Origin: Macrostomum hystrix | Taxonomy: Eukaryota; Animalia; Platyhelminthes | Length of the DNA stretch: 64,000 nucleotides | Assembly (NCBI GenBank): GCA_950097015.1 | Contig: CATNEN010000002.1 | Coordinates: forward strand, 4,774,001-4,838,000 | Reading direction: 5' to 3' | Shown: one piece after another, positions 1 to 64,000 of the stretch | Position numbering within the stretch: the first letter of the stretch is position 1 | Layout of the letters: every line of letters starts with the position of its first letter | Notes under the pieces: generated by a model | What the model was told of the DNA's origin: nothing | The model's database searches: none | Seen by the model: the letters and a program-made list of their open reading frames with translations, nothing else | Program-made: the position numbers and the translations under genes

Positions 1-94
1 ATTTTACACCACTTCACACCTCTTCAGATGCAATGCCATGCCTACGGAGATCACGTTAGAAAACCTCTGGACTGATCCTGTTAAGGCCGCCACC

Positions 95-480
95 TTCCTG
101 AGACTACCGACGAGCGAGGTAGAGTGTGAGCGTCCCGAACTAGCCTAAAGGAAGGCTAAAAAATACAACACATTGCAAATCCGGGCTTCATCTCGCTGCT
201 TTTATATATTTTTTGTTAATTAAAAGTAAAGTACTTGTCTTCGTTTCTCGAACCCAGTTTCTGTTTAAGGCAGTGTTTTCACAGTGTACTCTTTGAGCAC
301 TCTTAAGTACTCGTACTCTGGTACTCTTTAAGGGCGTAGCAATAGAGTACTCTGGTATTCATTTAAAGTGCGTACTTTAAAGTGGGCGAGTACTTTTTAA
401 AGTGCAACGCATTTCAGTCTGTCATCATCAATCCTAATTTTGTACTATATAAAAGTGTCAATAATCGCTGGTACATTAGT
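95..480 (+). mobile_element. Possible degenerate hAT DNA-transposon remnant
   Basis: 95-133 translates FLRLPTSEVECER, resembling the hAT C-terminal dimerisation motif (xPxTSxxCER). 271-480 starts CAGTGTTTT and is dense in (A)GTACT motifs. No partner TIR found. Confidence 0.25.
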
Positions 481-2229
481 ACATTCTCGCAACGTAAAAT
501 TAGTAGATTTATTATATGCATTTTTAAGATACGTTGCTTAGGAAATAACAGATATGTTATCAGTCCCATTAATTATACCCTACGTACTGAAGTAACACAA
601 CATAATATATATGGTAACGTGGCTTGATGGCACTGCTAATGTGTGTGTCTGCCTATTCGTGTTGTTGCATTTACAAAACAAGTGCTGTTTGGATAAATCT
701 TTCCTTTAATTATGTTTTACGTTTTTTGACAGATGGGCATAGATAGATAGGTAGATAGATCTCATACTGTCTCTCTCACTCTCCGATTCTCCGCGCTCCC
801 TCCCGCTGTTTTAATTTTGTTTATTTTGTTCCCTAATAAAAACAAAATTCACCCTCTCCCTCCATATGTGGGTCCCACATTCGGCTGTCAGTCAGTCAAG
901 GAGATATTAGCGCTCATCAAGATTTTGATACAGGAGTCAATCATGCAGTAGTCTGCTCTATTAAAGTGCTTCAGTGAGTATCCTCAGTACAAAGGCCGCT
1001 AAGTTTTGGAATATTTATTAAGTTTTTTGTTCATTTTATTGGGTGACATGATCAGAAGTAAAAAATAATTTCGAAATATTGAGCAATTAATGCACTTCGA
1101 CCTGCTAAGGTGGCACACCTTCAATCTAGTTTTCTTTAGTTTATAAATTTCACCTGTCGCTCACCTAGAAAACTACTTATTGCTTTGTTTATCCTTGCGC
1201 CTCTTCTAGCTAAAAAAATATTGACGTTCCTCCACGCTTTGATTTGTGATTCATAATAAATTTTGAATTGTTTTTTTTTCAGAATTTTAGCACTTTTTAT
1301 GTTCGTTATTAGCTATTACTAAACCTGAAGCTAATTACTACTTTCCTACTACTACTTAACAGTGCACATAGTACTACTATCAGTAGAATTGTCTTAAAAA
1401 TAATCATTTCTTTTCTAGGTTTGAGTTTAGTTTTTTATTAAGCAATTGTTGAAACTAAACATTCCATTTTGTTCGTCCTATTTGTTTTATCTAGTGTTTT
1501 TCAGTCGATTCGATTTGCTTAATTAAGGGTTTTTTGGTTTTTTTTAAATGCTTTGGTGTCCACCCTGTGTGCGTAGGCTCGTGCCAACTTCTTATTAAGT
1601 AACACAATATTTAAATCTAGTTATTATCATAACTGCTCTACTCGTAATGATGTTAATTTAGTCTATTTGTTTTTTCTGTATTCGATATCAGTAAAGAAAG
1701 ATAGCCAAAGATTGTTATTGAAGCAAAAAGTATTTATTTGTTTAAACTGACCCACCAGCTAGCGCACATGTTAAAAAATTCTTTTTTGGCACATTTTAGA
1801 TTAAAATTTTATTTAACAAACAATATCTGATAAGACGCAAGATTTTCCAACATAATGTAATATAATTTGACATGTTTTTTTACACTTTATTTTACCTACT
1901 GACACAAAAGCACGAATATTGATTTTAACAATTTTTATTTTAACAATAAAAGTTAGCATACATTTTTAATTTAACGGGACTATTGTACTTTATTTATAAA
2001 ATTTTATATACTTCTAACTACTTCATACATATGTTATAAAACTTAGTTTATTGTCAATTAGACTCACTGTGTCTACTACTTTTTATGTTTTGAATATAAT
2101 ATATGTGTTATTATTTCACTAAGCTTTAATTTTATTAGGACACCGACATAATTTGCCAATTACTATTTCTCTGCTTTGATTGCTTTCGTTATAATCTTGA
2201 ACTGATCTTGTGCCAATTTTTTTCGGCTT

Positions 2230-3095
2230 CTGGTCTTTTAGGTCCTCGTTTTCTCCTACATTTGGTCCTCTTTTTCTTCTACAACTGGTCCTCGTTTTCT
2301 CCTGCACTGGTCCTGGTCGAGGACCTGGTCCTCGTTCCTCCTACATTTATTCCTCGTTTTCTCCTACAATACCTGGTCCTCGTTTTCTTCTACAACAGGT
2401 CCTCGTTTTCTCATACAACTGGTCCTCTTTTTCTCCTACAATATCTGGTCCTCGTTTTCTCTTACAATATCTGGTCCTCGTTTTCTCCTACACCTGGTCC
2501 TAGTTTTCTCCTACAATACCTGGTCCTTGTTTTCTTCTACAACTGGTCCTAGTTTTCTCCTACATTTGGTCCTCTTTTTCTTCTACAACTGGTCCTCGTT
2601 TTCTCCTGCACTGGTCCTGGTCGAGGACCTGGTCCTCGTTTCTCCTACCTTTATTCCTCGTTTTCTCCTACAACTGGTCCTCGTTTTCTCCTACATTTGG
2701 TCCTAGTTTTCTTCTACAACTGGTCCTCGCTTTATCCTTCTCATCGTCCTCATTTTCTTCTAAATGTGGTCCTCGTTTTATCCGTCTCCTGGTCCTCGTT
2801 TTCTTCAAATTTGGTCCTTGTTTTATCCGACTCTTGGTCCTTGTTTTCTTCATATTTGGTCCTCGTTTTCTCCTACACCTGGTCATCGTTTTCTCCACAT
2901 TTGATCCTTGTTTTATCCTACCTTTGGTCCTTGTTTTATCCTACATTTTGTCCTTGTTTATCTGACTCCTGGTCCTCGATTTTATTGTACACCACCCGGT
3001 CCTCGTTTTTTTCTGACTCCTGGTCCTCGTTTTCTTTGACTTCTTGACCTTCAGTTTGGTCCTCGGTCCTCATTTTCTCCGACTCCTGGTCCTTC
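2230..3095. repeat. Degenerate ~21-bp pyrimidine-rich minisatellite (ctggtcctcgttttctcctaca-like)
   Basis: Tandem copies of tggtcctcgttttct(c/t)ctaca; the ORFs called here are repeat translations. Confidence 0.9.
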
Positions 3096-3163
3096 ACTTC
3101 TATAATATCTGGTTTCAGACGATTACGGGCGTATTGAACGCGCTTCTATCGTTTTAATTTCAG

Positions 3164-3567
3164 GCCGAAGAACAAGAAATTAACCTGCGCTGCCTGCTGC
3201 TCTCCTCCAAGGAGGGTGTACCGCTTGGCGAAATCACCAGGGACTATCGTGTCCTAGCATCCAAACAGTTGGATCTGAATGGCAAATCTAGTCTGGTTGA
3301 GTATCTGTCATCCCTTCCTCATGTTGTCAGGTTGAGACCAGATCCATCAGCTAGCGGCGGCTACACCTGCTTCGGCATTGTGACAGAATCTGCCAGAGGA
3401 ATTGTCGATTTAATTAGTCGCCAAAAATCTAAAAGCAAGAAAAGACGCAGCAGACGCAAATTGATAAGTTCGAATCCTTCAATTAGTCGTCAGGTGGCAA
3501 ATTGCTCGAAATCTAAGCCGCCTTCGCTGCCACCTCCGGCTTCCCGACAATCTTTGACACACGTGCC
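3164..3567 (+). CDS. Exon encoding an extended LOTUS (OST-HTH) domain, TDRD5/TDRD7-like
   Basis: Acceptor ttttaatttcag (AG 3162-3163), donor gtgagt at 3568. Translation AEEQEINLRCLLLSSKEGVPLGEITRDYRVLASKQLDLNGKSSLVEYLSSLPHVVRL...TESARGIVDLISRQKSKSKKRR fits the LOTUS pattern (LRxLLxSxKxG, Y, YLxSxPxVVR) plus the eLOTUS C-terminal helix (IxxLxxRQK). Confidence 0.8.
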
Positions 3568-3629
3568 GTGAGTTTTACTGAATTTCTTAACAGGTCATTA
3601 ACGTAGAATAGTTTTCTACGCTTCTTTAG

Positions 3630-4196
3630 ACTAGCTTCCTTCGATTCCTTAGATCAGCTTCCTTCGATTCCTGAGATCAGCTTCCTTCGATTCCTTAGAT
3701 TAGCTTCCTTCGATTCCTGAGATCAGCTTCCTTCGATTCCTTAGATTAGCTTCCTTCGATTCCTGAGATCAGCTTCCTTCGATTCCTTAGATCAGCTTCC
3801 TTCGATTCCTTAGATTAGCTTCCTTCGATTCCTTAGATTAGCTTGCTTCGATTCTTCAGACTGGCTTCCTTCGATTTTTTAGATTACCTTCCTTTGATTC
3901 CTTAGATTAGCGCCTTCGATTCCTTAGATTGGCTTCCTTCGATTCCTTAGATTAGCTTCCTTCGATTTCTTAGATTAGCTTCCTTCGATTCCTTAGATTT
4001 GCTTCCTTCGATTCCTTAAATTATCGCCCTCGATTCCTTAGATTAGCTTCCTTCGATTCCTTAAATTATCGCCCTCGATTCCTTAGATTAGCTTCCTTCG
4101 ATTTATTAGATTAGCTTCCTTCGATTCCTTAGATTTACCTTCCTTCGATTCCTTAGATTAGCGCCCTCGATTCCTTAGATTAGATTCCTTCGATTC
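3630..4196. repeat. 23-bp minisatellite (tagattagcttccttcgattcct), resumes at 9232-9262 after a LINE insertion
   Basis: About 24 tandem units visible directly; the same unit reappears right of the LINE. Confidence 0.95.
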
Positions 4197-4315
4197 CATG
4201 ACTTACTTGACTTAGCGGCAGGGGGCCTCCATGACGGACGCAGCGAGGAGGCGGCTGGTGCCGCCCATATCGCTAACCCCTGGCAGCCAGACGGCCTCCA
4301 GCGAGGCGGTGCCGC

Positions 4316-7300
4316 TCAGGGTGGTCCGTCGGTCGGTTCCGCCGCGCGATCTTCCTCGCCATAGGCTGGGAAGAAATCAGCTCGGCCGGTATCCCGGAGG
4401 AAGTGGGCGAGCTGTGGGATATTCTCGGGCGAGCAGGCTTCGGCAAGAGTCGGTGCCGGCCCGAGGTGCTTTAGCCTAGCCCGGGTGAAAGCCGGGCAGT
4501 GGCAGATGAAATGCTCGGCGTTTTCACGGCCGGAGCAGCAGAAGGGACACGTTTCCTCAGGCACGTGGCCTTGGAGGTAGCGGTGTCTGGTGAAGCAGCC
4601 ATGTCTCGAAAGGGCCATGGTGACTGCTCTCAGGTCTCTGCGGTTTAGCCTGAGTAAGGCCTTACGCAGGTTTCTAGAGGGGGTTGGCACCGCAGCCCTG
4701 GACTGGCGACAGTTCAGGGTGCTAGACCACCTCCTCCGGTGCTGGGTCTCCATCCAGTGGTTGATGCTGGAGTTGACAACGGAGATGGGGATCGGGGATT
4801 CCGGGCCCGGGCCCATCAGGGAGCTGGCTGCTCCAGCCTTTGCAAGCTGGTCCGCCATCTCATTCCCTGTGAGCCCGGCGTGCCCAGGGATCCACATCAG
4901 CTCCACCTTGTTAGACTGCGCCAAACCGTTTAACTGGGTGTTGCAGTCCAAGGTGGTTCTGGAGCGAGAGGTGCAGCGACTGAGGGCCTTGAGGGCTGCT
5001 TGACTGTCGGAGTGAAAGAAGATCCTCCGACCAGCCAGCTGCCTCTGGCGCAGCTCAGCCGCACAGAAACTGATGGCGAGCATTTCGTTTTGGAAAACGC
5101 TAGAGCTCTTGCCACAGTATTGGGAGTGGGTCCAGAGGACCTCGCCACCCGAGGCGACGCACACCCCGAATCCCGATTTACCGTTCATCAGGGAGCCGTC
5201 AGTGTAACAATGGACTGCGGGGTCATCCCAGCAGTCCTTTACCTCATTGCGAGGGAAGATGCTGACTTTGTACCTGTGGCTCCGGAGTAAAGTAGCCGGG
5301 GCCCCGTCCGAAAGGACGGTGAGCCCTCCGCACTCGCCCAGAGTTTTCAGGCAGAGGTCAGAGTGGGGCAGAAGGGAGCGCTTCGAGAAGGCTCGCGAAT
5401 TCTGGAAGGATACACCCGCATCAAGAAGACGACGGGTGGACTTTGCTGCTTCCCCCTTGACGAAAATGTCAATGGGTGTAGCGTTGAGGAAAGCATTCAT
5501 GCCTTCGAAGGGAGTGGAGGGTGGGGCGCCCAGCGTCATACGACAGGCTCTGCCCTGCACCCTATATAGCGCCTCCAGGTTTTTCTGGATGCTCATGGCA
5601 CTGGCCCAGATGAGGCCAGCGTAAGCGACTGACGGTCTAATGATCGCCGTGTAAATCCACCAAAGGTTTTTGGGGGTTAGCCCCCAAGTGGTGCCCACGG
5701 CTCGCCTGACTTGCGCCAGAATGGCCAGGGCCCTCTTGGCCTTTGTGGTGATGTGCGGGGTCCAGTTAAGCCTATGGTCTAGCAGGAGACCAAGGCACCG
5801 GACCTGCTTTTCCATGGCAATATTCTTGCCATAGAGAGTCAGAGGCTCAATGGTCCAGCGCAGTCTGCTGGTAAACATAACCGCAACGGTCTTGGACTCA
5901 GAGAGTCGGAGCCCGCATTGGTCCGCCCAGCGCACCGCCCTGTTGATAAAGCCCTGAATGAGGTCCCTGGTGGTTTCCGCCGAGGGGCCCGCGCAGATGG
6001 CGGTCACATCGTCTGCATATCCCACCTTCAGGACTGGGTCAGGCCGAGTGCTTTTTAGCAGCTCATCCATGACGAGATTCCACAGCAGTGGGGTGAGGAC
6101 GCCGCCTTGGGGCCCTCCTTTTAGGACAGGTGCCGAGAGCACCCTGCCTTCGAGGTGGGCCACCACGTGGCGATTCCGGATCATGTACATGACCCAGCGG
6201 ACGAGGTGGGGGTGAGTGGCCCTGGAAACCAGGGCCTTCTCAAAGGCTTCGAAAATAACGCTATCGAAGGCCCCCTCAATATCAAGGAAAACAGCCAGGG
6301 CAAAACCGCTGCCCAGCACTGCCTTCTCGAGAGTCTCCACAATGCAGTGGAGGGCGCTCTCCGTGGACCGGCCCGCCCGAAAGGCGTGCTGGTTTGGTGA
6401 GAGCGGGGCCCGCCCTAGCTCTACAGTAAGAAGGCGCCAGAGCACCAGTCTTTCCATGAGCTTGAGGCAGGTGGAAGTCAAACTTATCGGGCGATAAGAC
6501 TTGACCGAGCGATAGTCGCCTTTGGCGGGCTTCGGGATGAAGACGACCCGGGCTTCATGCCACCGCGCTGGTACGTAGCCCAACACGATGCAGGCCCGTA
6601 GAAGTCTGCAGAGGAGATGAAGGAAGCGGCCATTTTTACCGCTTCATGCAGAAGGCCGGATATATACCATCTGGCCTAGGTGCTTTAAAAGGATTGAATG
6701 ACTTAGCCGCGCGAACGATGCGGTCATTTGTAACGAGTGACTGAGCCAGGCCCTGACCTCCACGCGAGTGGTCGTCTGGGCCGAAGTGCGCCGGTACACT
6801 CGGGAAGAAGTGCCCTAGCATAAGCTCGAGCGTTTCCTCCGGGCGCTCCGTGATCAAGCCGTCCGGCTTTTTGATCGAAGATAGCTTGGAGAAGCGGTCG
6901 TTGGTGAGCGCCTTTACCACGCGGGCCGTGGGCCGCGAGCCCTCAAGCCCTTCGCAGTATTGTCGCCACTTGTCCGCTTTTGCCCTTCTGACCCGGCCCT
7001 TAAACTCATGGATGGCGCGAGTATAGGCCTCTTTGTCATCAGGGTCGTGCGAGGTTTTCAGCTTCCTCTGGAGAGCCTTAGCTCGGCGTCTTAGGACTCC
7101 GAGCTCGGGGTTCCACCAGGGGGCCGATTTTTTGCCTTTGTAGGCTTTGAGCGGGCAAGCCATTTCGTAGGCATCTGTGATGGCGCCGCCCAGCAGGGCA
7201 GCCACTCCATCCAGGTCCTGCGTGGTTTCCATGGCCATGGAGGGGTCAGAATCCCGAAGGCCCTCATGCAGCTTTTGGCTGAACGCGGGCCAGTCGGTGT

Positions 7301-8018
7301 TTCTGACATTACGCCTCCAAATAGGCTTTTGCTTCTTATCGGGGGTGCCGATGTTGAAGCGGATGAAACGGTGGTCCGAGAGCGAGCTTTCGGTCTCCCA
7401 CACCTCCCACCCCAGCACCCTTGGGAGGATGCCGGGTGAGGCCAGGGTGACGTCAAGCACCTCAGCCCACCGCCCATTGTCGAAAGTGGGCGTGTTGCCC
7501 ACATTGCAGAAGTTAAGAGGCGTGCCGCTGACGAAGGCCAGGAGCTCTTCGCCGCGGTCATTGATTTTTGAGCTACCCCAGTGGGTGTGATGCGAGTTAA
7601 CATCTCCCGCGAGGAGCAGCTCGAAGTTTCGTGCCCTGGCGAATTCACAGAGGGCGACGAGGGTATCGCCGACCACGGGGGCGTCGCCTGCCAGGTAGGC
7701 GGATGCCACGAGGGTCAACTTGTTAGGCACAATGTGTGCAGATTGGATGACGCAGATGTCCCCGTTAGAGAGATCGGGTCTCATCCACGCATTTAAGGCT
7801 TTTGCGGCATAGATCAGTGATCTAGGGCGGACAGAGTCTGCCATGCAGAAGCAGTCATAGCCAGCAGGAGTGTTGCTTGGCTTGTTCTTTGATAACCAGG
7901 GCTCCTGCACAAGTACAAGGCCCGGCATCATGCGCTCTGTCGTGCGCATCAGATTGACTGATGCTGCCACGCAGTGCTGGGTGTTAACTTGCAGACATGA
8001 AATTCCGGGGATCATCAT
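4316..8018 (-). pseudogene. ORF2 of the LOA-like LINE (APE endonuclease, RT, RNase H, C-terminal CCHC), frameshifted near 6590-6650
   Basis: APE motifs LVQEPW, GDVNSHH, SDHRFI; RT motifs YRPISLTS, PQGG, GYADD; RNase H CYTDGS...WIPGHAGLTGNEMAD; CPFC...HFICHC. The frame changes between PDGIYPA and RFLHLLCRLLRACIVLGYVP. Confidence 0.9.
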
Positions 8019-8030
8019 GTAGGCAGAGGT

Positions 8031-9231
8031 CTACTTGGAGGGGGACCCAGCCAGAAGGCGGTCCTCCTCCTCCGGGTCGATGTCGGTAGCCATGGGCTCC
8101 TCCGTGCCCAGGCCCCGAGCCGGAGACGGGAACTCGACGGGGTCAGCCGCCCAGTCCCCACCCCCGGCCCCGAGCCCAGGCCCAGAGTCGCCCTCAACTG
8201 GAGCCGACACCGCTCCCTGGGCCGTGGGAGGGGCGCTCGAAGGGCCCTGCTCGATGGAGCTGGGCACCTCTGAGGCCTCCCCCGTAGCCCTTGGTTGCGG
8301 CGCCTGCCCCGGTGGGCCACCGCGCATCTCAGCGCGCAGCTGGGCCATCTTGGCGGTTCGCACCACCTCGGAGGCCCGCTGGAGAAGGCCCCGGCGCTTT
8401 GTGACACGCGCGGGGCGACGCTCAGAGCTGCCAGCGATGGCACGCTCTGGCCTTTTTTGGCGGGACGACTGGGCCCTGCCCCCAGTCCCAGCCTTGGGGT
8501 CCGAGGACCCTTCATTGGCCGACACAGTGGTGGGCCCGGTCTGACCCCGGGTTTTGTCGGCATCGTAGGCGAAGATTTTGGTCTTCCACAGACCGATGCA
8601 GACGTTTGCGCCATCTGGGTAACGGCGTGTCCATTGGTCGGACAGGCCCAGAATGGCGGTGAAGCCGGTGCCGTCGGGGCGCAGGATCGTGCGGTGCACG
8701 ATTAGGCCCGCTGTCGGAAGCTCCCGGTTCATCGAGATGGGGCCCATGCGGAGGTCCTCAGCGCTAGTGACGACGCTTTTCGCCGGGACGAAAATGCGAT
8801 GTCTTTTGGTCTGCGGTGGCTCGTTCTCCCGGAGGAAGGCGAGGTCGGCCGCCCAGCTCTGCGTGGGCAACAGCTCTAGGAGCCGCCGCCCTGACTCCGC
8901 ATCTCCGGGCCAGACAACAAAACACGAGTCCCTGGTAGCATTCGCACCGACCGCCAAGGGCTCGCCTTTCAGTTGTAGTTGCCACAGCATAGCGTCTATG
9001 CTGCGGCAGATGTCGCTGAGCCGCTCGCCGCTCAGCCGTTTGCCATCCTTGCCGGTAACCACGATGGCAGGTTGCCTGCGTGCGATGTTGGCATAGGTGG
9101 CCCGTGGTCCCGGGCCCTTTCCTGCGGCGTCCCCACTCTCGGGATTTGCGTCGGCGGTGGGCACGGGGCCCTCCGCCTCCGCTCCTCCTTCGAGCCGAGC
9201 CGCCGGCCGGATGGGCGCTGGGACCTCCCCT
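8031..9231 (-). CDS. ORF1 (gag-like, 5'-truncated) of the LOA-like LINE
   Basis: Long open frame ending 13 nt before the ORF2 ATG; contains a TYANIA motif typical of LINE ORF1; no zinc knuckle seen. Confidence 0.7.
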
Positions 9232-9326
9232 TCGATTCCTTAGATTAGATTCCTTCGATTCTTCAGGCTTTCTACCTTCGACTCTTCAGTCTGGTTGCCT
9301 TGAACATCCCAATCGTTTTAATTTAG

Positions 9327-9384
9327 CCGTTTCGTTGCACTGACTCTGAGCCATACACTGCTAAAGTCGATAAACGTGATTTAG
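9327..9384 (+). CDS. Candidate short terminal exon of the LOTUS gene
   Basis: Acceptor atcgttttaatttag closely resembles the LOTUS exon acceptor. The phase-2 join gives P-RFVALTLSHTLLKSINVI-stop. No homology support. Confidence 0.25.
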
Positions 9385-9933
9385 GCTATTTTTATGCATT
9401 TTTCATGATACAAATGTACAAAAAATAAGAAACGACGACATGCTAGGAAAATCAGACTTTTTAGGCAAGGTACACAACTAAATTGCGCACAAAATGTATA
9501 TCTTGAAATTTCGTCTTAGTTTATTGAAGTCGCTGCCGGTACAGAAATGTACTTTAACGACGGTACGGGGGGCTTGCATATCGAACATAGTTTTTAGCCT
9601 GTAACTTTTGAGCGGATTACCTGCGCGATCCCGATGGAAAGCTACAAGTGATTATTGATCTTGCCGCCCTGCTCCTTAAAGCCTATTTATTTTGCTTTAA
9701 ATCATACAAACTGATTCACGCACCAACTAAATTGTACTAGTTCCTTTCTTGCGTTCCCAAAAGTTCGCACTGCTAGACGTTATTTCTTATCAGTCGTCCT
9801 ACTTGGTGTTACTGACATTAAAAAAGCGATAAATAATTACAACTTCATTGTATCTGATTTGCAATCTGTTTATTCTGGTCCGTTCATTCTTTGACTTCGT
9901 CGACAAAAACTTTTTGGCGAGGCCCTGCTTTTG

Positions 9934-9980
9934 ATGGATCTTAGTTTAGATGAAATTATTAAATCGAGAGGACATGCCAA
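9934..9980 (+). CDS. POLDIP3: POLDIP3/SKAR-like gene, coding exon 1 (N-terminal UAP56-binding-type motif)
   Basis: ATG...MDLSLDEIIKSRGHA followed by donor gtaagc at 9981; matches the MDxSLD(D/E)II motif of the ALYREF/POLDIP3 family. Confidence 0.78.
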
Positions 9981-11329
9981 GTAAGCATTTTATAATTTGT
10001 ACTCACTGCTCGCTGCTCTTTTATACATTTTTCTTCACTGAAACTTTCTCCAACTTGTTAATCTAGCTCATTAGCTTAGCTTTGTCTATGTATATTGAGG
10101 AATTGTCAGTTAAAATTTTTTTTTTCAGTGACTCTAGATAGGCCTAATCTAGAAAACTAAGCGAAAATTTTGGGCAATAATCATGATTTTTTGTTGTATG
10201 GTTAATTGTTCAGTTGAATTCAGTATTAATTTAGTTTAATAGTATATTAATTAGTGTCGTAGGCCCTCTGTTCCTCTTTTGGTTTATACCACCAATACTA
10301 TTTTATTAATATTAAAATTGCTTATTTCACACCTTGAATTAACCTTTGAAATAACTCTTAGATTCCTTTGTCAATGACTTAATTATACTTCATAGGCTGG
10401 CTATGCACCCTTTTATTTCATATGCATATATTATTATATTGCTTATATTGGCCAAATAGGCTGCTTTCTTTCCAAAATTTGGTAGCGTTCGCACGAGTGT
10501 CCGAGCGGCAAGACACTTCTTCCTCTCCTTACTTACTCATAAACTATCTGGCTTTCTGGTTTGTTCCCAGTCTTTCAAGGCTTCCAAATGGACTGAAGTT
10601 GCCCAACTTTGCACACAGTGCTAGTCCACCAATTCGGGATTTACCCTCTGCTCCTTAGTTATTACACTCTACTGCTTTTTATAACTATTTCCTTCTTTAT
10701 TCTTTTTCTTTATTATTATTTTTACACAATTCTTTCTTTGTGTATTATCAAAGACCTGCTTTTCTCCTTCTCTCCGAAATTATTGAACTCAAACACTTTG
10801 AGAGTTATTCTCCTTTGTTTCAACTCAGAACTGGGCTCGGGACACCGGTTGGAGCTTTTGGGCTAGATTGAGGTTATATTTATAGCGATATTTGAGGCGG
10901 GTAGTAAAACACATTAAAACAAAATAGAAAATTGGGGAAAAGCATTTGGCGGGAATTCAAGTTACAAATCTACGATAAAATTAGGGCCTGCCTCATTAGC
11001 TATTATTTTACTCCTTTGTTTTGGATTGGCCTAGGCCTAAAAATCATCTTTTAAAAAGTAGTGGCAACAAACTCACCATTTAAAACCTTGAAGGATGACC
11101 AAAATTGTACTCGTAGTGGTTTCAAATAAGTGGAAGTCAAAAGTTAGCAATTTTTTTAAGGGTTGTATGTTGTTTTGCTTGTAAATTTTTTGAGCAATGT
11201 AAATTATTGCTTGTAAATTAAAGACTGTGGTTTACATTTAAAATCATTGGAACCTACTTTTATTATTGAATCAGAATGGAATGGTTGTAGAGCAAATAAA
11301 AAAAGTTGAAACTTGAAGTATGGCTATAG

Positions 11330-11690
11330 GAAATGGCATATCATTCTGTGACACTAGACCCACAGCTAGCAACAGTAAGGAGCCAATTCGGCCCATTTTG
11401 TCAACTCTGAGCATGTTAGTCAAGCATACACATACACATACTCAAGCATGAGCATTCACTACTATCTGCAGCCACATACATAGTCACATAGGGGTGTGTA
11501 TAACTGTTCTGAATTTCTCATTGTTAGGCAGTGCAACTTCATTGTGCCTTGGAGGTTAGCCCTCAAAGGCCTAATTTGTGACAAACTTTTCTCTATAACT
11601 GTACCCCAAATGAACATGGCCTTGCCACAGAATCAAGCTCAGGGACCTTAGTGCTAGAAGCGAACACATTAACCAATCTGCCACTCACCC
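11330..11690 (-). mobile_element. Degenerate copy of a tRNA-derived SINE
   Basis: Shares gtgacactagaccc..., ...aggcagtg...cactgtgccttggaggttagccctcaa and the head region with the other copies. Confidence 0.7.
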
Positions 11691-12628
11691 CCTGATTGTA
11701 ACCAAAGTTGGTTATAGAAAAGATAACATGTTGAAGGTTGATGTTTAAGGTTTATAGCCAACTTAAGTTAATTAGGCCTATGGCTTTTAATTTCACATAG
11801 TATTTTTCTGTAGACTCCTAAATAAAAGAAAAATCACCAAATTTTACCCTTACTATATTTTTATTTTTCCACATTACCTCACCTTTGTTTATAATCACTT
11901 TCATGCATATACAGTGATATACTCCAATGAAATTATTGTAAGCCAAAGCTAGTAATATTTGTTGTTAAAACGAATTCCCCGAAGTACTGGGAGCGGGTCA
12001 GTTCCGAGGAACTCTGCCGCTATATTTTTTAATATATTTAATCGAAATTCATTTAAAATATACAAGCAATTCGATATAGATATTTTATACGAATATTGAA
12101 AATAAAAATAAAACAATAAAACAAAAATTCAATATTTGGGCACGCATTGGAAGATAAAAGGGGAGAAATATACAAAGGGAATCCCGCACAAAGAAGGGAT
12201 GTAATAAAAAAAGGAAATCTAAAAAGCATGCATGCAAGATATTTGTGAGCGCAATTAAAAGCAATTAGAATATTTGTTAGCAAAAATAGAAAATAAAAGT
12301 AGTAAATTAAAACATGAAATGCGAATTAAAAACATTTCTGGGCAATGCGGTACATATTACGTATAAAAATAGGCAAAAGTAAAAAGAAAGGATTTATTTG
12401 GGAATTAAAAACTCTGGTGTGTAAAGAGCTAGCAGTTTATGAGCAAATAGCAACATAACAAAAGCAAAAAGTACTTTTTAGGCAATAAAATCACGTTAAT
12501 CAGTTTGAAAAAACGTAAAGAATATAATATCATAGCAGCTGAGCACTGCTCACCAGCCCTCTTGAGCTCAGGCAGCTATTTGAGTTTCATTTTGGCTTTC
12601 TTTCAGGGCCATAGGTGTCAGAGACTGC

Positions 12629-15409
12629 TCAACCCTGGATTTGGAGTCGGTTCTGCCTGTTGATTTGTCCCCGCCTCAGGGTAGCCCACAGGACTTTGAG
12701 GATGGGGACTCGGCCCGGAGCGCGAGGCAGCTCCGGCTCGATGTGGAAGCCGTGCAGCCGAGCTGCTCTCATCTTGAGCAGCCAGGCCACACCGAGCTGT
12801 TTGACTCTGGCCGAGAGCATTGGCATGCCGGTCATTTTGTGAAGGTACTCGGTGCTCAGGTAGGAAGGCACACCGTAGCAGATTCGCAGAGCAAGGTTCT
12901 GGATCTTTTGTAGCTTGATCTGGTTGGTGACGCAGATCAGAGTCAAGATTGGGGCGCCGTAGGTGAGAGCGCTCTCACCGTAGGCCCTGTACAGCATCTT
13001 GAGAGTGACGCTGCTCAGTTTGGTGATCTTGGCAATGCGGCACAGGGACATGACAATGGCCCTGCACGTATTCGCCATGTTGTCGACGTGTTTGTTCAAA
13101 CAAAGATTGGCGTCGAGGAGGACACCTAGAAATTTCACTTCCTGACAGTAGGGGACCACCGTCTGCCCCAGCTGCAGTTTAGGTCGCAAGTCGGCGCGAG
13201 CTGTCGGCTTGTAGTTGAAGGCGATGGCCTTGCTCTTGTCGGCATTCAGTCTGATGCCTTGCTTGCCGCACCACTCCCAGACTTGTCTGAGGTAGCTCTG
13301 AAGGCATGTCTGCAGACCAGCAAAGGTGTCTGCGGAGGCCCAGATGGCCATGTCGTCTGCAAATTGACTGCGTTTCACGTTTGGATTTTCAGGAATCGGC
13401 ATTGTGCTGACGTACAGCAGGTACAGGAGAGGACTCAAGATGCCTCGCTGAGGTACGCCAGCTAGGATTCTGATCAGCTCACTAAGCGAGTTGTTGACTC
13501 GCACCTGGATGTACCTGTTCCTGAGGTAGTCAGACAGGATGCGCATCAGCATCGAAGGAAGGCCAGCGTTGAGCATGCGGCTCCTAAGCATGTCGTGCCA
13601 GGCAGAGTCAAAGGCCGCCTCTACATCAAGGAAGACTGCAGCGGCCCTCTTTGCTTTGCACTTTGCGACCATCATGTCCTGCACCAGTCGGCACAGGTTG
13701 TCGTAGGTGGAGTGGACTTTGCGATAAGCGCATTGGTCATCGCCAAGAATGTTCTTGTCTTCAAGGAATTTGGAGAGTCTCTTGGCAATCAGCTTCTCAA
13801 ACACCTTGCCTAAGCAAGAGGTCAGGCTGATTGGCCTGTACGAGTTTGGATTGTCTGGCGGTTTGTCAGGCTTCGGGATCATTGTCACCACAGCTTTCTT
13901 CCAAGCGCTGGGGAAGATCCCTTGACTGAAGCAGGCGTTAAAGAGTCTGGTGATCCTGGTGATCGCCACGCCTTCAAGGCCGAGTTTGAGCACTCGATTG
14001 GGAATCTTATCCAGCCCGGGTGCTCCATCAGGCTTGAGGTGCTCAAGCTCCCACACTGTGTCGGCTACAGTGAATGCGGCTTCAAGCGGGTGAGTGGCGA
14101 TGCCATTGATGTCGGCCGGAATCGGATAGAAAGCGATGAACTTGGCCACTTCGGCCACGTCCTGTTTGAGCTGCTCGCAAGTGGATGGGACTGGGCGCAT
14201 CTTTGAGTCCAGAGTGGCCGCGAGAAGGTTCGCTTTCTCCAGATCAGTGTGCGCACTGGTTTGACCCGAAGTGAGGGTTGGGATGGAGCTGGGCTTGAAC
14301 TTGCCCATCAGCTTCCTGGTGTCATGCCAGAAGTTCTTGTTCTTGCTGTTCTCGACAACATTCTCACACAGCTTGGTGAGCTTGCCGCTCTGGAAGGAAG
14401 TGATTTCCCTTTTGATCCTGTTGGCCATTTGGTTGGCCAGCCTTTTAAAGTTTTCATCCCGAGTGCTGTTGAAGAGTCGTCTGAGTCGTCGGCGCTCTTT
14501 AATCAGCTCAAGGATGTGCTTGGGCAGAGCATTTCGGCCACCACAGTCTGGCACAGTCGACTCAATGACCGTGTGGATGGCCTTTGTGATGAGCTCGACC
14601 TCGGCGTCGATTTGCTGAGCACTCGATAGGCGAGTCGGCTGGTCAGGAAGAAGGGCTTCACTAATCCTCAGCCTGAACTGATCCCAGTCGGTTTTGGAAA
14701 AGTTTTTCGGCTTAGCGGGACCTGCCCACTTTGCCGACTGAATGTTGAGGGTGAGGATGATTGGCAGGTGGTCGCTGTCTAGGTCGGGACCTACTGCAAA
14801 GTCCTGCACAAAGGGCAGAAAGTCTTCCGTGGCCAGGCCAAGGTCCAAGACATTCCTGGAAGTGACGCCGTTCTTGGTGGCGATTCTGGTGAACTGGCCA
14901 ACTTGATTGAGGATGGTGGGCGAGGCCAGACCTTCAGAGAGCCAGTCGTACAGCTCATGGCCAGCCCTGTTGTTGCTGCTGTCACCGCCAAGGAAGCGGT
15001 GTCTGGCATTGAGGTCGCCAAGGAGAACACTGCGTCTGCGCGAGACCAGGCTCTTGAGCAGGTTCAGGTTCAGGTGGTAAGGTGACGGAGACCTGTACAC
15101 CAGAGCCAGATTAAAGTCGGCACCGTGAGAGTTGTCAGACAGGCTAACGGTGCAGGAGATGGCTTCATGGTTCACATTGTCGTAGTGCAAGCGAACATTG
15201 GTGAGTTTGACGCGCGGTGAGTGAGCAAGGAGCAAGCCGCGTCTGACATGCGGAGTGTCGTATCGGATGATGGAGTAGCCAGGGATCTGGACCGTGTGCG
15301 AACTCTTGAGAATGGTTTCAGAGAAGAGAGCAATGTCTATCTCTTGACTAATGACCCATTGGGTGAGTTCTCTGCTTTTCGGGTGAAACCCTCTGCAGTT
15401 GAGGTGCAT
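12629..15409 (-). CDS. ORF2 of the Jockey-like LINE (APE + RT, no RNase H)
   Basis: MHLNCRGF, ALFSET, GDLNARH, DSDHLP, YRPISLTS, VPQRG (variant of PQG), QFADD. The frame is open upstream to 15559 and overlaps the end of ORF1. Confidence 0.9.
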   Translation of the reverse strand: MHLNCRGFHPKSRELTQWVISQEIDIALFSETILKSSHTVQIPGYSIIRYDTPHVRRGLLLAHSPRVKLTNVRLHYDNVNHEAISCTVSLSDNSHGADFNLALVYRSPSPYHLNLNLLKSLVSRRRSVLLGDLNARHRFLGGDSSNNRAGHELYDWLSEGLASPTILNQVGQFTRIATKNGVTSRNVLDLGLATEDFLPFVQDFAVGPDLDSDHLPIILTLNIQSAKWAGPAKPKNFSKTDWDQFRLRISEALLPDQPTRLSSAQQIDAEVELITKAIHTVIESTVPDCGGRNALPKHILELIKERRRLRRLFNSTRDENFKRLANQMANRIKREITSFQSGKLTKLCENVVENSKNKNFWHDTRKLMGKFKPSSIPTLTSGQTSAHTDLEKANLLAATLDSKMRPVPSTCEQLKQDVAEVAKFIAFYPIPADINGIATHPLEAAFTVADTVWELEHLKPDGAPGLDKIPNRVLKLGLEGVAITRITRLFNACFSQGIFPSAWKKAVVTMIPKPDKPPDNPNSYRPISLTSCLGKVFEKLIAKRLSKFLEDKNILGDDQCAYRKVHSTYDNLCRLVQDMMVAKCKAKRAAAVFLDVEAAFDSAWHDMLRSRMLNAGLPSMLMRILSDYLRNRYIQVRVNNSLSELIRILAGVPQRGILSPLLYLLYVSTMPIPENPNVKRSQFADDMAIWASADTFAGLQTCLQSYLRQVWEWCGKQGIRLNADKSKAIAFNYKPTARADLRPKLQLGQTVVPYCQEVKFLGVLLDANLCLNKHVDNMANTCRAIVMSLCRIAKITKLSSVTLKMLYRAYGESALTYGAPILTLICVTNQIKLQKIQNLALRICYGVPSYLSTEYLHKMTGMPMLSARVKQLGVAWLLKMRAARLHGFHIEPELPRAPGRVPILKVLWATLRRGQINRQNRLQIQG

Positions 15410-15476
15410 AATTTTCAGACCCGTTGTCTGGGTATTAGGGTTCCCATTTAAATTAAGGAATTTACAGTTTTCTGGT

Positions 15477-17195
15477 TTAGCTGCCTGGGCCCACGACCCC
15501 GGTGGCGGCGGAGGCCATGCCAGACACGTCCTGGAGGACAGCCCGCACAATGTCCTCAACCATTTTACTGGTCGATTCTACCGTGAGGAGCTCACCAGGC
15601 GGCCTGGACAGGGCCCGCACAATCACCTGGGTCAGAGAGCGGGTGATCAGGGGCAACAGCATGCTCACCATCTGCTTCAAGTCAGTCTGCTGCTGCTGCT
15701 GCTGCTGTGGCTCACTGCCAGCGTCCAGGGAGGGTGTAGCCTCATTGGCGCTCGTGCACCTGGCGCTGACAGTCTCGGCGGCCGGTCGGCTCCTGGCATC
15801 ATCGGTGCTGATGAACAGCGGCCGGATGGCGGCATTGACGGGCACGTTGCGGCGGCCTTGGCGGATCAGCCAGCCACTGTCCGAAGCGTCGGACACGTCG
15901 GCGGGCGCACTCGAGGCAGGCGGGGCATCCGTAGTCGCGGCTTCCGCTGCTCGCGCCGCAGCAGCTTTGGCCTCAGCTGCCGCCTTCGTCGCCTTGGCGT
16001 GCTCTTCCTGCGCAACAGTGCAGGCTCGGCTGGTCGTGCGGTGCTGACCACCGCATTTGGAGCATGTCGCCGGGCCTTCGTGCTGGCAGTCCTTCCAGGC
16101 ATGCGAGCAGCCGCAGATTCGGCATCGCAGCTCCGCCTGGCACTGGGCCGCACGGTGGCCAAACTGCTGGCACTGCAGGGCGCGGACCGGCTCGTCGGTG
16201 CGGCTCTCTTCGCAGCTGAACTTCAGGAAGTCAGTGCAGATGCCTTCGCGAAGACACTGGTCGAATGTCGCTCTCGACTTTGTAAAAATGCGCATGTACC
16301 GGGTGGCCTGCCCGGATGCTCGCGCACGGATCCGATGCACACTCGTGATGTCGAGCTTCAAGGACTCGCGGAGCATGCTGGCGAATTCGGCCTCCGTGAA
16401 GGAAAACGGCACGTCGAGCGCTACAATGGTGAGCAGTGGCTGCTGCTGTACTCTGTCAGCGCCAGTCCGGTTGTCCAGCGGCCTCGATCGGGCTGGTCGA
16501 CGCTCGACACGGTGGCCGAGGAGGCTGTCCTGACGCAGAGCACCGCCTAGGAAGACGTTTTAATCCCGCTCAGTGGCCGGGAATACTAGGTAGGCGGGCT
16601 GATTGGCCATTTCGGCTGTGTTGACGGCACGGGCATCGCCGGCAAAGTTGGCCTGCAGCCAGGTGATGAAGGCCATCAGCTTGCCCGCCGCGTTTCGGTG
16701 AACTTCAAAGACCACCGGTGGAATGGCAGCTGGGGTCTTCGCAATGGAGCGCGGGCCGAAGCCACCTGCGCATAGGGCCGCGCTGTCGCAGCCTGGGTCG
16801 TTGAAGCAGCCGCCGCCGCCGACGCCGCCGACGAACCCGTCACCGCGGTCGCCGACGCTGCCGCCGCACCAGCCGCCGCACCTCGGCCGCCGCCGCCACC
16901 TCGCGTGCCTCGCTGTCTGCCGCCGCCGCCACCGCGGCTGCCTCGCTGCTGACCGCCGCCGCCGCGCTGACCACGTGCGCCGCGCTGACCGCCGCCGCCG
17001 CGCTCTGCCTGCTGGTCCTGCTCGATTCTCCTTCAGCTCAACCCCGCTGTAGGTGTACTCCGGGCCGATCCAGAAGACTCGGCGCTGCTCGTGTGGGCGA
17101 TGACGGAAGGCGAGTGGGAGCACGTCTTCTATCAGGCGCTGGTAGATCTGGTCAGCGACCTCGCCAAGAAAGTAGGGCGCATAGACGATGGTGCA
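15477..17195 (-). pseudogene. ORF1 of the Jockey-like LINE: AlkB-like N-terminal segment, RGG/Ala-rich linker, gag-like region with three zinc knuckles; in-frame stop at 16560-16562
   Basis: The ORFs 16560-17123 and 15477-16412 share one frame separated by a single TAA (ATERD*NVFLGG). Knuckles: xALQCQQFGHRAAQC (first Cys lost), CRICGCSHAWKDC, CSKCGGQHRTTSRAC. The +1 frame over ~16750-17020 reads an RGG-rich stretch ending PYAQVAS. Confidence 0.75.
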
Positions 17196-20100
17196 GTGTG
17201 TGTGTGTGTTGGTTCAGATCCCTCGCTAGGCATACGGGGGGCGCGCCAGCGCGCCCGACGCCTCGACGAAGGCCCGCACCCCTTCTGGGTCGTTCTGCAG
17301 TGGGGACATAGAGCCGTTGATAGCCTCTGGGATGTGAAGCCGGCGCTCCTCCGCCCACCTGGGGCAGTCTAACAGGAAATGCCGGGTGTCTTCTTCGGGG
17401 GCATTGCAGTGTGGGCAGGCAGCGGTTGGGTCGCGGCCCCAACGATGCCGGGTGGCCTGCAGGAAGGGCGCCCGGTTGGCCCGAAGCTGGTACAGCGCCA
17501 CCTCGGCCGTCCGCGGCCAGCCTGTCCGGTGGATGAACTGCGCTCCGCCGCAGAGCCTGTGGGGGTGGTCCGCCGGAACCAGCTGATTATACTCAGCTAA
17601 TTCGGCCGCTCGTCCCTGGCGACGGAGGGCGGCCGACACGGGGACTGGCTGGGGGTCTTGCTGCATGGCGGACCCTCTCCGGGCCAGCTCATCGGCGGCC
17701 TCGTTAAGCGCAAGGCCTGCATGCCCTGGGATCCAGATGACCGTTGGCCTGTGCTCGCTGGCCAGCTGTTGGAGCAGGATCGCGGCTTGCGCGGTGGCGT
17801 GGTCTTGCAGGCACTTGGTCGAGGACTGTAGCCGCTGGAACAGGGCTCGTGAGTCGAACAGCAGCCAGATCGCCGAGCTCGGCTTCCCACGAAGGAGACC
17901 GAGGGCTGCCTCGAGCCCCGCCGCCGCCGCGGCCGCTTCTGAAGTGGTCGAACTGGTCCACCGTCCGGTCGGGATACTGCCCTTGACGTCGGGGCCGATA
18001 GCTTGACGCCGGATGATGTAGCCTCCTCCGCCATTTCTGAAGCCTTCTTCCGCCGCCCCGTCTGTCCAGACTTCGAGGTACGGCGGGTCGCTCCGGCGAA
18101 GGGAGTCCAGCAGTTCTAAGGCCCTCGCGCGTCGGACCTCCGGGGGCTCCTCGCGCCCAGCATCCGCCGCAGCGAAGCGGGCCGAGTGATGAGGGGTCCA
18201 CGGCCGGTGCAGGCAGGAGAGCGGAACGCACCCCTCAATGTTCCGAACGTGACATCCCGCCTCCTCCAGGGCCGCAAGCGCCGTCTCTCTCCAGCACCCG
18301 CGGGTCCCGCCCCCTCTCGACCGCAGTCTCGTCGTGTTCGGCGGGGCGTCGGTTAGCTTCCGCAGCGGGTGGCCCTCGCTGAACTGGCGGCATCGCAGGT
18401 AGAGCTCAGCCGCCCGAATCCGGCAAATGATGTCCAGGGGCTGTAGCCCGGCGTCCGCGATCAGCGCAGCAGCCCGGGCACCGGGACTGACACCGGTGAT
18501 GGCCCGGGCCGCGGCGTAATTCATCGACTCCAACCGCTCCCGGTGGGTACGAGCCAGAAAAGGCCACCACACCTCCGCCGCGTACAGCCCCGCCGGGCGA
18601 ACGTAGCCGCAGTAGAGCCGACGAAGCGTATCAGCGTCAGCTCCCCACCGGCGGGAAGCCACAGCCCGCAGGGCGTTGAGCCGGCTCCGCATGGCAGCCA
18701 GCGCGCGACGGGCCTGCTCGGCGAAGGTGACCTGGGAGTCCACGAACACCCCCAGGATGCGCGCCTCCTTCCGGCAGCTGATCGTCTGCCCACCGACCTG
18801 GAGCTGAACAGAGTTGCGGAAGGCCTCGGTATTCTCCACGGGCTGGGTACTCACCAGCAGGGCCTCGGTCTTGTTTGGGGCCAGTTCGAAGTGATGCTGC
18901 TGGCACCAGGTTTCTGCCGCTTCCAGCGCTTGTTGCATGTTCTCCGCCGCTGCCGCCGCAGTGCCCGCCGACGTCTTGATGGACAGGTCATCGGCGTATT
19001 GCAGCGGCTTACAGAGCGGGGCGGCGGACTGGATGGCGGCTGGCAGGGTACAGGTCGCAATGTTGAATAGCAGCGGGGACAACGGACTGCCTTGCGGGAC
19101 TCCCTCCTTCAGGATCTTGGGCCGGCTCATGCTATCAACCCAGCGCACTCGAGCTCTCCGGTCAGCCAGAAACGCGCGGATCCAGCGCAGCCACCGTCCC
19201 GGGGCGCTCGCTCGAGCCAGTTGCCGCAGCACCCCGAGGCGCCAGGTTCGGTCAAAAGCAGCGAAGAAGTCGATCGCTGCCACCAGGGTCCTCGTCATCG
19301 GCCGCGTCTGCAGGTCGTCAAAGGCCGGCTGGGCCAGCTGCGCTAGGGCGTCAACCGTGCTGCGGCTGGCGCGAAACCCGGACTGCGCGTCCGGGAGCAG
19401 GCCGATCTCCTCCGCCCAGGCCGCCAGCCTGCGCTGCACCATCGCTTCTAACGTCTTCCCGACACAGCTGAGCAGCGAGACAGGTCGGAAGGATGCCGGG
19501 TCGCTCTTGGGCTTGCCCTTCTTGGCAATGGGCGTGATGATGGCCGTGCGCCAGCCCGATGGAACCTTGCCCTCCAACCAGCTCCGGTTGAGCAGGGAAA
19601 GCAGGGCGACCCGTCCGATCGACGGGAGGTTTTGAAGAAAAGCCGGGAGAACTCCGTCTTGACCCGGCGCCTTCCCCTCGATCTCCCTCAGAACGACGTC
19701 CAGGTGGAACGGGGTGGACCGCAGGTCGTCCGTCTCGTTCTGCAGAGCGCGGCGGACCTCCCTCCTGGCAGCCTGCTGATCTGTCTTCGGAACGCGGAGT
19801 CGGCTTGCCTCCGCATAGGTCGCCATCGCCATGTCTGCCTTCTCCCGGTCAGAGGTCGCGGTCTTGTTGCCCTTGCGGAGCGGGGTGTCAGGGAGCGGCT
19901 CATGCGCTCGGCCATCGAGGGCCCTGATGGTGTTCCAGACCTTGTTGTCTGGGGACCTGGCCGACAGCTCCGCGACGAAACCTTGCCAGGACTCGGTCTT
20001 CGCCTGTTGGTACACTCGGTCGGCTTGGTCGCGGGCAGCGCGGTACCTCGCCGCGGCTTCCAAGTCCCCTGGCGCGGCTCTGGCTGCCGCTAAGGCGCCG

Positions 20101-21765
20101 CGAGTGGCGCCCTGGGCCTGTCTGCAACGCTCGTCCCACCAGCTCTTGGCCTTCTTAACTCTGCCCTTGGGGATGCAGCTCGCCGCGTCCAGGATCCTGC
20201 GGCAGAAGTCTGCATTGGCGGCCTCCACGGACCGAAAGCCGTCCGCCGACCAGCCCAGGAAAAAATCACCCGCCCGCGTCGCGTAGGTCGGCCAGTCCGC
20301 CCGTCGCAGGTTGAAGCCAGCTGGGCGGCGGCGCTCCTGGGTTTGGGTGAAGGCGATGGTCAGCAGCAGAGGAAGGTGGTCCGACCCCATGGCGTCCCCC
20401 ACGCGCCAGCTGATCCGGCTGGACCAGACAGCACTGCAGAGCGACACGTCGGGCGCCGACTCACCACCCCCCGGGCTCACTCTAGTGGCACTGCCGTCGT
20501 TGAGCGCCATCCAGCCGTGGTCGCTCAGCCAATCGTCGAGCTCGCTTCCAGGGGGGTCCGGATCAGCATTCGGGTCCCAGCTACCGTGAGCGTTGAGGTC
20601 GCCCATCAGCAGCCAGTGCCCATCGGTGGGCCAGCCGTTGGTGTGTAGGGCCCCGTCTCGGTCGTCCGCGTCGGAGTGCCGTACAGGTGGGCGGTAGAGG
20701 TTGGTGAGGTGCAGCGGCTTGGACTTGTCCCCGAACAGACGGATGGTCAGCTGCTCCAGGGCCGCATTGACGGGGGTCCGCAGACCCGCCTCCACCTCTT
20801 CATGGGCCAGGCCTTGTTTGACCAGAGTGAGCAGGCCTCCATGGTGACCGCCACCCCCCGGTGGACGACCCGGTCGCGGCGGTGGACGGTGTAACCGCGG
20901 AGCTTGGGTGTGGGCTCTCTCTCGGTGAGGTTAGATTCCTGCAGAAGGGCGATGTCTATTTTGTTTTCCTCCAGCAGCCGTTCAAGTGCCGGTCGACGCG
21001 CCTGTAGCCCGTTGAGGTTCCACTGCAGGACACGGAGATCGGCCTGGATAGGACCGGGGTTCGGCTCAACATCCCCCGACAACAGAACCCGGCGGCGAGA
21101 CCAGTCGGGGTTGGCCTGCCACCCTCCCAAAAACCCGCCAGCGGGTTGGGGTGCGGACATCGAAGCGACATCCGGGGAGCCGGAGCATTTGGCACAGAAC
21201 GCATCTGTGACACCTGTCCCCACGTGAAGGGAGCTCCGTTTGACAGGCACGATGGTGCAGTCGCCCGCGTAGGTCGTCTTCTGACACTCGCTGTAGTCCG
21301 GCTCGTCAGGGAAGACGATTTGGGACACATCAGCCTCGGACTGTACAGCGGTGGGCTTTGGGATAGTCGTTGGGGCATTTGCCATAGACTCGGATGCCGT
21401 TGGCGCTGGCGCAGGTGCTGCCGCAGCCTCAGTGTGTTGAGCCGCCGTCTCGGCTGCCTCGGCTTCATCGACGGACATCTCGTTTATTTCAGCGGTCGCG
21501 GGGGCCGCAGTCCCTGCTGGGGGCTCGTCTTCGACGATGACAAGCCGACCTTCTGGTGAACTGAGCGAGCCGCGGTCTTGGGCGCTGTTGGCCGGTTCTG
21601 AGGTCTCGCTGGCCGGCGTCGGAGTCGACATCAGCGCTGTCGCGACCTTCGGCTGCAGCTTTCGACTGGCGTCTTCGGTGCGGCCGTACCGATGCTCGAG
21701 CGAGGGGCGGCCGTCGTGTTTTTTTGCGGTGGCGCGAATCGCAGCCATATGGCGTGATTTCTCAC
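17196..21765 (-). mobile_element. Ingi-like (I-group) LINE nested in the Jockey-like LINE, 7-bp TSD, (CA)n tail
   Basis: TSD tggtgca at 17189-17195 and 21766-21772; (tg)n at 17196-17209 on + is the (CA)n tail; single long ORF. Confidence 0.85.
17226..21748 (-). CDS. Single polyprotein of the Ingi-like LINE: leader, 2A-like motif, APE, RT, RNase H, CCHC; one 1-nt frameshift in the C6 run at 20854-20859
   Basis: ATG at 21748 (MAAIRATAKK); LLSGDVEPNPGP; LQWNLNGL/LLQES; MGDLNAH; SDHLP; FRPVSLLS; PQGS; LQYADD; VWTDGA...WIPGHAGL; CPHC...HFLLDC. Adding one G restores HRGGGGHHGGLLTLVK. Confidence 0.88.
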
Positions 21766-22918
21766 TGGTGCAAGGTAAACAAAATAAGCAAAGGGGGCAG
21801 GTGGCACACAAAGTGCGCACTCAAGGGAGGGGGTGGGGGACTGCTAGACTAAAACTAAAACTACAAGTACAGGGGGAGAGAGAAACTGCAAAAATAAAAC
21901 TAAAACAGGTGAGAATGAACAAGGAGCACTATAGGGAGCTTACTGGTGTACTTTAAAAGTACCCCCTTCTAGGAATGGGGTTGCACAAATCAAGGAACAC
22001 TCAATGAATGTACCTCTCCACGGAAATCTTTAGTAAAAGGCGAAAGATTTAAGCGTGGAATGAAGAGAAACCAGCTAGTAATATTTAAAATAGCAAAATA
22101 AGTTCTGGTTTATTTTTAATTCTATCCAGATGTTAAAAGTTAAGCATATAAAAATTTTATAGCAAACTTAATGTTCTGGAACAATTGATTTGGTGCTATT
22201 GTTGTACCTGTGGTAGCGTGGCACACACAATTGGTAAAATGACCAAGACAGGAACTAGATTCTGAGAGGATCTTTACCGGCCTCAACGCTGGTGCTTCCT
22301 AGCAGAGGAACAATCCGGTAGTCAGGCTTCGAATGTCAAGTTCTCTCGTGCTTTCCTCTAATCGGACTACGTCCTATCTGCACTCACAGATCTTATGCTT
22401 GATCGGGCGGTACACCAAGCTTCAAAATGCAGTGTACGGCCTAGATCAACAATAAGCTTCTAAGATCTTAGAGACAAGGTAAATGAATGCTAACACAAAC
22501 GGTAAGCACAAACGCAAACGCATCAAGAAAATTCAGTCCACACAGTGCCATCAATATAAAGAAATAGTGCTACCATGATACCAACACCATCTCAAGGATT
22601 CGTCGGACTGTGCTCTACTTATAGTAGGAGCATTTGAGCGTTGTTCTGCCAGTCTTCTTCCGAACTTAAGCGATTGCACCATGGTGTGCAATGTGACTCA
22701 GTGCGCACACAGAGCTGGAACGAGAGAGAGAAAGTGGAGGGGGTGGCGAGCGGAGGTGACAGTGCACGGGAAACACTAACTACCTACACCCCAGCCCTCC
22801 CACAGACCCAGAACAGCCTGACTCACAGATTGCCTGGAGGCTGCTCAGCAGTCTACAGCACATCACTATGCTTCAACAGAAATAATGATAATAACTCAGA
22901 GATGACAAACACCAACTA

Positions 22919-24600
22919 CAAGGGCTGTCCAAAAATAGTGAAATAATTGATAAAGTGAGCAATTATATTAGCAATTTGCAACAAGCTAAGTGTCAAACAA
23001 TTGATTAACATTTATTGAATTTACAGCTCTAAAATTGAATTCATCAGTATCAACTTTTAGAAATTAACAAAAAGTTAGAGGACCTAGACCATAGTTTTAC
23101 GCAAAACTATGTTTTAACATCACTTAGCATCTCAATCACCACCAACAGAAATCTTAGCGACAAAGTCCCTATTGAGCTGGTAACATTTTCTTCATAGGTA
23201 TTAGAGATGATTTGTAGCCTCTGCATAGCTCTGCCATAGGATTTGATGCAGTAGGACTTGCTAAACTTCCACCTCCAGATTGTCTCGTCTTTCAAAGATG
23301 TAACCTTGTATGTGCTTTTTCATCAGTGGGAATATTGCAGTTACTTGGACCAAGATCAGGCAAGTAGGGTGGATTGGAGAAAATTACAAATTTAAGTCTT
23401 TTGATAAGCTCAATGGTCTTCTTGGCTGTATCAGGCCAAGAATTATTGTTGAAGTTGGCTTTAAGTTGGCATGGTGTTTTGCATCACTGCTCTGAGTTTA
23501 TGGTCATCTTTTCTTCTAGTAAATCAATTGTCAGTGGGCCTTCACAATCAAAAAACTAAGTAAACATATCTTCTTTGAATGATAGTTGTGCTTCACCTTT
23601 ACAGGTGGATCACAGCCCCTTTGAGTCCAGACCTTGCTTTCCTATTCTAAAGTGAAGATTCCAGATTTCAACTCTAGTCACAATCAACTGGAACAAATCA
23701 TCCTAGCCACCACTGGCATGCAAATATCAATGGTTCTTCTGGTAAATAGTTTTTCTCATCATCTTCATTATGTTTGTAAGGAATAATTGCACCTAGCAAG
23801 CTGTCTGCTTAATGAGCCTGACATCTTTAGACCATGATCAGTTGGATAGAGTTTCTTGGACAGTTCAAATGGTCCAATACTTCTCTCACAGTGACTCAAT
23901 GTTTTTGATCAATCAGTAATCTCACCTGGTCTGCAAGATTTTTTGTTGGGGAGATTAGTCAACCTTACTTGCAGGTGTCGTTGCTAACATCCATTCCTTC
24001 CATTCTTGAGGGGGTCAGTGGCAGAGCAGTTATTGCCTTTGCCATTTGCACCACTGTCCCTAAGTTCGATTCCATGGCGATGCCACATTTATTTGGGGCG
24101 CAGCCACAGAGAGAAGGCTTGGGGACTTGTCATGCAATTTGCGCCCTTGAGGGCCAACCTTCAAGGCACAGTGAAATGTACAACTGCCTGACAATGAGAA
24201 AGTCAGCGCAGAGGTACACACCTGTGTGAGCATATTGCCTGCGTACAGTATCTGTGTGCATGTGTGATCAGGAGTCAGCAAAATGGGCTGAATTGCCTCC
24301 TCGCTGGCTGCTGGTCTAATGCCACTAAGTGATGTACCACTGCCCGCAGCCCTCCAGCAATTATTTATTATTTTTATTGTTATTAATCTCACCTTGGTCT
24401 GCAAGATTTTTTGTTGGGCAGATTAGTCAACCTTATTTGCAGGTGTCATTGCTAACATCCATTCCTTCTATTCTTGAAGTCTTTACTCCATTGCTAGAAA
24501 GCAGACTTGATCTGCCATGGGATCCACTGGGAATAAATTAATTGATGCTGTCCTTTTGATACCAAAGCTGAGTGTCGTGTTGGATTAAGATTTTGGAAGT
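22919..24600 (-). mobile_element. Decayed mariner (Tc1/mariner) DNA transposon, interrupted by a SINE
   Basis: TA+CAAGGGCTGTCCAAAAAT TIR-like end at 22917. Minus-strand fragments FKNGR, IVTRVEIWNLHF (cf. IVTGDETW), FFDCEG, NNNSWPDTA (cf. HDNARPHTA), NPPYLPDLGPSN (cf. HPPYSPDLAPSD), RKC...RDFV. Many stops and frameshifts; the left boundary is firm, the right is approximate. Confidence 0.8.
24010..24383 (+). mobile_element. tRNA-derived SINE flanked by a ~93-bp direct repeat
   Basis: A-box-like tggcagagcagtta, B-box gttcgattcc, (tta/ttta) tail; direct repeat at 23917-24009 and 24384-24477. Confidence 0.85.
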
Positions 24601-24688
24601 TACAAACTATGGCTATGCAAAATAATATCAAGTTCAAGTATGTAGTTCAAGCTGACTCTAGTAAAATTGTACATTTTCTTCTATTTAG

Positions 24689-24864
24689 ATCCCGGAAAAC
24701 CAACCTCTTGATGCACAGTCAAGCCAAATTTGCTCAGCAACAACCAAGACAGCAGCAGCAAAAGCAGATTGTAGATGCTCGGCAGTGCATTGCAGAGCGC
24801 AAGCGTCACTGCATCAGCGATGCCAGGCAGCTGCTGCTTCAGCGGCAGATGAAAGCCGGTCCTG
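24689..24864 (+). CDS. POLDIP3: POLDIP3-like exon 2
   Basis: Acceptor ttttcttctatttag, donor gtgagc at 24865; phase-compatible with exon 1 (AA|A = Lys). IVDARQCIAERKRHCISDARQLL resembles the paired DAR motifs of POLDIP3. Confidence 0.72.
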
Positions 24865-24889
24865 GTGAGCTCAAATATTTGACATTAGA

Positions 24890-25455
24890 CCAGCAGCCAG
24901 GGAGATGCAATTCTGCCCATTGAACAGACTTGAGAACACCCACGCACACCCAGACAGTGTGAACATATGCTCTGAATTATTTAGGCAGGCCATGTACACT
25001 CCCACTGTGCATTGGTGGTTGGCCCTCAAAGGCCTAAGTTGCACAGTAAGTCCCAAGCATTCTTTCAGCGGCTGCGCCCCAAATTAATGTGGCCTTGTCG
25101 AATGCGAATTAAGAATAATAATTGCAGGAAGGCTGTGGGCAGTAGCACGTTATTTGATAGCACTAGACCCGCAACTAGCGAAGAGGCAATTCTGCCCATT
25201 TCGCGGACTCCCTAAACACAGATGCAGACAGGTACTGTACTAAGCCATATATTCACACTGATGTGTACATCTGCCCTGACTTTCTCATTGTCAGGCAGTG
25301 TGCACTCTCACTTTGCTTTTGTGGTTGACCCTCTTAGGCGAATTTGCACGACAAGCCCCCAAGCCTTCTTTGCACAGCTGCGCCGCGAAATCGGGCTCAG
25401 GCAGCATGGTGCGAGAGGCAAACGCGTTAGACCTTTCTGCCACTCACCCTCCCTT
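24890..25455 (-). mobile_element. Two adjacent SINE copies (partial ~24890-25100, near full ~25105-25455) in intron 2
   Basis: Same body as the other copies; (aat) tail remnant at ~25110; head ...gcgagaggcaaacgcgtt...ctgccac at the right end. Confidence 0.8.
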
Positions 25456-25560
25456 CCCTGCTTAGTGACCTAAGCTTAGTGATCGTCAGATTGGGCAAGC
25501 AGCAGTCGCGTTAAACCTATTCGAAAGCAAAAAATACTATTCTCCAACCTTGTCGCCCAG

Positions 25561-26396
25561 TTCCCATCGAAGCTGCAGAATCCGAGCCAATTGGTGCACT
25601 GGAGGCTGTAGTCCCACTGCTACTGCCACAGAAGGTGATCTCCAATGATCTCTACCAGCCGCCGCCACTGGCGCCAATTCGCGGCGTCGCATTGCAGTAC
25701 GCCGGCTCCAGTCAGCGTGGAGCACCGCGTCACGGCTTCGGCCGCGGTCTCAGAATGTCCCGCGGATGGGGATATTATACTCGGCCCTATTTGCAGCAGC
25801 TGCTGCGCGGCCGCCTTACCCAGCCGCAGCCTCCGCCTGTTCATGTACAGCCAGTGGATTATTACTGTGAAGACGGCGCCGATGATTACTATGAAAGCGA
25901 GTTTTACGACGCTGACTATGGCGATGCATGTTATAGCGAGTACGGCTATGAAGCCCATGTTGATGAGCATCAACAGTACGCTGACATCGAGCCGCAGCCG
26001 TTGCCTCATCATCGGGATTATTCAGCATCTGGTCTGGAATATGATCAGAGCAATGGCGGTCAGGTCGATTTTGCCGTTGTCCCTACGGCCACAGTTTTCA
26101 GTAGACAGCATCGGCGACCGACTGCCATCCCTGTGGCCACTTCATCGAGGCCTCCAGTGTCGTCGCATGCTTCAGCGTCGGCTTACCATGCCTACGAGGA
26201 TCCGAACTACGACTGCGATGTTAAAATGCCGACTGATCGTCGACTAGATCGTAGCCGGAGTCGCTCGCCGCAAGCGCTGTCGGCATTCGCCACAGCCGGT
26301 TCGGCGACTCGTTCACGATATTCGCGCCAGTCGGAGCAGCGGCCAGAAGCTGGTGGATCTTCGGCTTCGAGCCTGAGACATTCATTTGGCGGCGTT
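25561..26396 (+). CDS. POLDIP3: POLDIP3-like exon 3 (3' boundary uncertain): Tyr/acidic and RS-rich low-complexity region
   Basis: Acceptor cttgtcgcccag; phase-1 join with exon 2 (G|TT = Val); open frame; KVISNDLY resembles the KVVQNDAY segment of POLDIP3. No strong donor identified. Confidence 0.6.
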
Positions 26397-26430
26397 GTGG
26401 AGGCAAGGGGCTGGAATCTTTTTTTGTTGA

Positions 26431-27796
26431 TTGTTATGTTGTGCCTGAGACAATAGGTCATTGTTATGTTGTGCCTGAGGCATTGGCTCATTGTTATGTT
26501 GTGTCTGAGGCATTGGGTCATTGTTATGTTGTGCCTGAGGCATTGGGTCATTGTTATGTTGTGCCTGAGACAGTGGGTCATTGTTATGTTGTGCCTGAGA
26601 CAATAGGTCATTGTTATGTTGTGCCTGAGATAGTGGGTCATTGTTATGTTGTGCCTGAGACAATAGGTCATTGTTATGTTGTGCCTGAGACAATTGGTCA
26701 TTGTTATGTTGTGTCTGAGACAGTTGGTCATTGTTATGTTGTGTCTGAGATAATATGTCATTGTTATGTTGTGCCTGAGGTATTGGGTCATTGTTATGTT
26801 GTGCCTGAGGCATTGGCTCATTGTTATGTTGTGTCTGAGGCATTGGCTCATTGTTATGTTGTGTCTGAGGCATTGGGTCATTGTTATGTTGTGCCTGAGA
26901 CAATAGGTCATTGTTATGTTGTGCCTGAGACAATAGGTCATTGTTATGTTGTGCCTGAGACAATAGGTCATTGTTATGCTGTGTCTGAGACAGTTGGTCA
27001 TTGTTATGTTGTGCCTGAGATAGTGGGTCATTGTTATGTTGTGCCTGAGACAATAGGTCATTGTTATGTTGTGCCTGAGACAATTGGTCATTGTTATGTT
27101 GTGTCTGAGACAGTTGGTCATTGTTATGTTGTGTCTGAGATAATATGTCATTGTTATGTTGTGCCTGAGGTATTGGGTCATTGTTATGTTGTGCCTGAGG
27201 CATTGGCTCATTGTTATGTTGTGTCTGAGGCATTGGGTCATTGTTATGTTGTGCCTGAGACAATAGGTCATTGTTATGTTGTGCCTGAGACAATAGGTCA
27301 TTGTTATGTTGTGCCTGAGACAATAGGTCATTGTTATGTTGTGTCTGAGACAGTTGGTCATTGTTATGTTGTGTCTGAGATAATATGTCATTGTTATGTT
27401 GTGCCTGAGACAATAGGTCATTGTTATGTTGTGCCTGAGGCATTGGCTCATTGTTATGTTGTGCCTGAGACAATAGGTCATTGTTGTGTTGTGCCTGAGG
27501 CAATAGGTCATTGTTATGTTGTGTCTGAGTCATTGGCTCATTGTTATGTTGTGCCTGAGGCAGTGGGTCATTGTTATGTTGTGTCTGAGGCATTGGCTCA
27601 TTGTTATGTTGTGCCTGAGACAGTGGGTCATTGTTATGTTGTGCCTGAGGCAGTGGGTCATTGTTATGTTGTGCCTGAGACAGTGGGTCATTGTTATGTT
27701 GTGCCTGAGGCAGTGGGTCATTGTTATGTTGTGCCTGAGGCAGTGGGTCATTGTTATGTTGTGCCTGAGACAGTGGGTCATTGTTATGTTGTGTCT
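26431..27796. repeat. 30-bp minisatellite (ttgttatgttgtgcctgagacaataggtca) with 390-bp higher-order repeat
   Basis: About 45 units in exact 30-bp register; the variant order at 26631-26820 recurs at 27021-27210. Confidence 0.95.
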
Positions 27797-28096
27797 GTAA
27801 GATTTGTATCATTGTTATTTTAAGCCTGTCAGAAAGGAATGGTTTATTTTTATGTCGAGACTGTAATCTGATTATTTGATTGTTATATTAAACGTTATGA
27901 GCAGGTCATTGTTATGTTAGACCAGTATGATTCGGTCATTTCCTGAGACTGGGGAAATCTTTATAACAAGTTCGGCTGGATTGCTTTTAATTTTAGACAA
28001 CTGAAATTTCCTTCGTAGTCACATTTATTTTTCCTGAACTTGATTCGAGCTAAACATGCTCACTTATTATCGCTTGTCATATGTTTCGCAAAACAG

Positions 28097-28390
28097 GCCT
28101 ATAGAGTGTCGGTCAGCAATCTTCACCAGAAGGTCACCCGTGAGGACATCTACGAGCTGTTCTCTTCTGTTGGCACTGTTAAAAAGTGTACCATGCTTGC
28201 TGGCGGTCGAGCAGAAGTTGTTTATCTAGTTCTGTCCGAGGCTCAAACCGCGATTAGAAGCTATGACCAGCGAGAATTAGATGGTGTGCCAATGCGGCTG
28301 CAACTTTCTACCGTCAACATGCAGCTGTCATCAGCTACTAAGAGTGAGCATCCGCAGCATCCCCCTCATGATAATGGCTATCGCTACTAA
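28097..28390 (+). CDS. POLDIP3: POLDIP3-like terminal exon, RRM domain
   Basis: Acceptor gtttcgcaaaacag. VSVSNLHQKVTREDIYELFSSVGTVKKCTMLAGGRAEVVY...YDQRELDGVPMRLQL has the short-loop RRM of POLDIP3 type (NLHxxVxxEDIxELF...AEVV...LDGxPM). Confidence 0.8.
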   Translation, partial: AYRVSVSNLHQKVTREDIYELFSSVGTVKKCTMLAGGRAEVVYLVLSEAQTAIRSYDQRELDGVPMRLQLSTVNMQLSSATKSEHPQHPPHDNGYRY

Positions 28391-28524
28391 TTGGGCTTCT
28401 ACGACTTGATTTTTGCTTGAAATGCGAAAACTTTAGCTACACTATAACATATATTTGTTCACTTTATTGCCTGAACATTCTTATCGTTTATATGGCACGG
28501 AAGTTGTTAAGTTCTACTAGATGT

Positions 28525-28845
28525 CACGTGGGGTGGTTGTCTCGCACAGGCAGAGGAATGGGGTGGGTGTCGCGCGCAGGCGAAGGAGTGGGGTGGATGT
28601 CGTTCACTGGTGGAGAAATAGGGTGGGTGTCGTGCGCCGGCGAAGGAGTGGGGTGGATGTCGTTCACTGGTGGAGAAATAGGGTGGGTGTCGTGCACAGG
28701 CATAGAAATGGGGTGGGTGTCTCGCGCAGGCGAAGGAGTGGGGTGGATGTCTTTCACTGGAGGAGAAATGGGTGGGTGTCGTGCTCAGACAAAGGAATGA
28801 GTTGGGTGTCGCGCGCAGGCGAAGGAGTGGTTGGGTGTCTCGTAA
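28525..28845. repeat. ~30-bp alternating G-rich tandem repeat
   Basis: gggtgggtgtc... and ggggtggatgtc... units alternate. Confidence 0.8.
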
Positions 28846-29544
28846 TTCTATCGTTGAAGCTGTTAGCTGTAAATTGAGGTAGATTAAAGGGATAGCAAAA
28901 CAGAAAAAGCTGTTTTTTTCTCGCATAGCCATGTGCACAAACGATGTGAATAAAAAATGATTGCCGAGCATTATTAGCTTTTATTATTCGTTTGAGTCGA
29001 ATTCCTATTCTTTATGATTTAATGTACCGATCGTATCACGAGTATGCCATAATTGTATCTGTTCGTTTTATTAATTGGTTCGAAATTTAAATATAAGTAT
29101 TTTCTCCACTTTGTGCCATCAAATGTGTACAAGCTTAGACAAGTAAACTTTATCATGTCCTCATTTTGACCTGTTGATTTATCAGTTGTTGCATAAATTT
29201 AAGCTATTTTTATAACCATGCACTGCTGGCTACTACCAGTAGCACAAAAAGCTAGCGCGTTTTATATTTCCCTTGCAACCAGCTAAGAAAATTAATGCAA
29301 ACTGTTTAGCTTTGTGTTCTGTTTTTTGTTTTCGAGACGATTTCAAAGAAATTAATTGTTCGGCATTTACAAAAAGCTATAATGATTAGCGAAGTAAATA
29401 GGAAATGCTAATTTGTCACGCACTCTTCATTGTTGCCACTGCATTGGCTGATTTTGAAAATAGTTATAATATTTTTAATACTTTTTTAATGTTTTTCAAG
29501 TGGTAGCTCTAGTAAATAGTTTTATAATTATTAACACATGCAAC

Positions 29545-30378
29545 TAACCCCACAGCCAGACTCATTTTATCAATCGCCATGATCCCCTAATCCACAGCCA
29601 TGATCCCCTGACCCACAGTCCTGATCTCTGACCCACAGTCCTGCTCTCCTAACCCACAGTCTGATCCTCTGACCCACAGTCCTGATCCCCTAACCCACAG
29701 CTATGATCCCCTAACCCACAGTCCTGATCCCCTAACCCACAATCTTGATCCTCTGACCCACAGTCCTGATCTCTGACCCACAGTCCTGCTCTCCTAACCC
29801 ACAGTCTGATCCTCTGACCCACAGTCCTGATCCCCTGACCCACAGCCATGATCCTCTAACCCACAGCTATGATCCCCTAACCCACAGCCATGATCCCCTA
29901 ACCCACAGCCATGATCCCCTAACCCACAGCCATGATCCCCTAACCCACAGCCATGATCCTCTAACCCACAGCTATGATCCTCTAACCCACAGCCATGATC
30001 CCCTAACCCACAGCCATGATCCTCTAACCCACAACCATGATCCTCTAACCCACAGCTATGATCCCCTGACCCACAGCCATGATCCTCTAACCCACAGCTA
30101 TGATTCCCGAACCCACAGCTATGATCCCCTAACCCACAGCCATGATCCTCTAACCCACAGCTATGATCCCCTGACCCACAGCCATGATCCTCTAACCCAC
30201 AGCCATGATCCCCTGACCCACAGTCCTGCTCTCCTAACCCACAGTCTGATCCTCTGACCCACAGTCCTGATCCCCTGACCCACAGCCATGATCCCCTAAC
30301 CCACAGCCATGATCCTCTAACCCACAGCCATGATCCCCTAACCCACAGTCCTAATCCCCTAACCTACAGCTATGATCC
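29545..30378. repeat. ~21-bp minisatellite (cccacagccatgatcccctaa)
   Basis: Tandem units seen directly. Confidence 0.92.
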
Positions 30379-30914
30379 TAAAGTAGCTTTTAGTAGGAAA
30401 AGTAGTTAATAACTAAGAAAACTACAACAGCTATTGATGTTAATTTTGTCCAGCAAATTTATATATTAGGAAAACAAAGCGGTCTACCAGACAAAAAGAA
30501 ATTGGGTTTTGTAGCAAAAAATGTATCGATTAATATTTGGTGGAGAGTAACATTTGGTGGAGTGGTTGAGAGTAGCGCTTGTCGATATTTTTAAATTGAA
30601 TTCTTGATAAAAATGAGATACGTGCATTAAAAAATGTTTAAGAGCAATAAATTCTTGTCTACTCTTTTACTCTGCGTCGCATAAATATTTGTCATTTTTC
30701 CAATACGTAAGTAGTGCTAAATAGTAAAACTATTACAAGCAATTTAATAAATTTCTTCATTAAAATTTCACTAAATTCGGCTGTTGTCAAAAATAAAATA
30801 GAAATAGAAAAGTAGAATGCATACACCTATAGCGCTCAGGCAGTCAGCAGTCAGCGAAAAATCTTATTAAGACTTAATTTAACTTTGCTGAAAAAGTTGT
30901 TCCACTTGGGTTAG

Positions 30915-33900
30915 ATCTGCCAGCTTCCAGGTATCTGCGACTATGCGATAGAGCAATCTGTCAGCTTCCAGGTATCTACGAGTTTGTGATAAAGCAATCT
31001 CCCAGCTTCCAGGTATCTACGATTAGTGATAAAGCAGTCTCCCAGCTTCCAGGTATCTACGATTAGTGATAAAGCAATCTCCCAGCTTCCAGGTATCTAC
31101 GAGTTTGTGATAGAGCAATCTCCCAGATTCCAGGTATCTACGAGTTTGTGATAGAGCAATCTGCCAGCTTCTAGGTATCTGCGAGTATGTGATAGAGCAA
31201 TCTGCCAGCTTCTAGGTATCTACGATTAGTGATAGAGCAATCTCCCAGATTCCAGGTATCTACGAGTTTGTGATAGAGCAATCTGCCAGCTTCTAGGTAT
31301 CTACAATTAGTGATAGAGCAATCTGCCAGCTTCCAGGTATCTGCGAGTATGTGATAGAGCAATCTGCCAGCTTCTAGGTATCTACAATTAGTGATAGAGC
31401 AATCTGCCAGCTTCTAGGTATCTACGAGTATGTGATAGAGCAATCTGCCAGCTTCTAGGTATCTACGATTAGTGATAGAGCAATCTGCCAGCTTCTAGGT
31501 ATCTACGATTAGTGATAGAGCAATCTGCCAGATTCCAGGTATCTACGATTAGTGATAAAGCAGTCTCCCAGATTCCAGGTATCTGCGAGTATGTGATAGA
31601 GCAATCTCCCAGATTCCAGGTATCTACGAGTATGTGATAGAGCAATCTCCCAGCTTCCAGGTATCTACGATTAGTGATAAAGCAGTCTCCCAGCTTCTAG
31701 GTATCTACGATTAGTGATAAAGCAGTCTCCCAGCTTCTAGGTATCTACGATTAGTGATAGAGCAATCTGCCAGCTTCTAGGTATCTACGATTAGTGATAG
31801 AGCAATCTGCCAGCTTCTAGGTATCTACGATTAGTGATAGAGCAATCTGCCAGCTTCTAGGTATCTACGATTAGTGATAGAGCAATCTCCCAGATTCCAG
31901 GTATCTGCGAGTATGTGATAGAGCAATCTCCCAGATTCCAGGTATCTACGAGTATGTGATAGAGCAATCTGCCAGCTTCTAGGTATCTACAATTAGTGAT
32001 AGAGCAATCTCCCAGCTTCCAGGTATCTACGATTAGTGATAGAGCAATCTGCCAGCTTCTAGGTATCTACGATTAGTGATAGAGCAATCTGCCAGCTTCC
32101 AGGTATCTACAATTAGTGATAGAGCAATCTCCCAGATTCCAGGTATCTACGATTAGTGATAGAGCAATCTCCCAGATTCCAGGTATCTACGATTAGTGAT
32201 AGAGCAATCTCCCAGCTTCTAGGTATCTACGATTAGTGATAGAGCAGTCTCCCAGCTTCCAGGTATCTACGATTAGTGATAAAGCAATCTCCCAGCTTCC
32301 AGGTATCTACGAGTTTGTGATAGAGCAATCTCCCAGATTCCAGGTATCTACGAGTTTGTGATAGAGCAATCTGCCAGCTTCTAGGTATCTGCGAGTATGT
32401 GATAGAGCAATCTGCCAGCTTCTAGGTATCTACGATTAGTGATAGAGCAATCTCCCAGATTCCAGGTATCTACGAGTTTGTGATAGAGCAATCTGCCAGC
32501 TTCTAGGTATCTGCGAGTATGTGATAGAGCAATCTGCCAGCTTCTAGGTATCTACAATTAGTGATAGAGCAATCTGCCAGCTTCTAGGTATCTACGAGTA
32601 TGTGATAGAGCAATCTGCCAGCTTCTAGGTATCTACGATTAGTGATAGAGCAATCTGCCAGCTTCTAGGTATCTACGATTAGTGATAGAGCAATCTCCCA
32701 GATTCCAGGTATCTACGATTAGTGATAGAGCAATCTCCCAGATTCCAGGTATCTACGATTAGTGATAAAGCAGTCTCCCAGATTCCAGGTATCTGCGAGT
32801 ATGTGATAGAGCAATCTCCCAGATTCCAGGTATCTACGATTAGTGATAGAGCAATCTGCCAGCTTCTAGGTATCTACGATTAGTGATAGAGCAATCTCCC
32901 AGATTCCAGGTATCTACGATTAGTGATAAAGCAGTCTCCCAGATTCCAGGTATCTGCGAGTATGTGATAGAGCAATCTCCCAGATTCCAGGTATCTACGA
33001 GTATGTGATAGAGCAATCTCCCAGCTTCCAGGTATCTACGATTAGTGATAAAGCAGTCTCCCAGCTTCTAGGTATCTACGATTAGTGATAAAGCAGTCTC
33101 CCAGCTTCTAGGTATCTACGATTAGTGATAGAGCAATCTGCCAGCTTCTAGGTATCTACGATTAGTGATAGAGCAATCTGCCAGCTTCTAGGTATCTACG
33201 ATTAGTGATAGAGCAATCTGCCAGCTTCTAGGTATCTACGATTAGTGATAGAGCAATCTCCCAGATTCCAGGTATCTGCGAGTATGTGATAGAGCAATCT
33301 CCCAGATTCCAGGTATCTACGAGTATGTGATAGAGCAATCTGCCAGCTTCTAGGTATCTACAATTAGTGATAGAGCAATCTCCCAGCTTCCAGGTATCTA
33401 CGATTAGTGATAGAGCAATCTGCCAGCTTCTAGGTATCTACGATTAGTGATAGAGCAATCTGCCAGCTTCCAGGTATCTACAATTAGTGATAGAGCAATC
33501 TGCCAGCTTCTAGGTATCTACGATTAGTGATAGAGCAATCTCCCAGATTCCAGGTATCTGCGAGTATGTGATAGAGCAATCTCCCAGATTCCAGGTATCT
33601 ACGAGTATGTGATAGAGCAATCTGCCAGCTTCTAGGTATCTACAATTAGTGATAGAGCAATCTCCCAGCTTCCAGGTATCTACGATTAGTGATAGAGCAA
33701 TCTGCCAGCTTCTAGGTATCTACGATTAGTGATAGAGCAATCTGCCAGCTTCCAGGTATCTACAATTAGTGATAGAGCAATCTCCCAGATTCCAGGTATC
33801 TACGATTAGTGATAGAGCAATCTCCCAGATTCCAGGTATCTACGATTAGTGATAGAGCAATCTCCCAGATTCCAGGTATCTACGATTAGTGATAGAGCAA

Positions 33901-34110
33901 TCTGCCAGCTTCTAGGTATCTACGAGTATGTGATAGAGCAATCTGCCAGCTTCTAGGTATCTACGAGTATGTGATAGAGCAATCTGCCAGCTTCTAGGTA
34001 TCTACGATTAGTGATAGAGCAATCTGCCAGCTTCCAGGTATCTACGAGTATGTGATAGAGCAATCTGCCAGCTTCTAGGTATCTACGAGTATGTGATAGA
34101 GCAATCTCCC
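30915..34110. repeat. 40/41-bp minisatellite, ~3.2 kb (gatagagcaatctgccagcttctaggtatctacgattagt)
   Basis: About 80 units varying at only a few sites; contains higher-order duplication. Confidence 0.95.
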
Positions 34111-35044
34111 ACATAGAAAAATGTGCTATGCTAAATAAAAATGAAATAACATAAGCTCATGCATACTACTGTGGTGGGCACAATATCGTAAAAGTTTATC
34201 GTTACAAACATTTTCTATATCCTTAAGTTTTAGCGCATAAACGGAATAACGAAAAACGGTAACATTATTTAGCGGTCGTTAAATCACCGAAGCTAAACAT
34301 CTTAGACAATGCCCACCACTGAATGCTTATGAGTGAGTTAGTGAGTATATAGTCTAGAACAGCACGCCTGCGAGTTGAGTTGAGTTTGAAGAGTCCGGGT
34401 TTAAAGGGCTAACAAAATTTTCTCACTGCTGAGAACATTGCTGCAGAGGATTTGCTGCCGGATTTGCATCTAGCTGTTGGCCTACCGCAGCTGCAGCGGC
34501 TCCCACACCTAAGCCCGCGTGGTCCTCATCTTCATCGCCTCTATTAGAATTACTGTCTAGGTTGACAGTACTCCACGTGTCATTTAACGTCAGGTCCTGA
34601 GCTGCTCTAGACAGACCGCATGGGATGCCTCCAAAATAGCTTACTCTGGAACCGAGGACAACGGATTTTCACATTTTATTCATCTTGAAAGTTTATTTAA
34701 CGTCATTAAAATCTTACATGTCATTATCATCTAATTGTTGCAACTCTGGGACTGCTACATTCCCTTCTTCCGGCACCATGGCGTTCTGCCGATTGTGCGC
34801 GCACAGTAGTAGGTTGATGTCAAGGACAATTTCGTTATCAGCGACAGCCAGTTCTCTGAAATTCGATTCAGTCTCTTGGTGTGGGAGACTTGGTGTGTGA
34901 TAAGACTTGTGTGGTGAGACTTTGTGCGTAAGCTTTTATGTGAGACTTGATTCCAGGCTTGGTGTGTGTGAATCTTCGTGTGAGACTTGGTGCGAGATTT
35001 GCTCACTTAAAAGGCACTTCAAAGCATAAACAGTCGCTGCTAAC

Positions 35045-38000
35045 TCACTGATCGCGCGGCTCAGGTGGCGGCAGATCGAATCCTTGCCTCTCGAGCTCCA
35101 GCCGAACACCGGGGCTTGCCCTGGCTGCCAGCTGCTTGATTCTGTTTCTGCGGTCGCCATCATGCTGCTCGGTGTGGTCCATGAGAAATTTCACGCAACT
35201 CAGGTTGCTGCGATAAACGGCATACATCAGAGGCGTTGAACCGTTGACATCCACTGCGTCCAGATATCCTCCATTCTGGGAAAGAAGTTCTAGGATTTCG
35301 GTCCGGCCGGCAACAACTGCGAGGTGCGCAGCTGTCAGGCGCCTATTATTGGATTTATTTAAATCGCATCGTCCGCTGCCAAGCAGGAATTTAGCCATGT
35401 CTTTGAATCCCTGGCGACAAGCGTACATGAGCCCGGTGGTGCCATCATTATCTGGGTCGTCAAGAGGCAATTCCTGATCGTGCGCAAACTTGACAATGTC
35501 GATAAAAGCATTCTTGTTTGAAACAATGCAAGCCAGATGTACAATATCTCGACCCATCGCATTTTTGTGGTGAATGTTGCAGCCGTACTCCAGAAGCAGC
35601 TTCAAGGACTCCAGGTGACCTGTGCTGGCACATTCCAGTATCGGAGTGTCTCCATCAAGATCCTGTGAGTCCATGGGGGCATTGTTTTCCTTCAAGAAGC
35701 GCAGCAGATGACAATGTCCGAAAAAAGCTGCACTTTGTGCCAGACTATTTTTGTGATTGTTGCTGGCATTTTGCCAGTCTGGCATGCCGGAAATCGCTTT
35801 TTGAACCATGTGTAGATTGCCTGAAGCAATGGCGAATCGCACAGTTTCTTCTCCAGTGTTCTCGTTAACATCTCTCATCGGCGCTCCTCTCTTTAACAGC
35901 CAGTCCGTCATGTGCTGGTGACCGCTCTGGACTGACAGGTGGATGATGCAGTCGGGAAGTCCTGGATCAGCCGCGTTCTGGTGCAGAAAGCTTGCAGCCT
36001 CTTCCTGTCCGTTAAGTACCGCGCATTGAAACGGCGTCAATTTCTGAGCATTTTCCGTCACGATGCAAGCAGGATTGGTGTCTAAAATGTGCTGCAGGAT
36101 GTGCAGGTTTCCATGAATTGCTGCATAGTGCGCGCTATTGCTCTGGTTGCCGCAGGTTGCTTCACACTTGTAGCCTTTGCTCTGCAAATATTTGAACATA
36201 TCCAAATTGCCAATGGCTGCCGCCAGGTGCAGTGGAGACTTGCTAGGCTCCGGTTCCACGGCATCCGGCTGAAAAACAATTTTGCAATGCTCGAAAAGCC
36301 ACTGCACCAGTTTAAGCTTGTTCTCAACCACCGCCACGTGCAGAGGTGTGCGGCCACTCGAGTTTCGCAGATCTGTCCGGCACTGTAACTCCAAAAGTAC
36401 TTCGGCCATATCTAGTCTACCCATTATGATCGCCTGGTGGAACGCAGTGTTACAATCAGAATCTTGGTCGTTTAGAATTTCTCTAAGGAAAGTGCACTTT
36501 GGGTTGGCTCTCAAAGCTTTCAGCAATTGAATGTCACCAGCCCAAACCACTGTGTGAACAATCGTCTGGCTGCTTTCAGTTTTCTTTCCATCGAAGCCGT
36601 TGTCGAGAAGAAACTCGAGTTGCTTGAGGCTTCGATGCTTGAAAATATCTTTCAACTTCAATTGGCCCACGACATGCTCAATGCTAAGCTGCGCACCTTT
36701 CTCATGAAGAAGCTCGATCGATTTCACGCAGTTCAGCGCTACTGCCAACGAAAGGGCAGACAAGCCCTTCTTATTAGTGGCAGTGGCGTCTGCACCTCGG
36801 TCCAGCAGCAACTGGACGGCCCTTTCTTTCCCGTGTCGAATAGCACTGAAGAGAGGCGTTTCACCATCGTTGTCGACGGGATCAACTCGAGCATTTTGCG
36901 ACAGTAGAAACTGGATGATCGCTCTGCTTCCTACTTTCGCTGCAAAGTGAAGCGCCGCTTCGCCTTTAAGATTCGCAAAGTTCACATTAGCGCCCGAGTC
37001 GAACAACGCCTGCAGACACTTGATCGCAGCCTTCTTGGAAATACATCCTGGAGGTAATTTGCTCTTTACAAGGTGTTTAGGAAGTTCCTTCGTCTTTGCA
37101 ACAATGTCAAGAAGTTTGGGCTTTATGGAATCCTGCCGACGAATGCCCTCTTCGATGGACCTCTTCAAGTCTTCCAGGTGTTCGTTTGTCTCCCTCTCAA
37201 ACACCTTTACTTTGTCCAGTTTCGACGTGCACGGCTTGGCACAGATGGTGTGAGCTGCATTGTTTCCCTCATTGTTGACCTCCTCAGCTTTTGCTCCAGC
37301 CTTCAGCAGCAGAGGGATAAGCTTTAGGTGGGAATTCTTCGCCGCAACTATCAGAGCGGAGTCACCAAGCGCATTCTTGTAGTTGACATGAACTTTCTGC
37401 TGAATAAGGTAGCTCGCAATGTCTTCGTGTCCACTGGCGCATGCAATCGTCAGACAGTTTTCACCTAAAGTAGTTCGGCTGCTCAGCGACATCAGACCTT
37501 GAATCTCCTGGAGAATCTTCAGATTTCCGGCCTCGCAAGCAAGATGGGCGATGCTGCGTCCTTCCTGATCGAAGGTTTCGTCGATTCTGCCTCCTTTGCT
37601 ACGAAGCGCTGCCAGAACTGAATCGCTGCCGATTTTGACGCTAAGCATCACAGGAGACGTACTGGTCTCATCAAGAGCATTGGGATCAAGTTTTTGTTCC
37701 AAAATAAATTGTATTGCCTCTTGGTGCGGATTCTTTCCTTCAACGGCATAGTGGAGAACAGTTTTAAGGGCTTTGTCTGTTGCAGCGACAGAGCAGCCAG
37801 CGTCAGACAAAAGGAAGAATAAGAAATTCTTGTCCTGCTTTGCAGCAGCCAGAAAGACAGGCGTGACGTCGTTCAGATCCAGCTGGTTCACCTTCGCGCC
37901 GCTGCTGTAAAGGAGCTTTAATAGGTCCATGGATCCCGACTCGCAGGCGAAATGAGCGGGTGTTCGTCCATTGCGCGCGACAGCGTTAACGTCGGCTTTC

Positions 38001-40147
38001 TTATTGATGAGGAACCTGGCCATTTCAAGCTTATTGTTTGAGCAGGCGATCATGAGTGGCGTAATGCCATTGTTGTCCTCCTGGTCTAAAGCGCAACCAA
38101 ACAAAGAGAAGAACTGGACAATCTTGAGATTGCCGCTCTTCACTGCCAGGTGAACTACATTTTCACCTCTGTGATTTCGTCGATTCACATCGGCACCAAC
38201 AGACTTTAGGACTGTAATTAGAGATTCGCTGCCTTGAGCAGCGCTGATCATAAATGGAGTCATTCCGTCTTGGTCATGTGTGTCAAATGGACACCCAATA
38301 TCCAGCAGATGCATCAAGGCATCGTTCTCCTTCAGCATGCATGCGTAGTGCATTGCGTTTTTTAACTTCTTGTTTGTTGCCTGGATTTCGCAGCCAATTT
38401 TAGTGAGAAACTGGAGGATCTCGTAAGTCTTCTTGTGCTTTAAGGCCTCTAAAAGAAGGGTATTGCCGGCATTATCGATCGTGCGCGGATCCGCCCCCTT
38501 TTCAGTCAAATACTTGACTATGTCTAGTTTCCCAGACGACACAGCATGATGGAGAGCAGTCTTGCCTGATCTATCCTTGTGATCTATTGAACAAAGATTG
38601 GCTTTGCTTGTCAGCACCTTGATAGCGTCGAATGCTCCATTCCTGACAGATATAATGAGCGGTGTCATTCCGTTTGAGTCAGGTTCATCAAGGCAGATCT
38701 TCTTTTCACGAAGAAAATTTAAAAGTGCCACATTATTTTCCTTCACCGCGTAGAATGCAACAGTGTGCCCGTTTGCGTCCTTGGCATCGAGCCGACAGCC
38801 CTTCTCCGCCAGATAACGAACCATTGACAAAGACTTGTTACGTGCTGCGCACAGAATGGCCGTCTCTCCCGTGCGATTTGGTATGTCAAGTTCAGCGCCC
38901 TTTTCGCCAAGCATCATGAGGATGTCTTCTTGCTTGTTATGAGCTGCCCTAAGCGCTGGCGTCACACCTCGACGATTTCTGGCGTTTAAATCGCAGCCGT
39001 GGTCGATTAGAAATTCAACAGCCTGGATCGGGCCTTTCTGGCTGATAGCAAGGAGTGTTGTCTCTCCGGATTCAGCATCCTGCTCGTTGAGATTGACATT
39101 GTGCTCGGCGAGAAATCGGAAGAATTCAACTATCTCCGTTTGCCTTACAGATGCGGCCATGAGAGCAAGATTTCCTTGTTCTTCGTGAGGTTCTAAAGAA
39201 CATCCTTGTTCTACCAAGTATTTAAAGAGCTCAAAAGAGCCTTGAGCGATCGCCAGCTGGACAGGAGTGATATTTTGCTTGTCTTTCTTGAAGATTGGGG
39301 CGCCTTTTTCGCGCAAGAGTTTCAAGATGTCTAAGTGCCCGGTAAGAATGGCAGTCTTGGTAAACTCTTCATTCTGAGACACGTCGCAGTCGTTGTCAAG
39401 CATGTACTTCACAGCGTCACAGTAACCATTTTGAACGGCACATCTCAGCGGACTGCGACCATCATCTTCAACCTTGTCGCTGTACTTCACCTTGAAGTAC
39501 TGGAGCATCTCAGTGTGACCGCAGAGGCCAGCCTGAGAGGCCAGTATCAGCTTATGCCGATAAGCGACGTCGCAGTTCTGATCGTGCATGAAGCGCACGA
39601 CCTTCACCCAGTTCTTTGTGACAGCTTTTGCCAGAATGCTAGTTGTTGGCTCTTCACTCAGCTGATGAATGCAGGATCGCTTCTCTTCCAACAACTTGGC
39701 AATCTTGGTGTGGCCGTTAAACAGAGCGTAAAACACGGCTGTCAAGCCGTCATTAGTCTTTTTTGAAACATCGACATCCCGATCAAGGAGCTGGGTGACG
39801 ATCACGGCGCTGCCGACTTGTGCAGCGCACATGAGCGGTGTTATCCCGCTGTTGTCGCTTTTTTCTGGATCGGCCCCTCTGTTGAGCAGGGTGCTGAACA
39901 CATCCTGGTGGCTGGAGAGAGCGGCAAAGTGCAAGCCTGACCGACCTTCTTCGTTTGTGACATCTGGACTCATGCCTTTCAGAAGAAAGGCGTGCACGGA
40001 ACGGTTATTGCCTGCTGCGATAGAAGAGAAGAATAATTTATTTTCCACCTTCTCTTTTTCTGCCAATATGTTCGCCTCATTTCTCATGATTTCTCGTTGT
40101 CCCCGCTGCATCAGCCTTGCTAGGGACTGGCGGAGGTCCTCTTCCAT
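35045..40147 (-). CDS. Giant ankyrin-repeat protein (~1700 aa, roughly 40+ repeats) encoded almost entirely by one exon
   Basis: Uninterrupted ORF full of TPLxxA/LHxAxxxG motifs. Acceptor ttcattccatgcag just upstream, probable start MEEDL at 40147. A donor gtgagt at 35048 suggests a small last exon from ~35005. Confidence 0.9.
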   Translation of the reverse strand: MEEDLRQSLARLMQRGQREIMRNEANILAEKEKVENKLFFSSIAAGNNRSVHAFLLKGMSPDVTNEEGRSGLHFAALSSHQDVFSTLLNRGADPEKSDNSGITPLMCAAQVGSAVIVTQLLDRDVDVSKKTNDGLTAVFYALFNGHTKIAKLLEEKRSCIHQLSEEPTTSILAKAVTKNWVKVVRFMHDQNCDVAYRHKLILASQAGLCGHTEMLQYFKVKYSDKVEDDGRSPLRCAVQNGYCDAVKYMLDNDCDVSQNEEFTKTAILTGHLDILKLLREKGAPIFKKDKQNITPVQLAIAQGSFELFKYLVEQGCSLEPHEEQGNLALMAASVRQTEIVEFFRFLAEHNVNLNEQDAESGETTLLAISQKGPIQAVEFLIDHGCDLNARNRRGVTPALRAAHNKQEDILMMLGEKGAELDIPNRTGETAILCAARNKSLSMVRYLAEKGCRLDAKDANGHTVAFYAVKENNVALLNFLREKKICLDEPDSNGMTPLIISVRNGAFDAIKVLTSKANLCSIDHKDRSGKTALHHAVSSGKLDIVKYLTEKGADPRTIDNAGNTLLLEALKHKKTYEILQFLTKIGCEIQATNKKLKNAMHYACMLKENDALMHLLDIGCPFDTHDQDGMTPFMISAAQGSESLITVLKSVGADVNRRNHRGENVVHLAVKSGNLKIVQFFSLFGCALDQEDNNGITPLMIACSNNKLEMARFLINKKADVNAVARNGRTPAHFACESGSMDLLKLLYSSGAKVNQLDLNDVTPVFLAAAKQDKNFLFFLLSDAGCSVAATDKALKTVLHYAVEGKNPHQEAIQFILEQKLDPNALDETSTSPVMLSVKIGSDSVLAALRSKGGRIDETFDQEGRSIAHLACEAGNLKILQEIQGLMSLSSRTTLGENCLTIACASGHEDIASYLIQQKVHVNYKNALGDSALIVAAKNSHLKLIPLLLKAGAKAEEVNNEGNNAAHTICAKPCTSKLDKVKVFERETNEHLEDLKRSIEEGIRRQDSIKPKLLDIVAKTKELPKHLVKSKLPPGCISKKAAIKCLQALFDSGANVNFANLKGEAALHFAAKVGSRAIIQFLLSQNARVDPVDNDGETPLFSAIRHGKERAVQLLLDRGADATATNKKGLSALSLAVALNCVKSIELLHEKGAQLSIEHVVGQLKLKDIFKHRSLKQLEFLLDNGFDGKKTESSQTIVHTVVWAGDIQLLKALRANPKCTFLREILNDQDSDCNTAFHQAIIMGRLDMAEVLLELQCRTDLRNSSGRTPLHVAVVENKLKLVQWLFEHCKIVFQPDAVEPEPSKSPLHLAAAIGNLDMFKYLQSKGYKCEATCGNQSNSAHYAAIHGNLHILQHILDTNPACIVTENAQKLTPFQCAVLNGQEEAASFLHQNAADPGLPDCIIHLSVQSGHQHMTDWLLKRGAPMRDVNENTGEETVRFAIASGNLHMVQKAISGMPDWQNASNNHKNSLAQSAAFFGHCHLLRFLKENNAPMDSQDLDGDTPILECASTGHLESLKLLLEYGCNIHHKNAMGRDIVHLACIVSNKNAFIDIVKFAHDQELPLDDPDNDGTTGLMYACRQGFKDMAKFLLGSGRCDLNKSNNRRLTAAHLAVVAGRTEILELLSQNGGYLDAVDVNGSTPLMYAVYRSNLSCVKFLMDHTEQHDGDRRNRIKQLAARASPGVRLELERQGFDLPPPEPRDQ

Positions 40148-40689
40148 TTTTCTTATATTCCAATGCGCAACGTACACCTGCATGGAATGAAAGTGAAACT
40201 TTGGAGACTATTTAGAACCGTAAGACTTCTGGACTTTTACTTAAATAAAAAAATTTCCTGGTATCCTGGTATCGTAGAAAATAATATAGGCACTATGTTT
40301 TAACTGCGACATGTCTTGCTCTCGTCAGGCATCTAAAGGCTTTGAAGTAGCTCGTATATGTGTAATAGGCATAAAAATATAAGTTCTACGCTCGTATTTT
40401 CGAAATGGTGCTGTCAGCGACACTAGAAGTTGGCGACGACAAGTCCACACCGAGGACACTGCAGCATCGGCGTAGTCCATACACAAAGATCTAGTATAGC
40501 CGCCTAAGGAAATCAGGCATCCATACTGAGAACAACTGGGATCATGACTATCAGGATCATCGGATCAGCAACAATCAGCAAGCAGCAATAAAACAATTAG
40601 GGTCCTGATTAGGAGTAACTAAGGTTCTGATTAGAAGCAAAAAAAGTTATGATGAGGAACAGCTAATGTTAGTAATAATTGAGTTCATC

Positions 40690-41060
40690 TTTAGGAATAA
40701 TTGAGTTCATGACTAGGGAATAGCTAACGTCATGATTAGTAACAATTGAGGTCATGATTAGTAACAATTGAGGTCATTATTAGTAACAATTATGGTCATT
40801 ATTAGTAAGAATTGAGTTCATCATTAGTAACAATTGAGGTCATTATTGGTAATAATTGAGGTCATTATTAGTAACAATTGAGGTCATTATTAGTAACAAT
40901 TGAGGTCATTGTTAGTAACAATTGAGGTCATGATTAGTAACAATTGAGGTCATTATTAGTAACAATTGAGGTCATTTTTAGTAAGAATTGAGGTCATGAT
41001 TAGTAAGAATTGAGGTCATGATTAGTAACAATTGAGGTCATGATTAGGAACAAATGAGCT
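40690..41060. repeat. 22-bp minisatellite (aacaattgaggtcat(g/t)attagt)
   Basis: Tandem units seen directly. Confidence 0.9.
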
Positions 41061-41164
41061 CATGACAGGAAGCAGCTAATGCCATGACTAATAAACAAGA
41101 AAGGTCATGATAATGATCAATTAGACAGGAGCGGGATCATTGAGCACAGCTGAAAAAAGTTGAG

Positions 41165-41478
41165 TTGCATTGCTGTTTCGGCGCATTTGCCTCTCGCACC
41201 AAGGAGACTGAGCTCGAATTCGCGGCGAGGCCGGGCTTATTTTGCCGTGGAAAGAAGGCTTGGGTTGCTTGTCGAGCAATTTGCGCCCTTGGCCTTGAGG
41301 GTCAGCCTCCAAGGCACAGTGAGAGTGTACACTACCTGGCGATGAGAAAGCCAGGGCAGTTGTAAACACCTGTATGAGTATGTGCTCAGAAGTCATCGGA
41401 ATAGACAGAATCGCCTTTCGCTGGCTGCGTGTCTACTGTCACCAAATGATGTGCCATTGCCCACAGCCCACAGCATAC
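41165..41478 (+). mobile_element. Diverged SINE copy
   Basis: gcatttgcctctcgcacc...ctcgaattcgcggcgaggcc head and shared body. Confidence 0.75.
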
Positions 41479-42153
41479 GAGTATATAGACTCTGAGGTCA
41501 GCACAGAACATAATCATAAAATTTATTACTGTTGGGTTTAAATAAAGTTCTTATTAATTGTATAGCAAGAAAACAACTCACAGAACTCGGTCGTGCGCGG
41601 CTCTTGCAGGACAGATGATGCTATGCTACTATATACTTCCAGGTGGACAGATGGAGTTACCGGCTGGTTTATGGCTGTTAGAAGCAGATTTCTTAAGATA
41701 AACTTGTCGCATTATAATTGTAAAAATGCAGACCTAATATACAGGTATAGAAGACAATCAAAGATGTACAGACATGTAAGTACGTGTTCTGCAAAACTGA
41801 ACTTCCCTTTAGTGTGTAAACAGACCGTGAAATAGTCTTGGCTGACTGTGTTTGTCAACGTTTAACTTCACATACTTTTCTTTTTCCTGATACGTGGCAT
41901 GGTAACTAACGATATTTAAAAATAGCCTTTAACAAGAAGAGAAGTTCTCTTTTTGTTGCGAGCTGCAATGAACATGTGTACTGTGCATATTTTGTCGGCG
42001 CAAACTGGTTGAGAAATAATTTCTATGTGACTCATACCGAGAGCTCATAAACGTGGTTTCATTCGCACCTGCGCAACCAAATATTGAGCTGCTACTTTGA
42101 TGCAAAGTTATTAAAACTGACAATTTAAATTAGCGAAAATTCCTAAAATTTAG

Positions 42154-42226
42154 TTCCTTCAGGTAGGCTCGAACGACTACCCTTTCGCTAACAGCAGAAA
42201 TTGCTAGCCGATTGCGACACGGAGAC
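42154..42226 (-). pseudogene. Decayed tRNA-Asn pseudogene
   Basis: aggtaggctcgaacgactaccctttcgctaacagcagaaattgctagccgattgcgacacggagac is colinear with the intact copies but has a damaged anticodon arm and stems. Confidence 0.75.
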
Positions 42227-42781
42227 GATTTGGCAGTCTTGATATTTGATCGAGATCTTTCACTGAGAAATTTACGAGTAGGGCTGAGTGCGAAAGTGTG
42301 GTAGCAATGCCACATTCACTTTCTTGTTAAACTGGCTCCGATAATAAGCAATTTACTATTCAGTTACTTTGTATTGATCATAAATGCGTCCAGGTACACA
42401 ATCTATTTAACGCATCTCTTGTACGTTGAAACAGCTACGAGCCTATTTTAACATGATAGCTGTTCCTTAATCCTATTTCCATCACACTCACTCATGATAT
42501 ATTTCTCATCCATCTCTCAATCACCTTACTGACCATCCGATCCTGCCGCACCCTCTTCAACACCCTCTCCCTCACCCTCTGCCTCGTCCTCAACGTCAAC
42601 CCAGCTGATCTATCAAATCAGTAGTAAATAGTGTTTAATCACCAATTAAAACATTGCCAGCAAATGAAATAGAGCTGACTTGCATCGCTAATTTAAGTTA
42701 AGCATCTGCAAACCTGGACATTCTTATTATTTTATTAACAATTCTCCTATTTGCAGGTGCGTCACAACAAAAAATGGTACT

Positions 42782-42855
42782 CGCCTCCAGGTGGGCTCGA
42801 ACCACCAACCTTTCGGTTAACAGCCGAATGCGCTAGCCGATTGCGCCACGGAGGC
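42782..42855 (-). tRNA. tRNA-Asn(GTT): tRNA-Asn(GTT)
   Basis: GCCTCCGTGGCGCAATCGGCTAGCGCATTCGGCTGTTAACCGAAAGGTTGGTGGTTCGAGCCCACCTGGAGGCG; cloverleaf; T-run terminator; A at position 26. Confidence 0.92.
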
Positions 42856-43656
42856 CTCCGCTGGGATCGGAGGCGATTTGAATCTTTCAATTTTGTCAAA
42901 GATCATGCACTGATCGCAGCAGGTGTTTTATCTGCTACAGTCTGTAATATGGGCAACAAAAAGTAAAGCACTGCTAACTGCTTAGCATAAGTAGGGCTTG
43001 AGATTTGAATGTGTGGATCACTGCTGGGCAAATGTTTGCATTGTGTGTGGCTGTGTTTGATGAAAGATGGCAAAGAAATTAGTCAAGTCGATTATTTCAG
43101 TATTATTAATTTCCCGTGTGTATAAAATAATACTTTTTACAAAAATAATCACTAAGCCTAGCTGACTCTAGAACTACATGTTAGACTACATCGTTAATTA
43201 GGTGATTGTGTTTTGCTATTTCATGCAACTTTTACTGAGAATTAATGTTCTACAGCCTTATATTTACTGCGCTCAGTGATGAGTCCTAGAGACTCCCACT
43301 TCGTTACGGTGTCAGCGAATATGTCAAAGGGCTGCTTCCTTTGACTGGCTGAATCTTCGCACGCAGCTTGTCGACGACCATCGAAATGAGGAAAGTTCTG
43401 AAATATTTTTTTCTCAGCCCAGATGGTGTGCTACAAGTGGCAGAGATGGTTGTGATGGTGGATGATGTGATAGGCACATTCTACTCGTAAATTTGATAAG
43501 TTAACATTTTAGTCATCAGCTTATTTTACTTATTTCTTAATCACCTTTGCTACAGTGCCTCTCTGTCTCTCTTTCTTAGTAACTCACATTCTTGCCTATC
43601 ACCTCGCTCCATCACCCACTCCATTTGTAGGTGCATCACATGCCAAAAATGGTGCT

Positions 43657-43673
43657 CGCCTCCAGGTGGGCTC

Positions 43674-43710
<37 letters not shown>

Positions 43711-43730
43711 GCCGATTGCGCCACGGAGGC
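43657..43730 (-). tRNA. tRNA-Asn(GTT): tRNA-Asn(GTT)
   Basis: Consensus copy with anticodon GTT, GTTCGAG T-loop and TTTTT terminator. Confidence 0.95.
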
Positions 43731-44633
43731 CTCGGAGTGATTAAAGGTGCGTTGGCCACTTTTAGACTCCCAAAATCAAATATGCCATATTTACAATGCA
43801 ACCAGTGCGTCCAAGTTCAAGATTTTCTGCCCCGCTTGGCTGTTTAATCTGCCGCGATTCGTAGAACATTTTCTACGAAAATGGTGTCACTGTGCAAGAA
43901 ACTTTCAAGACGCCTGACATTTGTCAAGTTCAAATTTTAAGAAGTCACTCGCTGAAGAGGGATCAACCACTCTAGTACTCGTAGCAACCCCACCAGGTGG
44001 ACGATTAGATTTTGGCAATCTGCGTTCAGGAGGAGTTTGAGAAGTATTTCAGTGTGGGCTCATGAACTGCCTATTGTTTTTTGAATTTTTAAGCTTCGTT
44101 TTTCTTCTTCCATGTCATTAGTCAACACGCGACCGGCCAGAGCCAGTGCAGCAGCACCAAGCCCCTCAACCTCAGTCTAGTTGAGGTGGGTTTGGTGCAC
44201 CCAGCCGGCTTAGAGCCTCCCGAGGCCCCTCTATCCTGCGCTCTTTTGTTTGGTATAAATATACGCGCAATGCGGCAAAAGGTTTCGCTGCCATTTCATC
44301 TCGTAAACAAAAAGGCCTTCCGCCTAACGTCCGCAGCCCGTGTGCTGGGGGATCGACCCGGCCTATGGCGCCAACTGACTGTCGATTGTTGCCTTCAATT
44401 TCGGCGCCTGTCTAGTGCACCTGCTGTTTAGGGCCCCAGCTCCCGCTGCCTCGGCGCGAGCTCCTTCGGTCTTCGGCGCATTACTGGTGCACACAGCAGC
44501 AGATCAAACAACCGAGCGGATATGTCCTTTATTCTCCTGACAGAATGCACTCAGCCTAGCTTTGTGTGCTCAACGTCTCCAAAGAATCTGAAAATATCTG
44601 AAAATAAGCGATACGACTTCAATCCCAGCGGAG

Positions 44634-44656
44634 GCCTCCGTGGCGCAATCGGCTAA

Positions 44657-44690
<34 letters not shown>

Positions 44691-44707
44691 GAGCCCACCT
44701 GGAGGCG
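44634..44707 (+). tRNA. tRNA-Asn(GTT): tRNA-Asn(GTT), D-stem mismatch variant
   Basis: As consensus but GCTAACGC instead of GCTAGCGC, breaking one D-stem pair. Confidence 0.85.
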
Positions 44708-45066
44708 ATCACCATTTTTTGCTATCCCAAATCTTGCTTAACAATGATTTGTTGCTGATGCTCATGGCGATGTCACGCACTTCACGCCAAAAGCTTGCAA
44801 GCTTGCATACTCAAGGATGCGATGCGAGAAAAGGAGTATGGGAGAAAAGTCTCTTGTTCAAATCTGCTCGCAAAACAAACAGATAAGACAAAAGAGGTTT
44901 TACAATGATGAGACAGTGGCTATAAGACTATCGATTGTCCCCTCTCTATTACCCTCTCCACAACAATTTCCATCACCCTCTCCATCTCCATAGATAAGAA
45001 ATAAGTTTTTGTTGACATGCGGAAGGCCAACCAAGCGATATTGAGCAGTTTCTAAAAAATGGTGCT

Positions 45067-45083
45067 CGCCTCCAGGTGGGCTC

Positions 45084-45120
<37 letters not shown>

Positions 45121-45140
45121 GCCGATTGCGCCACGGAGGC
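45067..45140 (-). tRNA. tRNA-Asn(GTT): tRNA-Asn(GTT)
   Basis: Consensus copy with terminator. Confidence 0.95.
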
Positions 45141-45828
45141 CTCGGGGTGATCGGAGGTTTGTTGGCCACTTTCAGACTTCCAAAATCAAATATTCTATAT
45201 TTACAATGCAACCAGTGCGTCCAAGTTCAAGATTCTCTGCCCTGCTTCGCAGTTTAAGACACCTGTGAGATTTCAAGACACGTCATATCAACGTACTGAT
45301 ATGTTAGCGTCAGCGTCAAGTTTAACTTTTAAGAAGTCACTCGTTGATATGTCAGTTGTCTTGAAATCCTACAGTCTGACTGTGACTATGACAAGGACTC
45401 ATCAATGAGCACAAAAATATAAAACTGTAGAACTTTTATTCTCACCATTTTTAATGAAATTTGAAAACAAACACTAAACTATACATTCTTAATTCCAGAA
45501 TCATTCAGTTCAAAGACGATCTATCAAAATATGTTAATTTTGTGCTTTTGTACAAAATCATTGACTACACAGTAAAGCAATCATGATTAAATTATTGACT
45601 TGACTATTTTAGTCGCCATATTTCATCAAACTCAGCCGCCCACACAATCCAAAGCTTGCCTAGCTGTGATCACACATTTCTCAAGCGTTTCTCATGCTTA
45701 CCATTTAGTATAGTGCTCATTGTTTCCCAATGCAAGGTACAGACTGTAGCAGATAAAACACCTGCTGTGATCAGTGCATGTTCTTTGACAAATATGAAAA
45801 TTTCCGATCGTCTCCGATCCCAGCGGAG

Positions 45829-45848
45829 GCCTCCGTGGCGCAATCGGC

Positions 45849-45885
<37 letters not shown>

Positions 45886-45902
45886 GAGCCCACCTGGAGG
45901 CG
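45829..45902 (+). tRNA. tRNA-Asn(GTT): tRNA-Asn(GTT)
   Basis: Consensus copy with terminator. Confidence 0.95.
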
Positions 45903-45989
45903 AGCACCATTTTTTGCTATGTGACGTTGTTGCTGCCAAGGTCCGCATCAGAGCTTGCTATCTGGTGGTTTTTCTGTGACCCAGGCCCG

Positions 45990-46730
45990 TAATGCCACCC
46001 GCTGCCAGCGGTTCTTCTTGCTGTATAACGCCGAGACCTGGACCATGACGGACGCCTAGGAGAGGCAGCTGGACGCTGTGATGCTGCGTGCGGCATTCGG
46101 GGTGCGCAACGGCCCGGGCAGCGAGACCATAATGGTAATAATAATAATAATAATAAAAATAATAATAATAACTGCAGGAGGGCTGCGGGCAATAGCACAC
46201 CATTTAGTGACACTAGACCCGCAGCCAGTGAGGAGGCAATTCTGCTCATTTCGCTGACTCTTGAGCACACACACACACACACACACACAGATGCTGTACG
46301 CTGGCACACGCTGACACAGGTGTATACATCTGCCCTGACTTTCTTATTATCAGGCAGTGTACATTTCACTGTGCCTTGAAGGTTGGCCCTCAAGGGCCAC
46401 TAAAATTGCACGACAAGCCACCAAGCCTTCTCTCCGCGGCTGCGCCCTAATAAATGTGGCCTCGCCGTGGAATCGAACTTAGGGACCTCGGTGCGAGAGG
46501 CAAACGCGTTAACCGCTCTGCCACCGACCCCCAGGCAGCGAGACCAATGCCGCGCTCTACGCAATGGCCTGACGTGGCCTTTTGACCTGCTGCGCAAGCG
46601 GCGACTTTGACTGGGTGGCCACGTCATCCGGTCGGAGGCTAAGCCGCTACGCGACGTGCTGCTGCTCAAGCTGCAGGGACCGCGCAGGCGAGGCCAAGGG
46701 CGAACGGCGAGATTTCCTGACCGCTGGCGC
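45990..46730 (+). mobile_element. 3' remnant of an RTE-clade LINE, split by a SINE
   Basis: FLLYNAETWTMT...LDAVMLRAAFGV...ETNAALY...KRRL.LGGHVIR...GPRRRGQGR matches the RTE ORF C-terminus (LLYGxETW...RRLxxxGHxxR...GxRxRGR); contains stops. Confidence 0.75.
46130..46533 (-). mobile_element. tRNA-derived SINE with 13-bp TSD and (ATT)n tail
   Basis: TSD ggcagcgagacca at 46117-46129 and 46534-46546; head GGCAGAGCGGTTAACGCG...GTTCGATTCC; internal (CA)n. Confidence 0.9.
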
Positions 46731-47025
46731 CCCGGACTAAGCTAGCGGGTGTGACTTTTTGAGGCCGTTGGCCCAGAGTCGCTCTCAACGATTCCTACCC
46801 CCTTTCTGGCCACTGCGTAGTTGGCGGGAGCAGCTCTTTGTTGTTGTTACAAATATAGCTCATTCACGTAGTATAAATGTATGCACAATGCTGAGAGCTT
46901 CGGAATTTTCATCAGGAGTTCGCAAGATCGAATCTCGGACTAGGTAAAAATCTAACCTTGAGCAATTCACTTCATTCTAAATTACCAAAGTTCACCTAAG
47001 CTGTTGAATAGGTATCAGCATTAGA

Positions 47026-47097
47026 GGGCATTGTAGCCAATTTGTTTGAGCATGGGACTCACGACTCAAAGGTCAGGGGTTGAATTCCCCACTCCTT
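47026..47097 (+). pseudogene. Degenerate tRNA-like sequence (anticodon region CAC)
   Basis: gcattgtagcc...gagcatgggactcacgactcaaaggtcaggggttgaattcccc has tRNA-like spacing but poor stems. Confidence 0.3.
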
Positions 47098-47296
47098 TGG
47101 AACGATACGTGTCCTTTAGCAAGAAAACTATTACTAGAATTAAATTGGCAATACGAGCTACATGGTGGGTCTGGCGCCCCCCAGTCCATGGACTGAACAG
47201 CCGTACGCAGCCTTTTGGTGTAGCTTAAGGAGGCCAGTTCGCGCGACTCCGACAACGGCGAATCTAGTCAGGCCGAAAAAATATGAAAAAAAGATT

Positions 47297-47313
47297 CGCC
47301 CCCGGGTGGGCTC

Positions 47314-47350
<37 letters not shown>

Positions 47351-47370
47351 GCCGATTGCGCCACGGAGGC
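47297..47370 (-). tRNA. tRNA-Asn(GTT): tRNA-Asn(GTT), acceptor-stem variant
   Basis: 3' strand reads CCCGGGGGCG; different flanks; T-run terminator. Confidence 0.92.
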
Positions 47371-47619
47371 CGCCAGTGAGGTGGGAGACGAATCGGCAAT
47401 TTTAAGATTTCTCAAAGATCTGTTGGTGTCAGGAATTCCTTAGTCAGGCTTGTGGTTGGCAATTTCATTGGCTCGCGCATTTACACTTGGCAAATTTGAC
47501 GTGCTGACATTTCATTATCAGTTGTTTGCACTTTTTGCTCAGGAATTTTTAAGTCTTTTTTTATTTCTAAGCCCTGATTATTTCTGCCTGTCTCGCCTAC
47601 CACTCGGTCTCTTAACCAG

Positions 47620-48625
47620 CCACCTGACCCTCTTTATCTACTCCTCCACTACCCACTCACCCTCTCTAACTCACACTCTCACCCACCCTCTCACCCACCC
47701 TCTCTCACTAACACTCTCTCACCCACCCTCTCTCACTCACACTCTCTCACCCACCCTCTCTCACTAACACTCTCTCACCCACCCTCTCTCACTCACACTC
47801 TCTCACCCACCCTCTCTCACTAACACTCTCTCACTAACACTCTCTCACCCACCCTCTCACCCACCCTCTCTCACCCACCCTCTCTCACTAACACTCTCTC
47901 ACCCACCCTCTCTCACCCACCCTCTCTCACTAACACTCTCTCACTAACACTCTCTCACCCACCCTCTCTCACCCACCCTCTCTCACCCACCCTCTCTCAC
48001 CCACCCTCTCTCACCCACCCTCTCTCACCCACCCTTTCTCACTAACACTCTCTCACTAACACTCTCTCACTAACACTCTCTCACCCACCCTCTCACCCAC
48101 CCTCTCTCACCCACCCTCTCTCACTAACACTCTCTCACCCACCCTCTCTCACCCACCCTCTCTCACTAACACTCTCTCACTAACACTCTCTCACCCACCC
48201 TCTCTCACCCACCCTCTCTCACCCACCCTCTCTCACCCACCCTCTCTCACCCACCCTCTCTCACCCACCCTCTCTCACTAACACTCTCTCACTAACACTC
48301 TCTCACCCACCCTCTCTCACCCACCCTCTCTCACCCACCCTCTCTCACCCACCCTCTCTCACTAACACTCTCTCACTAACACTCTCTCACCCACCCTCTC
48401 TCACCCACCCTCTCTCACCCACCCTCTCTCACCCACCCTCTCTCACTAACACTCTCTCACCCACCCTCTCTCACCCACCCTCTCTCACCCACCCTCTCTC
48501 ACTAACACTCTCTCACCCACCCTCTCTCACTAACACTCTCTCACTAACACTCTCTCACCCACCCTCTCTCACTAACACTCTCTCACTAACACCCTCTCAC
48601 CCACCCTCTCTCACCTACCCTCTCT
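47620..48625. repeat. 14-bp two-variant minisatellite (ctctctcacccacc / ctctctcactaaca)
   Basis: Seen directly; almost no G on the + strand for 1 kb. Confidence 0.93.
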
Positions 48626-49254
48626 GACAGAAGGACGAAAGAGAAAAAATGTGAATCTTAATGATTTTCACCACTCCACATTTGAAATTGTGCAAAAAAA
48701 TGTATTTAAATTTATTGCACGTAAGTTTCTTGCTACAGAAAAGAAAGTGAGAAAGTTTATTAATAACAAAAAACTAAACAAACTTATTGACAGTCCTGAA
48801 ATCTTTCATTACGAGCTGTTTTCGCGCTTAAAAACGTTATAATAAGCATACTTATAGCTGTGAAATCTGGAATGGAATAAACTAGTTGATAAACGTGAAT
48901 CAGATGAGCTATTGTGTGCGATAAAAGTGCAATTGACAAGGTTTCAATTGCTAAATACAATTTAACAATTTGAAGTCTGGCTCATGTTTCGTAATCAAGT
49001 TAGGAACCGAAAACAATTAAGTATAAAAACAATGTTAATGAAGCTTTGCGCTAAAATTAATTGGCAAAAATTATTTCTTTTTAGTGATTTTGATTTGCAC
49101 ATTTAAAAGGCTGAAATATTACACTTTTATAAAAAAATTTTATGACGAGCTGTTTGCGAAATCTCCCCTATTTCATCGAACCCGCTCGTGTATCTTAATT
49201 CACGAAGCACTTATATTCAAGTAAATTCCAAAACGATATATATATATCTAAGGG

Positions 49255-49550
49255 AATCCCAAAACTATTAATATTGTAGGGAATCCCGTAACTATTTATA
49301 TCAAGGAAATCCCGAAACTATTTATATCAAGGGAATCCCGAAACTATTTATATCAAGGTAATCCCGAAACTATTTATATCAAGGAAATCCCGAAACTATT
49401 TATATCAAGGAAATCCCGAAACTATTTATATCAAGGGAATCCCGAAACTATTTATATCAAGGAAATCCCGAAACTATTTATATCAAGGAAATCCCGAAAC
49501 TATTTATACCCTAGTGAATCCCGAAACCATTTATATCGAGGGAATCGCGA
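49255..49550. repeat. 26-bp minisatellite (gaaactatttatatcaaggaaatccc)
   Basis: About 9 tandem units. Confidence 0.9.
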
Positions 49551-49675
49551 ACTAACTGGATCAAAGAGAATCCCAAACATTTTTATAAAAAATGTAACTG
49601 GCACCTTTTCTTAGCCGCGGCAAACCAAGTTTAAAATAAACTTACTGAGGATCTCATCCCAACTGTCAGTTGTGC

Positions 49676-49866
49676 TCAGCCACTCTGCGGCAGATTCCAA
49701 TGAGCATATTTCGAGTTCCAATCTCGATCAAAAACATCCTGAACCTGTTCAACTATGGATTCCTGTCTGTGGCCACGGCTGCCGTAGGAAGTCGTTGAAA
49801 TCTGCCTGATGCTGGCCGCTATGCCTGCCGTGTAGCGAAAGTACGAGCCCTCCCAGTTGGACGTAC
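49676..49866 (-). CDS. PLD3: PLD3-like exon 6 (last)
   Basis: TSNWEGSYFRYTAG...QVQDVFDRDWNSKYA-stop matches the PLD3 C-terminus; acceptor cttccaaag. Confidence 0.88.
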
Positions 49867-49939
49867 CTTTGGAAGATTTTGGATGCAGCGAATCGGTCAA
49901 TACGAATGTTAACTGGAATAACAGACAGACGTCACTCAC

Positions 49940-50042
49940 ATATGACAGCGGTGTCCTCAGTAACCATGTACTTGTTGTGATTGACTCTGGCAAAGGGAAT
50001 TGCCCGCTGCTCGTCAGTGAAATATGGGACTATGAAGTACTT
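49940..50042 (-). CDS. PLD3: PLD3-like exon 5 (second catalytic motif)
   Basis: KYFIVPYFTDEQRAIPFARVNHNKYMVTEDTAVI, with HxK(x4)E as in PLD3; acceptor ttttccag, donor gtgagt. Confidence 0.9.
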
Positions 50043-50149
50043 CTGGAAAATAGTTTTATTAATAAAGCGGACATCAACTTAACTTTACTTTTAGCATCAA
50101 GAGTTAACACTAACAAAATGAATACGGGTTTGCCTGAAAAATCTATTAC

Positions 50150-53100
50150 ACAATCACAAATATAGTACAGAATCCCAAATCTATCTACTACATAATCCCA
50201 AATATAGTACAGAATCCCAAATCTAGTAAATAATTCCAAATATAGTACAGAATCCCAAATCTAGTACAGAGTCCCAAATCTAGTACAGAATCCCTAATCT
50301 AGTACAGAATCCCAAATCTAGTACAGAATCCCTAATCTAGTACAGAATCCCTAATCTAGTACAGAATCCCAAATCTAGTACAGAATCCCAAATCTAGTAC
50401 AGAATCACTAATCTAGTACAGAATCCCTAATCTAGTACAGAATCCCAAATCTAGTACAGAATCCCACATCTAGTACAGAATCCCAAATCTAGTAAAAAAA
50501 TCCCAAATCTAGTACAGAATCCCTAATCTAGTACAGAATCCCAAATCTAGTACAGAATCACTAATCTAGTACAGAATCCCTAATCTAGTACAGAATCCCT
50601 AATCTAGTACAGAATCCCAAATCTAGTACAGAATCCTAAATCTAGAACCCAATCCCAAATATAGTACACAATCCCAAATCTAGTACAGAATCCCAAATCT
50701 AGTACAGAATCCCAAATCTAGTACAGAATCCCAAATCTAGTACAGAATCCCAAATCTAGTACAGAATCCCTAATCTAGTACAGAATCCCTAATCTAGTAC
50801 AGAATCCCAAATCTAGTAAAAAATCCCAAATCTAGTACAGAATCCCTAATCTAGTACAGAATCCCAAATCTAGTACAGAATCCTAAATCTAGAACCCAAT
50901 CCCAAATCTAGTAGAGAATCCCAAATCTAGTACAGAATCCCTAATCTAGTACAGAATCCCAAATCTAGTACAGAATCCCTAATCTAGTACAGAATCCCTA
51001 ATCTAGTACAGAATCCCAAATCTAGTACAGAATCCCAAATCTAGTACAGAATCACTAATCTAGTACAGAATCCCTAATCTAGTACAGAATCCCAAATCTA
51101 GTACAGAATCCCACATCTAGTACAGAATCCCAAATCTAGTAAAAAATCCCAAATCTAGTACAGAATCCCTAATCTAGTACAGAATCCCACATCTAGTGCA
51201 GAATCCCTAATCTAGTACAGAATCCCTAATCTAGTAGAGAATCCCAAATCTAGTACAGAATCCCTAATCTAGTACAGAATCCCTAATCTAGTACAGAATC
51301 CCTAATCTAGTACAGAATCCCTAATCTAGTACAGAATCCCAAATCTAGTACAGAATCCCAAATCTAGTAGAGAATCCCAAATCTAGTACAGAATCCCTAA
51401 TCTAGTACAGAATCCCAAATCTAGTACAGAATCCCTAATCTAGTACAGAATCCCTAATCTAGTACAGAATCCCTAATCTAGTACAGAATCCCAAATCTAG
51501 TACAGAATCACTAATCTAGTACAGAATCCCTAATCTAGTACAGAATCCCAAATCTAGTACAGAATCCCACATCTAGTACAGAATCCCAAATCTAGTAAAA
51601 AATCCCAAATCTAGTACAGAATCCCTAATCTAGTACAGAATCCCAAATCTAGTACAGAATCCCTAATCTAGTACAGAATCCCTAATCTAGTACAGAATCC
51701 CTAATCTAGTACAGAATCCCAAATCTAGTACAGAATCCCAAATCTAGTAAAAAATCCCAAATATAGTACACAATCCCAAATATAGTACACAATCCCAAAT
51801 ATAGTACACAATCCCAAATATAGTTCACAATCCCAAATATAGTACACAATCCCAAATCTAGTACAGAATCCCAAATCTAGTACAGAATCCCAAATCTAGT
51901 ACAGAATCCCAAATCTAGTACAGAATCCCTAATCTAGTACAGAATCCCTAATCTAGTACAGAATCCCAAATCTAGTAAAAAATCCCAAATCTAGTACAGA
52001 ATCCCTAATCTAGTACAGAATCCCTAATCTAGTACAGAATCCCTAATCTAGTACAGAATCCCAAATCTAGTACAGAATCACTAATCTAGTACAGAATCCC
52101 TAATCTAGTACAGAATCCCAAATCTAGTACAGAATCCCACATCTAGTACAGAATCCCAAATCTAGTAAAAAATCCCAAATCTAGTACAGAATCCCTAATC
52201 TAGTACAGAATCCCAAATCTAGTACAGAATCCCTAATCTAGTACAGAATCCCTAATCTAGTACAGAATCCCTAATCTAGTACAGAATCCCAAATCTAGTA
52301 CAGAATCCCAAATCTAGTAAAAAATCCCAAATATAGTACACAATCCCAAATATAGTACACAATCCCAAATATAGTACACAATCCCAAATATAGTACACAA
52401 TCCCAAATCTAGTACAGAATCCCAAATCTAGTACAGAATCCCAAATCTAGTACAGAATCCCAAATCTAGTAAATAATTCCAAATATAGTACAGAATCCCA
52501 AATCTAGTACAGAGTCCCAAATCTAGTACAGAATCCCTAATCTAGTACAGAATCCCAAATCTAGTACAGAATCCCTAATCTAGTACAGAATCCCTAATCT
52601 AGTACAGAATCCCAAATCTAGTACAGAATCCCAAATCTAGTACAGAATCACTAATCTAGTACAGAATCCCTAATCTAGTACAGAATCCCAAATCTAGTAC
52701 AGAATCCCACATCTAGTACAGAATCCCAAATCTAGTAAAAAAATCCCAAATCTAGTACAGAATCCCTAATCTAGTACAGAATCCCAAATCTAGTACAGAA
52801 TCCCTAATCTAGTACAGAATCCCTAATCTAGTACAGAATCCCTAATCTAGTACAGAATCCCAAATCTAGTACAGAATCCCAAATCTAGTAAAAAATCCCA
52901 AATATAGTACACAATCCCAAATATAGTACACAATCCCAAATATAGTACACAATCCCAAATATAGTACACAATCCCAAATCTAGTACAGAATCCCAAATCT
53001 AGTACAGAATCCCAAATCTAGTACAGAATCCCAAATCTAGTACAGAATCCCAAATCTAGTACAGAATCCCTAATCTAGTACAGAATCCCTAATCTAGTAC

Positions 53101-53208
53101 AGAATCCCAAATCTAGTAAAAAATCCCAAATCTAGTACAGAATCCCTAATCTAGTACAGAATCCCTAATCTAGTACAGAATCCCTAATCTAGTAGAGAAT
53201 CCCAAATC
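50150..53208. repeat. 19-bp minisatellite, ~3 kb (aatcc(c/t)aaatctagtacag), filling PLD3-like intron 4
   Basis: About 160 tandem units with recurring variant blocks. Confidence 0.95.
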
Positions 53209-53262
53209 ATAACCCATCAAATTACAAAACATTCATTAGCATAAATGAAAACTATCACGCAC

Positions 53263-53562
53263 CCCTTCAATGGAGATCTTGGTGCTGTTCAGTGACGTCA
53301 GTGACCGCAGGAACAGGCCCACATAGACACTGCTGTGGTTCCAATGGGACACCAGCACGCGAACTCGGGTGCCGTTCATGGCGGCTGTGCGCAGAGCCGA
53401 GTCGATGACCCCCCAGAACTCGCGCTGGTGCGGGTTGTTCTGAATGGCGGCCTCATAGTCCATCACGGCTATGTGGACAAACTTCCGAGCCGATAGGATG
53501 GCACTGACAATGGCGTCAATGTCACGTGACCAGCCGCTGGGAGTCAGCTGTGCCGGTGACAC
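53263..53562 (-). CDS. PLD3: PLD3-like exon 4
   Basis: VSPAQLTPSGWSRDIDAI...FVHIAVMDY...FWGVIDSALRTAA...RVRVLVSHW; acceptor tctctcag, donor gtgcgt; phase 0/0. Confidence 0.88.
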
Positions 53563-53659
53563 CTGAGAGATTGACCGATTTTTTGGAGATTCCAAAATGA
53601 GCTAAGGTGATTCCATAATTTTATTGAGGCGATTCTAAAAACTAGATTCGGAAGACGAT

Positions 53660-53960
53660 TAGACAGATACCAGAAATCCATTGGGAAGATTCCAGAAATC
53701 TATTTGGAAGACTCCAGAACCCGATTGGGAAGATTCCAGAACCCGATTGGGAAGATTCCAGAAATCTGTTGAAAATATTCCAGAAATCGATTGGGAAGAT
53801 TCCAGAAATCGATTTGGAAGATTCCAGAAATCGATTTGGAAGATTCCAGACATCGACTGGGAAGATTCCAGAAATCGATTGGGAAGATTCCAGAAATCGA
53901 TTAAGAAGATTCCAGAAATCGATTGAGAAGACTCCAGAAATCGATTGGGAAGATTCCACT
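53660..53960. repeat. 22-bp minisatellite (gaagattccagaaatcgattgg) in PLD3-like intron 3
   Basis: Tandem units seen directly. Confidence 0.9.
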
Positions 53961-54123
53961 TAAAATCGCTAATATTCTATTCAAGCCGGGAAGATTTCAT
54001 CTAGCTAGCAAAGCTGGAAGGAATTAGTTTAAATTTCTCTGAAATTTGAATATTCTGTGAGACTTAGCTAAAGAAGATTTTGCAGATAGCTGCTAAGTCA
54101 AAGAAGAAAACCGGCTCACTCAC

Positions 54124-54321
54124 ACCCAGGTAGATGGAGTACTTGAAGCTGCCAACACTGGCAATCCACGGATGGCTGGCGTTGAAGGCGGCAGCGAGTT
54201 CGTTAGGCCAGCTGGCTGGAATTCGATTCCGTTTGCCCACCAGCCAGTAGGTCCAGAAGACTTTGTTCAGCTCGCCTACCAGAATTGGACAGCCTTCAAA
54301 TAGAATGCCGAGCTCCTTCAC
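54124..54321 (-). CDS. PLD3: PLD3-like exon 3
   Basis: VKELGILFEGCPILVGELNKVFWTYW...WP...FN...IYLG; acceptor gtccag, donor gtgagt. Confidence 0.88.
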
Positions 54322-54369
54322 CTGGACAATGGGCACCGAGTTTCAGTGAGATTAATCATTGGATTGAGA

Positions 54370-55335
54370 TGGAGAGAAGTAGAGTTGGAGGAAGAGAAGT
54401 AGAGTTAGAGGGAAGTAGAGTTAGGTGGAAGTAGAGTTAAAGAGAGAGAAGCAGAGTTAGAGGGAGAGAAGCAGAGTTAGAGGGAGAGAAGCAGAGTCGC
54501 AGGGAGAGAATTAAAGTCGCAGGGAGAGAAGTAGAGTCGCAGGGAGAGAATTAAAGTCGCAGGGAGAGAAGTAGAGTCGGAGGGAAAGAAGTAGAGTCGG
54601 AGGGAGAGAAATAGAGTGGAGTAGAGAAGTAGAGTAAAGTAGAGAAGTAGGGTGGGGGTAGAGAAGTAGAATGGGGGTAGAGAAGTAGAATTGGGGTAGA
54701 GAAGTAGAATGGGGGTAGATAAGTAGGGTGGGGGTAGAGAAGTAGGATTGGGTAGAGAAGTAGGGTGGGGGTAGAGAAGTAGAGTAAAGTAGAGAAGTAG
54801 GGTGGGGGTAGAGAAGTAGAATTGGGGTAGAGAAGTAGAATTGGGGTAGAGAAGTAGAATGGGGGTAGATAAGTAGGGTGGGGGTAGAGAAGTAGGATTG
54901 GGTAGAGAAGTAGGGTGGGGGTAGAGAAGTAGGGTGGGGTTAGGGTAGAGAAGTCGAATGGGGATAGATAAGTAGGGTGGGGGTAGAGAAGTAGAATGGG
55001 GGTAGATAAGTAGGGTGGGGGTAGAGAAGTAGGGTGGGGTTAGGGTAGAGAAGTCGAATGGGGATAGATAAGTAGGGTGGGGGTAGAGAAGTAGAATGGG
55101 GGTAGATAAGTAGGGTGGGGGTAGAGAAGTAGGGTGGGGTAGAGAAGTAGGGTGGGGGTAGAGAAGTAGGGAGGGGTTAGTGTAGAGAAGTCGAATGGGG
55201 ATAGATAAGTAGGGTGGGGGTAGAGAAGTAGAATGGGGGTAGATAAGTAGGGTGGGGGTAGAGAAGTAGAATGGGGGTTATATAAGTAGGGTGGGGGTAG
55301 AGAAGTAGGGTGGGGGTAGAGAAGTAGGATGGGGG
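54370..55335. repeat. Purine/G-rich minisatellite (gggtgggggtagagaagta-type) in PLD3-like intron 2
   Basis: Seen directly; G-run rich on the + strand. Confidence 0.9.
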
Positions 55336-55355
55336 TTGAAAGTTTCATGTTTCAC

Positions 55356-55607
55356 CTGGGTGAGGGATCGCCAGTCGATGTTTGAGCTGCCCAGGTAGGC
55401 ATGCCTGCCGTCTGCCAGGACCATCTTGGCATGCTGAACTCCCCCGCCGAGCAGTTCGTGGATGTTGACCCGGACCACGTGGACATTGGGCTGCTCAGCC
55501 AGCTGCTCCAGATCGCTTTCGTTGAAATTGAAGCCGCCGATATTGTTGGCGATGAGCACTGGGACCTGCTGGCTTCGATTTATCACCGCTGAGAACAACT
55601 GCTCACC
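55356..55607 (-). CDS. PLD3: PLD3-like exon 2 (first HKD motif)
   Basis: GEQLF...GGGVQHAKMVLADGRHAYLGSSNIDWRSLTQ, with HxK(x4)D and the DWRSLTQVKELG signature completed across the intron. Confidence 0.92.
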
Positions 55608-55669
55608 CTGGATTGTTGAGGTTGGGGATTGTCGATTTGACATGTGAGAAACAGGTGCAAATTCGGGAG

Positions 55670-56100
55670 AAACAGGTAGGGAATGGGAGGAACAGGTAGG
55701 GAATCGGAGGAACAGGTAGGGAATGGGAGTAATAGGTAGGGAATGGGAGGAACAGGTAGGGAATGGGAGTAATAGGTAGGAAATGGGAGGAACAGGTAGG
55801 GAATGGGAGTAATAGGTAGGGAATGGGAGGAACAGGTAGGGAATGGGAGTAATAGGTAGGAAATGGGAGGAACAAGTGGGGAAGGAGGAACAGGTGGGGA
55901 ATGGGAGGAACAGGTGGGGAAGGAGGAACAGGTGGGGAAGGAGGAACAAGTGGGGAATGGGAGGAACAAGTGGGGAAGGAGGAACAGGTGGGGAAGGAGG
56001 AACAAGTGGGGAATGGGAGGAACAAGTGGGGAAGGAGGAACAGGTGGGGAAGGAGGAACATGTGGGGAATGGGAGGAACAGGTGGGGAAGGAGGAACAGG
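55670..56100. repeat. Purine-rich minisatellite (ggaggaacaggt(a/g)gggaatg-type) in PLD3-like intron 1
   Basis: Seen directly. Confidence 0.9.
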
Positions 56101-56125
56101 GTGAACATGAGCTGTGCCCCCTTAC

Positions 56126-56425
56126 CTTAAAGGCTAAATTTCCGGGTTTCTGCATAATATCGTAGCCTTTCAATGACCAATAGAATGACGCAAACTTGAG
56201 TTCCTTGATTGCGGCGCCAACCAGGAACTGGTAGGCGGAATAGGTGCTCATGTGCTCAGCTGTCGTGTTGGCAAAGGTGAGATTCTCCGGAATAGTTTCC
56301 ACAAGGGACAGGCTGCAGTCATGGTCAGGCTCTGGCTCGTAGAAGAGTGTTTTGGCGAAGCTGCTGCTAGAGCAGGCTGTCAAAAACAATAACAGCAGAA
56401 AAATTCTCATGGCTGGCTTCTTCAT
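56126..56425 (-). CDS. PLD3: PLD3-like exon 1 with signal-peptide-like N-terminus
   Basis: MKKPAMRIFLLLLFLTACSSSSFA...CSLSLVETIPENL...ASFYWSL; donor gtaagg. The start may be 56425 or 56410. Confidence 0.88.
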
Positions 56426-56799
56426 TCTTCTTTTGAGTTGAATAATGAATTTAAGCATGCGACATGCAGGGCTCTAGTTATTTAGACCTTACCGATTCAG
56501 ACGAGACAAAGCTGTGCCCATGTGCGTGTGTTCATGTGCGTTTCCCACAAGCCTTATCTCCTTCCCCCCCAACCGCCCGTCATTTCATTATGTACATTCA
56601 ATGTACACTCATTTCTAGATTCTACAGTCATACCTGCCTTACTAAAATGCGCGACTTGACTCCGAGAGATAAGGCAAAGGCAATTGCTAAGTAAACAAGT
56701 AGCTGAAAATAATTTCTTGAAGCGAAGGTCACAAATCTGAAAGAGAACTTCTTGTTATGCATAGCGACTCGAAATTTGCAAAGCGAGATTATGAGTCCG

Positions 56800-57320
56800 G
56801 GTGATATGAAGGGATGCAGGGTGATATGAATAGATGCAGGGTGATATGAAGGGATGCAGGGTGATATGAATAGATGCAGGGTGATATGAAGGGATGCAGG
56901 GTGATATGAATAGATGCAGGGTGATATAAATAGATGCAGGGTGATATAAATAGATGCAGGGTGATATAAATAGATGCAGGGTGATATAAATAGATGCAGG
57001 GTGATATAAATAGATGCAGGGTGATATAAATAGATGCAGGGTGATATGAAGGGATGCAGGGTGATATGAAGGGATGCAGGGTGATATAAATAGATGCAGG
57101 GTGATATGAAGGGATGCAGGGTGATATAAATAGATGCAGGGTGATATGAAGGGATGCAGGGTGATATAAATAGATGCAGGGTGATATGAAGGGATGCAGG
57201 GTGATATGAAAAAATGCATGGTAATATGAAGAGAGGAAGGGTAATATGCAGAGAGGAAGGGAAATATGCAGAGAGGAAGGGAAATATGCAGAGAGGAAGG
57301 GAAATATGAAGGGAGGAAGG
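56800..57320. repeat. 20-bp minisatellite (gcagggtgatat(g/a)aa(gg/ta)gat) in the divergent intergenic region
   Basis: Seen directly. Confidence 0.92.
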
Positions 57321-57848
57321 TCCAAGTCACGTCCAAGTCATGTATTAGGCGATTTTGTGATAATCTAGAAATTATAAATGCTTCATATGCTTCCATTTAT
57401 ATTTAGAAACTAAATGCAGCATAGAATAGTGTCCTCGATTCCTTATCAGATTTAAGTAGCTAGGCTAAATTTCGCAATGACTTTGCTATGCGAAACACTA
57501 ATAGACAACAGACTGTGTTAGGTATTGATTGCACTTATTCTTTGCAAACACTGTCTCCAAAAAAAATAACTGTGAAGCTTAGAAAGCAAAATGATTGTGG
57601 CATATTTTTCTTTCTTTTTTGAATTGACTGCCATGTACTCAGAGTACAATTATTTAGCGGTAATAGGAGACGAAAAAATTAAACTGTACAGTTTGTTGCT
57701 TGTTACCCTGAGTCACCCAACCAGGCCTTTTACGCAATGTACTGTACCACCCTTAACCAGCTCATTTCCTGACGTTCCTTTCCTGATAAAAAGACGTTTT
57801 AATTCAGCATTCCACTCAATGCTTTTAATTAGCTGCGTACACACAGTC

Positions 57849-59989
57849 ATGGAAGTGCTCTGGCGAGCCCTGAGAACAGTCGCTGTTGTGCTCATGCAAG
57901 CGGTTGGATGCGCGGTGGAGCATAGCAACCCTGTAACTGACCAGCAGATTCTGATGGCCGTGGTGTCGGATAATCTGGAGACCATTGTGCAGTACCTTCG
58001 GCAGCCCGCTAATGTTGACAGACGCTTCCTGATCCGGGGTCAGCTGTTGTCTCCACTGCATCTGGCTTGTCAGCTGGGAAAGCTAAGCGTTGTCAAACTG
58101 TTTATTCAGGCGAAGGCAGACGTCAATATCACTGGGGGAGAACACGGCTACTCGCCGCTTCACTTTGCATCGCACTTCGGTCATCAGTCAGTTTTAGACC
58201 TGCTCATCTGTGCTCAGGCGAATGTCAACAGTCAGGACTCTGATGGCTACTCTCCTCTGTACATTGCATCGAACTTCGGTCACCAGAGTATCGTGGAAAC
58301 CCTAGTCAGAGCGCTCGCAGACCCTGACCTAGCTAGCAATACAGGCGAGTCGTCGCTCTACATTGCATCAAACTTTGGTCACCAGAAAGTTGTGGACGCA
58401 CTTTTAAAGGCCCAAGCCGATGTCAATATTCAAGAGAGGAGCAATGGCTCTTCATCCCTGTACATCGCATCTCAGAATGGCCATTGGCTAGTTGTGGACT
58501 CCCTCATCAAAGCGCAAGCCGACGTCGATCTAGTAGAAAATGACGGATTCTCAGCGCTGTACATCGCATCTCAGAATGGTCACCTGAGGGTCGTCGATTT
58601 ACTAATACAGGGACAAGCCGACGTAAACCTGAAAGAAAAGTCTTTCGGCTCATCAGCAATCTATATCGCATCACAGAATGGTCATGAAAACATCGTTGAC
58701 CTTCTCATCAATGCCCAAGCTGATGTCAACTTTCACGTTGCGCGAAACGGATACTCAGCGATTTACTACGCTTCCAGGCAAGGCCGTGCGAATGTCGTGC
58801 ACCTGCTCATTAAAGCCGGAGCCAATGTCAACATTCAGGCAAACACTGGCGAGTCCCCGATTTTGATTGCTTCACTGTACGGTCATCTGAAAGTTGTGGA
58901 CACGCTCATCAAAGCAAAAGCCGACGTCAATCTTCAAGCCAGCAATGGATTTTCGCCTCTCCACGTTGCAGCCCAAGCTGGTCATCAGCAAGTGCTGGAG
59001 CTACTGATCAAAGCAGGAGCCAAACTCGATATTCGATCGCAAAATGGCGAGTCACCGCTTTACATTGCGTCACAGAATGGCCATCGTGATGTTGTTTATT
59101 CACTTGCCCAATCAAAAGCTGACGTCAATCTGCAGAGAAACAATGGCGAGTCACCTCTCTACATTGCGTCGCAAAACGGACATCAGACAGTTGTGGACTT
59201 GCTCATCAGATTCAAAGCGAACTGCAATCTTCAAAGCAACACTGGTGCGGCTTCAATCTATACAGCATCGCATTTCGGACATCAGCAAGTTGTGAAGTCC
59301 TTGGTTAAAGCCGAGGCTGATGTTGATCTTCAAATGAACTCTGGCGACTCACCTCTCTTTATTGCTTCACATTTCGGGCACCATAAGGTTGTGGCGGTTC
59401 TCATCGACGCTCAGGCTGATGTAAACCTTCAAAACAAAGCGGGCGAGTCACCTGTCTACACCGCTTCAGCTGGCGGACATAAGGAAGCAGTCGACTTACT
59501 CATCGGAGCGCAAGCTGATGTCAATCTTCCAGAAAAGCACGGAGTCTCCCCCCTTTTCATTGCATCTCAGGATGGCCACCTGAGTGTTGTGAAATCGCTT
59601 TTAAAAGCGCAAGCTCATGTCGATCGTCAGACAAATACCAGATCTTCGCCGCTTTACATTGCATCGCAGAACGGCCATCAGCTTGTCGTGGACTCGCTAT
59701 TAGAGGCAGAAGCAGACGTAAACATTCAGACCAACTCCGGCTGTTCGTCCCTTTACATAGCCTCACAAAATGGTCACAATAGCATTGTTAAGTCACTAAT
59801 CAGAGCGCAGGCCCAAATCGATCTTCGAACAGACAATGGGTTGTCGCCACTCGATGTCGCCTCGTACTTCGGTCATAATGAAGTCGTTCGCTCTCTCACA
59901 AATGCACTTTTATACGGCTGCATTTCAAGTCTGAAGCACGAACTGAGTGCTTCAAATTCTGAAAGCGCGTCTCTTCAGCTGGAAGTATT
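57849..59989 (+). CDS. ANK-cGLR gene, exon encoding about 19 ankyrin repeats
   Basis: Highly self-similar SPLYIASQNGHxxVVxxLxxAxADVN units. Donor gtaagc at 59990 (phase 2) precedes the ORF stop. The start Met is uncertain; 57849 is preferred. Confidence 0.88.
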
Positions 59990-60538
59990 GTAAGCTCGAC
60001 GATGATTGCATGATAGTCGAATGCATTACACCTTTAACAGAAAAAAGACACGTTATTTTTCCCCCATGGGGAATTTCAAATACCCACTGCCTACTTCACG
60101 ATAGCTCCCGAATTTATGAATTTAGGAGGATTGGATAAGATGCAGACATGCCTGGTGTGGTGCCATTCTTGGAAAAGGATGAAGTTGGGTGCCAGCTCGT
60201 CGGGACTGCGCGGTCGCACTCCGTTGAAGGTCCCGACTGTCGCCGCCGATGCTCCAGACCGTGATGGTGTGAAGCCACCATGGTTCCATTAAGAAACATT
60301 ATGAGCTGAAAAAATATGTCCATATTGGGGATTTTGCAATCTGACACCCCGACGAGAATCTTTGAATATCTCGATGATGGAGATGCTTTATCATTACAGA
60401 AACTGTTTTATCTTGTAGAGCCGAAAATGTTAGCCTGTGCTCAGCATTTTCATAACGATTGGTTGAATATCTGGGAATTTGAAATTACCGGTCTTTCTAT
60501 TGTTAACTGAGCTTTTATTTTTACTTCAATTATTTCAG

Positions 60539-60882
60539 TCTTGCGCCAAGCGAAGAGGACCTGAGCCGGCAGCTCCACAATGCGCTCACCCAGTCAGGCT
60601 TCGCCAGGTCCAGAGCCGTCCTGCAGACAGCAATCGCTGACGTCTTGCAAGAGATTCTCAGAAAGAGGCTGAACGGCTGCGAAATATTTGTCGTTGGAAG
60701 CTACTCCGAAGGCTGGGGCAACAATTTGAAAATGCTGGACGGTCGAACTGACATTGAATCAGACATTGACGTGATGAGTCTGTTTCAGGGCATGCTGCAT
60801 CATCAAACAGATGCGTGCGAGTGCGATGGAGACCCAGTAAAGCACAAATACTTCAATGGGCACCTGCTCTGTCCTGGATTCA
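60539..60882 (+). CDS. ANK-cGLR gene, nucleotidyltransferase N-lobe exon (Mab-21/cGAS-like)
   Basis: Acceptor ttcaattatttcag; phase-2 join TT|T; FVVGSYSEGWG...ESDIDVM is the GS + DxD motif; donor gtaagt at 60883 (phase 1). Confidence 0.85.
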
Positions 60883-61157
60883 GTAAGTTTTCAGCCTTTG
60901 AGTAAATTTTTGTCTCAAACTGATGCTGCCCCTGGGTAAAGACCATGATGGTATTTCCAATACCCACTGTCTAATTAGCAATAGCTTCCAAACCGAATGA
61001 CCGATTTCCGTGAATAGAAAGTTAATCTTCCGTGAATCTGAACAAAAAGTTTTATGAACCTTTGATGAACAAATATTCAAAGCCGTTCGAGTCAATGTTG
61101 TCCAGACATTCACCGGTTCTTGTCGGAGACCCTGGCGACAATGAAAACTGTGTATCT

Positions 61158-62216
61158 AACATTACTGTGTATCAACTAACATTACTGTGTATCAACTAAC
61201 ATTACTGTGTATCAACTAACATTACTGTGTATCAACTAACATTACTGTGTATCAACTAACACTACTGTGTATCAACTAACATTAATGTGTATCAACTAAC
61301 ACTACTGTGTATCAACTAACATTACTGTGTATCAACTAACATTACTGTGTATCAACTAACACTACTGTGTATCAACTAACACTACTGTGTATCAACTAAC
61401 ATTACTGTGTATCAACTAACATTACTGTGTATCAACTAACATTACTGTGTATCAACTAACATTACTGTGTATCAACTAACATTACTGTGTATCAACTAAC
61501 ATTACTGTGTATCAACTAACATTACTGTGTATCAACTAACATTACTGTGTATCAACTAACATTACTGTGTATCAACTAACATTACTGTGTATCAACTAAC
61601 ATTACTGTGTATCAACTAACATTACTGTGTATCAACTAACATTACTGTGTATCAACTAACATTACTGTGTATCAACTAACATTACTGTGTATCAACTAAC
61701 ATTACTGTGTATCAACTAACATTACTGTGTATCAACTAACATTACTGTGTATCAACTAACATTACTGTGTATCAACTAACACTACTGTGTATCAACTAAC
61801 ATTACTGTGTATCAACTAACATTACTGTGTATCAACTAACACTACTGTGTATCAACTAACACTACTGTGTATCAACTAACATTACTGTGTATCAACTAAC
61901 ATTACTGTGTATCAACTAACATTACTGTGTATCAACTAACATTACTGTGTATCAACTAACATTACTGTGTATCAACCAACATTACTGTGTATCAACTAAC
62001 ACTACTGTGTATCAACTAACATTACTGTGTATCAACTAACACTACTGTGTATCAACTAACATTACTGTGTATCAACTAACATTACTGTGTATCAACTAAC
62101 ATTACTGTGTATCAACTAACATTACTGTGTATCAACTAACATTACTGTGTATCAACTAACATTACTGTGTATCAACTAACATTACTGTGTATCAACTAAC
62201 ATTACTGTGTATCAAC
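61158..62216. repeat. Very homogeneous 20-bp minisatellite (attactgtgtatcaactaac) in an ANK-cGLR intron
   Basis: About 53 near-identical units. Confidence 0.96.
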
Positions 62217-62585
62217 CTCCAAATTGATAAAAAAAACAGTTTAATCAATCCAAAAGAGTCAACAATGATAGCCGATATGATTAAATGATGAAATTTCGTG
62301 AAAATATTTGTTGCCACCAGACACCCGACGAGAATCGTTGAATATCTCGACGATGCCGATGTTTTTTGGTTCTGGAAGTTGTTTCATCGGATAGAGCGGA
62401 AAACTTTAACGCGTGTTCTGGATTTTCATGAGGATTGGTTGAATATCTTGGGAGATGCAGAAAAATGAAAAATGTTAATTTGGTATTTTAAATCCCCTAT
62501 ATTTCTACAGTTAATATACAGGTAGCGAAGTAATTAAAAAAGTTCCTTCTAAAAATAGCAACCACATTTCACTGCAACCTACCAG

Positions 62586-63595
62586 CATCGAATCCAGCGC
62601 GGCCATCGTACGGCTCTGCTCTGAGGCCGGCCGTGGACCATGTCTCCGCTGGTCGTCTCTGTCGCTACCCGACCATCGCGCTGCTGCAGCCAGATCCAGT
62701 CTCGGAATCGCACATTCCTAAAACTTTGCTTCAGGATCTCAAGCGGGATATTTCTCCCAACAGCTCGTCGCCATGTCACGTGGTTCATGCAGCCTCTCCT
62801 GGTCGAGGCGGAGATGAGCTTCGTGTCAGCACTAGCTTCCTTGAGAAGCGGATGCTCAGAAGCCTCACCACTCTGCAAGGTCAACTGTTCATTACACTCA
62901 AGTACCTGGTCAAGAAGGTGATTTGCCACAAAGACTTCTACAATGTGCAAGGTTTGAAGCCGTATCACGTGAAGACAATCACATTCCGAATGCTGGAGCA
63001 AACACCCGCTGACGAGTGGAAGCCGGACAATCTCGTCAGTCTCGTGAGGCGGTCGCTGGAGATGCTGCTTGGTTGTGTTGAGAGCGGCTGCACATCCGGC
63101 AATACGCATGGGCGGATAATGGAGCACTTTTTCCTGGCTGACGCGGCTCTTTACCTCAAAGGTATCAACCAGAAAGAGTCTGAGAAGATTCTGAGCAATA
63201 TTGCAAGCACATTGAGAAAAGTAATCGATAAGCTGCCTCAGCTGCTGCTCCAGTTTGTGCGCTATCTCAAGCCCTTAAGTGAGTCTGGCAGGTTCTACTT
63301 CCATCCGTTTCAAATCCTGCCAGATATCAGGCCATTGCCCGTGACAATGTCGGGCAGGCTCGAGTATCACGGCATCTACGGTGTAGCAAGGGAGTGCATA
63401 CTGCGACTCTCGCATAAAGACTGCAGCCTGCAATCTCAAGAGAGTCTCACGGAGTTGATCGCGAGACTGCCAGACTGCGCCTTCACGGCAAGAGAGGCTC
63501 TCAGAGCGCTGGCGTGTCTCAAGTTCGGCTACCGAGGGACAGCGGAGAAAATCTTGAGCCAGTGCAGGCGCCACTCAGTGAGCAGAGGTATGGAT
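62586..63595 (+). CDS. ANK-cGLR gene, Mab-21 C-lobe exon, interrupted by a SINE; the original frame resumes at ~63975
   Basis: Acceptor caacctaccag; phase-1 join. AVDHVSA (third Asp), LRVSTSFLEK, LKYL, KPYHVKT, FRMLEQTP..W...NL...L..LL.CV, MEHFF fit the Mab-21 consensus. Confidence 0.85.
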
Positions 63596-63973
63596 AGTAA
63601 TAATAATAATAATAATAGTAATAATAATAATTGCAGCAGGGCTGCGGGCAATGGCACAACGCTTGGTGATACTAGACCCGCAGCCAGCGAGGAGGCAATT
63701 TAGCCATTTTCGCTGACTCCTGAGCACACCCGCACACAGATAGTGTACGCAGGAATACGCTCACACAGGTGTGTACATCTGCCCTGACTTTCTAATCGCC
63801 AGGCGGTGTACACTTTCACCGTTCCTTGGAAGTTAGCCCTATTATGGGCGAAAGCCTTGACAAGCCTTCTCGCTGCGACAGCGCCCTAATTTAATGTGAC
63901 CTCGTCGCGGAATCGAGCTCAGGGACGTTGGCGCGAGAGACAAACGCGTTAACCACTCTGCAATTCACCCCCT
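63596..63973 (-). mobile_element. tRNA-derived SINE inserted in coding sequence, ~10-bp TSD
   Basis: TSD aggtatggat (63586-63595) / aggtattgat (63974-63983); (ATT)n tail; A/B-box head. Confidence 0.9.
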
Positions 63974-64000
63974 AGGTATTGATTGGTCGTTTGATAGATC

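What the first reader, a model, noticed from the sequence alone, without database searches (positions are those of the whole stretch)
17022..17195. AlkB-like (ALKBH2/3-type) segment at the front of a LINE ORF1
Seen: reading the minus strand in the ORF1 frame up to the nested-insertion TSD gives CTIVYAPYFLGEVADQIYQRLIEDVLPLAFRHRPHEQRRVFWIGPEYTYSGVELKEN; the ORF track shows only its second half. It lies inside the element's 14-bp TSDs, between the 5' UTR and the gag-like region. Established: YxPxFL..AD..L...RxxxWxGxxYxYSG is the N-terminal nucleotide-recognition part of AlkB-family 2OG-Fe(II) demethylases, and some RNA viruses carry AlkB domains. The catalytic HxD...H...R half is absent here; an RGG-rich linker follows instead. 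Inference: either a LINE family carrying an AlkB domain that could repair or demethylate its own RNA (this copy deleted), a lid-only RNA-binding module, or a captured host mRNA fragment.
Basis: partly seen in the sequence, partly recalled or inferred. Interest (0 to 1): 0.78.

Follow-up and report, generated by a model that had tools for sequence, protein, structure and literature searches.

The report
Dead LINE copy's AlkB demethylase remnant
The 57-residue segment is the front end of a complete ALKBH3-type nucleic-acid demethylase that a family of flatworm jumping genes (LINEs) carries inside its RNA-coating ORF1 protein; this copy is dead, but intact, conserved copies suggest that methylated bases limit LINE copying.

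Summary
It is a remnant of an AlkB domain, not chance.

- **The family.** The genome, a Macrostomum-type flatworm and not human, holds 15 copies of this LINE. Ten have an open ORF1 frame of 921-928 codons (893 aa from the ATG): N-terminal region, complete AlkB domain, RGG linker, gag-like part with CCHC knuckles. ORF2 follows with endonuclease and RT.
- **The enzyme.** It passes Pfam 2OG-FeII_Oxy_2 (E 1e-22). Its closest solved relative is human ALKBH3, by sequence (E 2e-25) and by fold (TM 0.84). The iron and 2-oxoglutarate residues are kept.
- **Selection.** AlkB is the most constrained part of ORF1, with dN/dS 0.07 between subfamilies and 0.14 against M. lignano.
- **The window copy.** It is dead. 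A private 469-nt deletion removed the catalytic half and shifted the frame, so the RGG linker is read out of frame. A second LINE is nested in it, and there is a stop codon.
- **Wider picture.** At least eight divergent AlkB-LINE families exist here. Their AlkB domains form one clade, apart from the host ALKBH3.
- **5' end.** The element starts with a U5 snRNA sequence.

No enzyme activity has been measured. I found no paper describing AlkB in a LINE. Earlier notes of this scan report the same fusion on other pieces of this genome.

The parts
22073..22086 (-). 5' target-site duplication of the outer LINE (AAATATTACTAGCT)
   Evidence: Same 14-mer at 11947-11960
21961..22076 (-). U5 snRNA sequence forming the first ~112 nt of the transposed unit (first ~5 nt of U5 missing)
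   Evidence: Rfam RF00020, 72 bits. It lies inside the TSD. Same arrangement in the C25 and C3 copies
21749..21960 (-). 5' UTR
   Evidence: Alignment to intact copies; ATG read
21249..21748 (-). ORF1 start (ATG at 21748-21746) and poorly conserved N-terminal region, cut off from the rest by the nested LINE
   Evidence: 90-93% identical to intact copies
17198..21248 (-). Nested, 5'-truncated LINE of another family (ORF2 17226-20795 with endonuclease, RT, RNase H and zf-RVT; (CA)n tail); TSD core TGCACCATCGT at 21249-21261 and 17185-17197
   Evidence: Pfam; junction sequences; gap in the alignment to intact copies
17026..17195 (-). AlkB remnant: ORF1 residues 163-219 of 893. These are the first strand, the helix and three lid strands. 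All jelly-roll core strands and all catalytic residues are missing
   Evidence: secondary structure of the model; 55/57 identical to an intact copy
17018..17025 (-). Deletion junction: 8-nt filler (TCGAGCAG) in place of 469 nt (ORF1 residues 220-375, including H262, D264, H319, R331, R337)
   Evidence: no other copy shares the junction
16730..17017 (-). RGG-linker DNA, out of frame with the AlkB remnant; a second 1-nt shift near 16730 restores the frame
15477..16729 (-). gag-like region with CCHC knuckles and ORF1 C-terminus; in-frame TAA at 16560-16562
   Evidence: tblastn to the intact ORF1 (one search gives the family architecture)
12629..15559 (-). ORF2 (endonuclease plus reverse transcriptase, no RNase H), still open for 976 codons
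   Evidence: Pfam on the intact homologue; 97% identical to C12/C3 copies
11961..12628 (-). 3' UTR ending in ...TTTTAACAAC(AA)
11947..11960 (-). 3' target-site duplication (AAATATTACTAGCT)

Best explanation
Window 17022-17195 is the surviving N-terminal quarter of an AlkB (ALKBH3-type Fe(II)/2-oxoglutarate) demethylase domain. That domain is a regular, selected part of the ORF1 protein of a flatworm LINE family.

Intact elements run, 5' to 3': U5 snRNA head, 5' UTR, ORF1, ORF2, 3' UTR. ORF1 holds a variable N-terminal region, the AlkB domain, an RGG linker, a gag-like part, CCHC knuckles and a C-terminal tail. ORF2 holds an AP-endonuclease and a reverse transcriptase.

The window copy is a roughly 3%-diverged dispersed insertion with a 14-bp TSD. 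After insertion it lost the catalytic half of AlkB through a 469-nt deletion, took in a second LINE, and acquired frameshifts and a stop codon. It makes no AlkB protein.

Inferred mechanism for the intact family: the AlkB domain is tethered to the element's RNA by the RGG, gag-like and CCHC parts. From there it oxidatively removes base methylation that blocks reverse transcriptase (1-methyladenine and 3-methylcytosine type) from the LINE RNA template, or from the single-stranded cDNA or target DNA. This would raise the yield of full-length copies.

What is shown and what is not:
- Shown: domain identity, fold, catalytic residues, fusion architecture, selection, copy anatomy.
- Inferred: substrate, action in cis, benefit to retrotransposition.
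For: - **Peptide and copies:**
- **Full ORF1 and ORF2 in intact copies:**. Pfam PF13532 at E 1.1e-22; ORF2 has Exo_endo_phos and RVT_1.
- **Closest solved relatives:** PDB sequence search gives human ALKBH3 at E 2e-25 and ALKBH2 at 7e-18, with the WH-x-D, Q-H and R-x-x-L-T-F-R motifs aligned.
- **Fold:** AlphaFold model with pLDDT 93 and pTM 0.89. Foldseek top hits are ALKBH3 (TM 0.84) and then ALKBH2. ALKBH5, ALKBH6, ALKBH8 and E. coli AlkB score much weaker.
- **Selection between subfamilies a and b:** AlkB dN/dS 0.07, against 0.13-0.34 for the other ORF1 segments.
- **Selection against M. lignano:** AlkB is 83% identical with dN/dS 0.14, against 45% and 0.42 for the N-terminal region.
- **Other families:** at least 8 further divergent LINE families in the genome have the same AlkB-ORF1 layout and keep the catalytic motifs.
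- **One LINE clade:** 19 LINE AlkB domains form one clade (SH-aLRT 97), apart from the host ALKBH3-like exon, which sits with animal ALKBH3 (99).
- **Same architecture elsewhere:** in M. lignano and in unnamed Logan assemblies.
- **Window copy damage:**
- **Established background:** AlkB enzymes reverse 1-meA and 3-meC in RNA and DNA, and plant RNA viruses carry such domains (PMC2553587). Base modifications impede reverse transcriptases, and AlkB treatment is used to relieve this (PMC12140624).
Against: - No enzymatic activity, substrate, expression or retrotransposition data exist for any copy.
- ALKBH3-type enzymes also act on tRNA and ssDNA, so the target could be something other than the element's own RNA.
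- The tree was built with the quick method and is unrooted. It does not resolve where the LINE domain came from.
- dN/dS between dispersed copies mixes selection in active lineages with neutral decay after insertion.
- My literature check covers only open-access text. Repbase and Dfam could not be consulted.
Confidence: 0.88

Rival explanations
1. The family's AlkB domain is an eraser of regulatory marks. It strips m6A (or m1A) that the host places on LINE transcripts to flag them for decay or silencing, rather than clearing blocks to reverse transcription.
For: An orchid Ty3/Gypsy lineage acquired an ALKBH5-like m6A demethylase with measured activity (PMC9289625). m6A writers and erasers modulate mammalian L1 (PMC7873242, listed).
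Against: The domain is ALKBH3/ALKBH2-like, not ALKBH5- or FTO-like, by sequence and by fold. In the tree it is far from the m6A erasers. ALKBH3-type enzymes mainly remove 1-meA and 3-meC (PMC2553587).
Confidence: 0.2
2. The AlkB domain works on DNA. It repairs alkylated single-stranded target DNA or cDNA during target-primed reverse transcription, or it benefits the host as an extra repair enzyme.
For: The best structural matches are ALKBH3 bound to ssDNA that contains 3mC. ALKBH2 and ALKBH3 are DNA repair enzymes.
Against: The domain is fused to RGG and CCHC RNA-binding parts in the RNA-coating protein. Nothing here tells RNA from ssDNA.
Confidence: 0.12
3. The truncated segment in the window is a functional lid-only RNA-binding module.
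For: The lid strands and helix are retained with 55/57 identity to intact copies.
Against: The deletion junction is unique to this copy and shifts the frame. The segment is cut off from its ATG by a 4-kb nested LINE, and a stop follows. No other copy or family shows a lid-only form that is conserved.
Confidence: 0.01
4. The segment is a fragment of host ALKBH2/3 mRNA picked up by this one LINE copy.
For: None beyond the family resemblance.
Against: All 15 copies carry it. The host ALKBH3-like exon is only about 41% identical and groups with animal ALKBH3, away from the LINE clade. The M. lignano orthologous LINE has the segment too.
Confidence: 0.01

Closest known systems
Human ALKBH3 (PDB 2IUW, 8JNR, 8JNK, 9NCZ), with ALKBH2 next
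   Same: Same fold (TM 0.84, 34% identity). The HxD...H iron triad and the RxxxxxR 2-oxoglutarate motif align without large gaps.
   Different: Here the domain is internal to an 893-aa retrotransposon ORF1 protein, not a free-standing cellular enzyme. It is not the host orthologue, which sits in a separate clade. Activity is untested.
AlkB domains in the replicases of plant RNA viruses (Flexiviridae and others; PMC2553587)
   Same: A selfish RNA-based replicator carries its own AlkB domain inside a larger polyprotein. The likely role is clearing methyl lesions from its own RNA.
   Different: Those are plus-strand RNA viruses of plants with AlkB inside the replicase. Here it is an animal non-LTR retrotransposon with AlkB in the nucleic-acid-coating ORF1 protein.
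Phalaenopsis orchid Ty3/Gypsy elements with an ALKBH5-like extra ORF (PMC9289625)
   Same: A retrotransposon that encodes an AlkB-family demethylase.
   Different: That is an LTR element in a plant, with an ALKBH5-type m6A eraser in a separate ORF, acquired recently. Here it is a LINE in a flatworm, with an ALKBH3-type domain fused into ORF1. It is old: there are many families, and it is shared by two species with dS around 0.75.
snRNA-gene-targeting LINEs such as Utopia (U2; PMC4640811) and SINEs with snRNA heads (PMC4494074)
   Same: Association with a multicopy spliceosomal RNA gene. There are head-to-tail arrays at the target and probable use of the snRNA promoter.
   Different: The target or head here is U5, joined at U5 nt 48/49. 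I found no U5-specific LINE in the searchable literature. This element uses an AP-type endonuclease, whereas Utopia uses a restriction-like one.
LINE ORF1 proteins with accessory domains (esterase in CR1/L2-type elements, PHD fingers; from my own knowledge)
   Same: A modular ORF1 with an enzyme or reader domain placed in front of the nucleic-acid-binding part.
   Different: As far as I could check, an AlkB dioxygenase is not among the described ORF1 modules.

Membership tests
AlkB family, ALKBH2/3 type (Pfam PF13532) | Profile match above the curated cut-off | tested here: met
   Intact copy: 81.7 bits against a cut-off of 31.2, E 1.1e-22. The window fragment alone gives no hit.
AlkB family, ALKBH2/3 type (Pfam PF13532) | Double-stranded beta-helix fold with an N-terminal nucleotide-recognition lid | tested here: met
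   Model pLDDT 93.2. Foldseek best hits are ALKBH3 at TM 0.84 and ALKBH2 at about 0.81. The window copy keeps only the lid part.
AlkB family, ALKBH2/3 type (Pfam PF13532) | HxD...H iron triad and Arg pair that binds 2-oxoglutarate | tested here: met
   Intact copies have H262, D264, H319, R331 and R337. These are invariant across 29 aligned sequences. All are deleted in the window copy.
AlkB family, ALKBH2/3 type (Pfam PF13532) | Oxidative demethylation of 1-meA/3-meC in ssDNA or RNA | not testable with these tools
   Needs a biochemical assay.
Orthologue of animal ALKBH3 | Groups with animal ALKBH3 in a tree | tested here: not met
   LINE domains form their own clade (SH-aLRT 97). The host exon L020 groups with animal ALKBH3 (99).
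Non-LTR retrotransposon (LINE) with AP endonuclease | ORF2 with AP-endonuclease and reverse transcriptase | tested here: met
   PF03372/PF14529 and PF00078. The window ORF2 is open for 976 codons.
Non-LTR retrotransposon (LINE) with AP endonuclease | Dispersed copies flanked by variable target-site duplications, with no LTRs | tested here: met
   Three different TSDs of 14, 10-12 and 15 bp at C2, C25 and C3.
Non-LTR retrotransposon (LINE) with AP endonuclease | Assignment to a named RT clade (Jockey, CR1, etc.) | not tested
   No reference RT set was at hand. The architecture (CCHC gag-like ORF1, APE-RT, no RNase H) only suggests the Jockey/CR1 group.
Target-specific LINE of a small-RNA gene (U5) | Recurrent insertion at one position of the target gene | tested here: inconclusive
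   Nine array junctions join the 3' end to U5 nt 49 on three contigs, and the same is seen in M. lignano. Three array heads share a promoter-like motif with the stand-alone U5 gene. But three copies, the window copy among them, sit at non-U5 sites with the U5 sequence inside their TSDs.

The most novel reading that the evidence does not exclude
Macrostomid flatworm LINEs carry an active ALKBH3-type demethylase in their RNA-coating protein because base methylation (m1A/m3C type) of the RNA template or cDNA is a real, possibly host-imposed, barrier to target-primed reverse transcription. This would be a counter-defence enzyme not described for any non-LTR retrotransposon.
Probability: 0.45. Interest if true: 0.8.

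Novelty: new variant of a known kind. Interest (0 to 1): 0.68.

Why it matters
LINEs are thought to need only an RNA chaperone and an endonuclease-RT. Here the chaperone has carried a nucleic-acid demethylase through many LINE families and at least two species, under strong constraint. That points to methylated bases as a limit on reverse transcription or on the survival of retrotransposon RNA in an animal. It parallels AlkB in plant RNA viruses and in one orchid LTR element.

The idea can be tested directly in M. lignano, which is a transgenic model. It also bears on annotation: M. lignano databases list these ORF1 proteins as host 'Fe2OG dioxygenase domain-containing' proteins.

The U5 snRNA head adds a second point. 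This LINE appears to live at, and be launched from, U5 genes, a target I did not find described.

Tried and rejected
- **Pfam on the 58-aa window peptide alone:** no hit. It is too short, so the assignment had to come from paralogous copies.
- **Word-based protein search:** with the whole ORF1 (AlkB region) and with the domain alone it returned only 2 + 2 unrelated or short proteins. This was a blank of the method, not of biology, because the full HMMER scan then found the M. lignano and Logan relatives.
- **A 14-bp direct repeat at the first apparent ends of the element** (12422 and 22074): none found. The real 3' end lies further out at 11961, where the TSD is.
- **U5 as the insertion target of the window copy:** rejected. 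The U5 sequence lies inside the TSD.
- **Organism behind Logan runs SRR31628392, -403 and -434:** no paper mentions them, and there is no nucleotide similarity to this genome beyond the RT core. It stays unidentified.
- **Literature:** five searches combining AlkB or 2OG-FeII_Oxy_2 with LINE, non-LTR, ORF1 or transposable element, and U5 with non-LTR, found no description of an AlkB-bearing LINE or a U5-specific LINE.
- **Host ALKBH gene on C7:** its two exons (L026) were not joined. Host genes entered the tree as single exons only (L019, L020).

Full report
**1. The observation**

The local sequence shows the end of another LINE's ORF2 just upstream, followed by a stop, a short UTR and a (CA)n tail. 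The peptide starts right after that tail.

The genome is 220 Mb in 42 contigs. Its closest protein relatives are from Macrostomum lignano, so this is a macrostomid flatworm and not human.

The 174 nt occur 15 times in the genome at 85-100% identity. Many copies sit in head-to-tail arrays with a 6.3-6.5 kb period on contigs C29, C12 and C1.

**2. What the other copies show**

In the other copies the same reading frame starts at an ATG about 160 codons upstream. It then runs through a complete AlkB domain, an RGG-rich linker and a gag-like region with CCHC knuckles.

One intact copy (L009) has an 893-aa ORF1 from its ATG and an overlapping 979-codon ORF2.
- Pfam places 2OG-FeII_Oxy_2 (PF13532) in ORF1 at E 1.1e-22.
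- Pfam places AP-endonuclease and RVT_1 in ORF2, with no RNase H.

Of the 13 copies that retain the catalytic half, ten have open ORF1 frames of 921-928 codons.

**3. What kind of AlkB it is**

- Sequence: against all PDB sequences the best match is human ALKBH3 (E 2e-25), then ALKBH2 (about 7e-18). The WH-x-D, Q-H and R-x-x-L-T-F-R motifs align.
- Fold: a model built from 29 homologues (A1) has pLDDT 93.2 and pTM 0.89.
- Fold search: ALKBH3 comes first (TM 0.84, 34% identity), then ALKBH2. ALKBH5, ALKBH6, ALKBH8 and E. coli AlkB lie far behind.
- Catalytic residues: H262, D264, H319, R331 and R337 are invariant in the alignment.

The window fragment equals ORF1 residues 163-219. This is the first strand, the long helix and three lid strands. 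None of the jelly-roll core remains.

**4. Anatomy of the window copy (minus strand, 5' to 3')**

| Feature | Coordinates |
|---|---|
| 5' TSD AAATATTACTAGCT | 22086-22073 |
| U5 snRNA sequence (Rfam 72 bits) | 22076-21961 |
| 5' UTR | to 21749 |
| ORF1 ATG | 21748 |
| ORF1 N-terminal region | to 21249 |
| Nested 5'-truncated LINE of another family | 21248-17198 |
| AlkB remnant | 17195-17026 |
| 8-nt filler replacing 469 nt | 17025-17018 |
| RGG-linker DNA | 17017 to about 16730 |
| gag-like region, CCHC knuckles and ORF1 C-terminus | 16729-15477 |
| ORF2, still open for 976 codons | 15559-12629 |
| 3' UTR, ending ...TTTTAACAAC(AA) | 12628-11961 |
| 3' TSD, same 14-mer | 11960-11947 |

- The nested LINE has endonuclease, RT, RNase H and zf-RVT. 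Its own TSD has the core TGCACCATCGT.
- The net loss at the deletion is 461 nt. The frame continuous with the AlkB remnant therefore reads Arg-rich nonsense through the RGG-linker DNA. The true RGG frame is a different one, and a second 1-nt shift near 16730 brings the gag part back into register.
- A TAA interrupts the gag region at 16560-16562.
- No other copy matches across the deletion junction, so the deletion is private to this copy.
- The copy belongs to subfamily b and is 97.1% identical to the C12 and C3 copies over 5.1 kb.

This copy is a dead relic. The lid-only reading does not hold.

**5. Selection**

| Comparison | ORF1 segment | dN/dS | Other figures |
|---|---|---|---|
| Subfamily a vs b | AlkB | 0.07 | 21.5 synonymous vs 5.5 non-synonymous differences in 175 codons |
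| | Linker | 0.13 | |
| | gag | 0.17 | |
| | N-terminal region | 0.23-0.27 | |
| | C-terminal region | 0.34 | |
| This genome vs M. lignano orthologue, L038 | AlkB | 0.14 | 83% identical, dS 0.75 |
| | N-terminal region | 0.42 | 45% identical |
| | Linker | 0.34 | 59% identical |

The AlkB domain is therefore the best-conserved part of the front half of ORF1.

**6. Breadth**

- PF13532 hits 68 places in this genome, many inside open frames of 780-1123 codons.
- I fetched twenty of these loci. At least eight divergent families show AlkB, then gag-like, then APE-RT. Their AlkB is 36-58% identical and their ORF2 41-62% identical to this family.
- A much more distant lineage (ORF2 27% identical) also has AlkB. 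All keep the catalytic motifs.
- A full HMMER scan of 1.84 billion representatives found nine proteins at E<1e-30. These are M. lignano 'Fe2OG dioxygenase domain-containing' proteins (73% and 65% identity) and unnamed Logan assemblies.
- One Logan contig carries an 843-aa AlkB ORF1 followed by an APE-RT ORF2. It shares no nucleotide similarity with this genome beyond the RT core, so a third, unidentified organism has such elements.
- The remaining hits are AlkB proteins of about 200 aa from metagenomes and bacteria, plus animal ALKBH3.

In a 65-row tree (quick method, SH-aLRT), 19 LINE-borne domains form one clade with support 97. The host ALKBH3-like exon groups with crinoid, nemertean, bird and mammal ALKBH3 with support 99. 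The LINE domain is therefore not a recent capture of the host gene. Its donor is unresolved. Host genes entered the tree as single exons, and the two exons of the C7 gene were not joined.

**7. The U5 head**

Seven of the eight full-length U5 sequences found in the genome sit at the 5' end of this LINE. One U5 gene stands alone.

Three dispersed copies each have a different TSD that encloses U5 plus the LINE: the window copy on C2, one on C25 and one on C3. Their template RNA therefore began at or near U5 +1.

Inside arrays, the 3' end ...AACAACAA joins U5 nt 49 nine times on three contigs. In M. lignano a U5 49-117 piece follows the last array copy.

The three array heads share CACTACGAWAAYTAG about 60-75 nt upstream of U5 +1. 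The stand-alone U5 gene has AAAATTAGGT at the same distance, and the dispersed copies lack the motif.

My reading, which is inference: the element prefers the conserved U5 loop (TTTTACTAA|AGATTTCC) and rebuilds a full U5 at each insertion. Arrays thus grow at genuine U5 promoters, which also launch the transcripts. Off-target copies such as the one in the window arrive without a promoter.

**8. Mechanism**

- Shown: a complete, constrained ALKBH3-type enzyme is built into the RNA-binding ORF1 protein.
- Established: AlkB enzymes reverse 1-meA and 3-meC in RNA and ssDNA, and plant RNA viruses use them on their own genomes (PMC2553587). Modified bases hinder reverse transcriptases, and AlkB treatment is used to relieve this (PMC12140624).
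- Inferred: ORF1p-tethered AlkB clears such bases from the LINE template or cDNA.
- Rivals: erasing regulatory m6A, as in the orchid Gypsy ALKBH5-like protein (PMC9289625), or acting on DNA at the integration site.

**9. Novelty**

I found no paper describing AlkB in a non-LTR retrotransposon, or a U5-specific LINE, in the searchable library. Repbase and Dfam could not be checked.

Earlier notes of this scan report the same fusion at least eight times on other pieces of this genome. I re-derived the main points independently here. I add that in this family the U5 sequence lies inside the TSDs of dispersed copies.

Noticed in passing
window 21961-22076 (-); L009 7931-8049; L010 9197-9315; G000 C1:23711082-23711196: The LINE begins with a U5 snRNA sequence. 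Seven of the eight full-length U5 sequences found in the genome head this LINE, and only one stands alone. Array-internal junctions join the LINE 3' end to U5 nt 49.
   Followed up: yes
L009 about 8110-8125; L007 about 600-615; L040; L012 about 5015-5025: A promoter-like motif, CACTACGAWAAYTAG (AAAATTAGGT in the stand-alone gene), lies about 60-75 nt upstream of U5 +1 at the three array heads. It is absent upstream of dispersed copies. It could be the flatworm snRNA proximal element.
   Followed up: partly
window 17198-21248 (-): A nested 5'-truncated LINE of a different family (endonuclease, RT, RNase H, zf-RVT; (CA)n tail) is inserted inside the AlkB-LINE ORF1, with an 11-13 bp TSD.
   Followed up: partly
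L021, L022, L024 (G000 C1:8053349, C15:1355172, C38:14611187): A far more distant LINE lineage (ORF2 only 27% identical, no detectable gag homology) also has an AlkB domain at the front of a long ORF. Five identical 853-codon frames suggest recent activity.
   Followed up: partly
L038, L039 (M. lignano GCA_002269645.1): Public M. lignano annotation lists pieces of these LINE ORF1 proteins as host 'Fe2OG dioxygenase domain-containing protein' gene models.
   Followed up: partly
window 42782-47370: A cluster of six tRNA genes on both strands (Rfam, 60-66 bits).
   Followed up: no
window 4316-9164 (-): A GC-rich block with long minus-strand ORFs (756, 460 and 377 codons), probably another retroelement. 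Not examined.
   Followed up: no
L009 9246-9901 (G000 C29, upstream of the array): An 18-bp-period minisatellite lies just upstream of the C29 LINE array.
   Followed up: no
L035, L037 (Logan SRR31628392, SRR31628403): AlkB-ORF1 LINEs in sequencing runs of an unidentified organism, with about 30% ORF1 identity to this family and no U5 at their 5' ends.
   Followed up: partly

Follow-up and report, generated by a model that had tools for sequence, protein, structure and literature searches.

The window (the whole 64,000-nt stretch of Macrostomum hystrix DNA analysed here) carries on its + strand a real and expressed gene with at least four exons, the best explanation of which, and a highly probable one, is that it belongs to a large Macrostomum expansion of ANK-cGLR genes, in which ankyrin repeats are fused to a cGAS-like receptor (cGLR). 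Proteins of this expansion consist of an ankyrin array of variable length, followed by a diverged Mab-21/cGAS-type nucleotidyltransferase and then by a helical C-terminal domain. cGAS-like receptors of the Mab-21 family make cyclic-dinucleotide second messengers in animal innate immunity. The original prediction of one spliced gene of the ankyrin plus Mab-21/cGLR type, its architecture hidden by the ORF track, was right in these essentials; it ended the gene after three exons at a stop codon that lies in a probable intron, overlooked the C-terminal domain, which is about 260 aa long, and overstated the novelty of the fusion.

Gene structure and transcription

Public transcript contigs from four runs (samples) of one study, which we take to be RNA from their small size and spliced contigs, were compared with positions 57800–61150. 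The contigs start at 57840 (X3), 57842 (X4), 57857 (X1) and 57870 (X2), none of them with additional sequence upstream, so that the shortest 5′ UTR seen spans 57840–57848. Exon 1 (57849–59989) starts with the ATG, encodes the ankyrin array and a short linker, ends in phase 2 and is matched by contigs with 0 mismatches. It is followed by intron 1 (59990–60538; 549 nt), which contains pieces of high-copy repeats and is bounded by GTAAG after 59989 and CAG before 60539. The predicted junction from 59989 to 60539 was found in one contig with 0 mismatches per run, in all four runs, with 59990–60538 skipped. Exon 2 (60539–60882) encodes the start of the nucleotidyltransferase, with its N-terminal helix and first strands, and ends in phase 1, and intron 2 (60883–62585; 1,703 nt) has GTAAGT after 60882 and CAG before 62586; a minisatellite with a 20-bp unit in 53 copies occupies 61156–62216 of this intron. 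For the second predicted junction, the donor was seen directly, in that three of the four contigs depart exactly at 60882 and extend 1,497–1,721 nt beyond it, whereas the acceptor at 62586 is placed by homology: the sequence of the closest M. lignano relative runs on colinearly through this point (..PGF-x-SNPA..), where its gene has an intron in the same codon and phase. Exon 3 (62586–63587) is 69% identical to that relative and encodes the remainder of the enzyme domain, including the Mab-21_C lobe (approximately 62897–63202), and the start of the C-terminal domain (from approximately 63251). Joined in frame through these canonical, phase-compatible GT..AG sites, as had been predicted, the three + strand exons contain zero internal stops. 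Introns 1 and 2 share repeat pieces, and we considered whether both could be recent, transposon-made introns; this was rejected because M. lignano has both at the same codons and phases.

A SINE-like element at the 3′ end of exon 3

Homology to relatives ends at 63587 and resumes at 63976. The intervening segment (63588–63975, + strand) is a SINE-like element with five other copies in the window that are 70–78% identical to it; ARAGORN found no tRNA in it. Its GT..AG ends lie within a 6-bp AGGTAT that is found on both flanks, and its removal gives ..SRG-IDW.., as in the relatives, restoring the ancestral frame exactly. The stop codon of the ORF (63701–63703) lies inside the element. Downstream, the visible start of exon 4 (63976–64000, continuing past the window) reads G-IDWSFDRS.. 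and matches ..RGIDWPAERS in the relative P0008 and ..RGIVWSAEK in the M. lignano relative BOX15_Mlig029835g1. Taken together, the end of homology at 63587, the GT..AG repeat and exon 4 at 63976 suggest that the insertion is most likely removed as intron 3, and therefore that the stop at 63703 is probably intronic. The lengths of the contigs past 60882 fit the 1,002 nt of exon 3 plus approximately 450 nt of coding sequence and a UTR, and therefore support an intron at the element. The predicted protein would then have about 150 C-terminal residues encoded beyond the end of the window.

The gene could instead be damaged, with the element retained in the transcript, so that the product would run into 38 junk residues (counting from G1163, the codon of which is split by the junction), end at 63703 and lack most of the C-terminal domain; the gene, a paralogue within a large family, would then be decaying or neo-functionalised. 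The element is a dispersed repeat that breaks an exon continuous in M. lignano (exon 3 of BOX15_Mlig029835g1, residues 683–1168, in which it is absent), and the ORF does read into it. We nevertheless regard damage as unlikely. GT and AG are placed exactly where the ..SRG-IDW.. of the relatives is restored, the frame 3′ of the element is open and conserved over the 8 visible codons, the transcript contigs continue 1,497–1,721 nt beyond exon 2 with no break at a high-copy repeat, and the remainder of the gene has no stops and no frameshifts. Even with the element retained, the cGAS-like core (up to approximately residue 1051) would still be intact.

Ankyrin array and C-terminal domain

The array spans residues 30–693 and comprises one cap-like and 19 regular units (19–20 repeats), in agreement with the approximately 19 repeats predicted. 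In exon 1, Pfam Ank matched at 1.9e-120 (18 stretches) and Ank_2 at 4e-151, and the repeats form tandem units of 33 residues. The mean pairwise identity among 18 units (the two N-terminal ones left out) is 49%, and TRF found no 99-nt period in exon 1; on both counts we rejected a homogenised repeat array.

The C-terminal domain follows the cGAS-like core, is helical and was found only in the Macrostomum ANK-cGLR family. A profile of the domain found nothing in the PDB. Of the other searches, the wide VIA-align search gave a best Z of 8.3 to helical repeats of the TPR/HEAT type, which is within the background for helical models; Atlas by shape gave TM values of at most 0.39; and Atlas by features gave scores of at most 0.84, which we treat as leads only.

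Fold and active site of the enzyme domain

Scanned exon by exon, the enzyme domain matched the Mab-21_C family (PF20266) at exon-3 residues 104–205, scoring 28.6 bits where the cut-off is 24.1 (E 1.7e-6); its relatives score 21–31 bits. Of the two Pfam families that the original prediction had named for a check, Ank was matched, whereas Mab-21 (PF03281) matched neither exon 2 nor the intact enzyme domains of four relatives, the N-lobe giving a weak MTPAP-like palm match alone (E 0.008–0.03). The N-lobe of the Macrostomum clade is too diverged for the PF03281 model. Nine of the ten distant phmmer matches of exon 3 that were scanned have both Mab-21 and Mab-21_C, and the tenth has Mab-21_C only. 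Against solved structures, the family profile matched cGLR1 (8gjy; 4e-6), cGAS (1e-5) and MAB21L1 (E 0.039); a profile of the N-lobe found nothing related there, cGAS included.

The structure was predicted by AF2 (pLDDT 92.4, pTM 0.93) for residues 560–1168 of the M. lignano relative BOX15_Mlig029835g1, whose enzyme part is 67–69% identical to that of the M. hystrix protein. With this model of the relative, all 50 Foldseek matches listed were cGAS or Cv-cGLR1, with probability 1.0. Whole-domain structural alignment with cGAS, a comparison of the kind that the original prediction had proposed, gave a Z of 20.0 over 277 aligned residues (rmsd 3.7 Å) that include both lobes, and MB21D2 and Cv-cGLR1 gave Z values of 19.4 and 19.3, respectively. 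Over human and mouse cGAS, human MB21D2 and Crassostrea virginica Cv-cGLR1, which share a bilobal Pol-beta-type fold and the pattern of G-S plus acidic triad, 270–284 residues were aligned (Z 19.3–20.0, rmsd 3.5–4.0 Å) at 13–19% identity, the aligned chains (337–403 residues) being the catalytic domain only. The predicted fold is thus bilobal and cGAS-like in both lobes. Compared with these chains, the M. hystrix protein has in addition an N-terminal ankyrin array of approximately 690 aa and the C-terminal domain.

GSYSEG, SDIDVM and VDHVSA, the predicted motifs, all occur in the product and align with the columns that the family conserves as G-S, D-x-D and D. All five residues of the signature are retained: G767-S768 (60696–60701), D789 (60762–60764) and D791 (60768–60770) of D789-I-D791 in exon 2, and D846 (62636–62638) in exon 3. 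Their conservation in the family is 38/38 for G, 37/38 for S, 34/38 for each of the first two aspartates and 31/36 for the third. In the model of the relative, G61/S62 follow strand 57–60, the D-x-D starts strand 83–97 and the third aspartate is on strand 139–148. The N-lobe also has a conserved quartet of His and Cys residues, H802, C809, H822 and C854, as a candidate zinc site. We propose that D789, D791 and D846 are equivalent to E225, D227 and D319 of cGAS. As neither PF03281 nor the N-lobe profile gives a match, the basis for this equivalence is the pattern of the motifs, their positions on the strands and the structural match of the domain as a whole.

Relatives and known ANK-cGLRs

Among cluster representatives we found 167 relatives, 76 of them at E ≤ 1e-10, and all ten clusters looked up are from M. 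lignano. The closest annotated relative, BOX15_Mlig029835g1 (1,168 aa), and its paralogues are built in the same way, from an ankyrin array through a linker and the cGAS-like enzyme to the C-terminal domain. Exon 2 is 67% identical to its residues 569–682 and exon 3 is 69% identical, with no gaps, to residues 684–1018; the enzyme part aligns with at most one gap, and identity is approximately 52% over residues 620–713 of the M. hystrix protein (the last repeats and linker), the sole stretch compared there, and the number of ankyrin repeats differs. When the spliced M. hystrix protein was looked for in a collection of 5.8 billion proteins with the tail of exon 1 as the query, the best match was at 52% (M. 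lignano).

ANK-cGLR fusions appear in the 2023 catalogue of Li et al. (PMC9980059; fig. 1C, Tables S2 and S3), which includes M. lignano members (PAA86972.1, PAA45980.1 and PAA68676.1) and ANK-cGLRs of Stylophora pistillata, and to which the M. hystrix gene adds a member. The catalogued proteins likewise have their ankyrin repeats N-terminal to the cGLR nucleotidyltransferase core, and the M. lignano entries share the signature GS[FY]x[ED][GA]W..L..G....[SA]D[IV]D; from the entries given there, we see no difference in kind, the M. hystrix copy being that of an uncatalogued species. According to the same paper, 87% of cGLRs have no appended domain. Five M. lignano cGLRs of the same clade were cloned in that work, three of them ankyrin-fused, apparently as enzyme-only constructs without the ankyrin array; its main text describes 15 active enzymes, names none of the five M. 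lignano clones among them and gives neither a product nor a ligand for these. No paper specific to cGAS or STING in Macrostomum was found in a literature search.

Proposed function

By analogy with cGAS and other cGLRs, the M. hystrix ANK-cGLR may make a cyclic nucleotide second messenger in response to a ligand. The enzyme would be inactive at rest and activated by a ligand or partner, and binding of the ligand could fall to the ankyrin groove, the basic enzyme surface or the two together; once activated, it would convert NTPs into a cyclic di- or oligonucleotide to be read by a downstream receptor. We know of no member of the Macrostomum ANK-cGLR clade with established enzymatic activity, which would also fit a non-catalytic, Mab-21-like scaffold that keeps the cGAS fold without second-messenger synthesis, a role of the kind proposed for MAB21L1/2. 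The missing PF03281 match and the presence of MAB21L1 among the profile matches point the same way, but the G-S and D-x-D...D residues are kept in the M. hystrix protein and in 31–38 of 36–38 family rows, and cGAS and cGLRs rank above MAB21L1 among the solved structures matched. In Li et al. (PMC9980059), moreover, the legend of fig. 1 describes Mab21L1/2/3 as having no predicted functional active site. A scaffold therefore seems very unlikely to us.

A catalytic ANK-cGLR leaves the site of sensing to be considered. cGAS and many cGLRs sense nucleic acid, and here the enzyme part is basic (pI 8.6–8.9) and the ankyrin array acidic (pI 6.1); a nucleic-acid ligand is therefore possible, in which case the enzyme domain itself would be the sensor and the array would localise, oligomerise or recruit partners. 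We consider this division of labour conceivable but doubtful: ankyrin arrays are retained at the N terminus in all seven relatives scanned, and variation among the repeats is highest at hairpin and first-helix positions, as fits a binding surface. The screen of Li et al. (PMC9980059) included, where indicated, poly I:C and ISD45 dsDNA as candidate activators, and its main text names no Macrostomum enzyme as active. The array may instead be a sensor or autoinhibitory module for a non-nucleic-acid ligand, as the original prediction proposed. As a reading of low probability, we also suggest that the ANK-cGLR expansion could be a protein- or metabolite-sensing repertoire in which the ankyrin groove gates the cGAS-type enzyme and soluble double-STING proteins read the product; the variable groove may then act as a ligand-binding or guard module, by analogy with NLR or DARPin-like recognition. 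If true, it would make this the first class of cGLRs to have both a sensor domain dedicated to non-nucleic-acid ligands and, in a flatworm, a defined receptor.

For cGLRs as a whole, the main question is by what the many orphans among them are activated, and ankyrin-fused cGLRs are natural candidates for non-nucleic-acid ligands. Macrostomum is experimentally tractable, and the gene model (start, four exons, catalytic residues and C-terminal domain) is what cloning of the full-length protein, as against the enzyme core, needs. The finding by itself leaves existing knowledge unchanged; to a clade listed but uncharacterised in the 2023 survey (PMC9980059), it adds a member that is well supported, transcribed and from a second species of Macrostomum.

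Gene model and transcription

The + strand of the window carries, from 57849 to beyond 64000, a real gene in which an ankyrin array is joined to a cGAS-like nucleotidyltransferase (ANK–cGLR gene); the original prediction of this fusion was largely right, its gene and domain reading holding and its 3′ end needing correction. Within an 800-codon open reading frame (57591–59993, +), ankyrin repeats come after an ATG at 57849. Three exons had been predicted to join in frame through introns of phases 2 and 1, which was correct: GTAAG lies immediately 3′ of exon 1 (57849–59989), exon 2 (60539–60882) is bounded by a 5′ CAG and a 3′ GTAAGT, exon 3 opens at 62586 directly after a CAG, and joining 57849–59989, 60539–60882 and 62586–63703 gives 3603 nt with no internal stops.

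Four public runs from a single study, containing 68–70% of the words sampled from the stretch, were taken as transcriptomes because each has only 42–50 million letters of contigs. The contig alignment covered 57800–61150. One contig per run (4/4), with no mismatches, spanned exon 1 and skipped 59990–60538 (GT..AG); in three of the four runs the contig spanned exon 2, departed exactly at 60882 and extended 1497–1721 letters further, and that of the fourth run stopped within exon 2, at 60863. Therefore, the contigs show directly both junction 1 and the donor site of junction 2, and the remaining part of the predicted splicing, the acceptor at 62586, has its support from homology. The contigs started at 57840–57870 in the four runs, so that no ATG precedes 57849 in the observed transcript.

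When the tail of exon 1 was used as a query, the best relatives were Macrostomum lignano proteins. The closest annotated relative, BOX15_Mlig029835g1 (P0001, 1168 aa), aligned through residues 569–682 with exon 2 (67% identity) and through residues 684–1018 with exon 3 (69% identity, no gaps), the single residue between the two alignments being the split codon. At the M. lignano locus both introns agree in codon and phase with those of the window gene (..TC|GTAAGT ... CAG|G.. and ..TTCG|GTAAGA ... CAG|CA..). This colinearity and the matching intron codons and phases lend comparative support to junction 2, and the positions of introns 1 and 2, common to M. lignano, are old. Judged by the identities to P0001, the window comes from a Macrostomum species other than M. 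lignano. Most of intron 2 is occupied by a minisatellite (61156–62216; 20-bp unit CTAACATTACTGTGTATCAA, 53 copies, 98% identity). Introns 1 and 2 also contain pieces of the same two repeats, in the same order (60070–60112 and 60950–60992; 60334–60475 and 62311–62451; 77–79% identity), the first piece reaching a very high copy number among the transcript contigs (summed depth 570–800).

Ankyrin array and enzyme domain

Exon 1 matched Pfam Ank (1.9e-120) and Ank_2 (4e-151). Residues 30–693 comprise one cap-like unit and 19 regular units of 33–34 residues, in agreement with the roughly 19 repeats predicted. Alignment of 18 units (the two N-terminal ones left out) gave a mean identity of 49% and a maximum of 70%, with the most variable positions at 1–3, 5, 13–14, 17–18 and 25–26; no 99-nt periodicity was found in the DNA of exon 1.

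Exon 3 scored above the Pfam cut-off for Mab-21_C (28.6 vs 24.1 bits), and the Mab-21 nucleotidyltransferase-lobe model matched neither exon 2 nor the intact domains of four relatives, so that the anticipated profile hits were obtained for exons 1 and 3 and not for exon 2. A phmmer search of 1.84 billion cluster representatives with exon 3 returned 167 proteins, of which 76 had E ≤ 1e-10; nine of ten distant hits scanned contained Mab-21 and Mab-21_C, and the tenth Mab-21_C only. Searched against solved structures, the family profile found cGLR1 (8gjy, 4e-6), cGAS (1e-5) and MAB21L1 (0.04) with its C-lobe only, and a profile of the N-lobe found no relative by sequence.

The fold was examined on an AlphaFold model of P0001 residues 560–1168 (39-row alignment; pLDDT 92.4, pTM 0.93). 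All 50 matches listed by Foldseek against the PDB were cGAS or Cv-cGLR1, with probability 1.0. VIA-align superposed model residues 17–346 on human cGAS residues 162–521 (Z 20.0, 277 residues aligned, rmsd 3.7 Å) and gave Z 19.4 for MB21D2 and Z 19.3 for Cv-cGLR1; the proposed likeness to cGAS thus held on the model of this 67–69% identical relative. In the window protein, G767-S768 comes straight after the first strand, D789-I-D791 opens the second strand and D846 sits in a later one (strands from the P0001 model), and these columns are conserved in the 39-row alignment (G 38/38, S 37/38, D 34/38, D 34/38, D 31/36). By motif and strand position, the G-S/D-I-D/D pattern corresponds to the Pol-beta/cGAS signature, and the three catalytic acidic positions expected of the enzyme are retained. 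In their survey, Li et al. 2023 (PMC9980059) set cGLRs apart from Mab21L1/2/3 in that the former have a predicted functional active site. The N-lobe also has a His/Cys quartet, H802, C809, H822 and C854 (exons 2–3; columns H96, C103, H117 and C149 of family alignment A1), which is conserved in 31–36 of about 36 family rows and may form a structural zinc site placed differently from the cGAS zinc thumb.

The cGAS match stops near residue 350 of the P0001 model, and about 260 residues remain. Modelled alone, this C-terminal domain (P0001 residues 905–1168; window from ~63251 past 64000, +) consists of helices and a small sheet (pLDDT 88.3, pTM 0.89). It had no sequence match in the PDB, and a structure search returned only generic TPR/HEAT-like helical repeats (Z ≤ 8.3, TM ≤ 0.39), none convincing; the ~260-aa domain is family-specific.

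A SINE-like element near the 3′ end

Similarity to all relatives ends at ..HSVSRG, nucleotide 63587, and is followed by GTATGG, an (ATA)n run and a dispersed repeat of ~350 nt ending ..CCCTAG at 63975. This SINE-like repeat (63588–63975), which lies within the coding exon and whose left end carries the (ATA)n run, has five other copies in the window (46132–46532, 24009–24385, 25110–25449, 41182–41469 and 11493–11693; 70–78% identity). The 6-bp sequence AGGTAT flanks it on both sides, as expected of a target-site duplication, so the duplicated target provides both GT and AG. Removal of 63588–63975 as a GT..AG intron would restore the frame exactly and yield ..S-R-G-I-D-W-S-F-D-R-S.., where relatives have RGIDWPAERS, RGIVWSAEK and RGIPWSANRS. 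In M. lignano, residues 683–1168 are encoded by one unbroken exon, whereas the window gene is interrupted there by the SINE-like repeat. Because the M. lignano exon is unbroken and excision of the element restores the relatives' sequence, the stop at 63703 lies within inserted DNA, and a gene of three exons ending at that stop, as the original prediction implied, is not upheld. A fourth exon most likely starts at 63976 and exits the window, with ~150 residues beyond. Spliced in this way, the transcript past 60882 would comprise ~1002 nt from exon 3, ~450 nt of further coding sequence and a UTR; from the 1497–1721 nt of the contigs we infer that they fit the form with the element spliced out. 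The segment is a candidate transposon-made intron, M. lignano being without an intron there.

Family distribution and possible mechanism

All ten relative clusters looked up were M. lignano proteins, and N-terminal ankyrin arrays were present in all seven relatives scanned. Fusions of this kind were already known, and the window gene is a further member: Li et al. 2023 (PMC9980059) show ankyrin- or TPR-repeat modules on some cGLRs (fig. 1C) and list Ank_2 in M. lignano PAA67649.1, PAA58690.1, PAA68676.1, PAA86972.1, PAA45980.1 and PAA68216.1 (Table S2). Five M. lignano enzymes (numbers 89–93) were cloned for their screen (Table S3); these have the same GS..GW..L..G....D.D signature, and none of the five is named among the active ones in the main text. 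According to the authors, many cGLRs seem inactive in vitro, probably lacking their ligand. Another relative, P0073 (M. lignano PAA93319.1, 2111 aa), is annotated in the order ankyrin, cGLR-like domain, more ankyrin and C-terminal caspase (Peptidase_C14, 2.8e-27), and is either a sensor–effector fusion or a merged gene model.

The present analysis documents the gene, its transcript, its fold on the P0001 model and its active-site signature. By analogy with the family, the enzyme would rest inactive until triggered and would then produce a nucleotide second messenger. The pI is acidic for the ankyrin array (6.1) and basic for the enzyme part (8.6–8.9), and therefore nucleic-acid sensing by the enzyme surface is a possible trigger, alongside binding of a ligand or partner in the ankyrin groove.

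Neighbouring features

A second long ankyrin array was located by tblastn with the ankyrin part of P0001 (35180–40123, − strand); no cGAS-like or cGLR-like segment besides the ANK–cGLR gene was detected in the window, including at this array. Upstream and head-to-head with the ANK–cGLR gene lies a PLD3/4-like gene (53236–56458, − strand), with Pfam PLDc, PLDc_2 and PLDc_3 on open reading frames between 53236 and 55700 and low-complexity proline-/serine-rich repeats in its region at ~55600–56100. Its probable first-exon ATG, at 56458, is ~1.4 kb from the ANK–cGLR ATG, and the upstream region shared by the two genes contains a tandem repeat (56755–57396).
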